64,000 bases of DNA from Cyanophora paradoxa CCMP329 (Eukaryota; Plantae; Glaucophyta): positions 1 to 64,000 of the forward strand of contig QPMI01000207.1 of assembly GCA_004431415.1 (NCBI GenBank). The letters are read 5' to 3'. This document shows positions 1 to 64,000 of the stretch, piece after piece. Below the pieces are notes generated by a model that was not told the origin of the DNA, ran no database searches, and was given only the letters and a program-made list of their open reading frames with translations. Each line of letters opens with the position of its first letter. Within the stretch, counting starts at the first letter, position 1. The position numbers and the translations under genes are program-made.

Positions 1-1379
1 CCCGGCCTCTTCCACATGGCCCGCGACGGCGCCGACCTCAGCCGCGGCCGCAGGCGCGCACGCCGGCCAGCGCGCCGGCGCGGGGCGCGGGGCGGCTGAG
101 CGGGGGAGGCGGGCAGGTACCTGGAGGCGGAGCCGTTCTACAACGGGCGGGCGCTGGTGCGGCTCCAGACGGCGAGCGCGCGTGGTGACGAGGCCGGCGA
201 GATCGCCGCCCGCCTCCCCGCTCCGCCCCGAGCTCCGCGCCGCCTCCACGCCTCGCCCTCTCCCACTGGCCGCGCGCCCGCCCCCGGCCATGCCGCCGGC
301 GGGAGGCGAGGGGCGCGCAGGGCGCTGGCGCTGAAGCTGGTGCTGGAGCTGGGGTACCTGGACGGCCCGGAGGCGCGCGAGGCGCTCCCCGCGGAGAGCG
401 CCGCCGCCCTGCGCGCCGCCCTCCTCGAGATGGGCCTCGCCGGCCCCGAGGGCGCCCCACGCCCCTCGGCGCCGCCCTCGCCCCGGGCGGCGACCCCGTC
501 GCCCGCGCCCGCGCCGCCTACTGGCTCGGCCCCCAGGCCCGCCCGCCCCGCCGCCCACGCCGCCATCCCCGCCCGTCACCCGGCCCTCGCAGCTGGCGCC
601 CTGGCTGGAGGGGCGGCGCGGCTGCGGGCCCCGGCGGCCCGCCCGCGGCTTCTTCGAGGCGGCCGCCGAGGACCCCGCCACGCAGTCCCTGGCCCGCGCC
701 GCACCCTTCCCCACCCGCCCCGCCCGCGCTGACGGGCGCAGGTGGCCGAGGTGCTGGAGGGGTACGCGGAGGAGGACTGGGCGGGGGCGTGCGGGGGCGG
801 GGAGCCGGCGGTGGACCTGCGCGGCTTCGCGCGCGCCGTCGACGTGGGCGGGGGCACGGGGGCGCTCCTGCGCGAGGCCCGCCGCGCCCTCGGCCCCGCC
901 TGCCCCGCCTCCCTCGTCCTCCTCGAGTCCCCCGCGGGGGCCGCCGCCGCCGCCGCCCTGCGGCCCCTCGCGGCGGAGGGCATCGCCCTCGCCGTCGGCG
1001 ACCTCTTCGACGGGGCGAGCATCCCGCCGCTCGCCCCGGGGCCGGCGCCGGGGCCCCACCGCCTTCCTCCTCGCCCGCGTCCTCCACGACTGGCCCGACC
1101 GCGACGCAGCGCGCGCCCTCCGCGCCGTCGCCCAGGCCGCGGCCCGCGCCGGCCCGGCTCCCGCCTCTACGTGCTCGAGCGCGAGGCCTCCCCCGCGGCC
1201 CCGCACGGGCTCCTCTCCTCAACATGCGCCTCGCCACCGGCGGCCGCGAGCGCTCCCGCGCCGAGTGGCTCGCCCTGTTCGCCGGCGGCGGCTGGCGCCC
1301 GTGCGGGGCGCGCCTGGGGCCGGCCCGCCACGCCGGCCACTCCGTCTTCGCCCTCGAGCCCGCCCCGCTCCTCGCGTGA
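1..1379 (+). CDS. SAM-dependent O-methyltransferase (Methyltransf_2-like), 5'-partial, intron-containing
   Basis: Motifs VDVGGGTGALL, VGDLFD, FLLARVLHDWPD, NMRLATGGRERSRAEWLALFAGGGW; GC-AG intron 54-116; a few single-base frame breaks in C/G runs. Confidence 0.8.
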
Positions 1380-1495
1380 GCGCCCGCGCCCGGCGAGCGC
1401 TGCTCCGCGATATCGATCGAGATAGTACAAGCAAACACCCTCTACCCTGGTCTGAGTGCTATTGAAACTGCGATGCCGGCCTCCGGTCCCGCGCT

Positions 1496-4400
1496 TTACC
1501 ACTGAAAGTCGTCGTCGCTCCGACCACCTCCTCCGGATCCGCCGTACCCCCCGCGTCCCCCGTACCCGCCTCGCCGCTCTCCGCCGTAACTGTCCCGGCG
1601 CTCGCCACCGTAGCCGCCGCGCCGCTCGCCGCCGTAACCGCCGCGCCGCTCGCCACCGTAGCCGCCACGCCGCTCGCCGCCGTAGCCCCCGCGCCGGTCA
1701 TCGCCGTACCCGCCGCGCCGCTCGCCGCCGTACCCGCCGCGCCTGTCATCGCTGTAACCGCCGCGCCGATCATCGCCGTAACTGCCGCGCCGCTCGCCAC
1801 CGTAGCCGCCGCGCGCTCGCCGCCGTACCCGCCGCGCCGCTCGCCGCCGTAGCCGCCGCGCCGCTCGCCGCCGTACCCGCCGCGCCGGTCATCGCCGTAG
1901 CCGCCGCGGCGCTCGCCGCGGAAGGGGCCGCGGGAGGAGCTGCCGTCGCGGTCGTCGAAGCGCCGGGGCCGCCGCCGCCGGAGCGGGGGAGCCCTGGAAG
2001 CGGCGGGCGCCGGTCTCGTTGAAGCGGCGGAGGTCGTCGGCGGTCGGGCGCCGCTCCCGCTCGAAGACGGCCAGCGTCTCGATGCTGTCCGTCCCGGGGA
2101 AGAACACGAAGCCCTGCGCGAGCGTCGGCTGCCGGCGCGGGGGCGGGGGCGGGCCGGGGGGCGGGAGGGGCGGCGCACGGAGGCGCGGACGGGGCGCCAG
2201 CCGAGGGTGGCGAGGAGGGCGGTGTCGCGGGCGAGGGACTCGAAGCCGCAGGAGACGTAGACGAGGCGGCGCAGGCTCCGGCTCACCCCGATCTCCCGGA
2301 TGAGGGGCCGGTCCAGGCCCCGCCGCGGCGGGTCCACGATCGCCACGTCCGCGCTGCCCCCGGGGCGCCTCAGCGGGGCCGGGCGGGCGGGCGGGCGGGC
2401 GCGGGCGCGGGCGCGGGGCGGACTCCTCGAGGAGGGCCCCGAGCCGGCGGCGTCGGCGACGTGGAACTCGATGCGGCCGGCGGCGTCCCGCCCGAGCGCC
2501 TCCCGGCTCCGCTCGAAGGCGTACTGGGCGCCCGGGTTGCTCTCGCAGCAGCGCACCCACTCGGCCCGCCCCGCCGCGCAGAGGCCCAGCCCGATGACGC
2601 CGACGCCGGCGTAGAACTGGCCGGGGCGGCGTCGGCGGGCCGCGAGGCTCGTGGCGGGGGAGGGGCCGGGGGCGGACCTCGGCGACGCGGGAGCCGGGGG
2701 GGACCTCGCGGTGCAGGGCCCCCAGCATCCGCTCGAAGAGGTCCAGGTTCGCCTGCCCGAAGCTGCCCCCGCGTCACCCCCGGCCCCGCCCCGGCCCCGG
2801 CGCGCCCCACGAGCCCAGCGCGCCCGAGTGTGATCCCAGCTAAGGGGCGCCGGCGGGTGGCGGCCGCCGGCGCCCAAAGACGAGGGGCGGGCCTCGCGCC
2901 CTCGCTCTCCGGCCCGCTTCATCGGGCCGGCGCCCACGGGGCGGCCCCGTCCCGTCCATGGCGCCGGGCGCAGAAAGGGGCCGGGGGGAGGGCGGGAGGG
3001 GGCGCGGGGGGACCTGGAGGGGGTGAAGCAGACGCGGGCGCCGGCGATCTCCTCCCAGAGGTCGACGGGGCCCCAGACGTGGTGCCACTTGCGCCCGAGG
3101 ATCGTGTTCCCCGAGGAGGTCTGGCAGTTCACCCACACCGAGTGCAGCAGCGCCGTCTGCGCCCCGCCCCGCCTCAGCCCCCGCCGCCGGCGCCGGGCGG
3201 GGCGGGGCCGGGCGGGCGGGCCTGGTGCTCCTTGGAGCGGGCGACGAGCCAGTCGACGAGGTCGGGGAGCTGGCCCGTCTTCGCCGCCGCCCGGTAGTCC
3301 CGCGCGTTCCACACCAGCGAGAGCTGCACCGCCCCCGTCGCCCGCTCCACCACGCACTGCACGTACCGCAGGTCCCCGCTCCCGCTGTCCCGGCATCAGC
3401 GGCGGCGGGGCGCGGGGGCGGCGGGGCGGCGGCGCGCGCACTCTTCCTCGTCGTAGGGGCGGATGCCGAAGAGGGCGGCGCCCTCGGCGACGAGCTCCGC
3501 GACGGCGTTCACGGCGGGGTGGTGGATGCGGCACTCCGGGATCGACACCGCCTGCGCCCCGCGCGCCGCCTCGGCCGGCGCCCCGCCGCGCGCCGCGGGG
3601 CGCGCGGAGGCGCACCTCGTGCGAGCCGGCGCGGAAGAGGCCGAGGATGAGCTCGTCGGTCTCGGGGTCTGCCCGCACCGCCAGCCGCGCCCGCACGCGC
3701 CAGTTCCACACGGGGCCGCCCCACCTGAGCCGCCCCGTGAGCCGCCCGGGGCGGGCGGAAGCGAGGCGCCGGGAGGGGGCGGACACTGGGAACTTGTCGA
3801 CGCCGCGCTCCTGGAAGAAGCGGCGGGCGTCGCGGGCGATCGGGGGCTGGTTCAGGTCGAGGTCGAGGGTGCAGCCGGAGCACTCGCCGTAGTGCGCGCA
3901 GCGCAGGCTCTCGTCCTCCGGCGCGTCCTCCACCACGAGCCCCCGCCGCGTCCGCGGCGTCCTCGCCACGATCCGCTCCTTCGGGTAGTACCCGCGCGCA
4001 CCCGCCTCGCCCCGCGCCAGGGGCCGCTCAGCGGCGCCCGGTGAATCCGAGCGCTCGGTGGCCAGTCTCTGAGACGGGATCTCCGCGGTGAGCGCGGGTT
4101 GGCAAAGCCTCGGCGAAAAGCGCGCACCCTCACGCGGGTCAGCAGGATGCGGGGGCTGGCAGATTGCAACTTCGCCTCCGTGCTCAAGTCGTCGACCGGC
4201 GTCGAGGCGGTCTTGTCCGACTCAAAGCGCATCGATTGTGCGTCAAGGCAATGCTCTCCGGCGGCCTCCTCCCCCTCATCGGGCTCCCGGGCGGATGAAG
4301 GAAGAGGAGCGGGCGAGTCTCCGTCGGCTGGGGCGGCGTCCGATGCCCAGTTCTCGTCTTCCGTGTGCGAAGAGCCACAAGCGCTGTCCGCATCCGGCTC

Positions 4401-4778
4401 CGCGCTCTTGGAGACGGGGGAGCGGGTGGGAGCTGCTGAGTGTTCGAGATCAGCGCCATCTTCGGCCGCGCAGCGGGTCAGAGCGAGCTGCCGCTGTTGC
4501 GGGAAATGCTGGTGGCTCCGTGCAATGAGGAACTGGCGACCGGGCTGGAAAAATCGGCTGCCAAGCTGTGTGGATCTTCTGGGAGCGACTGCCGCACGGG
4601 GGCGCGGGCGCGCCTGATACGCGCATTCCGCATTTGCGCGCGCTAGCTGCCAAAGGCCGCAGACTCCGAGTCCCTGCCCGCCGCGCGACACGATCTGGCC
4701 GGAAGCGACGGGCGGGGAGGAGCTCGGGGCCCTCGCCGCCGCGCACGCAAACGTAATTACGCGCCCGCTGCCGTCCAT
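1496..4778 (-). CDS. RNA m5U methyltransferase (RlmD/TrmA family) with organellar-targeting-like N-terminus and Gly/Arg/Tyr-rich C-tail
   Basis: [10 protein letters not shown] (4Fe-4S motif), [41 protein letters not shown] (catalytic Cys), [11 protein letters not shown]; tail ends GRSDDDFQW* at 1496; start inferred. Confidence 0.85.
1540..1920 (-). repeat. Coding tandem repeat, 24-bp unit (GGYGGERR / GGYGDDRR)
   Basis: Repeated cgccgcgccgctcgccgccgta units on the + strand. Confidence 0.9.
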
Positions 4779-5152
4779 CGCCCCGGCCAGCTCGATCGGC
4801 AAACGGTACCACGCCTGCACACTTGTACTCCCCTCGCCTTCCTTCCCCCACTTTGCCAAGTTGTTGAGCATGTGAGCGAGCCGCGCATGCATGCGGCGCG
4901 CGAGTTCGAGGCGGGCCCGACATGTACAGCGGCGCCAGTCCTCGGGGCGGCTTGCGTCGGCGGTCGGGGCCGGCCGCTACAGCTAGCGCTGGCCGGCGCC
5001 GTCCTGCATGACCATGCATATATATGGGGGCGGCCCGCGGCGGGCTCAGAAATCGAAGCTCGCTACGATCATGAAGCGCGCTGCATTTGAAACCGATTAG
5101 ACGGGCTCCTACACTAAGATCTAGATCTAAGCTACCCAGCGCCCGCGTCCGC

Positions 5153-6141
5153 TCAGAAGGATGGCCCGTCTGAGGGCGAGATGTCGACTCAGACGGGCGA
5201 CGGGGGGAGCGAGGCAGGGGCCGGGGTCCGGGACTGGCCGCACCGTCGTCGCCGCCGCGGTCGTCGTCGTCGGCGTCCTCGCCCGTCTCGAAGTACGACG
5301 CGGTGTAGTCGTTCGCCTCGTCCTCCTCCTCCTCCTCCTGCGCCGCCTCCTCCGCCTCCGCCGGCCCCTCCCCGCCCTCCTCGTCCTTCTTCTTCTTCGC
5401 CCCGTCCTCCGTATCCTCGTTCTCCTCCTCCTTCTCCAGCGCCGCGAACGCGTCCAAGTTGATCGCCCGGCCTGCGCGTCGCGCGTGGGCGGCGGCGCTT
5501 GCCAGCGGCGTGGCGAAGCAGCGCACCTGCTGCCTCGTTCGGCCGACCAGCTGCAAACCGGACAGATTAGCGCATGTATCTGAAGAAGCGCGATTGGTAT
5601 GCTTACGTCGTGGTGGCTTTGTCGAGAGGAGCTCCGAGGGGAAGTAATTCGCGGCGTGCTTCACACAGCTCGTCAACGTCGGCTGGTGCGCAGCCTTCGC
5701 CTGCAGATACAGATCCGAGTAGCGCTCCACGTCGCCTGCGCGAGGCGCGTGTCGGCCTTGGGCGGGGCGCGCGGTGGGCGATCCCGAAGCGAAGGGCTCC
5801 ACCTCGTCGAACGTGCGGCTCCACGCGCTTGAGGTAGTACGGCGAGGAGCGCACGCGCTCGCGCAATCTCCGCCATCGAGCAAGCACGTCTGCTTGATCG
5901 AAACCGAGCGGGGGAGGCGAGGGAGGCCGCTCGAGCGGCTGTCGCGGGATCAGAGAGCGACGCGCCCGGATCGCACGTCTCGCGGCCAACGCACCGGGTA
6001 GAGCGGTGGCGGCTCTCCGGGCTTGTTCGGATCTGGTTTAGGCCCGGCGGGGACACCCGTGGAGGGACCGCCGCGCCCGAAGCCGCCGCGCCCGCCTCCG
6101 CCTCCCCGCCAGCCTCCTCCCCCTCCTCCTCGCCAGGACAT
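5153..6141 (-). CDS. POLR3G: RNA polymerase III subunit RPC7/C31
   Basis: RGG-rich start, PPPLYP, VRSSPYY, DVERYSDLY, YFPSELL, acidic tail with NDYTASYFETGED. Confidence 0.88.
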
Positions 6142-6277
6142 GCTCGCAAGCTCAAGCCCGCTTCCTTGCTAGCTCGTCTTCTATCGACTGTACCCCCCTC
6201 CCACCAGGTCAAGTTGGTCAACTACAGCCTGCATCGCTGCCCCCGGTGGCTGTATCGCACAGGAACGTACCCGTGCG

Positions 6278-8585
6278 ATGGAGTGCGGCTTCGCGGCCGT
6301 GCCTCTGCCGACCGCGCGGCGCTCGGGCGCACCCGAGCTTGCCGCTGGCTTTAGCTATGGTGGCGGAGCGCTCCTGCAGCACATTCGGCACCGGTTGCAC
6401 CGCCCCGCTCTGCCCGCTAGGTCAAGTAGATCCCGGCCAAAGTTCACGGCAGTGCAAGCCTCGAGCCGCCCGGCCAGTGTGGCAAGACGAAGGCGTGTTG
6501 TCATAGTCGGAGCGGGAGTCGGCGGGCTTGCGACTGCGACGCGGCTAGCTCGAACAGGACTGTTCGACGTCGAGGTTTTCGAGCGGAGCGCTGTCGCGGG
6601 CGGGCGCGTGGAGGTGATCGAGGACGAGGCGACGGGCGTCCGGCACGACGGCGGGGCATCGCTCTTCCTCATGCCTCAGGTCGGCCCGGGCCTCGTCCCA
6701 CGCGTCGCTTTTCTCATGCCGCGCCGTACGCGTCGTGCACGTGCCAGGTCTACCGCCAGTTCTTCGAGGTCGGCCCGGGCCTCTTCCGCGCAGACCCGCG
6801 CCTCTCGCGCGCCGACGCCCTCGCCAGGACGTCGGGGAGAAGCTGGAGGACCACCTGGAGCTCACGCGCGTCGACCCCGCCTACACCGTCCGCGCGCCCC
6901 GCACCCGCCTTTGCAGCACGCCCCCGCGCGCGCCGAGCGAGCCGGCCGCGCCGCAGGTGTTCCTCGGGGACGAGGAGGGCGCCACGGAGACGCGGGTGGA
7001 GCTGACGGCGGACGCGCTGCGGATGCGGGAGCAGCTGGAGGCGGTGGAGGAGGGGTCGTTCGCCGCGTACCTCCGCTGGCTCGAGCAGGCCGCCTTCTAC
7101 TTCGAGAACGGCATGCGCTTCTTCATCGAGGCGCCCGCCCGCCTCTCCCCCGCCCCGCCGGCGCCCGACCGCCCTCACCGCCGCGCAGCGCAACTTCTAC
7201 AGCCCTCTGGACTACCTCGCGGAGCCGCTCGCCAAGGTGCCCCCTCGCATCGCGCTCGCTTCTGCGCGGCCTCACGGGGCGGGGCAGCTGCGCATGGCGC
7301 TGCGGCTGAACCCGCTGCGGAGCCACGAGGCGGACCTGCGGCGGCTGGGGCTGAGGAGCCCGCTGGTGCGGGCGCTGCTCTCCTTCCAGGACCTCTACGT
7401 CGGCCTGGAGCCCGCCAGCGCCCCCTCCATCTTCTCCCTCCTCCCCTACACCGAGATCATCGACGGCGCGCCCCGCCCCCACCCCTTACCGCCTTCGGGC
7501 CTCGCGCGAGCGCCGCGCAGGCGTCTGGTACCCGCGCGGGGGCATGGGCGAGGTCTCCAGGGTACTGCTTCAGCTGGCGGAGCGGGCCGGAGCGCGCGTG
7601 AGCTTCGGGCGGCCGGTCCGCCGTCTAGTCCTTGAAGACTCCCGGTACCCCATTCCATCAATGTCCCCTTACCCCCGGCGCGCCTCACCGGGGTACAGCG
7701 TGACGGGTGTGGAGCTGGCGGACGGCACGTTCGAGCCGGCCGACCTGGTGCGCCGGTACCCCCTCCTCGGCCTTGCGCCCCGCCCACGGCTCGGGGGCAG
7801 GTGGTGTGCAACGCGGACCTCTCGACGGCGACGGAGCTGCTGCTGCCGCCGGCCGGCTCCCTCCCGCCCCGCGCCGAGCGCGAGCGCCGCCGCGTCCTGG
7901 CCATGGAGTGCGCGCCTGCCGCCGGCGCGAGGCGCGTCGCGCGGGCGGCTGATCAGGACCCGGCTGGGGGCGGGCGGGCGGCAGGTCGTGCAGCGGGGTG
8001 ATCTCGTTCTACTGGAGCGTGCGGGGCCCGCTAGGGCCCGTCTCGCAGCACTCCGTCTTCCTCGCGCGCGACAAGCCGGCCGCCTGGCGGCAGATCTTCC
8101 GCGCGCAGGGCGCCGAGCGCCTCGCGGACCCGCACTTCTACATGCACGCGCCCTCCGTGAGCGACCCGAGCTGCTGCGGGGCCGGCGGCGCCGTCCCCGT
8201 CATGGTCCTCGTCCCCGTGCCCCACATCAAGTCCGGGGGGGAGGACTGGGCGGCCGCCACGGAGCGGGCGCGCGAGGCGGTGCTGGCGCGCGTGGAGCAG
8301 GCCGGCGTCTTCTCGCGGGGCCAGCTCCTCTCGGAGGTGGCCCGCACGCCGGCCGACTGGGCGCGCGGCAAGGCCCTCCACCGCGGGGCCGTCTTCGGGC
8401 TGCGCCACGGCCTCTTCGAGCTCGGCTGGTTCCGCCCCGCCAACAAGCACCCCAGCGTGGGCGGGCTCTACTTCGTGGGGGCCTCCACGCACCCCGGCAA
8501 CGGCGTGCCCTTGGTTCTGATCAGCTCCCGCCTCGTCGTCCAGCGCCTCCTCCGCGACCTCGGCCTCGAGCAGCTCTCAAACTAG
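6278..8585 (+). CDS. crtI: CrtI-type phytoene desaturase family FAD oxidoreductase, putative plastid transit peptide
   Basis: VVIVGAGVGGL dinucleotide fold, DGGASLFLMP, SFQDLYVG, C-terminal GAVFGLRHGLFELGWFRP..GLYFVGASTHPGNGVPLVLIS signature. Confidence 0.85.
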
Positions 8586-8673
8586 CGCCGAATACAGTTA
8601 CACATTCACAGGCCTACGGAACCAACTAGCTAGAGCGGGGAGGCGGGGGCGGTGCGGGGCCGCCGGGCGACGA

Positions 8674-10803
8674 TCAGCGGGGCGGGGGCGGCGGGGCGTG
8701 CTGCCGGGCGAGGCGGACGACGTGGGGGTACACGAGCCTGTGGGCGTCCACCGCCCAGATGAAGTCCAGGTGGTCCCACTCTGCGGGGCGGGGCGGTGTG
8801 ACGGGGGCCGGCGGCGCCGGGGCGGGTGCGGGGCGCGCCGGGGACGTCGAAGTCGAAGACGACGCCGGGGAGCTCGGCCCGCGTCCGCGCCGCGTCCTCG
8901 GGGTCCGCCAGCCAGTCCCGCCCCCCCGTGAAGAACGCCAGGGGCACCGAGCGCGGCACCGCCCCCAGCGAGTAGGCCGGCGGGGAGAAGGCCCCGTACT
9001 TCTCCAGGTTCCCCTTCGCCCCGTAGTCGTACCGCTGGGCCCCGGCGGGGGCGGCGCTCGGAGGGGGCCCCGCGGCTGGCGCGGGTGAAGAAGGGGAGGC
9101 CCGGGGCGCACCTGGAAGAGGTTCGTCCGCACGGCCTGCGCAGCGCGGCAGCTCACAACTCGCGGATCTCAAAACCTCACAATCAGAGATGCCGGCGCAC
9201 CTGCGCCCAGTGCACCATGTTCTTCACGCTCTGCGGGGGCCGGGAGGCGGGGGCGATCAGAGCGCCGGAGCAATGGCGGGCGGGGGCGCGGACGGTGCCG
9301 GCGGGGCTGTGGGAGGCGTAGACGGGGACGCGCGTCTGGTTCAGCCCCGCCTCGTCGAACCCTGCCCGCCCCGCGCCCTCGAGCCGCCCCGGGGGGAGGC
9401 GTGCGGGGGAGGCGCGCACCGCAGATGAAGAAGAAGACCGACTCGCAGAAGCGCGGCTCGAAGGCGCAGATCTGGCCCCCGCCCGGGGTCGTCATCACGG
9501 TCAGCGAGCTCGAGGGCCCGTGAGACCCCGGCGGCGGGGGTCCAAATAGCAACCCCAGCCCGGCGGGTGCACCTGGGGGAAAAGACGCCGGATGAAGGCG
9601 TTCGAGGGTGCGAAGGCGCCCCGTCCGAAGAGGTTCCAGGCCGTGTCGACGTGCAGCCTCGCCAGCCTGCCCGCGCCGCCTCAGAGCCGCAGGGAGCGGT
9701 GCGGGGCGGGCGCGGGACGGGCGGACAGGTTCAGAAGAGGGGAGCGGGAGTGGCCTGCGTAGGCGACGGGCGCTAGAAGGGCGGCGAAGCTTATGGCTGC
9801 CGCGAGCTCGCCGTCGGCAGCCAGCGCGGCCAGCAGGATCGTCGCCCCCTGCGAGTGCCCTGCCCATGCCCCGCCACCGCTCGCTCCCGCCCGGCGCGCG
9901 GGCCGGGGCGCCGGCGGGCCCGGAGTCGAGGCGCACCGACGTAGGCGAGCTGGGGGGCGCCGGAGGCGCGCAGCACGTAGTCAATCGCCGCCGGCAGGTC
10001 CAGCAGCGCCATCTCTGCGCATGCCCGCCGCCCCGCCCCTCGCGGCCGGCGGCGACAAGCAGGAGTCGTTCTAGCGGCCGCGGCCGCGCACGCGCACCGT
10101 CCCAGGAGAAATCCCAGAGGCGCATGTCGTCGTGCCCGCGGGCTGCGTTGCCGTTCGCGTCGAAGGGGAGGTGGGCCCTGGAGTAGACATTCCCTCTCGA
10201 GTTTCCAAGCCACACGTCGAAGCCCGCATCGGCCAGGATGAAGGCCAGACTCTGATCAGCGAAGTTCTCCACCCTTCGGGGCGAGGGATATCGATAATCA
10301 GCGGATGAAGCTCAGACTAGTTAGACCGAGCAGCGGACCAGTGCGCGGAGCTACCGAGTAATCCGTGCTGTAAGAAAATTACAGGCCTGTTCCCTGGTTC
10401 GCCGGCCGCTGTGCCGGGGCGCTGGGCGCCATGGGGGATGCGCTGGAGCGAGAGAATGAAGCCATCCCGCGCCTCCGCGAGGTGCTCCTCTACAGGATAA
10501 CCTGCTTGCATTGTAATATGAGCGAACAATGATTGAGCCCCGCGTACGCATCCGCGCCGCACCCCGCGCGGAGATGAGCTCAGAGACTTCGGTCGGGTCA
10601 GGGGGGCAGTCGCGTACGCGGCGAGGATATGCGCGTATCTCACCATTTCTTCGCGCGTCTTCCTCTATATCCAGCGACCTGCCCGGGCTGCCCCATCGAA
10701 AGCCGGCGATATTCGACCAAAGGCCGTTCAGGTCAAAGCCCCGCGCCGCAGGCAGCAACAGCAACACAAAGAACACCAACACTCGCACGCGGTGCATCCG
10801 CAT
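8674..10803 (-). CDS. Secreted/lysosomal acid triacylglycerol lipase
   Basis: Signal peptide [15 protein letters not shown]; [52 protein letters not shown]. Confidence 0.92.
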
Positions 10804-11284
10804 CGCGTTGAGCGCCGATGAGCGCGCAATGAGCGGCCCCCCGGGGGGTACGGATCTTCGCGACGAGGCAAGGGCAATACACTTCGCTAGTGTACGCGAC
10901 AAAGCGTACGCCAGCGCGAGCGCGCTCAGAGATCCGACACCTTGATAGGCAGTCGAGGTGCCGCTCCAGTTTTTGGGAACCTTCCGGCGTCAGGTGAAGC
11001 GGGGCGGTCAGAGGGCAGGCGGATTGCTTCCAGAAGCATGCGCCGCAGCTTGTAGCACCGCTACCGCAGCCCAGCTTCCATAGCGCAGCGCAGCCTAGCG
11101 CATCGCACGCGGCCTTCATCGCGCAACGCCCTGAGCAACGCAACGAGTCAGATGGCAGAAGATGGCGAGCCCAATAAGGCCCCCGCGTTCGCCGCGGCTT
11201 TCTTGGGGATGCGTCCGCCGCCCCGTGCGGCCCCGGCCCTCGCTCCTCCCCGCTGTCTTCTTGGGTCCGCGCTCTGACCTGAAT

Positions 11285-13111
11285 ATGCCTCAGTCTTCGA
11301 TAGCCGGCTCTGCGAGGTGCCATGCCCCCTCCTCCCCGGCACCCAGATCGGTGCTCACCGCTCGCAGATCGTCCCGAAGCTGTTCCTGGGGTCGATGATG
11401 GCCGCGCGGTGCGCCGGCTTGGACCGGCGGCCGGCCCTGCGCCGGCGCCCCCTGCTGAGCTTGAGGCGCGCGCAGGCAGGAGGAGAAGATGAAGGCGGCG
11501 GGGGTGACGCACGTGCTGACGATCACGAAGCTGGCGAAGAAGCCCGAGTTTCCGAACGACTTCACGTACCTCGTCCTAGAAGAGGTGCGCCACACCCAGC
11601 AGCTGCGTCACCGTCACTTGTCCCTCTCACGCCGCCGCCAGGATGATAATGAGACTTCCGATTTGCTGTCAAAGCTGCCCCTCCTGATCCTCTTCATCGA
11701 GACGGCGCGCGCCTCGGGGGGTGCGCCGGCCGGCCCGCGGGGCAGGCTCTGGTGCGAGGGGCGGGGCGGCAGGGGTGCTGGTGCACTGCGCGATGGGGGT
11801 GAGCCGCAGTGGGGCGGTGGTCGTGGCGTACCTCATGGCCGCCTTCTCCATGTCCCGCGACGAGGCCCTCGCCCAGGTCCGCAAGGCCCGGCCCCAGGTC
11901 GAGCCCAACAGGTGCCCCCGCCCCCCGCGCCCCCGCCGCCCCCGCCTGAGCGGCGGGGCGCAGGGGCTTCATGCGGCAGCTGGCGGTGTTCCAGGCGATG
12001 GGCGCGCCCCGCAACTTCGACGCCCGCGAGTGCGCCCGCGCCCGCCTCGCCCTCCTCGCCTCCGAGCGCGCCGGTGCCGCCCCGCCCCGCCGGCCGCCTC
12101 TCGCGGGGGGCGCTCAACGGCGGGCAGCGGGCGGGGGTGTGGCGGTCTTTCGGGCGCAGCCGAGCGTGGTGACGCTGCACGAGCGCGGGCATGCCAAGCC
12201 CCTCCGCATCACCGGCGTGCCCCGCGCCGCCCCCTCCCGCCGCCCCCGCCCCGCCCCAGCACGACCCGGCGCAGCAGCAGCAGCAGCCGCCGCCGCCGCA
12301 GCCGCCGCCGCAGCCGCAGGCGAACGGGGGCGGGGCGGAGGGGCCGGGGGAGGAGGAGCCGGAGGTGAGGCGGCTGCGGGCGGCGGGGGCGGCGTGCGTG
12401 GGGGAGCTGGAGGAGAAGATCGCGCGGGCGGGGCGTGTGGCGGCGTACGTCGGCTCGGGCCTCGCGTGCCGGGCCTGCCGGCGGCCCCTCCTCCGCTCCC
12501 TCAACCTCCTCCCGCACCCGCTCCCGCACGCGCACCACGCGCACGAGGGCGAGGGGGCGCGGGCGGGGTGCGGGGAGGGGGAGTGCGGGGAGCGGGTGTG
12601 GCGGGCGGTGCTCTCGGAGGCGGCGCGCCGCGGAAGCGCCCCCTTCGAGGAGCTGCCCCACGCCCCCGTCCTCTTCCTCGCCCCCGACGGCGCCGTCCAC
12701 GCCTCCCGCGACCCCAGCGCCCCCGCCGCCCCCGCCGAGCCCACAGCCCCCGCCCCGCCCAGGCCCGCCCCTGCCCCCGACGTCTCCCTCCGGCCGCCCT
12801 CGCGCGTGCGCTGCCCCCGCCGCGCCCCCGGGTGGGGCCTGGCGGGGCGCTGAGCTCGGGGGCGGGGCGGGCAGTGCGCGTGCGCGGTGCCGCTGGGGCT
12901 GCACCCGACGCCCGCCTGCTCGGTGCACTTCGTGGAGCCGCTCGGGTGGATGGGGGACGTGGCCGCCGAGGAGGGCCACCTCGCGTGCCCGTGCGGCGCC
13001 CCGCTGGGGGCCTGGAGCTGGCGCGCGGGGCTGCCGTGCGCGTGCGGGGGCCACCTCGCGCCGGCCTTCGCCGTCCACCGCGAGGCCCTCGTCGAGGAGG
13101 CGCCCCTCTAG
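11285..13111 (+). CDS. DUSP12: Dual-specificity phosphatase with C-terminal Zn-binding domain (YVH1/DUSP12)
   Basis: VHCAMGVSRS active site, PN/GFMRQL, CRACRRPL, CSVHFVEPLGWM, CPCGAPLGAWSW, CACG. Confidence 0.88.
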
Positions 13112-13279
13112 CCCGCCCCGCATTCCCCCCGAGCCAGTGCTCGCCCCGCGCCACCCGCGCACTTTCAAGCGACACATTGCGCGAGGGCGAAACAGGAGGG
13201 AGGGCGTCGGAGAGGATCCTTGGAGCGGGGGCGTGGAGCTAGATCTGGAGGGGTAGGGCGGGGGGCGGCGGGGGGCACC

Positions 13280-15050
13280 AGTAGGAGAATAGGAGCATGA
13301 CGGCGAGGGAGGCGGCGAGGCTCTCCATCCGCGAGAAGAGGACGAGCAGCAGGCCCTCGAGCAGCAGCGCCCCCCACAGCAGCCGCAGCCGCCCTGCCGG
13401 CCCCCGCCTCGGCCCCCGGCGGGCAGCGGCGGGCGGGGGGCGCACCGCGGAGGCCGTCGCGACGGAAGGCGAGGTCGGAGAGGCGGCCGCCGGACCAGCG
13501 CGAGAAGAGGTTCTGCGGGGCGCCCGACGTCCCGCCCGGCCCCCCGCGCCCGAGGGGTGGGGCCGCCGGCGGGCGCACCATGAGGCCGAAGGCGGACGCG
13601 GCGGCCCCAGCGGTGATCTGAAAAACCAAAAATTTTCGCAATCAGTGCCCAAACTCGCTGAGATGCTCGGGGGGCGGGGCGCGGGGCGGGGCGGGGGCGC
13701 CTTGCTCATGGCGAAGCGGGTCTCGTAGAACTCTGCGAACTTGGAGTCGACCGTGAGCTCCACCCCGAAGCACGCCTGCTCGCGCCCCGCGTCGGCGCCC
13801 CGCGAGCGGCGGGCGGGGGTGCGGGGGCGGACGGCGTAGACGAGGGCGAAGACCCAGGTGCGGGGGTCGGCGGCGGCGGCGAGGGCGGCGGCGCGGGAGT
13901 CGACGCGGGTGCGGGCGCCGCGGCGCTCGAGGTCGCGGTAGTTGCCACGGGGCAGGTCCTGCGAGAGCGCCAGTACGGCCGCCCCCGCCGCGAAGGCCAG
14001 CGCCCCCGGCACGACCATCGCCAGCCGCCACTGCGCGCTCGGCCCGTACCCCAGCCCCTCAAACGACTGCATCAGCAGCGGCATCAGCAGCTGCGTCTGC
14101 ACGCGGCGCCGTTCGCGTGAGCGCCGGCGGGAGGGCGGGGGCGGGGGAGGCCGAGGGCAGGGGCGCACTGTGCCGCCGCCCATGTTGCCCCAGCCGGCGC
14201 TGAGCGCGTTGGCCTCTCCAGCGACGCTTCTGGAGAACATGAGGGACACTGGGGCGGCGCCGGGTGAGGCGACGCGGCGGCTCGCGGCGCTGGGCGCGCA
14301 CTGTGGAACTGCGTGGGCACGAAGGCGGCGCCGATGAAGGAGATGAAGAGGCGGACGAGGAGGAAGGAGGGATACGAGTGGACGAGGCCGGCGAGGGCCG
14401 TGGGGAGGGCCCCCGCGAGCATGACGGCGCCCTGGCCGAGCCGCGGGCCGTAGCGGTCGCAGACGACGCCCACCAGCAGCCGCGCCGCGATCGTCCCCGC
14501 CACCCCGACGCTGTTCGCGTCTGCCCCGGCCCGCCCCGCGGCCGCCCCGCTCGGATGCGCGCGGCGCGGGGTCGCGGGGCGGCGGCGGGCGGACCGGTCA
14601 TCTGGTCGGCCGTGAAGCCGAGGTCCGCCCGGATCGTGGTCGCCATCTGCGCCGCGGCGCCTGCGCCTCGCGCCCCGCCGGCGGCCGCGCTCGTGACGCG
14701 ATCAGCGTGCGCACCGCGGGGATCGCGAACCACGCGTTGAAGCACACGAAGAAGGCGAGCGTCTCCAGCCACAGCGCCCGCACTGCAGCCCCCTCGTTCG
14801 CCGCGGGCGGCGCCAAGCGGGGGAGGCGGCGCGGGAGGCGGCGGCGCGCGCACTGTGCGGCTTCGCAAAGGAGAGGACATTGAGCTTCGTCGCCTGCGAG
14901 GCGAGGATCAGGCGGGCAGCCGCGCCCCACACGCGCGTTCCCGGCGTCGCCACGGCCAGCCGCGCCCCACACGCGCCTTCCCGTCCGCGTCCGTCGGCAG
15001 CGCGAATGAAGGCGTTTCCTCGTCACGGCGCTTGCGCGAGCTCGAGATTG
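13280..15050 (-). pseudogene. NRT2: High-affinity nitrate transporter NRT2 family, apparently lacking a start ATG and the last TM helices
   Basis: LPTDADGK, SFAKPHMRA, CDRYGPR, GWGNMGGG, QDLPRGNY, CFGVELT, SGGRLSD; no nearby upstream ATG; homology ends at LLFSYW. Confidence 0.6.
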
Positions 15051-15145
15051 ACGTAGCCAGATCCAGAGATCCAGATCCGTAGCGCTCTGGCTGCAAGATC
15101 CAGAAAGGCACTCGTGGCGCGCCTTTCTCGTCCCACGTCTTCGCT

Positions 15146-15188
15146 AGTTGGACGAAAGTTGGACGAAAGTTGGACGAAAGTTGGACGA
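15146..15188 (+). repeat. 11-bp tandem repeat (AGTTGGACGAA) x~4
   Basis: Directly visible; about 170 bp upstream of the USP-Fanzor gene start. Confidence 0.95.
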
Positions 15189-15359
15189 TTCACGATTGCA
15201 GTACCCCTTCACGTCCGTAGAACGGACAGCTGCAGGGCCCTGCGCGAGCCGGCTACGCCGACCACGCCGGAAAACAGCGCTTCAGTGAGCCTCCCCGCGC
15301 ACTGCGCCTTTCAACCCCGCTCACGCCCCGCACGGCCAGCCTCCCGCGAACGACCAGGA

Positions 15360-18300
15360 ATGAACACGGTGCGCCGCACGAAAGCGCGCGTGCTGCGATA
15401 CAAACGAGCACGAGCCCCGCTAGCGCACGTATGCTAGCGCTTGCCTCGCCCCGCTCTCGCGCCATCTGGCCCGACGCCATCCCGGCTGCTTTCGCATTTG
15501 CCCGCTCGATCGACCGCGGTCGCCTCTTGCTTTCGCCTTTGCCTGGCTGACGTGCGCCCCCCCGCCCCCGGCGCCAGATCGGCCCCGCCGTCTGGGGTGC
15601 CGCCATCCTGGGGCCCCGCCTCGGGTTCATGAACGAGGGCAACGCGTGCTACGCCATCGCCGTGGTTCACTGCATCTCCACCATCCAGGCCATCGTCGCC
15701 GCCCTCGGCACAGAGAACTGGCAAGGCGGCGTCGCGGGACAGCTGCGGGAGCTCGTCTTGCAGGCGCGCGGGGCCGGGGGCGCGGCGCCCCTGGGGAGCT
15801 CGAACGCTCGCTAACGAGGCGCAGGTGTGCGAGGGGCGTCCCAACGGGGGAGGCGGCGTGCACTCGTGCCAGGAGCTCAAGCGAGCGGTGGCGGCCGCCG
15901 ATGCCGCATCCGACTCCCCGCCCAGAAGCCCGTGGAAATCGCCGTTCTGGGGCGCAACTCAGCAGGACGCGTACCTGTTCTTCGTGAAAATGTGCCAGGA
16001 GCTACCCAAAGCGGTAAAAGCCCGGCCCGCGCCCATCGCCTCCCCGGCGCCCCCGGCCCTCACGCCCGCGCACCGCCCGGGCAGGTCCAAGCAGCGTACA
16101 CGTTCGGCGTCCGACGGGACAGGAGGTGCGAACGATGCAAGTACACGTCCGCCGTCTTCGAGGAGCAGGGGGACATCCCCGGCGAACTCCCCCAGTCGAG
16201 CGGCGCCCCGACGCGCTCCAGCACCCTTGATCTCCTCCGTCGTTACTTCAAGGTGCGCAAGAGCGGAAACGCCGGCGCTGCCCCTCGCAAAAACGCCCCG
16301 GGCGCCGCAGGCGGACAAATTCGAGTGGACCTGCTGCTCTGGGTGCAAGCTGAAGACGGATGGGAAAGTGCTGACCCGGCTCGACGTCAGCACCCGCGAC
16401 GGGAAGGGGCAGCCCCGCGCGCCGCTGCCGCCCGCGCTGGTGGTGCACGTCGGACGCTGGACCCCCGGCAAGGACGCGCGGAAGCGCGACGACCCCGTCT
16501 ACCCCGACAAGCGCATCGACCTCACCAAGCTCGGGGAGAACGCCTTCTACCCGAACGTGCCCGAGCCCGGGAGCGCAACGTACACCCTCCGCGCCGTGCT
16601 GCGGCACCACGGCCTCACGCTGGACGGCGGGCACTACACGGTCCGCCCCCCCTACCCGCATAGAATGAGACATCGCGCCCGTCTCGTCGTCTCTCCCGCC
16701 TGCATCGACCCCCGCCCGCAGGTCGACGTGCTCTGGAACGGGAATTGGAGCCGGTGCAACGACAAGAGCGTCTCGCAGGCGAGGGGCCGCCCGCTGCGCC
16801 GTGCCCCGCGTGGAGCAGCGGGGGAGCGCCTCTCTCTTTATAAACCAGGCGACGGCGTCCGCAGGTGATGGAATCGGAGGTCCTCGGCGGAGGCGGCGAC
16901 GCGTACATGCTCTTCTACGAGAGAGAAGAGCACGTCGGCGGCGCGCCGGGTCCCTCGGCGTCGAGCCCCGGCCCCTCCCCGCCCGCGGTCGCTCCCGCGT
17001 CGCCATCCTACGCGGACGCGGTCCGGGGCCCGCGGGCGGCGGAGCCCGCCGCCGCCCCGGAGCAGGCGGCAGCCGGCCCGCCGGCTGCCCCAGCGCCGGC
17101 GCAGGCCGGCTCGCAGGCCGGCTCGCAGGCCGCCGCCCCGGCGCCGAAGCGGGGCAGGCCGGCTCCGGCCAAGGCGGCGGCGGCGGCGGCGGAGGAGGAG
17201 GAGGAGGCAGCGTCGGCGGCGGCGCAGGCCAGCTCGCAGGCCGCCGCCCCGGCGCCGAAGCGGGGCAGGCCGGCGAGCAAGGCCGATACGGCAGCGGCGG
17301 CGGAGGACGCGCCGCCGACGGAGTGGGCGGCGTGCGATCGGTGCACGAGGTGGCGGCGGCTACCCGCGGGGACGCACGTCGCGGGCGGAGCGCCGTTCTG
17401 CTGCACGGACCTCCGCGGGGTCACCTGCAAGACCCGGAGGACCGCTTGGACGACGACGAGGAGGATATCATCGCGGACAGCGCACAGGCCGCCGCCGCCC
17501 CGGAGGCTGCGACGCAGGCCAGCTCGCCGGCCGCCCCCGCCAGCCCCGCCGCCCCGAAGAAGCGGAGCCGGCGGAGCAAGGCGACGGGGGCCGCCGCTGC
17601 CCCGGAGCAGGCGGCAGCCGGCTCGCCGGCCGCCCCGGAGGCTGCGACGCAGGCCAGCTCGCCGGCCGCCCCCGCCAGCCCCGCCGCCCCGAAGAAGCGG
17701 AGCCAGCGGAGCAAGGCGACGGGGGCCGCCGCTGCCCCGGAGCAGGCGGCAGCCGGCTCGCCGGCCGCCCCGGAGGCTGCGACGCAGGCCAGCTCGCCGG
17801 CCGCCCCCGCCAGCCCCGCCGCCCCGAAGAAGCGGAGCCGGCGGAGCAAGGCGACGGGGGCCGCCGCCGCCCCGGAGCAGGCGGCGGCCGGCTTGCCGGC
17901 CGCCCCGGAGGCTGCGACGCAGGCCAGCTCGCCGGCCGCCCCCGCCGGCCCCGCCGCCCCGAAGAAGCGGAGGCGGCAGCAGGCGGCCGAGGCGACGGGG
18001 GCCGCCGCCTCCCCGGGCACGGGGCAGGACCCGGTTCGCGCCCCTCGCGCCCCCGCATGCGCTCCAGGCTGACATCTTGCCAGGTGGAGGGGTCCGAGGG
18101 CGAAAAGGTGGCGCACTCGGAGGGCTCTGGACAGGAGAAGGGTGGCGGACAGGAGCAGCAGCAGGAGAAGGAGAAGAAGGGGAAGCAGAGGTCGACGTTG
18201 GACCGCCACGACGCCCAGGCGAGGCCCCTCTCCCGCCCGCACCGCCCGCCCGCCCGCCCGCGCCTCCCAGACCAGCGCCGAACCCCCGCCGCGGCCGCGC

Positions 18301-21300
18301 AGAGAAAGGAGCACAGCCTGGCGCGCAAGAGGAAGAGCGAGAAGCAGAACACTAAGGAGGCTAGCACGCAGCGCACTCGCGCCCGTTGCGCCGCCCCGCA
18401 TCTCTTACCCCGCGCCCCGCGCAGAGAAAGGAGAAGGCGAAGAAGGGGGAGACCGCGAGGGCCGAGGCGAAGGCCGTGGACGCGGAGGCGACCCCCGCGG
18501 CGAAGAGTGAAGCGCCCGACCCGTCCCCGGCACCGACCCGCCCCGACAAGGCCTTGAGCGAGGTCCGGCACGCCCCGCACTCCCGCCCACCGCGCCGCGC
18601 GCCCCCCCTGCGCCGCCACGCTCACCCCCCTGCGCCGCCAGGAGGAGGAGGAGGTGCTGGGCAAGAAGGGGAGGGCTCGGATGCAGGCGGCGAAAGAGCA
18701 CCTGAAGCGGCGGAGGGAGGCAGCTGCAGCGGGCGAGGGGGCGGACGGCAAGGGCGAGGAGGGGCAGAGCGCCAAAAAGAAGAAGAAGAAGAACAAGAAG
18801 AAGAGCAACAACAAGAAGCCCCCGCAGCGCTGCGGCGGGTGCGGCGAGGCGTTCGCCGACGAGGACTACGCCGTGACCCCGAGCGGCCACCGGAGGCTGA
18901 AGATCGCGGAGGGCCACATCCTGCAGTGCGCGGCGGGCGGCGACGGCGAGGGCGACACCCACCACGCCCACCACGCCCGCTGCGCCAACCTCTGCGGCCG
19001 TTTCAAGGGCGTCCGGCGCGACGGCGACACCTGGACAGCCGTGTTCACGCGCGGGGACGGCGAGGCGTGTCCCCTCCCCCGTCCAGCCCCTCCCGCCACC
19101 CGCCCGCGCGCCGCCTGACCGCCGCCTCCCGCCCGTCAGACGGCGCGCGTCGCGGGCCTCCGCTCGGAGTGGGCGGCGGCCAGGGCCTTCGATCGCCTCG
19201 TCATCGCGGTGCACGGGCCGGAGAAGGCGCGGGACCTCACCAATTTCCCGCCGGAGCACTACAAGAGCCAGTGCTTCTTCCGGGGCCGGATCCCCGGCCG
19301 CGAGGAGCGGCCCGCCGCCTCGTGCTCCCTCGAGGCACGCCCTCCCTCACTCCCGCCCCTCCCTCCCTGCCCCTCCCTCACTCCCGCCCCTCCGCGCAGG
19401 AGATCGCGGAGGCCGTCGGGGCGTTCGGGCGGGCCGAGGACGAGGCGCTGGCCAAGTGCGAGGAGGACGAGCGGGCGGAGGCCGCGCGGCTGGCGGCGGC
19501 GAAGTCGCCGTCCTTCGAGGTGGACAAGGCGCGGCGCGCCCTGAAGAAGAAGAGGGAGGACGCGGCGCGCTTCGTGGCGATGCGCCTGCAGCACTTCGAG
19601 GACGCCATGGGCGCCTGGCCGTCGGGCAGGAAGAAGCGGGCGAGGCGGGAGGCGAGGACGCAGGCCAAGAAGGAGGGGATCCAGAAGTGCGCGGACGTCT
19701 GGGTCGAGAAGGCGGCGGCACGGCTGGCGGCGGCCGAGGCGAGGATGGCGGCGGCCGCGGCCGAGGCCGCGCCGGGGCCGGGCGGGCGGCGGGGCGGGCG
19801 GCGCAGCCCCTGGTACTGCCCCTGCCACCGCCTCGAGCCCGGCAAGGGCCCGCAGGCGGTCGCCGCCGACGTGGAGAAGACGCAGAAGCTGTGCGGCCCG
19901 ACCGACCCTCTGCGAGCGTCGCCCGCCGCCCCGCCGACGCCCGCCCCGCAGCGCGATCAAGGAGGGCGACGTGCTGCCCGCGCTCGTGACGGTGGCGGAG
20001 CGCACGGGCTTCGTCTGGGGGATGGCGGCAGCGGCGCGGAGGGGCACCCTCACCTTCTTCAACGAGAGAGTGAAGGAAGCCCTGAAATACGTGCGCGCTG
20101 CTTCTCGCTCTCGTCCCCCCGGGCTCATGCCCCTCGAGCCGTGCAAAGGCAGCATGGTCAAGGTGACCGAGCCCTCCCTTGTTGAGCCCTCGCAACCCCT
20201 GCCTCCGGGCTGACGAGCCTCGCGCCCCCCGCAGATATTCCCGCCGGAGGGCGGTCCCAAGTGCCGGCGCTGCACCCCCGAGGCGAAGTTCGCCAACATG
20301 CGGCAGCTCGCCGGGCACACGCGCCGCTGCGTGCGCGCCGCCCGCCCCTCCCACGCCGCTCACCTGCGGCTCCATCGGGGCCCCTTCGCCGTCTTACGCG
20401 CGCCCGTTCGTTCTCGGCACGGGGACCAGCACGAGGGCGCGGCGCTGGACTTCCCAGGGCCGTTCGCGTCCTCCCACCGCCTCCTCGCGAACCTGCCCTA
20501 CACCAACGAGATCCACGAGGTCCGAGATAGGGGCAAGATGCCGCCGCGGCCGGAGGGCGGCTACGCTGGAGCTAGCTTCATCATAGACGCCATCCTGAAA
20601 CAGCTGGATGGGCTGGGTGAGACCTCGCCCCCCCGACCCTGACCCTGGCGCGCGCGGAGGAGGGCGGCGGTGGCCTCGAGCTCACGGCCGGCGTGCAGCC
20701 CCCAGAGCGGAACAGGAGGGCGACCTCTACGACACCGCGAGGACGCGTGACGCGAAGACGCGGCGCACGGAGGACGGGGGCAAGGTCGCCCAAGCAGAGA
20801 CCACTGCAAGTCCCCTCAGCGCCCTCCCCACGCTCCGCTAGCCCGCGCCCCCACCGCCCCCGCCGACTCTGCTGCAGGAACTCTCCTGGTGGGCGTGCGA
20901 GAAGTGCGGCGAGGAGTGCCACACCAGGAGCGGGCTGAAGGCCCACAAGCCGGCTTGCCCCTCCAAGAAGAGCAAGGTGAGCCTTTCTTTTTTCTTGGGG
21001 GGGGGAGGGGGTGGGGGTGGGGAGGGGAGGGAGGGGAGGGGGTGGAGGGTGGGGGGTGGAGGGAGGGGGGGGGAGAGGGGAGGGGAGAGGGAGGGGGTGG
21101 GGCGGGAGGGGTGGGGGTGGGGGGGGGGGGGGGGAGGGGGGGGGGAGAGTTTTGTGGAGGGCCGCTCAGCCTAACCCCGCCCCTGCCATAACAGGGGAAG
21201 AGGGCAAGGGGCGACGACGAGGAGCAGGACGATGACGACGACGGCGGCAGCGGCGCCAACGAGGGAGAGGAGGCGAAGGAGGGAGCGCAGGCGCCCACGG

Positions 21301-22980
21301 CGTGCAGGAGGCGTTTCCTCCACACGGAGACGGAGGAGGAGAAGCAGAGTGTCAGGGACGCCGTCGAGGCAGCCGCGACCGCCTACAACGGGTACCGGTT
21401 CGTGACCTTGAGCTTCCGAAAGCAGGTGCGCGCGATCCTCGCAGCGCGGTGGTACGCGGCTCTGCCTTCGTCCGAGCGCGTCCTCTCGCGCAGATCCTGG
21501 ACCTCGTCCCCGCCCAGCGTCGGGCTGCCCTGCGCATCATCATCGCCAACAAGGAGAGCCCCCGGGACAAGAGCAAGACCGGCCTCCGCCTGGCGCTCGA
21601 GCAGATCCGCAGGGAGGTGCCCTCTGCCTCCCTGCCCGGGGGCGAACTGGGCGCGCCGCACGGCCGGCCGCCGACCCTGACCCGTGCCCTTCAGTTCGCG
21701 GAGGAGCGAGACAGGGAGAGGCGCAAGGAGGACCCCGGCTGTGGAAAGAAGACAGATGCCAGCGATGTGCTCAAAAGCAAGGTCCTCGACGCGATCGAGG
21801 AACAGCGCCCGACCAGCGTCGACGGGCTGATCGCCTGCAAAGTGCCCCGGGCCAAGGCCGCCAGCGCGTTCGGCAAGCGCCTGCTCGAATGCGTCAGCAG
21901 CCATGCAGCCGGAGCGCAGAGCAAGGCGCCGGCCCCCGTTCCCGCCACCCCGCCGGCTGCCCCGGCGCCTCCCGCCTCGCCCCCCGCCGGTACGTGCACC
22001 CCATTTATCACGCTCTGTACCCCCCGCAGAATCCCTCCCGACCCCTCCCGAGCAGGCGGGGCGGGGAAGAAGGCGGGGGGCGCGCGGGGGCCGACGGGCA
22101 AGAAGGCGAAGGGGACGTCGCAGAGAACGTCGCAGGGGACGACCCGGCCGCCGGCGCGGACGGCGCGCCGCCCCCCGGCGCCCCCGCCGCTGCCGGTGGA
22201 GGAGATGCGCAAGATGCGCGATGCGTACATCCGCACGCTGCCCCCCGGGCAGTGGGATCGCTCCATGAAGGCGGACTCCGCCATAAGGGGCATCGCGCTG
22301 GACGACTATCTGGCCGCGCTCCAGCGGCAGTTCGAGCGGCACAAGCCCGTCGCCCAACTCAGGTGACGTGGGGGGCGCGTTGCTCAGGGGCGCCCGTCGG
22401 CCTCCTGGACGTGACCCTCGCGCGTTTTCGCAGCCCCCGCAACTGGCACACCCGCGAGCGGATGTCCGCCGGCGTGAGCGGGTTCACCTACAACCAACCC
22501 AACAGCGCGTTCTGGAAGGACTTCAAGAAGATGTGGACGCACGAGGGGAAGATGCCGGACAAGATCGACCACGACTCGCGGCTCGTCCTCGAGCGCAGCG
22601 GCAGGGCCTGGTGCGGTCACGAGGGCGCAGGCCGCGCATCCCTGACCGCTGAGAGCCCCCGCAGGTTCTGCGAGCCGTGCGCGCCGAAGGAGACCCGCGC
22701 AGCGAAGCGGGGCGGCGCCGCCGGCTACGCGCGGGCCACGGCCAAGGAGATCAAGCTGCGCGGCGGCCGCCTGATCGCGCTCGACCCCGGGCGCGGCGCG
22801 ATGCGGCTCCACCTTACGCACCTTCGGGAGCGGGGGAGGCCCCCCGGTACCGGTCTCCCGGTCCGGGGCCCGTGGGGGTTCCGGCCCCCTCGGGCAGCAT
22901 TCCTCTCCCTTAGGGCCAGTCCGTGGCGGGAACGGGCGAGCCTCCGGGCACGGCCCGCACCTCTGATCTTTCGATCTTAA
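15360..22980 (+). CDS. Multidomain fusion: USP deubiquitinase - AT-hooks - CW zinc finger - repeats - AP2 - zinc fingers - TnpB/Fanzor2-like N-terminal half (HRDC-like insert, ends after RuvC-I)
   Basis: About 20 GT/GC-AG introns join one frame, with one 1-nt break near 17433. USP: GFMNEGNACY, QQDAYLF, GGHYT, WSRCND, AYMLFYER. CW: WAACDRCTRWRRLP. AP2: FKGVRRDGDTWTAVF..AARAFDRLVIAVHG..TNFP. TnpB-like: RRFLHTETEEEKQSVRDAVEAAATAYN, IRGIALDDYLAALQRQF, KIDHDSRLVLERSGRAWFCEP, RLIALDPG. Confidence 0.8.
17494..18010 (+). repeat. Coding tandem repeat, 135 bp (45 aa) x~3.8
   Basis: GAGGCT recurs at 17503, 17638, 17773 and 17908; unit PEAATQASSPAAPASPAAPKKRSRRSKATGAAAAPEQAAAGSPAA. Confidence 0.95.
20998..21148 (+). 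repeat. Intronic poly-G/purine tract (G-quadruplex-prone)
   Basis: About 150 nt of almost pure G runs inside intron 20977-21193. Confidence 0.85.
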
Positions 22981-22990
22981 GCCCGTAGGG
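22800..22990 (+). ncRNA. Candidate Fanzor omega-RNA scaffold / element right end
   Basis: Successive hairpins (22807-22838 with UUCG loop, 22838-22870, 22869-22894, 22926-22958) directly after the RuvC-I codons, where TnpB/Fanzor guide scaffolds lie. Confidence 0.4.
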
Positions 22991-23650
22991 TAAGTAGACC
23001 TAGGTTTCGATCTCGAGCTTCGGCATTCGATTTCGATTTTCGACGTCGCTTGCCTATCTGTCTGAGCCCTTACGATTCGACCGGCGGCCCACTGCTAGCC
23101 AAACAGCTACTAGGGCTAGTCCAGATGTCGTTGGTCGTGTCTGAAATGCAAGTCCGGCGTCGGTGTTTCCACGATGCCATCCAGGTGACACCTTTAGCCG
23201 GGCTTGCAGCGGCAATCTGCTCGCAGCTCTCCAGATCGTCGACGTCATCCGTCAACGTCGGAAGGTCGAACACTGTTGAGCTGTTGGTCATTTGACGGCT
23301 GAGCTGCCTGTCGCTGCTGCTGAAGCTCGCGGGACGTAGCGGCTCTAGCCACGCTTGGTTCGTACGCACGTTCTAACAGGGCCGGTTCTAGATGCTGGGT
23401 TCGGAACGATGCATTGTGCAAGCGCATTAACTTTAACTAATTTAACTAACTTTAAGCCATCAGAACACCTGTCCGAAGGCGGGCTCGAGCAGACCGTACC
23501 CCAACAAGCTTCAATCCTTTACCCCAGCTTCAGAAAAAAGTGCGAAACAACCGAGCTTCCGGAGGAGCAAGCAGCCGCCGCAGCTGTAGGCTGTAGGCTG
23601 TAGGCCGAAGCAGCTAAAGCCCAGAGCCAGCTCGCCGGGCCGGCGCCCGG

Positions 23651-26600
23651 ATGGCGGACGCGGAGAAGGCCGCGACGCAGGCAGAAGCGGAGGCTGTCGA
23701 TGACTCGCACATCCGAGTGGTCTTTGACAAGGACAGCTTCGCCGCCGGCGAGAGCGTCAGTGGCCAAATCTATGTTAGCCTGACCTGCAAAAAGTCGATC
23801 CAGGAGATCCGGGTACTTCCAGTGGCCATCTACGTAAGCTCTCAGCCTGTGAAGTTTAGCTACAGCTTTTATAAAGACGACCTGCGCAGCTATTCGACCC
23901 GCCCAAGGGCACCAAGCGCCTGCCTGGCTTCACAGGTCTGCCACGTAGCATGCCGGCCCGCCGGGCCGACCGCTCCTGACGCCTCATGCACCTGTCACGG
24001 AGCAGACAAGAGCCCGGAGACTGGCGTGGCGGCTGCCCCTCTCGGAGACTGTGAGCAAGCGGCCGCGCTCGAAACCTTCCGTTGGGGGCCGCTGAGCGCC
24101 CCGCCCGCAGGCATCTCGCTCGGCAAGGATGAGATCAAATGGTGGGCGATGCGCGGGATGCGCGCGTAGGGGCGGGGGGGCGGGCGGCTGACGGAGTGGC
24201 AGGAACTACCACCACGAGCACTACGTGCGGACGATGGCGGGGGCGCCCGTGGGGCCCCTGGAGGCCGTGCACGAGGAGCGCATCGAGTACGACTTCCCCT
24301 TCAGCTTCACGCTTCCCGCCAAGCTGCACCCCACCTTCACCCGCTTCGGCGGCTTCACCGCCAAGTGCCGCCCCTCGCCCGCCCCGCCCCGCCCCGCCCC
24401 GCCGCGCCCCGGGGCGAGGCCCGAGCGGTGGGCAGGTACGCGGCGGTGGTGTCGGTGGACCGGATGAAGCCCGGGGCGGAGCCGGGCGCCCCCGCCCTCG
24501 CCACCGTCACCGCGCCCCACTACTTCGCCGTCCACGTCCCGGTACCCCCGCCCCCCGCCTCGCCTCTGCCGGGGGCCGACGGCGGGCAGGACTCGGCGGC
24601 GGAGAAGGTGGAGCCGCCGAAGGCCGGGGGCGCGAACGTGACGAAGGCCTTCGGCGCCATGTCCATGAACCTCGCGTTCGCCCGCCCAGCCCCGGCCCGC
24701 CCGCCCCGGCGCTGAGGCCGCCGCAGCGCGCGGCTCTCGACGCCGACGCCCGATCCCGGGGCGACCTGCGTCCTCTACATCGACCTCGCCAACTGGTCCC
24801 GCCGCAAGGTCCCCGGGGCCCCGGCGCCCCGCCGGCCCCGCCCCGCCCCGCCGTGTTTGAGGCGCGGCGCGGCGCAGGTGACGGACTTCGTGCTGCGCGT
24901 GAAGGAGATCGCCAAGGTGGAGGCGATGGGGTACAAGTTCGGGCGGGAGCGGGCGGTGCTGGAGCGCAAGTTCGCGGCGGCGTTCGAGGGGCAGGTCGGG
25001 GGCAACGCGTACGCGAAGAAGAGCCTGGCGCTGGACGTGCGCGTGCCCCCGCAGGCCCGCCCCTTCGCCTCCTCCTTCCTCGAGCTCAAGTGGGTCATCG
25101 AGGCGCGCCCCCCCCGCCCCGCCCGCCCCGCCCCGCGGCGGGGGCGTGAGGGCGGGGGGCGGGGCAGGTGGCGGCGCTGCTCGACGGGACGGACGAGAGC
25201 GTCGAGCTGCAGCTGCCCCTCGTCACCGTCCGCCCCGCCCCCGCCGGCCCCGCCCCGCCCCGCCCCTCACCCGCGGGGCGCAGAGCGCGGTCTTCGTGAA
25301 CCTGCCGCGGGCGCCGGGGGCCGTCCCCAGCAACCCGCCCTCATCGCCGCCCTCCTCAAGCGCGCCCTCGCCGAGCAGGTCCCTCCCGCCCCGCCCCCCA
25401 CCCGCCCCCCGCCTCTGCAGCCGACGCGGCCGGCGAGTGCGGTAGACGCTGCTCAAGGCCTTCACGCCGCCGGCGGCGGCGCCGAAGCCGGCCCCGGCGG
25501 CGGCGGCGGCCAACGCATTCAAGTCGGCCCTGCTCTCCAAGCTCAAGCGCGCCGCCGCCGCCGGGCGGCCGCCGGGGCGCAGGGCGGCCCCGGGGCGGGG
25601 GCGGGGGCGGGGGCGGGGGCGAGCAAGGCGGTGAAGAGCCGGAGCTCCTCGGGGAGCGCGCCGGCGTCGCAGGCCTCCCTCGCCCCGGCCCCCGAGGAGG
25701 AGGCGGCGGCGGCGCAGGCCAAGCCCAAGGGTGGCATCCGCTTCAGCGAGGGGACGGCGGGGGGCGACGGGGAGGCGGGGGGGGCGGGGAGGGAGGGCGG
25801 GCTGGCGGGGATGGGCCACTCGGTCAAGGCCGGCCGCTTTCTCAACCTCGACCTCGCCGCCATCGGCGCCGCCGCCGGCGCCGGTCCCGCCCGCTCGGAG
25901 GAGGAGAAGGAGGAGGAGGCCGGGGAGGCGCCCAAGACGGGCCGCGCCAAGAAGAGCGCCCGCTTCGCCGCGGCCGGCGGCGAGGAGCGCAACCGCTCCT
26001 TCCTGAAGCCCGGGGGCGGCACCTCGCGGCGCTCCGACGGCTCCGCGACGGACCGCTCGCAGTTCAGCATCCGCGTCAACCAGGTGCGTGCCTGTCTGTG
26101 CCTGTCTCCCGCGCGGCCCGCAGGCCCGCCCGCCGCGCGGGGCACGGAGGCTGACGCGGCCGCAGAGCAAGTCGGAGGAGCACCTGGCGAAGGGGACGGG
26201 CAAGGCCCCCGCGCAGGCCCCCGCCAGCAAGTTCCAGAAGGTCAGTTCTGCGGCCCCGGGGCGCGGCGCGGGCCGCCCGCGAGCGTCGGGTGCATGTAGA
26301 TGGCGGGCCTGCTGCGGATGGCGGCGAAGATCGAGCACGACAAGAAGGCCGAGGCGGCGGCGGCCGGCGGGGACGGGGCCGAGAAGCCGCCGGAGAAGAG
26401 CAAGTCCATCCGCGGCGTCCTGGCGGCGCTGATCCAGCGCAAGGCGCGGCGGGACGAGGAGGGCGAGGAGGGGGGGTACCGGAGCGTGAAGAGCACGCGG
26501 AGCTCGCGCAGCGTCAAGAGCGCTAAGAGCGTCAAGGCCTCGAAGAGCAGCAAGAGCGTCAAGCTCGCGAGGCCGGCCGCCGGCGAGGCCGAGGGCGAGG

Positions 26601-28395
26601 AGGAGGAGGAGGCGGGGTCGCCGGGCCCGGGCTCCCTGTCGGCCTCCCCGAGCGCGAAGGGGTCGCCCCTGAAGGGCGCCCCGGGGGCCGACTTCCCCGA
26701 GCCGCCTCCGCCCCACGCCCCCGGCGCGCCCCCGCACCGCCCCGAGAGCGCCAGCGCCGCCAGCGCGGCAAGTGGCCGCCCCGCCAGCGCCGCCAGCGCC
26801 CGGCCCGGGAGTGCGGCGAGCGCCCGCCCTCCGAGCGCAGCTAGCGCCCGGCCCGGCAGCGCGGCAAGCGTGCGGCCCGCCAGCGCGGCGAGCGCGCCGC
26901 CGCCGCCGCCGCAGCCGCAGCCGCAGCCGGAGGCGCAGGCTGCGGGGGAGCGGCCCAAGGGGTGGCTCCTGAAAGCGTTCAGCGCGGCGGCGAAGGCACT
27001 GGAGGCGGCGGAGGCGGGTGCGGGGAGGCGGGGAGGGCGGGGCGAGGAGGAGGACCTGGAGGCCGGGGTGGTGCAGGACGACGACGACGGCGCCTTCGAG
27101 CGCGCCGTCGCCCGCGCCGAGGGCACCCGCCCCGCCCCCCCTCCCCGTCAAGCCCCGCCCCGCCCCACCGCCCCACCCCGGACCCGGCCCCGGCCCCGGC
27201 CCCGGCCCGGGCCCTCCCAGCCTCCCCGGGGACGCGCCCTCGGCGGCCGCTCATCGAAGAAGACGAGGAGGAGGAGGAGGCGGCGGCGGTGGTGGCGGCG
27301 GCGGAGGAGGAGGAGGCGCCGGGGCCGTGGGAGGCACCCGAGGCGCCCCTGGAGGGCGCGGGGGCGGCGTTCGGGGAGGAGGGGGCGGCGGGGGCCGGGC
27401 TCTTCGGGAGCCCCGGGGTGGGCGAGCGGCGGCGGCCAGCCTCGGCGATGGCGCGCTCGGCCAGCGTGCCCTCGTCCCCGAGCCCGAGGCCCGCCGCCGG
27501 CCCAGAGCGCCCTCGAGCGCCACCCAGCCGCCCCGCCAGCCCCGCCCGCCCAGCCGCCCCGGCAGCCCGCTGCGGCCCAGCCGCCCGGGAGCCCGAGCGG
27601 GGCGCGCCCGGGCTCGCCGCCCCGCCGCTGCCGCGGATGCGGGACTGCTGCGAGCGGAAGCCGTCGGTGCCGCGCCAGGCCCTCTCCCCGGAGCGGGAGG
27701 CGCGGCGGTACCGCCTCGGGGCGGAGGCGTGGCCGGACTACGAGGAGGAGCTGCGGGCGATCGCGGGGCAGGAGTGGGCGCCGGAGCCGCGCGAGGGGGC
27801 GCGGGGGCGGCGCGCCCTCGTCTCCGCGCAGGCGCTCGCCGCCGTGCTCGGGATGCAGCTCGCCGAGGTCGAGGCCGTCCTCCTCGGGCCCCGCCCCGCC
27901 GAGCGGCCCCCGCCCCACCCCGCCCACCGCTTCGGCGCCTACGGGCCCCGCTGGCACGTGTGGGAGGTGAGCGCGCGGGAGCAGGAGGCGGGGGCGGCGC
28001 GCCGCTACCAGGTCCGTAACTTCGATGAGGTGCGCGGCGTCTACGCCGCCGCCTCCTCCCGAGCCCGCCGCCGCCTCCTCACCGCCCCCGCCGCCTACCC
28101 CGCCATGGGCCACTCCCCCTCGGGCCTCTCCCTCGCTGCCTCCGCCTCGGCGGCCTCGCTGCTCGAGCCGACGCGGGGGCACGCGCGCGCGAGCCTCTCG
28201 CGGCCGGGGACGGCCGGCAAGGCGCGCGGGGGCGAGGCGCAGCTCTACGGGGTGGGCCAGCCGCACGCGCACCACGCCTCGGCGGCGCAGCTGCGGCCGG
28301 CGAGCGCGGGGGCGCGGCCCCCGGCGCCCCTCGCCGCCTCGCGCAGCGCCAGCACGCCCGTACTCATCGGCGGCTGGGGCCGCCACCTCCCCTGA
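23651..28395 (+). CDS. Arrestin-domain protein with long low-complexity C-terminus
   Basis: IRVVFDKDSFAAGESVSGQIYV, YDFPFSFTLPAKLHPTF, YIDLANWSRRKV, LDVRVPP..PFASSFLELKW; micro-exons at 23890-23935 and 24006-24023. Confidence 0.7.
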
Positions 28396-30498
28396 TCATA
28401 ATCCCACCCCCGGCGCCCTTCGCGAGCCCCCGCCGCTGCCTTGGCGGTCTGCATATTACTTTCCCATCTCTTCTCTCTCCCTCTCTCTCTCTTTGAATAA
28501 AAGGGCCACTGACTTGCCGTGCGCGTCAGTTGGGTCCGGGGAAGGGAATTTTAACTCGGCGAATCCAAAGATCTAGATCTAGATCGATATCTAGACTCTG
28601 AGCTCGAGAGAGCAGGCCTAGCGCATAGCCTAGTAGCTATAGGAGCTTCCGAATCGAAGTTCAAGGCTTGATCATGAGGAAGAAACTTGAAATGCAGAAC
28701 TCAAGCTTAAGCTTCAGAAGGCGGTGGCCGGGCGAGCCGGCTCCGATCCGCGGCCGAGGCTGGCCATCATGGCATGCATATGCCAGGCTAGCGCACGAGC
28801 TAGCGCTCGAGGCTCAGCGGCTAGGCCAGAGGTAGGGTGCGGGCCCCGGGGGCGGGGGATGGCTCGCAAATCGAACCGGTACCTTGTGTGCTCCTGCGCA
28901 TGCGCTTGCCCCGCCACCGTCGCGCGCGTGAGGCGCGACGGCGCCGGCCGCGGGCCCGGGTGCAGGGGTGCGCGTGTGCGCGTGTGTGCGGCGCGCGGGG
29001 AGGCGCGCGGCTTGGCTAGAGGCTGGCCTCCGCGATCTAGATCTGCATGCGCGCGCGGGCAAACCTGGGCGCGAACGCAGGGACGCTGCTCGATCGCGCG
29101 AGCTCATGATCACGCTCCGCTCATGATCAGAAAGCGGTCGCGCGGGGCCTGTTGCAATTGGCACGAACGGCCGTGGGCGCAAGCTAGCGCGCATGCGACC
29201 GGCTGGTGGCCGGCTTGCGCATATGCATGTCGGGGTGCGCGCGCGCGGTTGGAGCGGCTGGGGCGTGCGCGTGATCTGGAGAGGCGTGATCGTGTCGAGC
29301 CGAGATCGACGACTCGGCGAGCTGATCGATGAAGCTTAAGAGAAGCGATGGCGCGCGGCGGGTACGCCATGGCCAGACGGTCATACCAGGTACGTTTAAG
29401 GGTACGCCAAAAGACTTTTGCAGGGTCTTTCGCACTCTCCAATGTGATTGGCTAGCACACGCGGCGTCCTCCTGCGCTACCGCGAGCGCGCCCGGCCTCG
29501 CGCTTGCAGTAAGAAATGTCGGGCATGATGCGCGCAACGACCTCGAACTGGTTTGGCGCGTATATCTGCTCCCTGTGCGTCGCTGGACCCGTTTTTGTCC
29601 CGGGTGTTTGTGCCTGCTCCTGGATCACCCTTTGGTCGGACGGGACCGGGAGACACGGTTTCGGGGTCCCCTTGGGATGGGCTTTCAGGATATACCGCGC
29701 GGCCCGGGTTTTGAGGAGGCCGGGGAAACAGGATTTGGGGTAGGGTTGGGCCCGAGGGACAGGGACAGGGGAAGTGTTTTTCCCTTCCCCAACTAGGTTC
29801 ACTAGGTAAAGTAGCTTTATGTGTGCATGCATTGGAACTCACTTAGATTCAAACCGCGGCCTTCCGAAGTTCCGGAGATTTGAAAGTGATCATGATCATG
29901 ACTCATGACCAGTTGACTAAGTGATGTGCCGCCGGGCCGCGTCATATCGATCATGATGCGCAAATGCATCGCCAAGTTGACGGCCTTCAGGCTTGGACCG
30001 TCGGACCTCGCCGTCCCACGGTCCTTTCAGGCTTACTGCGGCCGTAGTACGCCGCGGCGCCTTCAAGGCTTGAAAGGCTTTCTAGTTCGAGACCGTGAGA
30101 CCCGGTGACCGTCGGACCGCAGAAGAGTCTCCGAGGCTTCAAGGCTTGGAGCCTCCCCAAGTCGGACGGTTCGCACAGACTCCGGAGGCCGGACTCCTGG
30201 CCCCGGGCCCTCAGAGCCTGGAATTTTAAGTTGGCCTCGGGCCCTCAGGGCGTGGAATCAATAGGAGCCCGCGGGATCAATCAGTGGGCGATGGCGGGAT
30301 TACAAGTTACTTATAATTGCAACCGACTCGACCTGTTCAATTACTGAGAAATCATCGCCCGTACCAGGGTACCAAGCTAGCTGCACTCGCAGAAACTCAA
30401 ATTAAACTCGCAACATATCACAATAAGGCGTCAGTGGACTCGGGAAGCAAATGCAAGCGAAAGAAGGCGGCGAGGGGCCGTGGAGGGGTGCGCGGCCC

Positions 30499-32648
30499 CT
30501 AGCGGGCGGCGGGCCGAACGTCGACGAACTGGATTAGGCCGTACGTGCCTGTGAATCGTGGATTAGGAGAAGCTGCTGAAGCAAAAGCTTCTGTATTGAA
30601 ATCACCGTCGGTGAGCCACTTGTCGCCGGCGGCGGCCTTGGCGGCGGCGATGCGGTCGCGGGCGGCGGGGCCGGCGCAGATGGTCCCGCTCTTGTTGGTG
30701 CGGAGGGCGGCGAGGGGCGCCGGGGCGTACGGGGCGACGACGGCCTGGAGCGGGGTCTCGTGGGGCCAGTGCCGGTCGCCCCCGAGGCGCCGGTAGTTCG
30801 CGTCCCCCTTGACCAGCACCAGGGCCGCGCGCCCCAGCTCCCCCCGCACCCCCTCCGGCATCTCCCACATCTGGCCCCCGCTCGGCGACGGGGAAAGGAG
30901 CGGGGGGGGGGACGGGGGGCCCGCACGGGGAGCGGGGAGCACCAGAAGCGGTCCTCCCGCAGTACGAGGCCCCCGCTGCGCCCGCCGCGTCACCGCCCCG
31001 CCCCGGGGGGGGGGGGGGGGGGAGGGGGGGCGCGCCCGTCGATCTCGGAGGCCTCGCGGATGCGGGCGGCGAGGGCGCGCACCGACGGCTCCTCGTCCGA
31101 CGCCAGCCGGTCCAGCGTCCCCCTGCGCCCCCGCACCGCCCCGCCCCGCCTCGCGCCCCGGCGCCGGCGCGGGCGCGGGGCCGGGGCCGGGGAGGGCGGA
31201 CACGACGTCGCTGAGAGGGCGTCCGAGACGAAGAGCGGGCTCGCCTGCCCCGCCCCTCAGCGGTGGCGACGCGCAAGCGGGGCGGGGGCGGGCCTTGGTG
31301 TGAAAGACGACGGAGGCGGCGATGCCCGAGGCGAGCAGGTACGCCGCCAGCAGCATGTCCGTCGCCAGCTGCGCCCCCGCCTCCGCAGGCCGCCGCGCGG
31401 GGCGGGGGGGGGGGGGGGGGGGGGGGGGGGGGAGGGGGCGGGCCTCGAAGCCAGCGTTGTCGATGACGAAGTCGATGCGGGCGCCACGCAGGCCGCGCAC
31501 GTGCTCCCACACCTGCCGCCCCCGGCCCCTGAGCCCGCGCGGGGCGGCGCGGGGCGGCGCGGGGCGGCGCGGGGCGGGGCGGGCCTGGGGCGAGTCGTCG
31601 ACGATCATGAGGTCGGGGCGGGCCTCGACGAGGGCCCCCGCGCACCCGCGCTGCCCGCCCTCGGGGCGCACGCTGAGGTCCACGCGGTTGCCCCACAGCG
31701 CCGTCTCGAGCAGGGCGAGGAAGGCGGCCTGCTGGGGCCCGCCCCCGGCCTCCGCCTGCTGCATGAGCTCCACGGTGGCCCGCGCCGCCTGCCGGATCGC
31801 CGGCAGGTCCGCGAGCAGCGCCTGCCGCTTGTGCGGCTCGAAGGGGTCGCGCCCCTGCAGCGGCGCCCCCTTGCGGTAGTAGCCCGTGGCCTCGAGGATG
31901 CGCCGGTACATGTACGTCTCGGCGAAGAACCAGGGCACCTCGCTCCAGGGGCGGCCCTCGTGCGGCTCCACCCACTCCCGCCACTCTTCCAGGTCCGGCC
32001 CCCCGTCCGCCCGGACGAAGCGCACGCCCTCGCCCGCCGTCCCCAGGATCTCCGCCTCGATCTGGCGGATGTGGCTCACCTGCCACCCCGCGCCCCGCCC
32101 CCGCGTCGGCCGCCCCGCCCCCGGCGCGGTGCGGCGCCGGAAAGCACCACTTCCGCGCTGTACTGCGGGTTCTCCTTCAGGAGCCGCTCCAGGATGGCCG
32201 GCAGCCGCACGAAGACGCTCTCCTGCGTGAAGCCGCCGTCCCGCGCGCGGAGCGGCTCCGGCAGGGGCCCCGGCGCGAGCGACGCGGCGGACATCGTGAC
32301 CCTGAGCAGCGCGGAGGCCCGAGTCGGCGGCGATCGGACGAATCGTAGCTATGTGTTGGGCTGGATCGGAGATATAGAATGCGCCTGAGTAGCCACAGCG
32401 CACCGGAAGGAGCTTGGTCGAAGCTGCGCGGCCGGAGAAGTAACCCACCGACGGGAACCCGCGAGGAAGAGCCTCGATCGCTCGCTGACTTCCAAGCTGC
32501 GTGCCCGCAGCGGTCTTGTCGACGAGGTTGCGGTTCGGGGGGCGCGGGTGGGCGCTTCGGATGTTGCGAGGGACTGAGCGGTGCGCTTGATAGGGCTGAC
32601 TAGCGTGCCAACAAAAGCAGTCTGATTAACCTGAACCTGGCCGCTCAT
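30499..32648 (-). CDS. ARMT1: ARMT1/DUF89 damage-control metal-dependent phosphatase, putative transit peptide
   Basis: WFFAETYMYRRI, DPFEPHK, LWGNRVDLS, IDNAGFELATD, FVSD, KGDANYRRL, ALRTNKS, YGLIQF. Confidence 0.88.
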
Positions 32649-32820
32649 CCCCCGCTGCTCGAGGTTTAGCGCCGATCGCACAGCTGCGGCGAATCGAAGG
32701 CGTACCCCTCTCCTTCAGCTCTCAGCTCAGCTCTGAGCTCTACCGGTAGCTTTGAGGGGCTCTGAGCCTCTTGCGGCCACTCGGCCTGCTGTTTATGAGC
32801 TGCTTGAGCGCTTATTAATT

Positions 32821-33821
32821 ATGTCAACAAGCACGAAGGGCGACTGGATCTGGTCCGCTGTTCGCCGTGCACTCTAGCTGTTGCTCCTGGCTGATGAGAG
32901 CCGCCGCTTGTAGGAAGGTCTTTGGTAGAAGTGACTGGCGTTACGGTTTGCTGGCTGCCCCTCCCACGTGCTGCTTCCCACTCGATCTACATCACGATTT
33001 CGATTATAGGTCGATACTGCGGCGCATGCTGGGGGGACGATAGCGGTACTGTGCGTCCGATCGATGACTTTGACAGGGCCTGCCAGGTTCGTGCTCAGCA
33101 TCGCCAGGAGTACGCACGCGCTGCCGACCCCCGGCCGGCGCGGCGCTTGCAGAAACACGACGCGTGCTATGAGGGCGCGACGAAGGCGTGGTGGCCTTCC
33201 CTCGCGCGGCGAGGGTGCGCGCGCGTAGCAGCTCCGCTCGTGAAGCAAGTGGCGCGCCGATGCCGCCCGCAGGTGCGACGCGAAGCTGCTGCTGGAGCTG
33301 ATGAGGCACGGGGGCCCTATCGCGACTCCGAAGAAGCTGCTCGCCTCGCAGCACTACCGCCCCCGCACCGTCGAGGATATGCAGAAGAACCCCCTCTACG
33401 CGCATTGCGTCCAGGCCGGTGCCGAGCCGCCTCCCCCATCCCGCCCCGCCCCGGCCTCCTCGCCGCCTTCCCCTGAGCGGCGGGACCCGCGCGGCGCGCA
33501 GGCACGGTGCCTCCGCCGAAGGTGCACGACGACGGGAGGCCCGCCGGGGCCCCCGCGCGCGTCTCCTACGCGGCGCGGATGCCGCTGGGGCGGGCGGGGG
33601 GCGAGGCGGGGACCTCGCGGGGGTACGGGGCGACGGCGTACAGGGCGGGGGACGCGGAGGCAGGGGACCAGGAGGAGGAGCCCGGGGGCGAGGAGGAGGC
33701 GGGGGCGGGGGAGCTCGGGGAGGCGGCCCCCCCCCATGCGGACGGCGAGGCGGGCGGCCCCGGCGACCTCCCGCCCCTCGCCGAGCCGCCCGACCCCCAC
33801 GCACCGCTCCCGCTCCTCTAG
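32821..33821 (+). CDS. Small phospholipase A2 (sPLA2-type His-Asp) protein
   Basis: Spliced: YGRYCGACWG..PIDDFDRACQ|KHDACY..CDAKLL. Confidence 0.78.
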
Positions 33822-34094
33822 CCCTCCCCCCGCGTTCCAGCCGCTCCCTCCGCGCCTCTCCAGATTTAATTATGGTTTCGGTTATTTAATTATGAGCATT
33901 AATATAAACGATCTGAGCCTTAGCCAAGACCAGTTGATGCCGTGCATGCGCACGCGCCCCGCCCCATGCCGGCCCTCGGGGCCTGCAGCACCCGCCCACT
34001 TTGCCCAGGCGCAGGCTACCGGCGCTGCTCTCCGTCTTCGCGTTCGTACGCGTACAGGGCGCGCTGCGAGCCCGGGATTCCGCCCGCGCTGAGG

Positions 34095-35635
34095 CTACCG
34101 GCCGCCCTTGCCCCGCATCTTCTGCCGCTTGCTCTTCCCGGGCCGGTTCGTGTTGCCCTTCTTCTTGCCGCCGCCCTGCTTCATGCCCTGCGATGCCTTC
34201 TTCTGCGCGCCAGCCAAGTGAGGTCGAGGCGGGGGCAACGCCGGGCGGCCGCTGCCGGGGCGGCGCACCGACATGAAGGCGTCGCCGCGGGCGTTGTTCT
34301 TCTTCAGCTTGAAGCCGCGCGTGTCCCCCGCCGACTCCCCCGTGTTCGCCTTCGCGTGCTTCTTCTTGCCCCCGAACCCGTACTTCTCGTCCTGTACCCC
34401 CGCCCCGCCCGTCGGCGCACGCCCACGGGGCCCCCCGCCCCTCTCGCCGCCCACCTTCTTCCTCCGTTTCGCGTTGGGCGCCCCCCGGCCCTCCTTGCCG
34501 CCCTTGCTGCCCTGCGAGCCGCTGCCGCCCCGCTGAGCAGCGGCGCGGCGAGGCGGGGGGCGGGGGGCGGCGCACGCCGAGTCGCGGGGCCGCTTCCTGC
34601 CCCTCTCCTGGTCCGAGCCGCCCTCGTGGTCCAGCGAGATGCCGAACTCGGGATCCGCCTTGTCGCCCCCCACCTCTGCCGGCGCGCATCGGGCGGTGCG
34701 CGGGGCGGTGCGCGGGGCGGGGCGGGGCGGGGGCGGACGCTTGCGCCACTTGGCGATGTCGGAGATGTTCTTCTTCTTCTGCTGCGCCTTCTCCTGCTCG
34801 CGCTTGACCTGCACCTGCTTGCCGAACTTGGCGAGCTCCCGCTGCCGCCGCCGCTCCGCAGCGCCCTCGATCCGCTTCTTCTCCTCCAGCAGCCTGTTTT
34901 TGATCTGCCGCCCCCGTCGGCGCCGCGCGGGGCGCGTGGGGGGCCGGGGGGCCGCCCTCCCCGGGGCACCTTGAGCATGTGCGTGTCGGACTTGACCATC
35001 TCCGCGAAGTAGTCCGCCGGGCGCCTAAACGGCACCTGTGCATCGTCCAGGATCTTCTGCGCCGCCTTCACGCCCGCCAGCGCCGCCTCGTAGCTTCCCC
35101 GCTCATCAGCGCTGCGCCCAGACCGACGGGGCGGGGGCCACACGCACAAGGCAACCTCGCGCCCCAGATCGTCCTCGGGATTCTCGACGGTCACGGGCCG
35201 CTCGGGCGTGATCGCCAGCGTCTCAATCCAGGCGTCGTCGGGCAGCTTGATGTCCTCGAGCTTCTGCAGTAGCGCAGCCTGCGCGATCGGAGCGGCTTCA
35301 GAATCGGCGCACGGCACCACGCATGCTTCGCACGCAGGAACCGCCGCGTACGCGAGGCGGCATGGGATCGCGATCGGGATGCGGGCGAGGCACACCGTGT
35401 TGTTGACGTGGGGCCGCGATCCCTTGTTCCTGAGGCCCTCTAGCGCTAACCTCTCGAGCTCCGCCTCCTCCTCGTCCTCCTCGTCCTCGTCCTCGCCGAG
35501 CACCGCCGACCGCTTGACTGGCTGCGGCTTGAAGGAGTCCTCCAGATCTGAGAGATCGTCATCCTCCTCCTCATCATCCTCCTCGTCGCGCGCTCTCCGC
35601 TTGCTGTGCTGGCCGGCCTTCTTCGCCTTCGGCAT
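34095..35635 (-). CDS. EBP2: rRNA-processing protein EBP2
   Basis: DDLGREVAFY, VPFRRPADYFAEMVKSDTHM, KFGKQVQ, KYGFGGKK, RPGKSKR. Confidence 0.93.
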
Positions 35636-35695
35636 TTTTTTGCGGGTCAGTTTGCAACTCGGCGAGGTCGCCAGCGAGAGGCCGAAGCGGGCGCG

Positions 35696-38528
35696 ATGGC
35701 GCCTCCAGCGGTAGCCGCAGAGCTACCGGTGGAACAGCGAACAGTGCAGACCCTCACATTTCAGAGTTTGAAGCGGACTCGGGACATGTTCGTGAACAAC
35801 TATGGTATGCGGCCCGCTGACGACGCCGAAAGGTCCGCAATCTGTCGCATTTTCGATCGGTCCGCGAAACGAACCCGTTCGCGCAGCCAACGCGTCAAGA
35901 TCCTCAGCAAAGTGCTCGATGAGTACGATGCCGTGAAGGATATCCCGCCGCCCGCCCAGGTCAACACAGTTACCGCCTCGGGCTCTGCAGCACCGCCCGG
36001 CTCGATCCCTCTCTTCATTCATCCCTCCCAAGTCATGTCGAAGGAGACCGCAAATGCGCCCGACCGTCCTGTCGTCGCGGGCACCCACGCCTTCCCCAAC
36101 GCTCCCGGTACGTCGCATGTGGTCATAATAGCGTTCCCAGCCGATTGCGGCTCATTGCGCCGCCTTCAGGCGTCGCCCTCACCCCCGATACCGCCGCGGA
36201 GTCCAACCCATCCGAAAGCGCCATCGAACGCGTCCTTGAATCCCTTCCTCGTCCAAACAAAGCGTGCGTCTGCGTCCGCGATCGCGGCCGCGCGCTAGCA
36301 GCACCATCCCGATCGATCAGCCACCCATTAGCCATCCCGGCTATGCGCCCGCTCCGAATCAGCCATCCTCGGAAGCTTTCTTTTCGATGCTTTCGAGGGC
36401 AGAGTGCGGGGGGTCCAGGGCCTCGCGCCTGACCTTCAGGGGTCCTCCGCTAGTTTACCCTCGAAGAGAAACCGTTTCCTATTAAAACAGCCTCCGCCAC
36501 ATCCGCCGCGGCTGCTGTGTCGGAAGGTCACGACATGCTTAGCTCCTTTCCACCCTCCCACCTTTCGAGGGCAGAGTGCGGGGGATCCAGGGCCTCGCGC
36601 CTGACCTTCAGGGGTCCTCCGCTAGTTTACCCTCGAAGAGGAACCGTTTCCTATTAAAACAGCCTCCGCCACATCCGCCGCGGCTGCTGTGTCGGAAGGT
36701 CACGACATGCTTAGCTCCTTTCCACCCTCCCACCTTTCGAGGGCAGAGTGCGGGGGATCCAGGGCCTCGCGCCTGACCTTCAGGGGTCCTCCGCTAGTTT
36801 ACCCTCGAAGAGGAACTGTTTCCTATTAAAACAGCCTCCGCCACATCCGCCGCGGCTGCTGTGTCGGAAGGTCACGACATGCTTAGCTCCTTTCCACCCT
36901 CCCACCTTTCGAGGGCAGAGTGCGGGGGATCCAGGGCCTCGCGCCTGACCTTCAGGGGTCCTCCGCTAGTTTACCCTCGAAGAGGAACCGTTTCCTATTA
37001 AAACAGCCTCCGCCACATCCGCCGCGGCTGCTGTGTCGGAAGGTCACGACATGCTTAGCTCCTTTCCTCTTTTCCGAACCCCGTTCCCGAAATCGCTCAG
37101 TGTCCTCGCCGTCTCTTCTCAATTGCGGCCAGCCGCGTTGACGCCCGGCCCTGCAGGCAAACGGCGAGCGCCCTTGTCGCCTACACGGGCGGGGCGCCCA
37201 AGACGCCGGGCGCACCGGGCGGCTCGACCCCCAACCTCGCACAGGCCCTCATGCTGAAGACGAAGAACACAATACGCCCGGACTGGCACCCGCCCTGGAA
37301 GCTCATGCGGGTGCGCCCTCGGGCGGGCGCGGCGCCGGGGTCTGGGGCGGGGGCCGACCCCGCGGCAGGTGATCTCGGGGCACCTGGGCTGGGTGCGCTG
37401 CGTGACGGTGGACTGCAGCAACGAGTGGTTCGCCACAGGCTCGGCGGACCGCACCATCAAGGTGCCGCCGCCGCCGCCGCCCGCGCCGGCTCCTGGCCCC
37501 GCGCGGCGCGCCGATGGCCGCGGCGCCGGCAGGTGTGGGACCTCGCGTCGGGGACGCTGAAGCTGACCCTCACGGGCCACATCAGCGCCGTCCGCGGGCT
37601 CGTCTCCAGCGAGCGCCACCCGTACCTCTTCTCCGTCGCCGAGGACAAGACGGTCAAGTGCTGGGACCTCGAGTGCAACAAGGTGATCCGGCAGTACCAC
37701 GGGCACCTCTCGGGCGTCTACTCGTGCGCCGTGCACCCGACCCTCGACCTCCTCTTCACCGGCGGCCGCGACTCGACCGTCCGCGTGCGCCCTGTCGCCC
37801 CCGCCGCCACGCGCCCCGCCCCTCGCGCGCCCCGCGGCGGCCGACGGGGCCGGCGGGGGCGCAGGTGTGGGACATCCGGACGAAGGCGCAGATCCACTGC
37901 CTGAGCGGGCACACGAACACGGTGGCGCACGTGATGGCGCAGGGCGTCGACCCCCAGGTCGTCTCCTGCTCGATGGACACGACCGTCAAGCTCTGGGACC
38001 TCGCCGCCGGCAAGTGCATGGTCACCCTCACGAACCACAAGAAGAGCGTGCGCGGCGGCGCGCTGCACCCGAAGGAGTTCACGTTCGCGACGGCGTCGGC
38101 GGACAACATCAAGAAGTGGAAGCTGCCCAAGGGCGAGTTCCTCCACAACCTCTCGGACCACAAGGCCATCGTCAACTGCCTCGCCGTCAACGCCGACGGC
38201 GTCCTCGCCTCGGGCGCCGACAACGGCTCGATGTGCTTCTGGGACTGGCGCACGGGCTACAACTTCCAGCAGACGCAGACGGTGGCGCAGCCGGGCTCGC
38301 TGGACGCCGAGTGCGGCATCTTCGCGATGGCCTTCGACGTCACGGGCTCCCGCCTCATCGTCGGCGAGGCCGACAAGTCCATCAAGATCTGGCGCGAGGA
38401 CGAGACCGCCACCCCCGAGGTGCCCCCGCCCCGCCCCGCCCCGCCCCACGCCCCGGCCGACGCCGGCGCCCGCCCCGCAGACGCACCCCATCGACTTCAA
38501 GCCGGAGACGGCGCCCAAGCGGTGGTAG
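35696..38528 (+). CDS. PLRG1: Pleiotropic regulator 1 / Prp46 (WD40 splicing factor)
   Basis: [30 protein letters not shown], seven WD repeats, [24 protein letters not shown]. Confidence 0.96.
36391..36538 (+). ncRNA. H/ACA box snoRNA, copy 1 (intronic)
   Basis: Hairpin - H box AGAGAA (36465-36470) - hairpin - ACA (36533-36535) + 3 nt; both pockets 14 nt from their boxes; guides match LSU rRNA. Confidence 0.88.
36563..36710 (+). ncRNA. H/ACA box snoRNA, copy 2
   Basis: 172-bp tandem copy; H box AGAGGA. Confidence 0.88.
36735..36882 (+). ncRNA. H/ACA box snoRNA, copy 3
   Basis: 172-bp tandem copy; a C>T change keeps a wobble pair in the lower stem. Confidence 0.88.
36907..37054 (+). ncRNA. 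H/ACA box snoRNA, copy 4
   Basis: 172-bp tandem copy; ACA at 37049-37051. Confidence 0.88.
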
Positions 38529-38852
38529 CGGCGCAGCCGCAGCCGCCCCGCGCCTCGACCCGCATCGCCGCCCCGCGCGGCCCCCGCCGGCTCGCCCCGC
38601 ACTCCACGCCTCTCCGCGTCTGTATTTGAATTCCAGCGGTGGTGTCGAGGCTTTGCGGCCAAGCAGTGCGAACCGACGCGATTCTCGGGGAACCAGGAGC
38701 CCTCGGATTTGCACGATTCTGAGTGCAGTCGACCGATGAAGACAAACTGCCCACCGCACACTAGGCCTGCGGCAAGGACTGGAACACTGCACGAGACTGC
38801 TGCAAGCAAAAAAAAAAAAGCAACGCGATCACACGCACAGCGCGGGTTGGAA

Positions 38853-41800
38853 CTAGAGCCACGTGGACTCGAACTCGCCGGGGGGCGGGGCGGGGCGCCC
38901 GAGGGCCGGCACCCGCACGCCCGTCTCGGCGGCGAGGCGCAGGGCTGCGGCGAGGGCGGCGGTGGCGGCGGCCGGCTCGGGCTCGGCGCGGGCGAGGCGG
39001 AGGCGGGCGGCGACCTCGAAGGGGCGCAGGCCGAGGCGCGATAGCCCGGCGGCGGCGGCGCGGAGGTGCAGCAGGCGGCTGCGCGGGGCGAGGCCGGGCC
39101 GCTCCGCGCGCGCCACCTCGACGAAGGGGCGAGCGCCGGCAGTCGCTTCCGGCACGTCTCCTCGAGCAGCGCCTGCACGCTCCTCGCCAGCCGCTCCGCC
39201 CGCCGCAGCGCCTCCGCCGCCTCCTCCGCCGTGGGCCAGGCGGGGCCCGGGCCGGGGCCGGGGCCGGGGCCGGCCTCGCTCTTCTCGGTGGGGGCGACGG
39301 AGGAGCGCGGCGGGCCGCGCCGGCCGCAGAAGAGGGAGGCGAGGCCGCGGGGCGCCCCCGGCCAGGGCCGCCCGCGCGCGCACCCAGAGGCTGAACTCCA
39401 GCAGGATGGCCGGCAGCACTGGCGGGCGGGGCGGAGCGGGGCGGTCGGTGAGGGGCGGCGGGGGCCGAGGGGGCGGGGCGGGGCGGGGCGCACGGAGGGC
39501 GACCCAGCTCATGGTGGCGCGCTCGGCGCGCCAGATGGCGACGCTCGCCTCCGCGTGGGCGAGGGCATCTGCGAGGCGCCCCGCCCGCCACGCCAGCAGG
39601 CACTTGCCAGCGCGCAGGATCTCCAGGATCCACCACCGCATCGCCTTGTACTCCGCCACGCCCTGCGCGCGCGCTCGGCGGGCGAGCGGGGGCCTGGGGC
39701 GGGGCGGGCGGGGCGCCTGCTGGGCCTGGCGGAGGAGGGCGGCCGCCTCCTCGTCGCCCCCCGCGAGCACCGCGCCGAAGGCCCCCACGAGGGCCGCGAG
39801 GAAGGCCCCGTAGCTCCCCGCCCCGAGCCGCGAGGCGAAGACGGCCGCCTCCTCGCAGCTGCGCCGCGCCTCGGCGAGGCGGCCCGTCACGAGGAGCGGC
39901 ACGGCGGCGGCGGCGAGCAGCTCGTGGTTGTTCGGCTGCGGGCTCGCCACCCCGGAGGCCGCCCGGAACCTGCGCCCGCCGCCCTCGCCACGCGCCCCCG
40001 GCGGCGGGAGGGCGGGCGGGGCACCGGCGGGCGCCCTCGGCGAAGTTGCCGGCGCGGCAGAGCTGCATCCCCGCGTGGTTGTCGCACGCCGCGCGCGCCG
40101 CGTCGACGTCGAGCCGCTCCGCCAGCCGCTGCGCCTGCGCCCCCGCCTCGGGGGAGCCCGACGGGGAGGGGGCGGGGCGGGGCGGGGCGGGCCTGGACGA
40201 GGAGGGCGGCGCCCTGGGCGGAGAAGCCGACGGCGTCCAGGAGCGTGCTGAAGTTGGCCCACACGCTGCGCCCCCCCCGGTCCCTCAGCGACCCGGGGTG
40301 CGGTGCGGCCGCATCGGCGGGCCCACCGGCACTCGGCGAGGCCCAGGCGGTCACGGGGAAGCCCCTCTGCAAGGGGAGGCTCGCGGGGGCGGGGCCGGCG
40401 GGCGGGATGGGGCGGGGGCGGCGGCACCGACGATCTCGAAGGCGCGGACGAGGGCGAGGGTGACCCAGGCGAAGCCGCCGCGGCCGCCGAAGCTCTCCTT
40501 CAGGAGGCCCGTCCAGAAGAGGATGAGGAGCGCCTCCAGCAGCGCCTCCCGCTGCCCGTCGCTCTCGGGCGCGTGCAGCCAGTGCGAGCCGCGCCCCCCC
40601 GGCCCCGCCCTCCCGACCCGCCCCGCCGCCCTCCACGCCCGCAGGTAGATCCCTGCCGCCGCCGGCGTGAGGCGCGAGTGGCGAGGGCGGACGGGGGCGG
40701 ACCGAGGGCGGCGGCGGGGCCGATGCGGGAGCGGGGCATGGGCTCGCCGAGGGTGAGGAGGCAGGCCTCGGCCGCCTCGCCGGCCTCGTCGAAGTCGCCC
40801 GAGTAGTTCAGCGCCAGCGCGAGGTGCCGCAGCGCCCCCGCCCGCACCGCCCGCCACCGTCCCGCCTCCGCCCCGCCCCGCCCCGCCCCGCCCCCGCCCC
40901 GAGCGCCGCCGCTGGCCCCCGCTCGCCGGCGGGGCGGGGGCCGCAGGGAGGCGGGGAGGGGCGGGAAGGCGGCGGGGCCGCAGAGCTCGAGGTCGTCGAT
41001 GGCGGCGATGAGCTCGCCGAAGAGGCGCCGCGCCTCGCGCAGCGCGTTGGCGCGCGCCGCCGCCCGCGCCGCCCGCTCGAGGTGCACCAGCGCCCGCTCG
41101 GGCTCGCCGGCCGCGCGCCAGTGCAGTCTGCCGGCGGGCCGCCTCGGCACGCAGCGGGTGCGGGGAGGGGGGCGGGGCGGGCGGGGCGCACGCGATGGCG
41201 GCCGGCTCGTCGGGGCGGTGCTCCTCGAGCCAGCGGGCGAGGCGCCCGTGCACCTCCACGCGCAGGCCCGACGGGATCCCAGCGTACACCGCGTCCCTGC
41301 CCCCGCCCGCCCGCTCAGGGGCCGGCGGGGCGCGGGGCCGGCGGGGGCCGGCGCGGGCACCGGAGGAGGGCGTGGAGGAAGCAGAAGGCCTGCTGCGGGG
41401 CCGGCCACGGCCTCTGCTCCGCCCCCTCCTTCCCCTCCTCCCCCTCGCTCCCCTCTTCCTCGTCGTCGTAGACCGATCCTGCATCTTCGGCGCGCTCGCT
41501 CGCAGGCTCCGAGCCGCCCACCTCCTGCGGCGGCCCCGTCAGCCGCGCGCGGCCCGGCGCGGGGGCGCAGGGGGCGGGCGGACGGCGATGAGGCCGGCGC
41601 GGCGGAGGGTGCGGAAGGCGCGGCGGAGAGCGGGGGCGCCGAGGCCGCTGGGGTCGGCGGCGAGGGCCTGCTCGCAGCTGAAGTCGGATCCGGCGACGGC
41701 GAGGAGCTTGAGGAGGGCGTGGGCGTGGGAGGGCAGCTGGTCGACCCGCGCCAGCACGATCTGCTGGATCTGCGCCCCCGCGTGAGGGCGCACCCGAGCC

Positions 41801-44800
41801 GCCTCTCGCCCCCGCACGTGCCGTGTCCGGGACCTCGAAGGCGGCGTCGGGGGCGGCGTCGGGCGGGAGCGTCGCGTGCTGCCGGCAGAGCTCGACGAGG
41901 AAGAGGGGCACTGCGGGCGCGAGGTGAGCGCGGGGCCGCCCTGCGGGGGCGCGCCTGCGGGGAGCCGGCCCACCGCCCCCTGCCTTGTCCAGGACGCGCT
42001 CCACGGCGCCCTGCGGGGCGCTCAGGGGCGAGGAGACGGCGCTCCCGCCGCGGCCGCGCGCACCGGCGGCCACGTCAGCGACATCGCGCTGGAGAGGGCC
42101 TGCGGGGGGCGTGAGGCGGCGCGCGGGGCCGGCTGAGGGGGCGGCGCGGGGGCGCGCCATGAGGAGGGCGTGCGCGGCCGCCCGGTCGATGGGGCCCAGG
42201 CGCAGCAGAAGCACGCGGGCGGGGGCCCGCAGCGGCGGGAGCCGCGCCCCCGCGCCCGTCGCACGCAGCTCCGGTAGGGGTTCGAGGGCCGGGGGCAGGG
42301 CCCCCTGCAGGCTGAGCGCGGCGGGGCCCGGGTCGAGGGGGTGCGGGGGCAGGGGGCGCGAGACCGGGGAGGCGGGGGCGGAAGGCGAGTCGAAGGTGCG
42401 CAGGAGGGTGACGCTCTTGGCGCTGGAGAAGGGCGAGGGGAGGGAGCGCAGGCTCCCGGGGCCCGAGGCGGCGCCCGGGGGGCCCGGGGCGCCAGCCGCC
42501 TCCTCGAGCTGCCCGGAGAGGAGGAGGTAGTCGCGGGGCGGGTCCGCCATCGGGCGCGCCGTGAGGACCAGCTGCCCGGGGGGCTCACAAACGAGCTCAG
42601 CACGAGCGGAGCCGGCGCGCACCAGGAGGCTCGGGCACGAGTCGCGGATGCAGCGGACCACAAACCAGCTCACCCTGCGCCCGCGTCAGCGCAGCGCCCC
42701 GAGCTCGGCGCCGCACGCTCGGCAGCGAGCCGAGCAGGGCCGGCCCTCGGCTCCGGCTCCGGGCGGCGCACGAATCGCTCCACTGGAAGTCCTCGAGGAG
42801 GAGGCAGACGCGGGTCGGGCCGGCCGGCGGGGAGGCCCCCGGGGCGCGCCCCGGGGGCGGCGGCGGCGGCGACTGCTCCAGCGCCGAGATGAGGCTGGCG
42901 GGGCGTGAGGGGCGGGCGGGGGGGCGGGAGCGAGGCGGGGGGCACCGGGCGAGGGCGGCGGCGACGCGGGTGAGGAGGCCGACGCCGAAGACGGAGGCCG
43001 CCTGCCGCCTCGTCGCCTCCAGCCGCCGGTACGAGGCCGCCCCCGCCCCGCCCCCGCCCCCGCCCCAGACCCGCCCCGCTCGGGGGCGGGGGCGGGCGGG
43101 GCGCCCGCGCTCGAGGCGGAGGTGTCGAAGAGGCTCTCCCACAGCAGCGCCGCCTCGGGCGCGACCAGGAGCTGCCGCCGCTCGAGGTCCGCCCGCAGCG
43201 CCTCCCCGCTCGACGCGTCCGCCACCGAGGCGACGAGGCCGCGGAGGGCCCACAGCGGCGTGGCCTCCTCGACGGCGGAGGCGGCGGAGGAAAGGACGAG
43301 GACGCCGCGGGCGGCGCAGGCGCGCTGGACCTCGCGGAGCAGGCGCGTCTTGCCCATGCCCGCCTCCGCCTCGACCACGAGCGTCGAGCCCCGCCCGCGC
43401 GCCGCCAGCGCCTCCACCGCCTCCGCCGCCCGCTCCAGCTCCGCGTCCCTGCCGCGGCCTCCGATGTCGCCCCCGGCACCCGAGGGCCCCGGCGGCGCGG
43501 GGCCGCGCACCGGCCGAGGAGGGAGGCGGGGTGGCGCTGGGCGGCGGCCCCGGGACGAGGCCGCGCATCACGTCGCTGGCGGCGGAGGGGCGGCGGGACC
43601 AGAGGCTGCTTGCGCGGGGGCCATCCTTGGGGCGGGCGGCGGCCGGGCGGGCCGGAAGACGGGACGGCCTCCGCGAAGCCCTTGAAATGCGCCGGCGGCA
43701 GCGCATCGAACGAGACGCCCTGCGCAGCCGCTCGCTGCCCCGCCCCGCCCCGCCGGCGGCCCGGCGCGCCGCTCGCACCGTGGAGCGGCCGCGGGCGGTG
43801 ACGCCCGTGAGGATGCTCTGGTCGCAGAGCACCTCCTGCAGGGGGGCGCCCCCCGCCGTCTCCCCCGCCCGGCCCGCCCCGATCGCCTCCCGCGCTCTGC
43901 CCATCAGGCGCGCCGCGAGGATCTGCGGTCCGGGGCGCTGAGCAGACGGCGGCGGGCGGGGCGCCCCGGGAAGGCCGCTGCGAACGGACCACCGCGTCGC
44001 CGATCTGCGCGCCGGGAGTGATGAGGGGCGGTTGCGGATTTCCCCCCCGCGGGTGCGGGTGCGGGGTGCGGACCAGGGCGTATTCTTTTCTGCAGGGGGC
44101 GCCGAGGGTCCCGCAGAAGGTCCGCCCCGCCGCGATCTGCCGCACGTTTATGGAGAGGCGTGGGCCGGCGGCGGAGACAAGGCGCGCACGCCGCAGGCGA
44201 AGGGGGCGGCGCTCTCGCGGAACCAGGCCTGGAGGGCGAGGGCGGCCCGCACGGCGCGCTCCGCGTCGTCCTCGTGGGCGAAGCCGCCCGGCAGGCCGAA
44301 CCCGATGATCGCCGACGCCCCCTGCGCCCCGCCAGGGCTCGTTGAGGTGCGACGGGGGGGGGGGGGGGGGGGGGGAGGGGGGGGGCGGGGGCCGCGGCGC
44401 GGGGCGGGCCGCGGCGGGCGGGCGGGCGCGCCTTGTCGTCGAGGAGGATCTTGTTGACAGAACCGCCGAGCTCCTCGGCAACGCGGTGCACGGAGCGCAC
44501 CACCTGCGGACCCGCCGCTCAGGCCCCGGTGGGCGACGCCGGCCGGGGGCCGCCGCCGCCCTCTCCCTCACCTGCCCGAAGCGCGCGGCGTGGCGCGCGG
44601 TGGCCGCCCGTGGGCTCCCCGGCTCCGGCCCCACGCGGCCCCCCGGGGCGGCGGCAGCCTCCGAGGGCGCCTCGGACAAGTCGGCGGCGTCCAGCTCGGG
44701 GAAGGAGGCTGGCGAGGCGGCTTCAGGGGGGCGCGCGGGGCAGGCGGCGCGGGGCGGCGCGGGGCGGGCCGAAGACGGCGAAGACGGTGCGGATGTCGTG

Positions 44801-46076
44801 CGCGAAGAACTCGCTCCTCGCGTCGTCCCCGACGACCCCTGCGCCGGCCCGCCCCGCGTCGCCGCAGCGCACCAGCCCCGCCGGCGCGGGCGCACGGGGG
44901 CGAGGAGCAGCAGCTGCTCCGCGTACGGCGCCAGCGCCGCCTCCGCCGCCCGCGCCTCCGCCCGCAGCGGCGCCCCGCACCCGCACGCCTCCGCCCCGCC
45001 GGACGGGGCCGGGGTGGGGCTCTGGGGGCGGGGGGCTGGCGGGGAGGGGAGGAGGCGGTGGAGGGGGCGGGGGCCGGGGGCGGGGAGCTGCAGGGGCTCG
45101 GCGGGGAGGCCCGGCTGCAGGAGGGCGAGGCACTCGGCGGAGAGCACGATCTCCCTCTCCCGCGACGCCCGCTGAGCCGCGCACACTGGCCCCGCCCCAG
45201 TCCGCCCCCGCCCCGCAAGACAGCGCCAGCGCGGCGCACCCTGCACGATGACGTCGCCTGCATACAGAGCCTGCGCGGCCCGCTCGCTGCCGTGCAGCAG
45301 GAAGAGGTGCAGCTCGCCGGCCCCGACGCCTGCCGCAGGCTCGCGATGGGGAGCTGCGACGCCGCAAGCGCAAGAACGCTCACCGGTGTGCGCCGTCAGC
45401 TTCTGCCGGTTGCGCTCGAAGGCGATGGCCTGGGCGTCGCGCGCCGCCTCCACCGCCAGCGCCGCCGCCTCCCGCAGCGTCCGGCCCCGGCCCCCGCCCT
45501 CAAGCTCGCCCGCAGCGACGAACGCCACCAGCTGCGCCGGCGTCGGCGGCGCGTCATGATCAGCCGCCGAGTCGACGTCGCGAGCGCTGTACGGCGCCAG
45601 AAGACCAACGGGCATGCGCAATTGCAAGTCCAACGCACCGCATCGCCGGCAAAAACGAGGATTTCAGCGCCCCTCGCGTGTAGGCAGCTCACGAGCTGGA
45701 GGAAGTACGCGTTCAGCGTCGATGAGAGCTGCCGCCCGCACGAGTGAGCTATGGGCATTCTACGTCGGAGCGTGCAGTGGCGCGCCTGGTCAGCGGCACT
45801 CGCAGCATCGGAGCGGGCCAGGCTGCGGGCCAAAGCGCTGAAGCCGCTCACTGCGTGGATCGTGGAAGTCGACGTTATAAAGCTTCGATTAATATATATT
45901 CGCTGCAGTTGCAATACTAAATGCGAATGCCTACCGTCGAGAAAGAGCGCGGCTCCCGTTTTCGTGATGATGCCCGCCTTCGATCCCTCGCCGAGCTCTC
46001 GGAGTTGCTGGAGCGCGTGGACGAAAAGCGTTCCCGGAACATAAGGGAGCAGCGTGTGCACGTCCCCGGCGCTCAT
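38853..46076 (-). CDS. Soluble adenylyl cyclase-like protein (two class III cyclase domains + STAND/AAA ATPase + TPR-like region)
   Basis: ALFLDVSGFSAL, VFAGDA, NKILLDDK, AHEDDAERA, FCGTLGAPCRKEYALIGDAV..AARLM, P-loop AEAGMGKTRLL, LLEDFQWSD. Confidence 0.85.
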
Positions 46077-47205
46077 AGACGCCGACGACACCGAACTTGC
46101 CAGCGTAGCAGCCGCTAGATCTCAGGGAGCGTGTGCAAATGATAATCAAGAGCTTGCCACTGAAGCGGCTGGGATGGACGCGGCCATCTGGGAGATCTGG
46201 ATCGTATACGTAGCTATAGGAGAGAGGAGGAACTGATCATGATGCATCTGCTGACCCCTCGACGGGCCCTCGTCACTGCGAGTCGTCAGTGCTTAGCAGT
46301 CGTCACTGAGAGCTTGCGGTTGGTGCTGGGCATCGTTCACGGTTCGCAATTAGATTGTTCCCGCTACCGCTGCGACAGCGCGCGGCGCCGCGGCCGGCGG
46401 CCGGCTCCCTGGCGAGGCAGGCGAGTCAGTGGCGACTCCCTATAGCTATAGCTAGCTGGCAAGGCTGGCGACGCCTGCAGGCTGCAGCTGGCAGCGGCGC
46501 CCGGCTAGCTGCAGCGAGTTCTCTCTCTCAGATCAAGACCGGTACCCCCAAGGCCTCTGGCACCTCTGCAGATCCGGATACGACGTCGACGTCGACGTCG
46601 AGTTCACGTCGACTTCGCGAGCTCGATCGAGGGTTCGATTCGTCTATGGGGCTCGTCTATTCGTCTTGCTAGATCGATCTACCGGCAGAAATCGACGGCT
46701 AGTGGTTCATCATCGGATCTAATCCGCGAGAGGTCATCGGATCTAAGCCGCTAGGTCATCGGATCTAGAGCTAGCACTGCAGCTGTACGTAACAGTACGT
46801 TGAGCTAGGGGCTAGCTAGGTTGACCCGTTGAGCCGCTAGCTAGGGGCCTAGGCCCTAGGGCGGGGCCGGGAGGGCCGCGGCCCGAGGCCGAGGCCGGCG
46901 GCCTGCAGCTGCTGGGCCGGTCGACGTCCGGCCGCGGCCCGCGGCCGGGACACGTGCGAGCGCCAGTATGCGGGAGCTTGCGCGCCGGCCGGCCCCGCGC
47001 CACCGGCGACCAGGGGAAAGTCGAGGGGAGCTCCCCGGCGGCGGCACGGGCCGACCTCGCCGGCCCCCTGCGCGGGCCCGGGCCCCTGCCCAGCTGGGCT
47101 CCCGCCGGCCAGGAACGAGCTGGAGGGGCGGAACGAGCCCGACGGGCGGGGCGGGGCTTGCATGCGGAGCTCCAGCGGGGGCCGGCGGGGGGCCGGCGCC
47201 GCCAG

Positions 47206-49688
47206 CTACTTCGGGCCCCTCGAGGCGGCGCCCCACTCGAAGCCGAGCCCCTCCACCGCCGTCACGAAGTTCCGCACAACTGCCCCCCCCGCCCGCGCGG
47301 CTCACAGGGCGCACCCCCCTCGACGCCGGAGGCGGGGGCCGGCGCCGGGGGTGGCCCACCGTGGAACTCCTTGAGGCGCGTGTCGAGGAGCTCGCGGGCG
47401 TGGCGGTGCGCCTCGGCCCCCGCCGCGTCGAACGCGTGGAACACGAGGCGGTCGAGCCCTGCGCCCCCGTGAGCCGCGCGGGCCCTCGGGGCCGTGCCAG
47501 CGGGGGGGACCTGCGAGGCGGGCGGCGGCCATCTGGGCGCGCCGGCGTCACGGGCCGGGGGCGGGGGCGGGACGGCTAGCGGGGCGGCTGCCTGGAGGAG
47601 GTGCGAGAGGACGAGGTTGCCGCCAAAGGCCCCCGCGCCCCAGTTGCCTGCGCCCCGCCCCGCCCGCCTCAGCGCGGCGGGCCCCGCAGCCTCCGCAGAG
47701 CGAGAGGGACGCGCCCGTGTGGACGACGACCTCGGGGGCCGGCCGGAAGTGCTCCCCCCCGGAGCGCTCCCCCTGCGCGCCCCACGCCTCTCGCCTCCGA
47801 GGCGGGGCGGGGCGGGCGGGGAGAAGGGCGCGGGGGGCGGCGCCTGGGCGGCGAGCTGGGCCTCCGCGCGGGCCGCCAGGAAGCCCGTGTACGCCGTCGC
47901 CAGCACGTCCTGCGGCGCACCCCACCTCAGCTCGCCCCCGCGGCCGGCCCCCGACACGCCGGCAGCGGCCCCCCGCGCGCCTGGATGTCGTTGACCGTGT
48001 ACTTCCCGGGGCCGCCCTTCGGCGCCGCCATGCTGCACCGCCGGGTCACGAGCGGGGTCAGGGGGTCGCGGGCAGTGCGCGCACCAGATGAGGTTGCTCG
48101 TGGTGGGCGGAACGACGGGCTTGCAGGCCCCCCGCACCGCCTCCGCGCTCGCCGAGGCGAAGGCGCGCCCGTAGAGGCCGGCGGGGCGCTCCTGCCGGGG
48201 TCTCGAGCGCCGCGACAGGGCCGGGCGGGGGCCGGCGGGGGCGGGGGGACCTTGGAGGGGCCGGTGTCGACGCGGACGCGGCGCTCGACGCCGCGGAGGA
48301 GCCAGGGCGTGGGGCGCCGCCCCTCCGCCGCCACGGGCTCCAGCTCCGCGCGCTTCTCCCGGTCCGCCCGCCCCGCCAGGTGCTCCCGCAGCAGGCCCAG
48401 CGACGGGTGCTCGGCGGCCTGCAGGGGCCGGCCTCGGGGGCGGGCGGGGGCGAGGAGGAGGGGCGGGGCGGGGCGGGCGCCTGCATCTCGTCCTGGGCGA
48501 AGAGCTCGGAGCCGTACGCGCAGAAGAGCTCCGAGTCCGCGAAGTTCACGTGCCTGCCCCTCCCCGCTGAGGCCCCCGGCACTCGGGCGGCGCGGCGCGG
48601 CCCGGCGCGTACCACTCGAAGGCCTCGGGCCCGCCGGCGGCGGCATAGTCGTACCCGTCCTTGCGGCACTCGAAGGCGGTGCCGCCGGGGCCCGTGCGCC
48701 CGTTGCGGCGCGCGAAGGCCGACGGCGGCGCCGCGTCGAACGAGTCGGGCATCGGGAGCGCCCGCCACCGCGCGTACTGGATCGTGCCGCTGCGCCGCGT
48801 TGGGCGGTGCCGGCGCGCGCACCCGAGCAGCGGCGGGAGGCGCACCGGAAGGAGGCCCCGGGGGGGCACGCGATCTCATAGACGACGCGCTTGTTCGGGT
48901 CCTCCAGCTGCGGCTTGCACCTAAAGCTCCGTGTAAGTGACGCCGGCGCCGCGAGGCGGGAATATCAATGGCGGGGGAGAGGCGCGCGGGGCGCACGATT
49001 CGTGCAGGGACTGCGCAGTGACTTCGCCACGGCCCAGGAGGCCCGCGCCGAAGATGAGAGGGCACTGCTCCGACCACCTGCGCGCGGGTTCGCGCCTCGT
49101 TTTTCGAGGCTGGCGAGCCTGGCACTGCTCGCGCGCCCGCGCGGCGCTTCGGATGGGGCGGCGCACGGGCGCTTGGTCCACCCGGCCTCGAGCGAGCCGC
49201 CACCGCGACGGGGCGCGCCCGAGGCGGCCGGCTCCCGCGGGCGGTCGCGGTCTCGGCTGGCCGGGGGCGGGGGTGCGTGGCGGCGGACGGGCGACGGGGA
49301 GCGAGGGACGGCCCGCTCGGGGGAGGGCGTGCGTTTCAGGCTGAGCATCATCGAGAGGCCTGACCGCGATCCTCCTTGGGTCTCCTCATGATCGTGCTTG
49401 TGCTGCGCCCAGTGGGATCAGACCGCAGCTATCTGTATCAAAGCAACGAGACCTTCTTGTGATGGTGCGCATGCTTCGAATGATGGTGTTTCGAGCTCTT
49501 ATGTTTTTCATCCTCCGAGCTTGACGAAGAAGAGTCCTGCACGGGCGGCTTCAGCTTCGGCCGCGGACGTCCAACCTGGCCGGCCGCACCTTGGATTTGT
49601 GCACATGCTTGTGCGATTTGTGCTTGTGCTTGTGCTTCTTCTCATCGTCCGAGCTCTCATGCCCGTGCTTATGCGAATGTTTGCCCAT
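47206..49688 (-). CDS. PARG-like macrodomain glycohydrolase with His/Lys-rich N-terminal exons
   Basis: VNFADSELFCAYGSELFAQDEMQAAEHP, TAYTGF, HTGNWGAGAFGGN; upstream exons MGKHSHKHGH..; linkage of the N-terminal exons is inferred. Confidence 0.7.
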
Positions 49689-49980
49689 CTGCGAATCGAC
49701 TGCGATCGCACCGTCCCGCAGCGTCAGACGACGCGGACGCGGACGCGGCGTACGCCGCGGTACGCGTCACCTGCTTGCTGTTGCGCGTACGCGTCACCTG
49801 CTTGCTGCTTGCTGCTTGCTGTACGCGAAGGGGGGTATTGGGCGTTGGGGGGTACAGGCAGAATATGGCAACACGGAATTCGGCACCGGCACTGTGGCAA
49901 CGCAGCGATCGCTGCTTTCTTCAGCGATCGCGCTGTACTGTGTTGCAGGCCTAGCTATAGGAGGTCCTGATTTCTAGCTA

Positions 49981-50032
49981 CTAGTATAAGGGCATTATCG
50001 GCCGTTGCACTAGTATAAGGGCATTATCGGCC
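49981..50032 (+). promoter_or_regulatory. Duplicated 23-bp TATA-like element (CTAGTATAAGGGCATTATCGGCC x2)
   Basis: Exact direct repeat 50-100 bp upstream of ATG 50083. Confidence 0.5.
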
Positions 50033-50082
50033 TGCCTGCAGCTGTGCTGCTTGCGCGCAGCGCAGCTGCAGCGCAGCTGGAC

Positions 50083-53000
50083 ATGTCGGTGAAGGGAATT
50101 CAAAGCGCCGGTCGTGGCGCGGCCGCCGCAGGCGAAGAGAGGGCGCTGAAGCGCTTGAAGCGAGGCTCCGCGGACGACGCCGGCGCCGGCTCCGGCGTCG
50201 GAGGCCTAGATCGACAAGATGGAGGCAGTGGAGGAGGCAGAGTAATCGAGCTTGTCGCAGGAGCTCAAGCTCGAAGCAGCGGTTTGGCGACGTCGACGGT
50301 CAGTGAACCGAAATCGCTTCTACGCTCCGCATCTGCAGCTGACGCCTTGCTCTTTAGGGGAGTGGAGCCGACCTGCAGCTGGAGCAGCCGCACATCCCCA
50401 CGCGCAAGGTGACACCTTTAGCGCTGCGGCTATATATATATAGCTAGCGCTAGCGCTGCTGCTAGCGCTGCTGCTGCTCGCGCGCGCGCGCCTCCTTCCG
50501 GGCGCTAACGAGTCGAGGGCGCGGGGGGCGCAGAGAGTGTCCAGCCGCAGTACCTACCGGCCACTTGCAAGCGTCGACGAGCGGGGGAACGCTCTGCCGC
50601 GGAACCTGTTCTACACGGCCGCGGGAGGGCGCTTCGTCACCAGATTCAAGTGGCGCGGCGAAAACGTGCGCACTGCACCGCTCCCCGCCACCGCTGCGCC
50701 GCCTCACCCGCCCTCTGCAGTTCTTATACTACCTCGAGGGGTGCGTAGGCGGTGAGGTGCGCCCCAGCGCCGGCCCACCCTGTCGGCCCCTGGCGAGCTA
50801 GCGCTCGAGGCCTAGGGGCGCCGCCGGTGCCAACCATCCTCGCTCTCGTGCAGGATGTGGCGCGGGAAAGGGACCGGCTCCTCATCTGCTGCTTCGGCCC
50901 GGCGGATGCGGCCGCGCGGCTCGTCCACCCTGCCAAGGGTCCGCCCAACTGCAGCGCCCTCACCGCCGCGCCCGGCGAGTGGTGCCGCAGAGTACGCCTC
51001 GGAGCGCTTTTACAGGGAGATGTTCGCCTCGCCGCACCCCCCAAAGGTGCGCCCCCGGCGCAGCCAAGCGCGGCGTCCGGCGCGCAGAGAAGAGGAGCGA
51101 CTCGAGGGCCGGGGACGGGGCGCAGGTCGGGGTGCACGACGGGGAGCCGGGGGCGCTCGCCGCGCGCAGGCGGGTCGTCGAGTACCTGCGCCGCGTCGGC
51201 GCCCTCGAGGGCCCCGGCCTCTCCTCCGATGCCACCCCGCCGCCCCATGCGGGGAACGAGCGGCAGCAGCCGCCGGCCGCGCCAACCCCTCCCGCCCTTC
51301 CGTTCGCTTCCGCGGCCTCGAACGGAGCCGCGCCGTTGGATGGATCCGAGCTGCCGCCGAACGTGCAGCGGGTGCGGCCCTCGTGGCGTGTCGGGCGGGA
51401 GCAGTCTCAGCTGGAGGTCAACTTCCTCTGGGGCGAGCTGCAGGTGCGCGCGCCCCGCTCGCGTGCTCCCGGCCCTCCGCCCTCGCCTCGGGGCGCCCGG
51501 CCCGGCGGCGCCTCATTCCCGCGACCAGGTCCGCCTGCCCGTGAAGGAGGGGCTCGAGGAGGCGGCGGAGGTCGCCCGCGCCCGCGACCGCCTCGCCCTC
51601 GCGCTCTTCGGCACCGCCGCCCCCGCCGGCCTCTGCCGCCCCCTCGCCGGTGGGCGCCCGGGGCGGGGCGGGAGCTGCGGGGCGGGGCGGGGCGCTGACC
51701 ACGAGGCGGGGCAGAGTACGCGGAGGAGGCGTTCTTCCGGGAGCTCTTCGGGGGCGGGGAGCCGCCGGGCGTCGGGGTGCACGACCCGGAGCCCGGCACG
51801 CCGCCCGCCCGCGCCCGCCTCCTCCACTGGCTCGTCGCCCGCTGCCCCTGCTTCGGAAAGCCGCCGGGGACCAAGCGGAGCATGGGCCTGGCGCTGCCCG
51901 CAGAACCGGATGACCGAGCGCCGGAGAACGTTCCTCTGGGGGACGGCGTCCCCCTGCCCCCCAACGTGTACCCCCGGCGAGTCGACGGCGAGCCGGTTCG
52001 GTTCTTCGTCCGCTTCAACTGGAGGAACGCCGAGGCACGCCCTTCCGCGCCGCCCGCGCCCCCGCGCGCGCGCTTCACTGACGCTCGCCCTGCAGCACAA
52101 CATCACCCTGAGGCCCGACGTGACTCTCTTCACGGCCCGCCGTGTGCGCGACGCCATTCTCATTGCCAGTGCGCCCGGCGCCCGAGCCGGACCGGCAGTT
52201 CACGCGCACGACCGGCTGACGGGGCCCTGGGGGCAGTGGTGGGACCTGAAGAGGCGAGCAATCGAGGCCTCTGCTACCGACTGGAGGGTGCCTGCTGCCC
52301 GAGGCCGCGCGGCGCGGCATCGCGCGGCGCCGCGTCGACGTCGCTGTCGGGCGCCCTCGCGGTGATCGCGACGGTGACGCGTGCGGGGCGCAGTGTACCG
52401 GGAGCAGGCCTTCTACCGGGCCCTCTTCGGGGAGGGCGAGCGCCCGCGCGTCGGCCTGCACGACCCCGAGGGCGGGAGCCACGCCGGCCGCTGCCGCCTC
52501 CGCTCCTTCCTCGTCCGCTGCGGCCTCGAGCTCGCCTGGGAGCACCTCCCGCCCTCCACCTCCGCGCGCCGCGCGCAGGCACCGGTGCGCCGCTCGCCGC
52601 CGGTGCGCATGGCGAGCCGCTGGCGTTGGCGCTGCCCCCGCTCCTGTGTGCGGTCTGGGTCGCGATCGCCGCCGCCGTGACCTCGGGGGCGCGCATGAGC
52701 AGGCCGAGGGCTCGGAGGAGAGCGCCAGCAGCACGCAGGGAGAGTCCGAAGAGGAGGAGACTGGAGAGGAGGAGGGCGGCACGGCCATGGCCAGCGAGGG
52801 ATCGGGCGATAAGGAGGGGGCCCCCGCCATCGGCCTCCGCGAGCGGCAGCCGCGCAGCGCCCCCGCCGGCCGCCGCCTCCGATCCTCCCTCCGCTCGCAC
52901 GATGCGAGCGCGGCCCCGCCACCACTGGAGGCCCCCGCCGCATCCGCTGACGCCTCCGGATCCAGCTCTGCATCCGGATCCGTGGATCCGGAGGCGGAGC

Positions 53001-54510
53001 CAGAGCTCCCGCCGAACATCCAGCGGGTGGCAACCCACAGGCGCCTGCCGCCAGAGCAACGGCGATACACAGTCAAAATGCTTTGGCGCAAACTGACTGT
53101 GCATCTCTGCCACGCCCTCCGCCAGGCCCGGACTCACCTCACGCGCAGGTCCGCCTGCGCGTGAAGGGCGGGTTTGACATCGCTGTGACCGGCACAGACG
53201 CCCTCGCGCGCGCCCGCGACCGCCTCGCCCTCGCGCTCTTCGGCACCGCCGCCGCCGCTCGCCTCTGCCGCCCCCTCGCCGGTCGGCCCCCGCGCCCGGG
53301 GGGGCGGGGCCTGCGGGGCGGGGCGCTGAGGGGCGGGGGCAGAGTACGCGGAGGAGCCGTTCTTCCGGGAGCTCTTCGGGGGCGGAGCCCGCCGGGCATC
53401 GGGGTGCACGACCCGGAGCCCGGCACGCCGGCCGCCCGCGCCCGCCTCCTCCACTGGCTCGTCGCCCGCTGCCCCTGCTTCGGGCCGCTCGACCGGCGGC
53501 AGCGGCGGCCTGAGGGCGGCGGGCTGGCCGGGGGCGGCCTCAGGGAGGCGCGCGCGCAAGAGGAGCCGGGGGCCTCGTCGGGGCCCTCCTCGAAGCCGCC
53601 CGCCGCGGCCGGCGGCCGGGCGCCGCGCCCCCTCCCACGCCAGCTCTCCTCCGCCGCCCCCACGGAGAGCCAGCGTCGGATCCCGGGGCGCAGCGGAGCA
53701 GAGCCGCCGCCGCAAGAGGACGCTCGAGCTCAGGCGCAGCCTCCTTCCCCGGAAGTGGCGGCGCAGGCTCAGCAGAGAGCGGCTGCGGCGCAGGCAGCGC
53801 ACGCCTACGCGTACGCGGCGTGGGTGCACGCCCAGCGCGCGGCTGCAGCTGCAGCGCTGCACGGGGCGGGCTCTTCGGCCCCACACGTCGGCTACGGCTA
53901 CGGGAGCGCCCCGCTTGAGCCCCCACGATACCTTCCCATGCCGGCGGCAGCTGCAGGCGCAGTCGGTCTTCCCGGGCAGCCGTCGGCGGCGCTGGTCGAC
54001 AGCAGCCTCGGGCCCGGGATCGGTGGCCGCGGGGCCGCCTTCCCGCCGCCACCAGCGCCCCTCTTGGCCCCGCAGCTCGCGCCTTCGTGGGCGCCGCAAG
54101 CGCGGCTGGCCATGGGAGCCCCCGCCGGCCCCGCCACCCCGCCCCAGCAGAGCTTGCGCGCAGCAGAGCAGCTGAAGGCGGGGGATGCGGGCCCGGGGGC
54201 GCTGCTGCTGAACGTGCGGCGCCTGCCGCAGTCGGGGGATGGGCGGGCGCGGGGCATGCGCTTCGGGGGCGACGTGGAGGCGCTCCTGCGAGAGGCCTCC
54301 CGCCACTTCGGCGCCCACCTCGTCGAGGCCCGCCCCGCCCCGCCCCCGGCCCTCCCTTGCTCAGCTTTGAGTGCGCCACCGCTGATCGCGGGGCCGACGG
54401 GGGCGCAGCTGTGGGACAAGGACTTCAACCGAGTGGCGAGCGCCGCAGAAGTGGCCAGGGCGGCGCGTGAGAGCCCCATCTTCTACGCCCTCGACGCCCA
54501 CGGGGGCTAG
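50083..54510 (+). CDS. Protein with four divergent AP2-like modules and a C-terminal KHA/DCX-like domain
   Basis: Four repeats of LP(P/R)N..W..|..AR.RD....FG....EY.EE.F(F/Y)R.LF..VGVHDPEPG; spliced frame consistent. Confidence 0.65.
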
Positions 54511-54774
54511 CTGCAGGCCTGCCGGCGGCCTCCCGAACATTGAAACGCAATCAGAGCTGAAATTCAATGAGCGATCGAACGCTGGGGTCCGTTGGTACTA
54601 CGCTGGGGGCTCCACAATAACACAATACGACGAACTATATCTGAACCATCTGCAAATAGCAAGAAAAGAATTCGAAACAAAAGGAATTGCCAAGTGGCTG
54701 CTGTGCGGGCACTGAGGGGATATCGACGCGGGTGCGGGTGCGGGGTGGCCTGCGGCTGGTGGCCGAGGGGGCGC

Positions 54775-57274
54775 TCAGGAGGCGAGGGCGAGGGGCCTCC
54801 CGATGGTCGTGTCGAGGGTGCGCCAGTAGTTGAGGAGACACTCGCAGCGCCGCGTGTCCGCCGTCAGGCCCAGGATGCAGTTGCGGCACATCGGCTCCTC
54901 CTCGTGGAGGGCGGCCGCCGGGCCCCCCGCGCCGGCGCCGCCGCGGCCGGGGGAGAGGAGGGGCATGGAGGAGGGCGAGGGGCGGAGGCGGGCGGCGGGG
55001 CGGGAGGCCTTGAGCTGCGCCAGGCGGTCGCTGTCCTCGTTGAAGAGGCTCCGGTACATGCGCGCCCGCAGCTCGCCTGCCCCGCCCCCCGCCCCGCCCC
55101 GCTCAGCGGGGGGCGGGGCGTGGGAGGCGGGGGCGGGGTCGGCGGGCACCGGCGGAGAGGCCGAGGAAGGGCTCCGGGAGGTCGATGTGGGCGGGGAAGG
55201 GCACGTCGGCGTCCGCTGCCGCCCCCTCGGCGGGCGCGGGGGCAGCGCGGGGGGGGGGGGGGGGCGAGGGGCGCGGGGCGCACCGGGGGCGCGCGAGGCG
55301 GTCTTGATCCAGTCAAGCGAGGTGCGGAGCATCTGTTCTTTGAGCTCCGCGGGGGCTAGCGGCCGCGGCACCGCCGCCTCGTTCGCCGGGCACGCGTGCC
55401 ACACCGCTGCCGGCCCCGCTGAGGGAGGAGCGAGGGGGGGACGGGGCGGGAGGGGCGCGCACCGTCGGCGTAGCCGCGGATGGCGACCGACTTGTTGAAG
55501 CGCATCGGCATCACCAGCCTGCCCGCCCCGGCTCGGATCCGCGCCCGGGGCGGCCGGCGCGGGGCGGGGCGGGGCGGGCGAGGGGGCGGGGGCACCGGCG
55601 GAGGCCGGCGCGGAGCCAGAGGTCGCGGCAGGGGCTGAAGGGGGCGAGGAGGGCGATGCACTGGAGGGCGGAGGAGAGGGCCTCGCGGGCCTTGTCGGGG
55701 TCGGCGGGGCCGCAGACGGCCTCGACGCGGCGCAGGGCGGCGACGAGGGGCTCGGCGAGCCCCGCCTCGGCGACCCTGCGGGCGAGCTTCTGCGCCTGCT
55801 CGCTGCTGAACGCGAGCGCGGCGTCCGACTCGACGCCGAAGGGGAGCGTCCCCTGCCCCGGCGCCACGAGGGCCCGCCGCACGAGCACGAGCACCGCCAC
55901 GTAGAGGGCCCGGCGGACGCGCGGGCGCGTGAAGGGGACCAGCGCCGGCGCGTTCAGCTCCTTCAGCAGCTGCGCCAGGCTCCACAGGTTCTTCGTCTCT
56001 GCGCCCCGCCCCGCCCCGCCCGCTTGGGGGAAGGCGGCGGCGGGGCGCGGAGGGGCTGCGGACCGCGGAAGACGCGCATGGCGGCGGTGCTGTCGAGGAA
56101 GCAGGCGAGGAGGAAGGCGGAGAGGGCGCGCTGCGGGGCGAGCGCTCAAGCGGGGCGGGGGCGCGGGCGCGGGGCGGGGGGCGGGGGCGTGCCTCGAAGG
56201 GCTTGCGGGCGTCGAGCATGGCGACGAGGGAGGAGCATAAGCCCCGCGCCTCCCGCACCTGCCGCTTCATCCTGCGCCCCGGCCCCCCGCCCCGTGAGGC
56301 CCAGCCCAGGGCGCCGGGGGCGGGGGCGGGGGCGGGGGCGGGGGCGGGGCGGACGGGGCGTCGCCGGTCTCGGGGAAGACGACGAGGGAGAGGAAGTCGA
56401 AGGCGTGGTTCAGCAGCAGCAGCCGGAAGTTCTCCATCTGCCCCGCCCCCGCCTCACGCCCCCCGCAAGGCCCCCCCCGGCGCCGAGCGGGGGCGGCGGG
56501 CCTGGGGCGGGCTGTACTTGTCCCCCGGGTTGTCGAAGGCCTCGACGCCGCGCGCCAGCATCTTCACGAGGCTCGCGATGCCGCCCCGCGTCGCGAAGTC
56601 TGCCGGCGGCCCCCTCAGGCGGCGGGGCGCGCGGGGGGCGGGGGGGCGGGGCGGGGCGGCGCACCGAGGAAGAAGCCGGTCCAGGCGCGCCAGTGGGCGA
56701 GCCGCACGTCCCGCACCGCCATCCGCGTGAACTGCCCCCCGCCCCCGCTCGCCCCCCGCAGCCGGCCCCGCCCCGGGCGGCCCCCGCCCCGCACCTTCAC
56801 CACCTCGTACAGCTTCGCGATGACGTCCTGCGCGCCGCGGCGTCAGCGGGGCGGGGGGCGGGGGCGCGGGGCGGGCCGGCGCGGGCGGGGGGACGGGCCT
56901 CCGGTTGCGCGTCTTCGAATTCGCCGAGGACCTCGGAGGCGCTGACGGGCTCGGCCGGCGCCGCGAGGACCGAGCGCCCGCTCCTCGAGCTCGACGTCGT
57001 CTTCGAGCTACTCCGCGAGTCCGAGCGCGCCGCCGGCGACATGCCCCCGGCGCCTGTTGGAGACCAGCCGTACGGCGACGCCCCTGGAGAGAACGGCGGG
57101 GACTGCGGGCCGGGCGAGCCGGGCGCGACTGCGGATTGGTCAGCGCGGAGCAGGCGCGGTCGCTCACAGCCTGGCAGCATCGTGCGCACCTATGTTGGGA
57201 AGAGACGACGAGGAAACGAGCCCGCGTGGCTCTGGCGCGGTGACTGGCCTTCGGTACACGAAGGACGCACTCAT
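54775..57274 (-). CDS. Hypothetical intron-rich protein (helical, ARM-like core; Cys-rich C-terminus)
   Basis: Coding-like exons between typical introns; ends CRNCILGLTADTRRCECLLNYW..*. Confidence 0.55.
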
Positions 57275-57734
57275 CTCTTTGAGGCTGAAGTTTGAGCCCG
57301 TCCAGGGTTCTGTACAAGAAGGTACTCAGGTACAGCCCGCCGCCTCTAGCTGGCGCCGCGTTGGGCGCTACGGGGCCGAACTCTGCTGGCCCGCGGCCGA
57401 GGACCAGAGAGGGCCGGCGCCGGCCTGAGAAGATTGCAAGCGGGGATGCGCGGGCAGTGCGGTGGCTGAGGCCCTGAGGCCGGGCGCGGCGCCTGCTGCG
57501 GACTATGCCTTATCCTAGCAACCGAGATTAACGGCTGGTGTGAGCGCTGATGGAATGGCGCAGATGCACATGTGACCGGTTGCGCAGTGAATGCCGAGCC
57601 GCGGCCGCTTACGCAGCGGCAACGTGCCCGCCACGCCAAGCACGAACAGTACCCCCGGCCATTTTCGTCCTCCCAGTCCCCCCCCCCCCCCGCACTGGGT
57701 CGCTCCGCCGTTTTCTTCGCTACGCAAGAGGCCG

Positions 57735-60700
57735 CTAACAGGCGGGGATCAGGGTGACGACCTTTCTGAGGATCTGTTCCGTCGTCAACCGCCAGTTCTC
57801 GACCTGCCGCGCGCGTCAGTGTGCGCCGGCCGCGCCCGGCGGGCTGGAGCGGGACACGCCTGCTTCCGGACGGACTCCCACTTCTCGCCGTGCCGCGGCT
57901 CCTTCTCCACGCACTTCCGCACCACCTCCGCTTGTTGCTCCTGGGGGCGGCGTGAGGGGCGGGGGCGGCGGCGAGGGGCGCCCCCCCCCCCCCCCCCCTG
58001 GCGGGGCGCGCACGGGAGTGCCGTGCTGGGTCTCGAACTTGAGGTAGGTGGCCCACGCGTCGCCGAGGTCGGGGCCCAGCGTGACCGCCCGGTTGAACCA
58101 CGAGCGCGCCTTGTCGATCTTGCGGTCCGACCAGAAGAGCCTGCGGGGCGTCAGCGCGGCACGGGGCGGAGGGCGGGGCCGGTGCTGGCTTGGCGACGGC
58201 GAGGACGACGTGGGGGTCGTTCTCGCAGCGCTTGAGGGCGTCGACGGAGCGGGCCTTCTTCTGCGGGCGCTCCTCCAGCCCGATCGCCTCCGCCCACAGG
58301 ATCCCCGCCGACGGGCACTCCTGCAGCGCTGCGCCCCCGGCTCAGCGCTCAACGCGGCGGGGCCGGCAAGGGGCGGGGAGGCGGCGGCCGGCACCCTTGG
58401 CGAGCACGGCGAGGGCGGCCTTCTTGTTCGCCGCCGGCCCCGCCTCGAGGCGGATCTGGGCGAGCCAGAGCTGCGGGGCCGTGCCGTTCTTGATGCGGGC
58501 CTTCTCGAGGACGGCGCGGGCCTTGGCGACGGAGCCCGAGTGCTCCTCGAGGGCGGCGGAGGCGAGCCAGAGCTTGACGGCGGTGGGGCAGGCCTTGTGG
58601 CCGGCCGCGAAGAGCTCGCGGGCCTTCTCGGGGGCCCCCTCGGCCGCCTCGAGGTCGGCGGAGAGCTTGTAGAACTTCGCCTCGTCCGGGAACTTCTTCA
58701 GCGCCTCCTCCAGCAGCCGCCGCTGCTCCCCCGCGTTCCCCAGCTGCTTCTCCAGCTTCGCGCTCTTCACCCACACCTGCGCCCCCCCGCCCGCTCGCCC
58801 CGGCCCCGCCACGAGGGCCGCGCCGGCGCGCCGCGCACCCGCTTCGTTGGGCAGTCGTTGCGGGCCTTCTGCAGGAGCAGCCGCGCGCGCTGCGGCTCGT
58901 TGTTCTCGTTCTCGAGCTTGACGGCGGCGAGCCCTGCGCGGACGCCCCTCAGCGGCGGGCGCCCGGAGGGCGGGGCGGGGCGGGGCGGACAGATGGCCTC
59001 CGAGGAGGGGTTCGCCTCGAAGGCCGCCATGAGGATCTCGCGCGCCCCCGGCACGTTCCCCTGCGCCCCGTCACGCCCCGCCCCGCCCCGGCCGCAGGCG
59101 GGGCTTGGCGGGCGGGGGGCGGCGCGCCTGGGTGACCCACTTCTCCTTGGCGGCCATGAGCCAGAGGACGACGGCCTTGGGGCAGTACTGGGTCCCCTTC
59201 TTGAGGGTCGCCTCCACCGACTCGGGCGTCCCGTGCTTCTTCTCCAGCATCGCCGCCCGCCGCCAGAGGCCCTTCTTCCCCGGCAGCACCGTCAGCGCGT
59301 GCGCGTAGATCGCCCGCGCCGTCTCCACGTTGCCCCGCGCCAGGCACTGGCGCCGGGTCAGGCGGGGGCGGGGCGCGGGGGCGGGGGCGGGGCCGGCACC
59401 GCCTCGGCGTTGTCGACCCAGGTCTTCTTGCGGTCCGCCTCCTCGACGCCGAGCGGCAGCGCCGCCCGCACGATCGCCTGCGCCGCGTCAGCCGGCGGCG
59501 CGGGCCGGGCGGGCGGGGGCGGGGGCGGGGGCGGGGGCGGGGGCGCGCCTGGCAGACGGCGACGTGGCCTGCCTGCTCGGCGGCCTCGGCCTCCTTGAGC
59601 CAGCCCTCGCGGTCCAGCGCCACGCTGTGCGCCTGCAGGCTCTTCACCGCTGCCCCCGCCGTCAGCCCCGCCCCGCCCCGCGCCCCGCCCCCTCCAGCCC
59701 CCCGCACCCCTGTCGATGATCTTCTGCACCATCGCGTCGTTCCCGTTCGCCTCCTCGAGCTTGGCGGCCGTGATCCAAATGGCCGGCTCCGTCGGGATGT
59801 TCTCGCGCGCCATGTTGAGCACCTGCGGGGGCCGGCTCGGGCGGCGGCAGCGGAGGCGAGGGGGGCAGAGGAGGGCGGGCCTTGCGGGCGTTCTCGTAGG
59901 ACTCGAGGCGGGCGAGGGCGAGCCAGAGGTCTACGGAGAGGGGGCAGCACTCGACGGCGCGCGCGAGCATCACCCGCGCGTCCGCCGCCTCCTCCAGCTC
60001 CACCGCCGCCTTCCACAGACGCACCGAGTTCGGGATGAACTCCAGCGCTGCCCCCCGCCCCCTCCGTCAGTGCCCCCGTTCCCGCGCCGGCCGGCCGTCC
60101 GGCGGCGGGGGCGGCACCCTTGCGGAGGACGGCCTTCTTGACCTTCAGCTCGGGCTCCAGGTCCGCCGCCGCCAGCCAGATCTGCCCGGCCCTCAGCGCC
60201 AGGCGCGCCCCAGGCGGCGGCGCGGGGCGGGGCGGGGCGGGCGGCGCGCCTTGACCGACTGCGGGATCTTCTTCACGGCCTGCGCGATGACCGCCCGCGC
60301 CTGCGCCGCGCGCGTGAGAGGGGGGCGGGGGCGGGGGGCGGGGGCGGGGGCGGGGGCGCCTGCTCGGGGGTCTGGAGGCGGGCGGCCTCGAGCCAGACGT
60401 CCTCGGACTCGGGGCAGGCAGTGCAGCCCTGCGCCATGATCGTCCGCGCCGTCGCGATCTTCCCCGCGATCTCCTCCAGCCGCGCCGCCGCGATCCACCC
60501 TGTCCCCGCCTCAGGCCCCGCCCCGCGCCCCCCGCCCCGGCCCCCCGCTCGCCTGGGCCGTGCTTCGGGTTCGTCGAGGTCACCGACTTGAGCAGGAGGC
60601 GGGCCTTCTTGATGTCGCTGCAGCGCGCTCGGCGGGGGCGGCGGGCGGGCGGGGCGGGGCGGGGCGGACCCGATGTCGGCGTCGGAGGTGACCTTGAGGC

Positions 60701-62162
60701 TGTTGAGGTCCGTGAGGTACCCCTTCGGGTCCACCACCGTCTGCCCCGTCACCGAGTCCGACATCTGCTGCCGGCTCGCCCCGCGGAGCGCGGCGGGGCG
60801 GGGCGGGCGAGGGCGGGGGCGGGGGCGGGCCTTGTCGAGCTTGAGGGAGAGCACGGTGCCACGGCCCTCGCCGACGGCGGTGAGGTCGGCCATGGGCGTG
60901 GCGAGCCCCGCGGGGGTCTGCAGCCCGGGCGTCTCCAGGCCGCTACGCAGCGCCCGCGGGTCCAGCGCCGTCACCCGCTCGTTCTCCTGCCGCGCCGCCT
61001 CCAGCAGCGAGTCCGGCGCCGGCGTGTACCTGCCCGCCCCCCGCTGAGGCCCCCGCCGCCGAGGGGCGGGGCGGGGCGGGGCGGGGGCGGGCGGGGGCAC
61101 TTCTCGAAGGTCTTCTTGCGGGGCCTGTGGTCGCCGACCTCGGGGATGTTGGCCCAGTCGGAGTCGGAGAGCTGGGCGAGGCCGCGCTTGAGGTCGGCGA
61201 ACTGCTGCTGGATCTTCGGCTTCTCCTTCCGCTGCCGCTCGCTCTCCTCCGCCGCCTTCGCCTCCCTGGCACCCCCCGCCTCAGCCGCCCCGCCCCGCCC
61301 CGCCCCGCGCGGCCGGCGGCCGGCAGCCGGCGGCGCACCGCTTTGCGCGGCGCCGCCTGTCCATATAGTCGTCTACCGCCTCGTAGATCTCGTCGGCCTC
61401 GCGGTCGTCCTGCCGCCCGCCGCCCGCTCAAGCGGGAGAAAGGGAGGAAAAGGGAGCGGCGGGGCGCACGTCCTCGTAGGGCATGTTGGTGTTGAAGAGC
61501 GAGCCGCCGAAGCCGGAGAACTCGTCGTAGTTCGCGTCGTCGTAGTTGCCGTCGTCGTCTCCTTCCTCCCTGCGGCGCGCTTGCTCAGCCGCCCCGCCCC
61601 GTGCCGCGCCGCGCTCCTTAGCTAAGCGAGGAAAGGAGCGGAGAGGCGCACAGCTTGCGCTTCATGATGGCCTGCATAGCCTTCTGGATCTCCGCCTGCT
61701 CGACGATGCCATTGCCGAGGGAGCCACCGCGACCGAAGCCCGAGGCACCACGCCCAGCGCCCGCCACATAGTTCGAGGGTGCAGGCCCGAAGTCCTTCTT
61801 CGGCGCGCCCAGGTTCGGCGTCGCCTGCTGCAGGTCCTTCCTGCAGGATGCGTACGAAGGCGGGCCGCGTGAGACGGACGCGAGCACGCTTGCGAGCCTC
61901 GATCGTTCCACGCGGCGAACGCACGATACTCTCAGGTTTGTGACCTCTTTCGTCGTCGCCAGGCGTGCGCCTCCTGTTTCCATGCCTGTGGTGAAGCCCA
62001 CGGCTCTGCGGAAGCGCGAGCAATCAGAAACACGCAAATGCGCGGCGCTGCATCGCGGAGGCGTGGGGCGGGGTGCGCTCACCCTCGACCGAGGCCGGCG
62101 ACATATCCTGCTTGCTTCTCGAGGGCTTGTTGTCTGAACTTGTCATCTGCCGGTTGGAACAT
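57735..62162 (-). CDS. PRPF6: Pre-mRNA splicing factor PRP6 (U5-102K)
   Basis: [61 protein letters not shown] repeats, PRHGEKW. Confidence 0.97.
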
Positions 62163-62366
62163 GGCTGCCGATCGCTTCTGCGTCTGGGTGCTGTCAACTA
62201 CGCCCGTACCCGGGTTCAGCTCGTCCCCCCAGGAGAAAAACAAAAGGCGGGAACTCGCGCCGCGCATCCCTGGCGTCGGCAGCGCGTCCCAGCGCCGCCC
62301 ACGAGGCGCCTCTGTGATTTTAGAAGCATCTGAGCGCCCGCTTCTGCGGATCGGGCTTCGGGAGAG

Positions 62367-64000
62367 ATGGCGCGCCGCGGCGACGCAACCGACTCGTCTG
62401 GCAACTTCAGCGACTCGTTCGAGAGGTTCTACAATGCACCTCTATCTGAAGACGACAGCGACGCCTCCCCTCGCTTTGGGCCGCGCGGCGGAAACCCGAA
62501 CAAGGTCCCGTTAGCTACGGCCAGCTCCGCGCGCGTGCAGGGCAGGCAGAAGACTTCTCTCGATGGTACGGCACGGCCCAGGCGCCTCTGGCGTCGCTGG
62601 CGCTAACGGCGCACCGCATCCGCAGAGTCGACGAGCGACCTGAGCGAGGGGGAGCTCCAGAGCTTGGCGCAGCTGCGGGAGGAAGCGAAGCGCAGCGGCA
62701 CGGGCGTCTCTACTTCGGGCAGCCGCGACCCGTACTCCGGCATCGACCTCGGGTCCAACCCCTTCACGTCCTCGGCCGCCCCGCGCGGGGGCGCCGCGAG
62801 CGGCGCGCGGGACCCGTACGCGGCGATCGACCTGGCGGCGCCGCTGCCGGTGCCGCGGCGAGGCCAGGCGCGGGGCCAGGCGCTGGTGGCGGCGACGTCG
62901 CCGCTGCATCGCTCGCGGCCGCCGCCGTTCGAGTCGCTGCCGGAGGGCGACGACGCGTTCGAGTCGGCCTTCGACGAGGACCCCTTCAAGCTGGAGAGCG
63001 GCGAGCCGTCGCCGGCCGCCCGCCCCGAGCTCGCCGCCCGCCGCGCCCTCTACGGGGACGAGAGCGAGGGGGAGGGGGAGGACGAGGACCTGACGCTCGG
63101 GCCCGGCCCGCCGCTCCCGGGCCTCGAGGGCCCCGCCGCCAAGCCGGGGGCACCCCGCGAGCGCCCCCCCTCGCCCCTCTACTCCTCCCCCGACGCCAGC
63201 CCCGGCGCCGCCCCGGAGAGCGCGCCCAGCAGCGCCGCGCCGAGCTCGGGGCGGGCGGCGCCGCCTCCGCCCGAGGCGTCGGAGAGCCCGGGGGCCGGGG
63301 CGGGGGCCGGCGGGGCGGCGGACGACTCGTTCGGGCCGGAGGGGCGGAGGACGGCGAAGCGGAACCTGGACTTCGGGGCCGGGGCCGGCTCGGGGGAGCG
63401 GCGGAGCAAGGCGGTGAGCGCGAGCGTGGAGGCGCTGGTGGCGGAGGCGTCGGACGAGGAGGAGGCGCGCGAGGCGGAGCGCAAGCGCGACTTCTTCGCG
63501 CGCCTCGCGGAGACCCACGGGTGCGGGCCGCCCGCCGCCCCCAGCGCGCCCGAGCTGAGGGGGCGGGGGCAGGTCGGAGTCGCTGGACATCTCGCGCCTG
63601 CAGCAGACGCTCGACGCCGAGATCGCCGCCGAGGCCGACGAGGAGGACCGGGAGGAGCAGGCGGCCCCGGGGCCCGGCGCCGCCCCCGCCCCGCGGGCCC
63701 CGGCGGCCCCCGTGCCGGACCTGCTCGGCTCGTCGAGCCCCGCGCAGGGGCCGGCGGGGGCGGGGGCCGGGGGGCGCGCGGGGGCCGGAGCGACGAGGAC
63801 TCCGTGCGCATCACCTTCGCCTCCACCGCCCTCGCCTCCCGTGCGCCCCGCCCCTCTCCCCCGCCCTCCTCCCCGCTCACGCCCCGCAGCCCCGGCCCGC
63901 CCCTCGCCCATCGCCGAGTCCCCCTCGATGTCCGCCTCCGCCTCCCTATCCCCTCGCCGGCCCCGCCCGGCCTTCGCCCCAGCCCGCCGTCCACCTCACC
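62367..64000 (+). CDS. Hypothetical low-complexity protein, 3'-partial
   Basis: ATG 62367, GT-AG introns, long acidic/Pro-rich exon; no recognisable domain. Confidence 0.5.

Follow-up and report, generated by a model that had tools for sequence, protein, structure and literature searches.

Cyanophora paradoxa Carries a USP–Fanzor2 Fusion Gene of Which One Copy Is Probably Damaged

The Locus

The stretch of DNA analysed here (64 kb, referred to as the window) lies on the Cyanophora paradoxa contig tig00000880 and carries, from an ATG at 15360, a fusion gene whose exons match the public C. paradoxa model P0006 (tig00000880_g5166.t1) at 100%. The gene is one of at least two near-identical nuclear copies in the C. 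paradoxa genome and encodes, in this order, a USP domain, two AT-hooks, a CW-like finger, low-complexity and Cys/His-rich regions, and a Fanzor2 module of the IS607-TnpB type. Its neighbours are an MFS transporter gene and an arrestin-like gene, i.e., ordinary host genes close on both sides. As spliced products, the analysis used the database models P0006 and P0001 (the sister copy), and the exons of the window were otherwise searched individually. The raw exon pieces returned chance matches only in PDB phmmer and PHROGs, because single exons are too short and too diverged.

The USP Domain and the Chromatin-Reader Motifs

The 5′ part of the gene contains the following features:

15360..16921, + strand: start codon and USP (peptidase C19) domain, split by introns (Pfam UCH, PDB phmmer)
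15623-15661, + strand: USP Cys box, read in the translation; aligns to the Cys box of USP21
16581-16643, + strand: USP His box, read in the translation; GHYT present
16895-16921, + strand: closing GDAYMLFYE motif, the Asp box of the first-pass annotation, read in the translation
17144..17275, + strand: two KRGRP AT-hooks (17144-17164 and 17255-17275), read in the translation
17324..17428, + strand: CW-type zinc-finger-like motif, Pfam zf-CW below cut-off
17490..17977, + strand: 135-bp tandem array, 3.6 copies, 97% identical, coding for an Ala/Pro/Lys-rich repeat

The Pfam UCH profile recognizes the USP region at 9.4e-10 on the raw ORF; with the annotated product, the match improves to 1.2e-14 (55 bits against a cut-off of 23.9). 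In PDB, phmmer retrieved the catalytic cores of USP21, USP15, and USP2 with E values of about 1e-6, the NEGNACY of the USP region being aligned to the NLGNTCF of USP21. By its profile and its Cys and His boxes, the N-terminal domain is a USP deubiquitinase of predicted activity. The Cys, His, and Asp boxes that the first-pass annotation had described were all located (15623-16921), as were its two AT-hooks, which sit within a 111-bp duplicated unit (tandem duplication 17112-17332). Its CW finger stands in part: the pattern of Cys and Trp is readable in the translation, but the zf-CW scores (22.3 bits in the window, 25.8 bits in the sister copy) stay below the Pfam cut-off of 27.5.

Middle Exons and Transcripts

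RNA contigs confirm GT/GC-AG splicing for 17 introns from 18.2 to 22.7 kb. The central part of the gene is organized as follows:

18423..20976, + strand: middle exons with a K/E-rich region, Cys/His clusters, a putative AP2-like stretch, and C2HC-like fingers (RNA contigs; identical to the P0006 exons)
18996-19040 and 19185-19250, + strand: putative AP2-like stretch, Pfam negative
20262-20330 and 20896-20958, + strand: two C2HC-like fingers, readable, Pfam not significant
18561-18639, 19063-19137, 19333-19397, 19891-19951, and 20091-20133, + strand: RNA-supported introns, first group (RNA contigs)
20161-20232, 20331-20429, 20616-20697, and 20806-20877 (GC-AG), + strand: RNA-supported introns, second group (RNA contigs)
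20977..21194, + strand: GT-AG intron holding a G-rich low-complexity array (RNA junction 20976 to 21195/21197)

Significant Pfam matches are absent from the middle exons. The AP2 domain proposed on first reading is not sustained, as Pfam, run to E ≤ 5 over the spliced region in both copies, returned no AP2 match and the lead consists only of a feature score of 0.77 to an AP2 cluster. The several zinc fingers claimed alongside it survive as readable C2HC-like motifs, but not as significant Pfam domains.

The intron at 20977..21194 is in phase 0, and its removal joins the final zinc-finger exon in frame with the first of the Fanzor-like exons. This in-frame junction is present in spliced RNA contigs of two studies, and a 2160-nt RNA contig covers the exons from about 20.56 kb to past 22.36 kb. 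The zinc-finger exons and the Fanzor-like exons belong to the same mRNA and reading frame; with the junction 20976|21195, the transcripts are joined and do not show two separate genes. The one spliced reading frame that had been proposed is confirmed by RNA over the 17 introns, but the link between the USP part (15.4-17.4 kb) and the exons that follow from 18.2 kb onwards is based on ORFs and gene models. No RNA contig spanning the USP exons and the rest of the gene was found, because the contigs break in the 135-bp tandem array.

The Fanzor2 Module

The 3′ part of the gene and the sequence that follows it comprise these features:

21195..21425, + strand: first Fanzor-side exon, with an acidic linker and a putative first strand and helix ending in YN (21306-21389)
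21426-21493, + strand: intron after the first Fanzor-side exon (RNA)
21494..21989, + strand: lineage-specific insertion of about 190 aa, absent from 29 homologues
22056..22792, + strand: Fanzor2 WED/REC region and first RuvC strand (hhalign), with introns 22363-22433 and 22611-22664
22280-22342, + strand: REC motif, read in the translation
22564-22611, + strand: WED strand, read in the translation
22768-22791, + strand: RLIALDPG with Asp codon 22783, read in the translation
22793..23150, no strand assigned: high-copy dispersed repeat (~360 bp) replacing the remainder of the Fanzor gene (contig depth)

When 29 independent Fanzor2/TnpB proteins were compared with the window product by hhalign, a probability of 94.9 and an E value of 4.3e-8 were obtained over 101 columns; the TnpB-like motifs, whose positions and order hold as first described, are therefore above chance. 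The C-terminal exons of the window are, by their sequence, Fanzor2/IS607-TnpB-like, an identity that the first-pass annotation had assigned and that is borne out by the profile match of the window product and by a structural match via the sister model. The proposed N-terminal strand and helix takes its expected place in the alignment, where the YN helix faces the T..Q...L..W.G.ARW.YN helix seen in Fanzor2/TnpB homologues, but taken by itself it does not reach significance (E 0.44). The RuvC-I Asp (codon 22783) occupies a column that is invariant in 30 sequences and aligns to D324 of the mimiviral Fanzor2 ApmFz, a residue shown to be catalytic (PMC10530073).

The insertion at 21494..21989 contains an intron (21617-21694), ends in a low-complexity tail, has low pLDDT in the model, and includes a borderline HRDC-like helical segment at 21764-21895 (Pfam HRDC 16.4-21.1 bits against a cut-off of 23.8). 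With its spliceosomal introns, at least five in number, the Fanzor module as a whole resembles the remainder of the gene, and this speaks for a long residence there.

The Sister Copy and Other Relatives

The sister copy P0001 (tig00021617_g22932), known here as a protein model, has 1839 aa, is about 95% identical, and shows the same architecture. Over the last exons it is 96% identical to the window and then continues for 224 further residues, which carry DPGLRDFL, EAYTSKTCGRCG and DRDVNGARN. Its RuvC/zinc-ribbon lobe is complete and includes the D-E-D triad, whose catalytic residues are invariant in the 30-sequence alignment, and the protein matches Pfam Cas12f1-like_TNB at 1.1e-15. Its best PDB phmmer match is 9b0l, the mimivirus Fanzor2 (4.3e-13), with D324 and E467 aligned, and its AF2 model is matched to the same structure by Foldseek (1.2e-15) and by VIA (Z 20.5 over 352 residues). 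The segment of the sister copy equivalent to 22056..22792 of the window can be aligned in structure with residues 1-185 of TnpB and with 9b0l. Variants of both copies occur in DNA runs as well as in RNA runs.

At a third locus, the model P0002 consists of the first USP exon followed by repeat peptide as in the window, with nothing else of the gene; pieces of the gene are thus found at no fewer than three loci. The remaining matches of the representative protein search, beyond P0001 and P0002, were spurious repetitive bacterial proteins.

Homologues were searched with the RuvC region. The nearest relatives are standalone, intronless genes of 400-600 aa on contigs with giant-virus-like gene content, and the metagenomic homologues carry the Pfam domains HTH_OrfB_IS605, OrfB_IS605, and Cas12f1-like_TNB.

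The Breakpoint and Its Interpretation

Homology of the window to the Fanzor module ends at 22792, three codons past the RuvC-I Asp. The ORF enters the repeat and meets a stop codon inside it at 22978-22980. In the contig-level read data, which cannot bridge a repeat, the depth at the breakpoint rises from about 20-33 to 1353-8044 for DNA and from about 10-30 to 148-2013 for RNA, an overall jump of 50- to 300-fold at the repeat start. The repeat family numbers a few hundred copies, relative to which the window member is left-truncated; the flanks of the other copies diverge from the window before 22792 and behind 23146-23152, and no second copy lies within the 64 kb. The repeat has no Rfam family, no tRNA-like part, and no internal inverted repeats. 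The window is without RuvC-II Glu, RuvC-III Asp, and zinc ribbon (no Pfam TNB match), and residues 1616-1839 of P0001 have no tblastn match anywhere in it. Right after the CW finger, moreover, the 1-nt break in a C run noted on first reading is seen against the P0001 reading (about 17433-17435), which requires one base more than the CCC of the window. This frame break may be a second lesion of the window copy.

From 22793, a left-truncated member of the repeat takes the place of the Fanzor remainder. Cut off with that remainder are the catalytic Glu and the second Asp, as well as the zinc ribbon and the place where a guide RNA usually lies. Judged by its reading frame, the window copy can no longer act as an RNA-guided nuclease and is unlikely to load a guide RNA. 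Since the RuvC/zinc-ribbon lobe and the guide site are gone and the frame reads into a repeat, the window gene is best explained, with good confidence, as a damaged derivative of a USP–Fanzor2 fusion gene whose near-identical sister has the full nuclease. The lesion itself would be a deletion or a rearrangement.

The first-pass annotation had read the truncation differently, as the mark of a domesticated, nuclease-dead programmable binder. Nuclease-dead domesticated TnpBs do exist as bacterial regulators of the TldR type. These retain the RuvC fold and guide-RNA binding, their losses being confined to short segments or to the catalytic residues, and they are conserved together with a guide RNA next to them. 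The window protein resembles them as a TnpB-family protein without nuclease activity and, in principle, a targeting module. A module kept by the host, guided by RNA or binding DNA, through which a deubiquitinase reaches chromatin, would also suit the ORF, which is intact from the zinc-finger exons to DPG and spliced in RNA, the recognisably conserved WED/REC region, and the USP, AT-hook, and CW-like parts, which fit chromatin work. However, the window copy, in contrast to TldR-type proteins, has lost the whole RuvC and zinc-ribbon lobe, beyond the catalytic residues, at a junction that coincides with the repeat boundary to the base, and its tail is repeat-encoded. The usual guide-RNA site (the 3′ end of the ORF and beyond) has gone as well, and an Rfam scan of 22500-23700 (1.2 kb), whose models do not include Fanzor2 guides, found no RNA family. 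The frame break just after the CW finger and the mostly nonsynonymous differences between the copies likewise speak against domestication, which is very improbable. Given the cut at a repeat boundary and a sister copy that is complete and catalytically intact by sequence, the "nuclease-truncated" state is damage rather than a domesticated dead-nuclease design.

The assembly is a very GC-rich long-read one, and the truncation, the frame break, or both could be artefacts covering a gene as intact as the sister copy. The frame break does lie in a homopolymer run and the breakpoint at a repeat edge, where assemblers mis-join, and RNA contigs over 22056-22792 exceed their match to the window by several hundred bases. 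Nevertheless, ordinary sequence continues past the repeat to the next gene, so that a simple collapse is not obvious, the third locus has a comparable USP-to-repeat junction, and no indel was seen at 17433 in four runs (weak evidence). An artefact is accordingly judged quite unlikely.

It is also conceivable, though unlikely, that the whole unit from USP to Fanzor is the cargo of a large mobile element, with the 360-bp repeat as its right end and would-be guide-RNA site. In that case, the window and the locus on tig00021537 would be derivatives with internal deletions, and the repeat family would consist of miniature, non-autonomous offspring of the element. Two of the three detected copies end in the same repeat at different internal points, as independent internal deletions in DNA transposons would give, and the spread of gene pieces over several loci agrees with mobility. 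On the other hand, there are no terminal inverted repeats, the upstream flank has no similarity to the repeat, no serine recombinase, transposase, or TnpA is present in the locus, host genes are close on both sides, and the depth of the gene body looks single-copy.

Constraint and Possible Function

A rough count of exon differences between the copies, from a partial list, gives 17 nonsynonymous to 9 synonymous changes (dN/dS of about 0.7). This ratio suggests weak constraint on the whole fusion, and the intact copy, too, may not be a working gene. It also favours the view that a Fanzor2 element or giant-virus fragment landed by accident at the 3′ end of a host USP/CW gene and is spliced but unselected, both copies decaying. 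Such an accident would be consistent with Fanzors being carried by mobile elements and viruses (PMC3627910, PMC10530073), with standalone nearest relatives on giant-virus-like contigs, with at least one broken copy, and with the third locus, where only the first USP exon and the repeat are found. It is less easily reconciled with a canonical in-frame phase-0 GT-AG junction seen in two studies, with the introns of the Fanzor part and the long residence they argue for, or with an intact copy of roughly 1800 open codons that keeps all three catalytic residues. This origin is doubtful but deserves to be kept in mind.

Held just as tentatively is a functional extension of the preferred reading, in which the intact sister combines USP, AT-hooks, and a CW-like reader with an active Fanzor2 and the window is its recently broken copy. 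The intact fusion protein would then be made, and its N-terminal module could bring the nuclease to chromatin or remove ubiquitin there. In such a sister protein, guide-RNA-directed DNA recognition would be coupled to chromatin reading and ubiquitin removal. The second option of the first-pass annotation, a Fanzor element making use of these domains, may likewise apply to the intact copy.

In engineered editors, chromatin effectors are attached by design to RNA-guided proteins. If true, a natural splice of a deubiquitinase and chromatin reader to Fanzor2 would mean that eukaryotes or mobile elements have reached an editor-like design, and it would offer a handle on how Fanzor nucleases deal with chromatin. 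The window itself holds the broken copy; its "dead nuclease" reading is best dropped, and the copy worth study is the intact one on tig00021617.

Comparison with Known Systems

The USP–Fanzor2 fusion is a new architectural variant of Fanzor2 with putative function. In agreement with the first-pass annotation, no fusion of a USP/chromatin reader with Fanzor was found in the searchable literature, and likewise no described USP with a Fanzor/TnpB module. In the literature consulted, natural Fanzors are compact standalone nucleases to which at most an NLS is added (PMC10530073). The Fanzor2 of Acanthamoeba polyphaga mimivirus (ApmFz/L79; 9b0l), which stands alone with about 520 aa and begins with nothing more than a disordered NLS (PMC10530073), is closest to the sister copy in sequence and structure, with an identical DPGLRDFL RuvC-I motif and the same WED/REC-RuvC-TNB order. 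The window copy keeps this correspondence through the D324 equivalent and is without everything after RuvC-I. Unlike ApmFz, the C. paradoxa fusion has about 1,400 aa of USP/AT-hook/CW/zinc-finger sequence in front, an insertion of roughly 190 aa behind the first helix, and five or more introns.

TnpBs of the IS607/IS605 type (ISDra2, 8h1j/8exa; ISFba1, 8iaz) align over the whole chain to residues 205-571 of the sister model with Z 15-16. In contrast to them, the C. paradoxa gene is eukaryotic, nuclear, and spliced, it has no TnpA nearby, and neither transposon ends nor an omega-RNA could be identified in the window. At the other end of the protein, the cores of USP21, USP2, and USP15 are distant relatives of the USP domain of the window, and the Cys and His boxes are common to both.

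Domain Organization

The window probably carries a damaged copy of a fusion gene combining ubiquitin-specific protease (USP), CW and Fanzor2 parts, the intact form of which lies on tig00021617 of the same species (gene model P0001, tig00021617_g22932.t1). On re-reading, the motifs were found exactly where the first-pass annotation had placed them.

N-terminal features of the gene
15360, + strand: start codon ATG
15623-15661, + strand: USP Cys box
16581-16643, + strand: USP His box
16895-16921, + strand: closing GDAYMLFYE motif of the USP domain
17144-17164 and 17255-17275, + strand: two KRGRP AT-hooks
17324-17428, + strand: CW-like finger

The USP assignment is firm, with a Pfam UCH match at 9.4e-10 in the raw ORF and 55 bits (cut-off 23.9) in the spliced model, and the Cys box of USP21 aligns with that of the window. 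The CW finger is borderline: its motif is readable, but it scores 22.3 bits against a Pfam cut-off of 27.5 (25.8 bits in P0001). C2HC-like finger motifs are legible in the translation but not significant in Pfam. The proposed AP2 domain is not supported, with no Pfam match at E≤5 and a weak feature-space lead only.

Both AT-hooks arose from a 111-bp duplication (17112-17332), and a 135-bp coding tandem array follows at 17490-17977 (3.6 copies, 97% identical). Stop codons are absent from every frame of this GC-rich stretch, and for both copies the public models slip from one frame to another across it.

Fanzor Identity of the C-Terminal Part

Exon pieces searched alone against PDB and PHROGs found nothing. 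A full HMMER search with 22432-22977 as query, run over 1.84 billion representatives, recovered P0001 (1839 aa, C. paradoxa), which is 96% identical over the first 121 residues of the query and has the USP, AT-hook, CW and zinc-finger layout in common with the window gene. Past ALDPG, P0001 continues for 224 further residues with LRDFL, then EAYTSKTCGRCG, then DRDVNGARN, unambiguously a TnpB/Fanzor nuclease lobe. It matches Pfam Cas12f1-like_TNB at 1.1e-15, and its top phmmer match in PDB is the mimivirus Fanzor2 L79 (9b0l, 4.3e-13), where its Asp and Glu align with D324 and E467, residues whose mutation abolishes the activity of this enzyme, ApmFz (PMC10530073). The lobe has 168 homologues at 40-46% identity, including proteins of Lipomyces, Chloropicon and Klebsormidium and many metagenomic ones; across an alignment of 30 sequences, the catalytic D, E and D do not vary. 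The structure predicted by AlphaFold for P0001:1240-1839 (mean pLDDT 67.6, ~90 in the RuvC lobe) likewise has 9b0l as its best match (Foldseek 1.2e-15; VIA Z 20.5, 352 residues aligned), and model residues 205-571 align with whole TnpB chains.

For the truncated product itself, the Fanzor-like C-terminus is borne out by an independent profile of 29 homologues, Cyanophora proteins excluded, which matches residues 1417-1836 of P0006, the public model of the window's locus (tig00000880_g5166.t1), at a probability of 94.9 and E 4.3e-8; all spliced sequences were taken from the database models P0006 and P0001. The match takes in the REC motif and WED strand previously named. The far N-terminal helix that ends in YN falls exactly in the proposed alignment position, yet its match does not reach significance by itself. 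Between this helix and the rest of the WED/REC region lies a lineage-specific insertion of ~190 aa, absent from all 29 aligned homologues, which includes a borderline HRDC-like helical segment (21764-21895; ≤21.1 bits, cut-off 23.8).

The closest relatives of the Cyanophora Fanzor (P0007 and P0028) are standalone, intronless genes. Their contigs are gene-dense and intron-free, with ankyrin/F-box and PIF1-type helicase genes; from this content they look like giant-virus genomes, which fits a Fanzor2 lineage shared with giant viruses.

Truncation at a Dispersed Repeat

Homology to P0001 stops at 22791/22792, and the remaining nuclease part is absent from the entire 64 kb. At exactly 22792, summed DNA contig depth rises from ~20-33 to 1353 and then 8044, and RNA contig depth from ~10-30 to 148-2013; depth drops back after ~23150. 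Contigs of the other repeat copies have a common sequence, different from that of the window, just 5' of 22792 and part from one another at 23146-23152. The depth jump and this flank pattern thus assign 22793-23150 to a family of dispersed ~360-bp repeats, with a few hundred members judging from contig depth. The copy here is truncated on the left, and the repeat is abundant in the RNA assemblies too. The reading frame enters the repeat and stops at 22978-22980. Beyond it, ~500 bases of non-coding-looking sequence precede an arrestin-like gene, which argues against a simple insertion with the gene remainder downstream.

A third C. paradoxa locus (P0002, tig00021537) has the first USP exons and, directly after them, a longer form of this repeat, and its peptide translates the flank sequence seen in contig loose ends. 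That the USP–Fanzor unit belongs to a larger mobile element with this repeat as its right end is unlikely. The repeat showed no tRNA-like part, Rfam match or inverted repeats.

A second possible lesion, the 1-nt break 3' of the CW finger, is genuinely present in the assembled sequence: where the window has ACC-CGG-AGG, the P0001 protein needs one extra C. Either a true frameshift or a homopolymer error could account for it. That the lesions are assembly errors is unlikely. Each copy's variants turn up in the DNA run, and the RNA contigs show them intermixed; the sequenced strain therefore has both copies and transcribes both.

These results bear on the earlier proposal of a domesticated, nuclease-dead RNA-guided effector. 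The truncated product is recognizably Fanzor-like, but it lacks the entire RuvC/TNB lobe, the usual guide-RNA site is missing as well, the cut coincides with the repeat junction, the sister copy is intact and the frame may be broken elsewhere. Domestication is therefore very unlikely. Differences between the two copies, listed in part (17 nonsynonymous, 9 synonymous, 6 intronic), give a rough dN/dS of ~0.7, which points to weak constraint at best. The fusion as such may be functional, with an exonised insertion in decay as a tentative alternative. A damaged copy of an intact fusion gene remains the preferred reading.

Transcripts and Splicing

Contigs of four public runs were aligned to 17350-23340: three spliced RNA assemblies from two studies (X1-X3) and one unspliced DNA run (X14). 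From 18.2 to 22.7 kb, 17 introns are backed by RNA contigs. All are GT-AG apart from a GC-AG intron (20806-20877) and three short introns (18216-18299, 18358-18422, 19333-19397) for which the tool gave no placement on GT/AG ends. P0006 differs only at the 20977-21194 intron and at 20091-20133, which it reads through. The key junction, 20976 to 21195, is phase 0 and in frame, and its intron is G-rich and of low complexity.

A single X3 contig (record 16, 2160 nt) starts at ~20.56 kb and extends across the exons at 21193-22359, so the zinc-finger and Fanzor-like exons belong to one mRNA. By ORFs and gene models the USP exons would be continuous with this part; no single contig connects them with 18.2 kb, since contigs end in the 135-bp array.

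A G-quadruplex-like, low-complexity array (20997-21149) fills the intron of this key junction (20976 to 21195), and short-read contigs are lost across it. In each of the three RNA assemblies, one contig (depth 30-35) runs from 19942 back to 17935, the two sides being separated by 16 additional letters, identical each time; it could be a chimera via a shared repeat or a transcript of another locus.

Novelty and Genomic Setting

The fusion architecture appears to be undescribed, as first suggested. Full-text literature searches found no description of a USP–Fanzor fusion, and the Fanzor surveys consulted mention only N-terminal NLS regions, though public gene models exist, with precomputed Pfam labels for UCH, zf-CW and TNB on P0001.

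The window DNA (GC content 65-81%) is eukaryotic, and its protein matches, exact or nearly so, assign it to Cyanophora paradoxa. At 15146-15188, ~170 bp 5' of the ATG, the 11-mer AGTTGGACGAA occurs four times in perfect tandem, with no similarity found to the downstream repeat and no sign of an IS607-type end. Upstream of the gene, an MFS transporter fragment lies on the opposite strand. P0006 (EukProt, 3108 aa) is 100% identical to window exons 15629-28392 and joins the USP–Fanzor gene to the arrestin-like gene via a supposed intron (22864-23680), probably an annotation merge of two genes. This intron covers the repeat and the intergenic region (merged span 22864-28392). The downstream part of P0006 scores 27.3 bits for Arrestin_N (Pfam cut-off 27.7) and 24.7 bits for Arrestin_C (cut-off 24.9).
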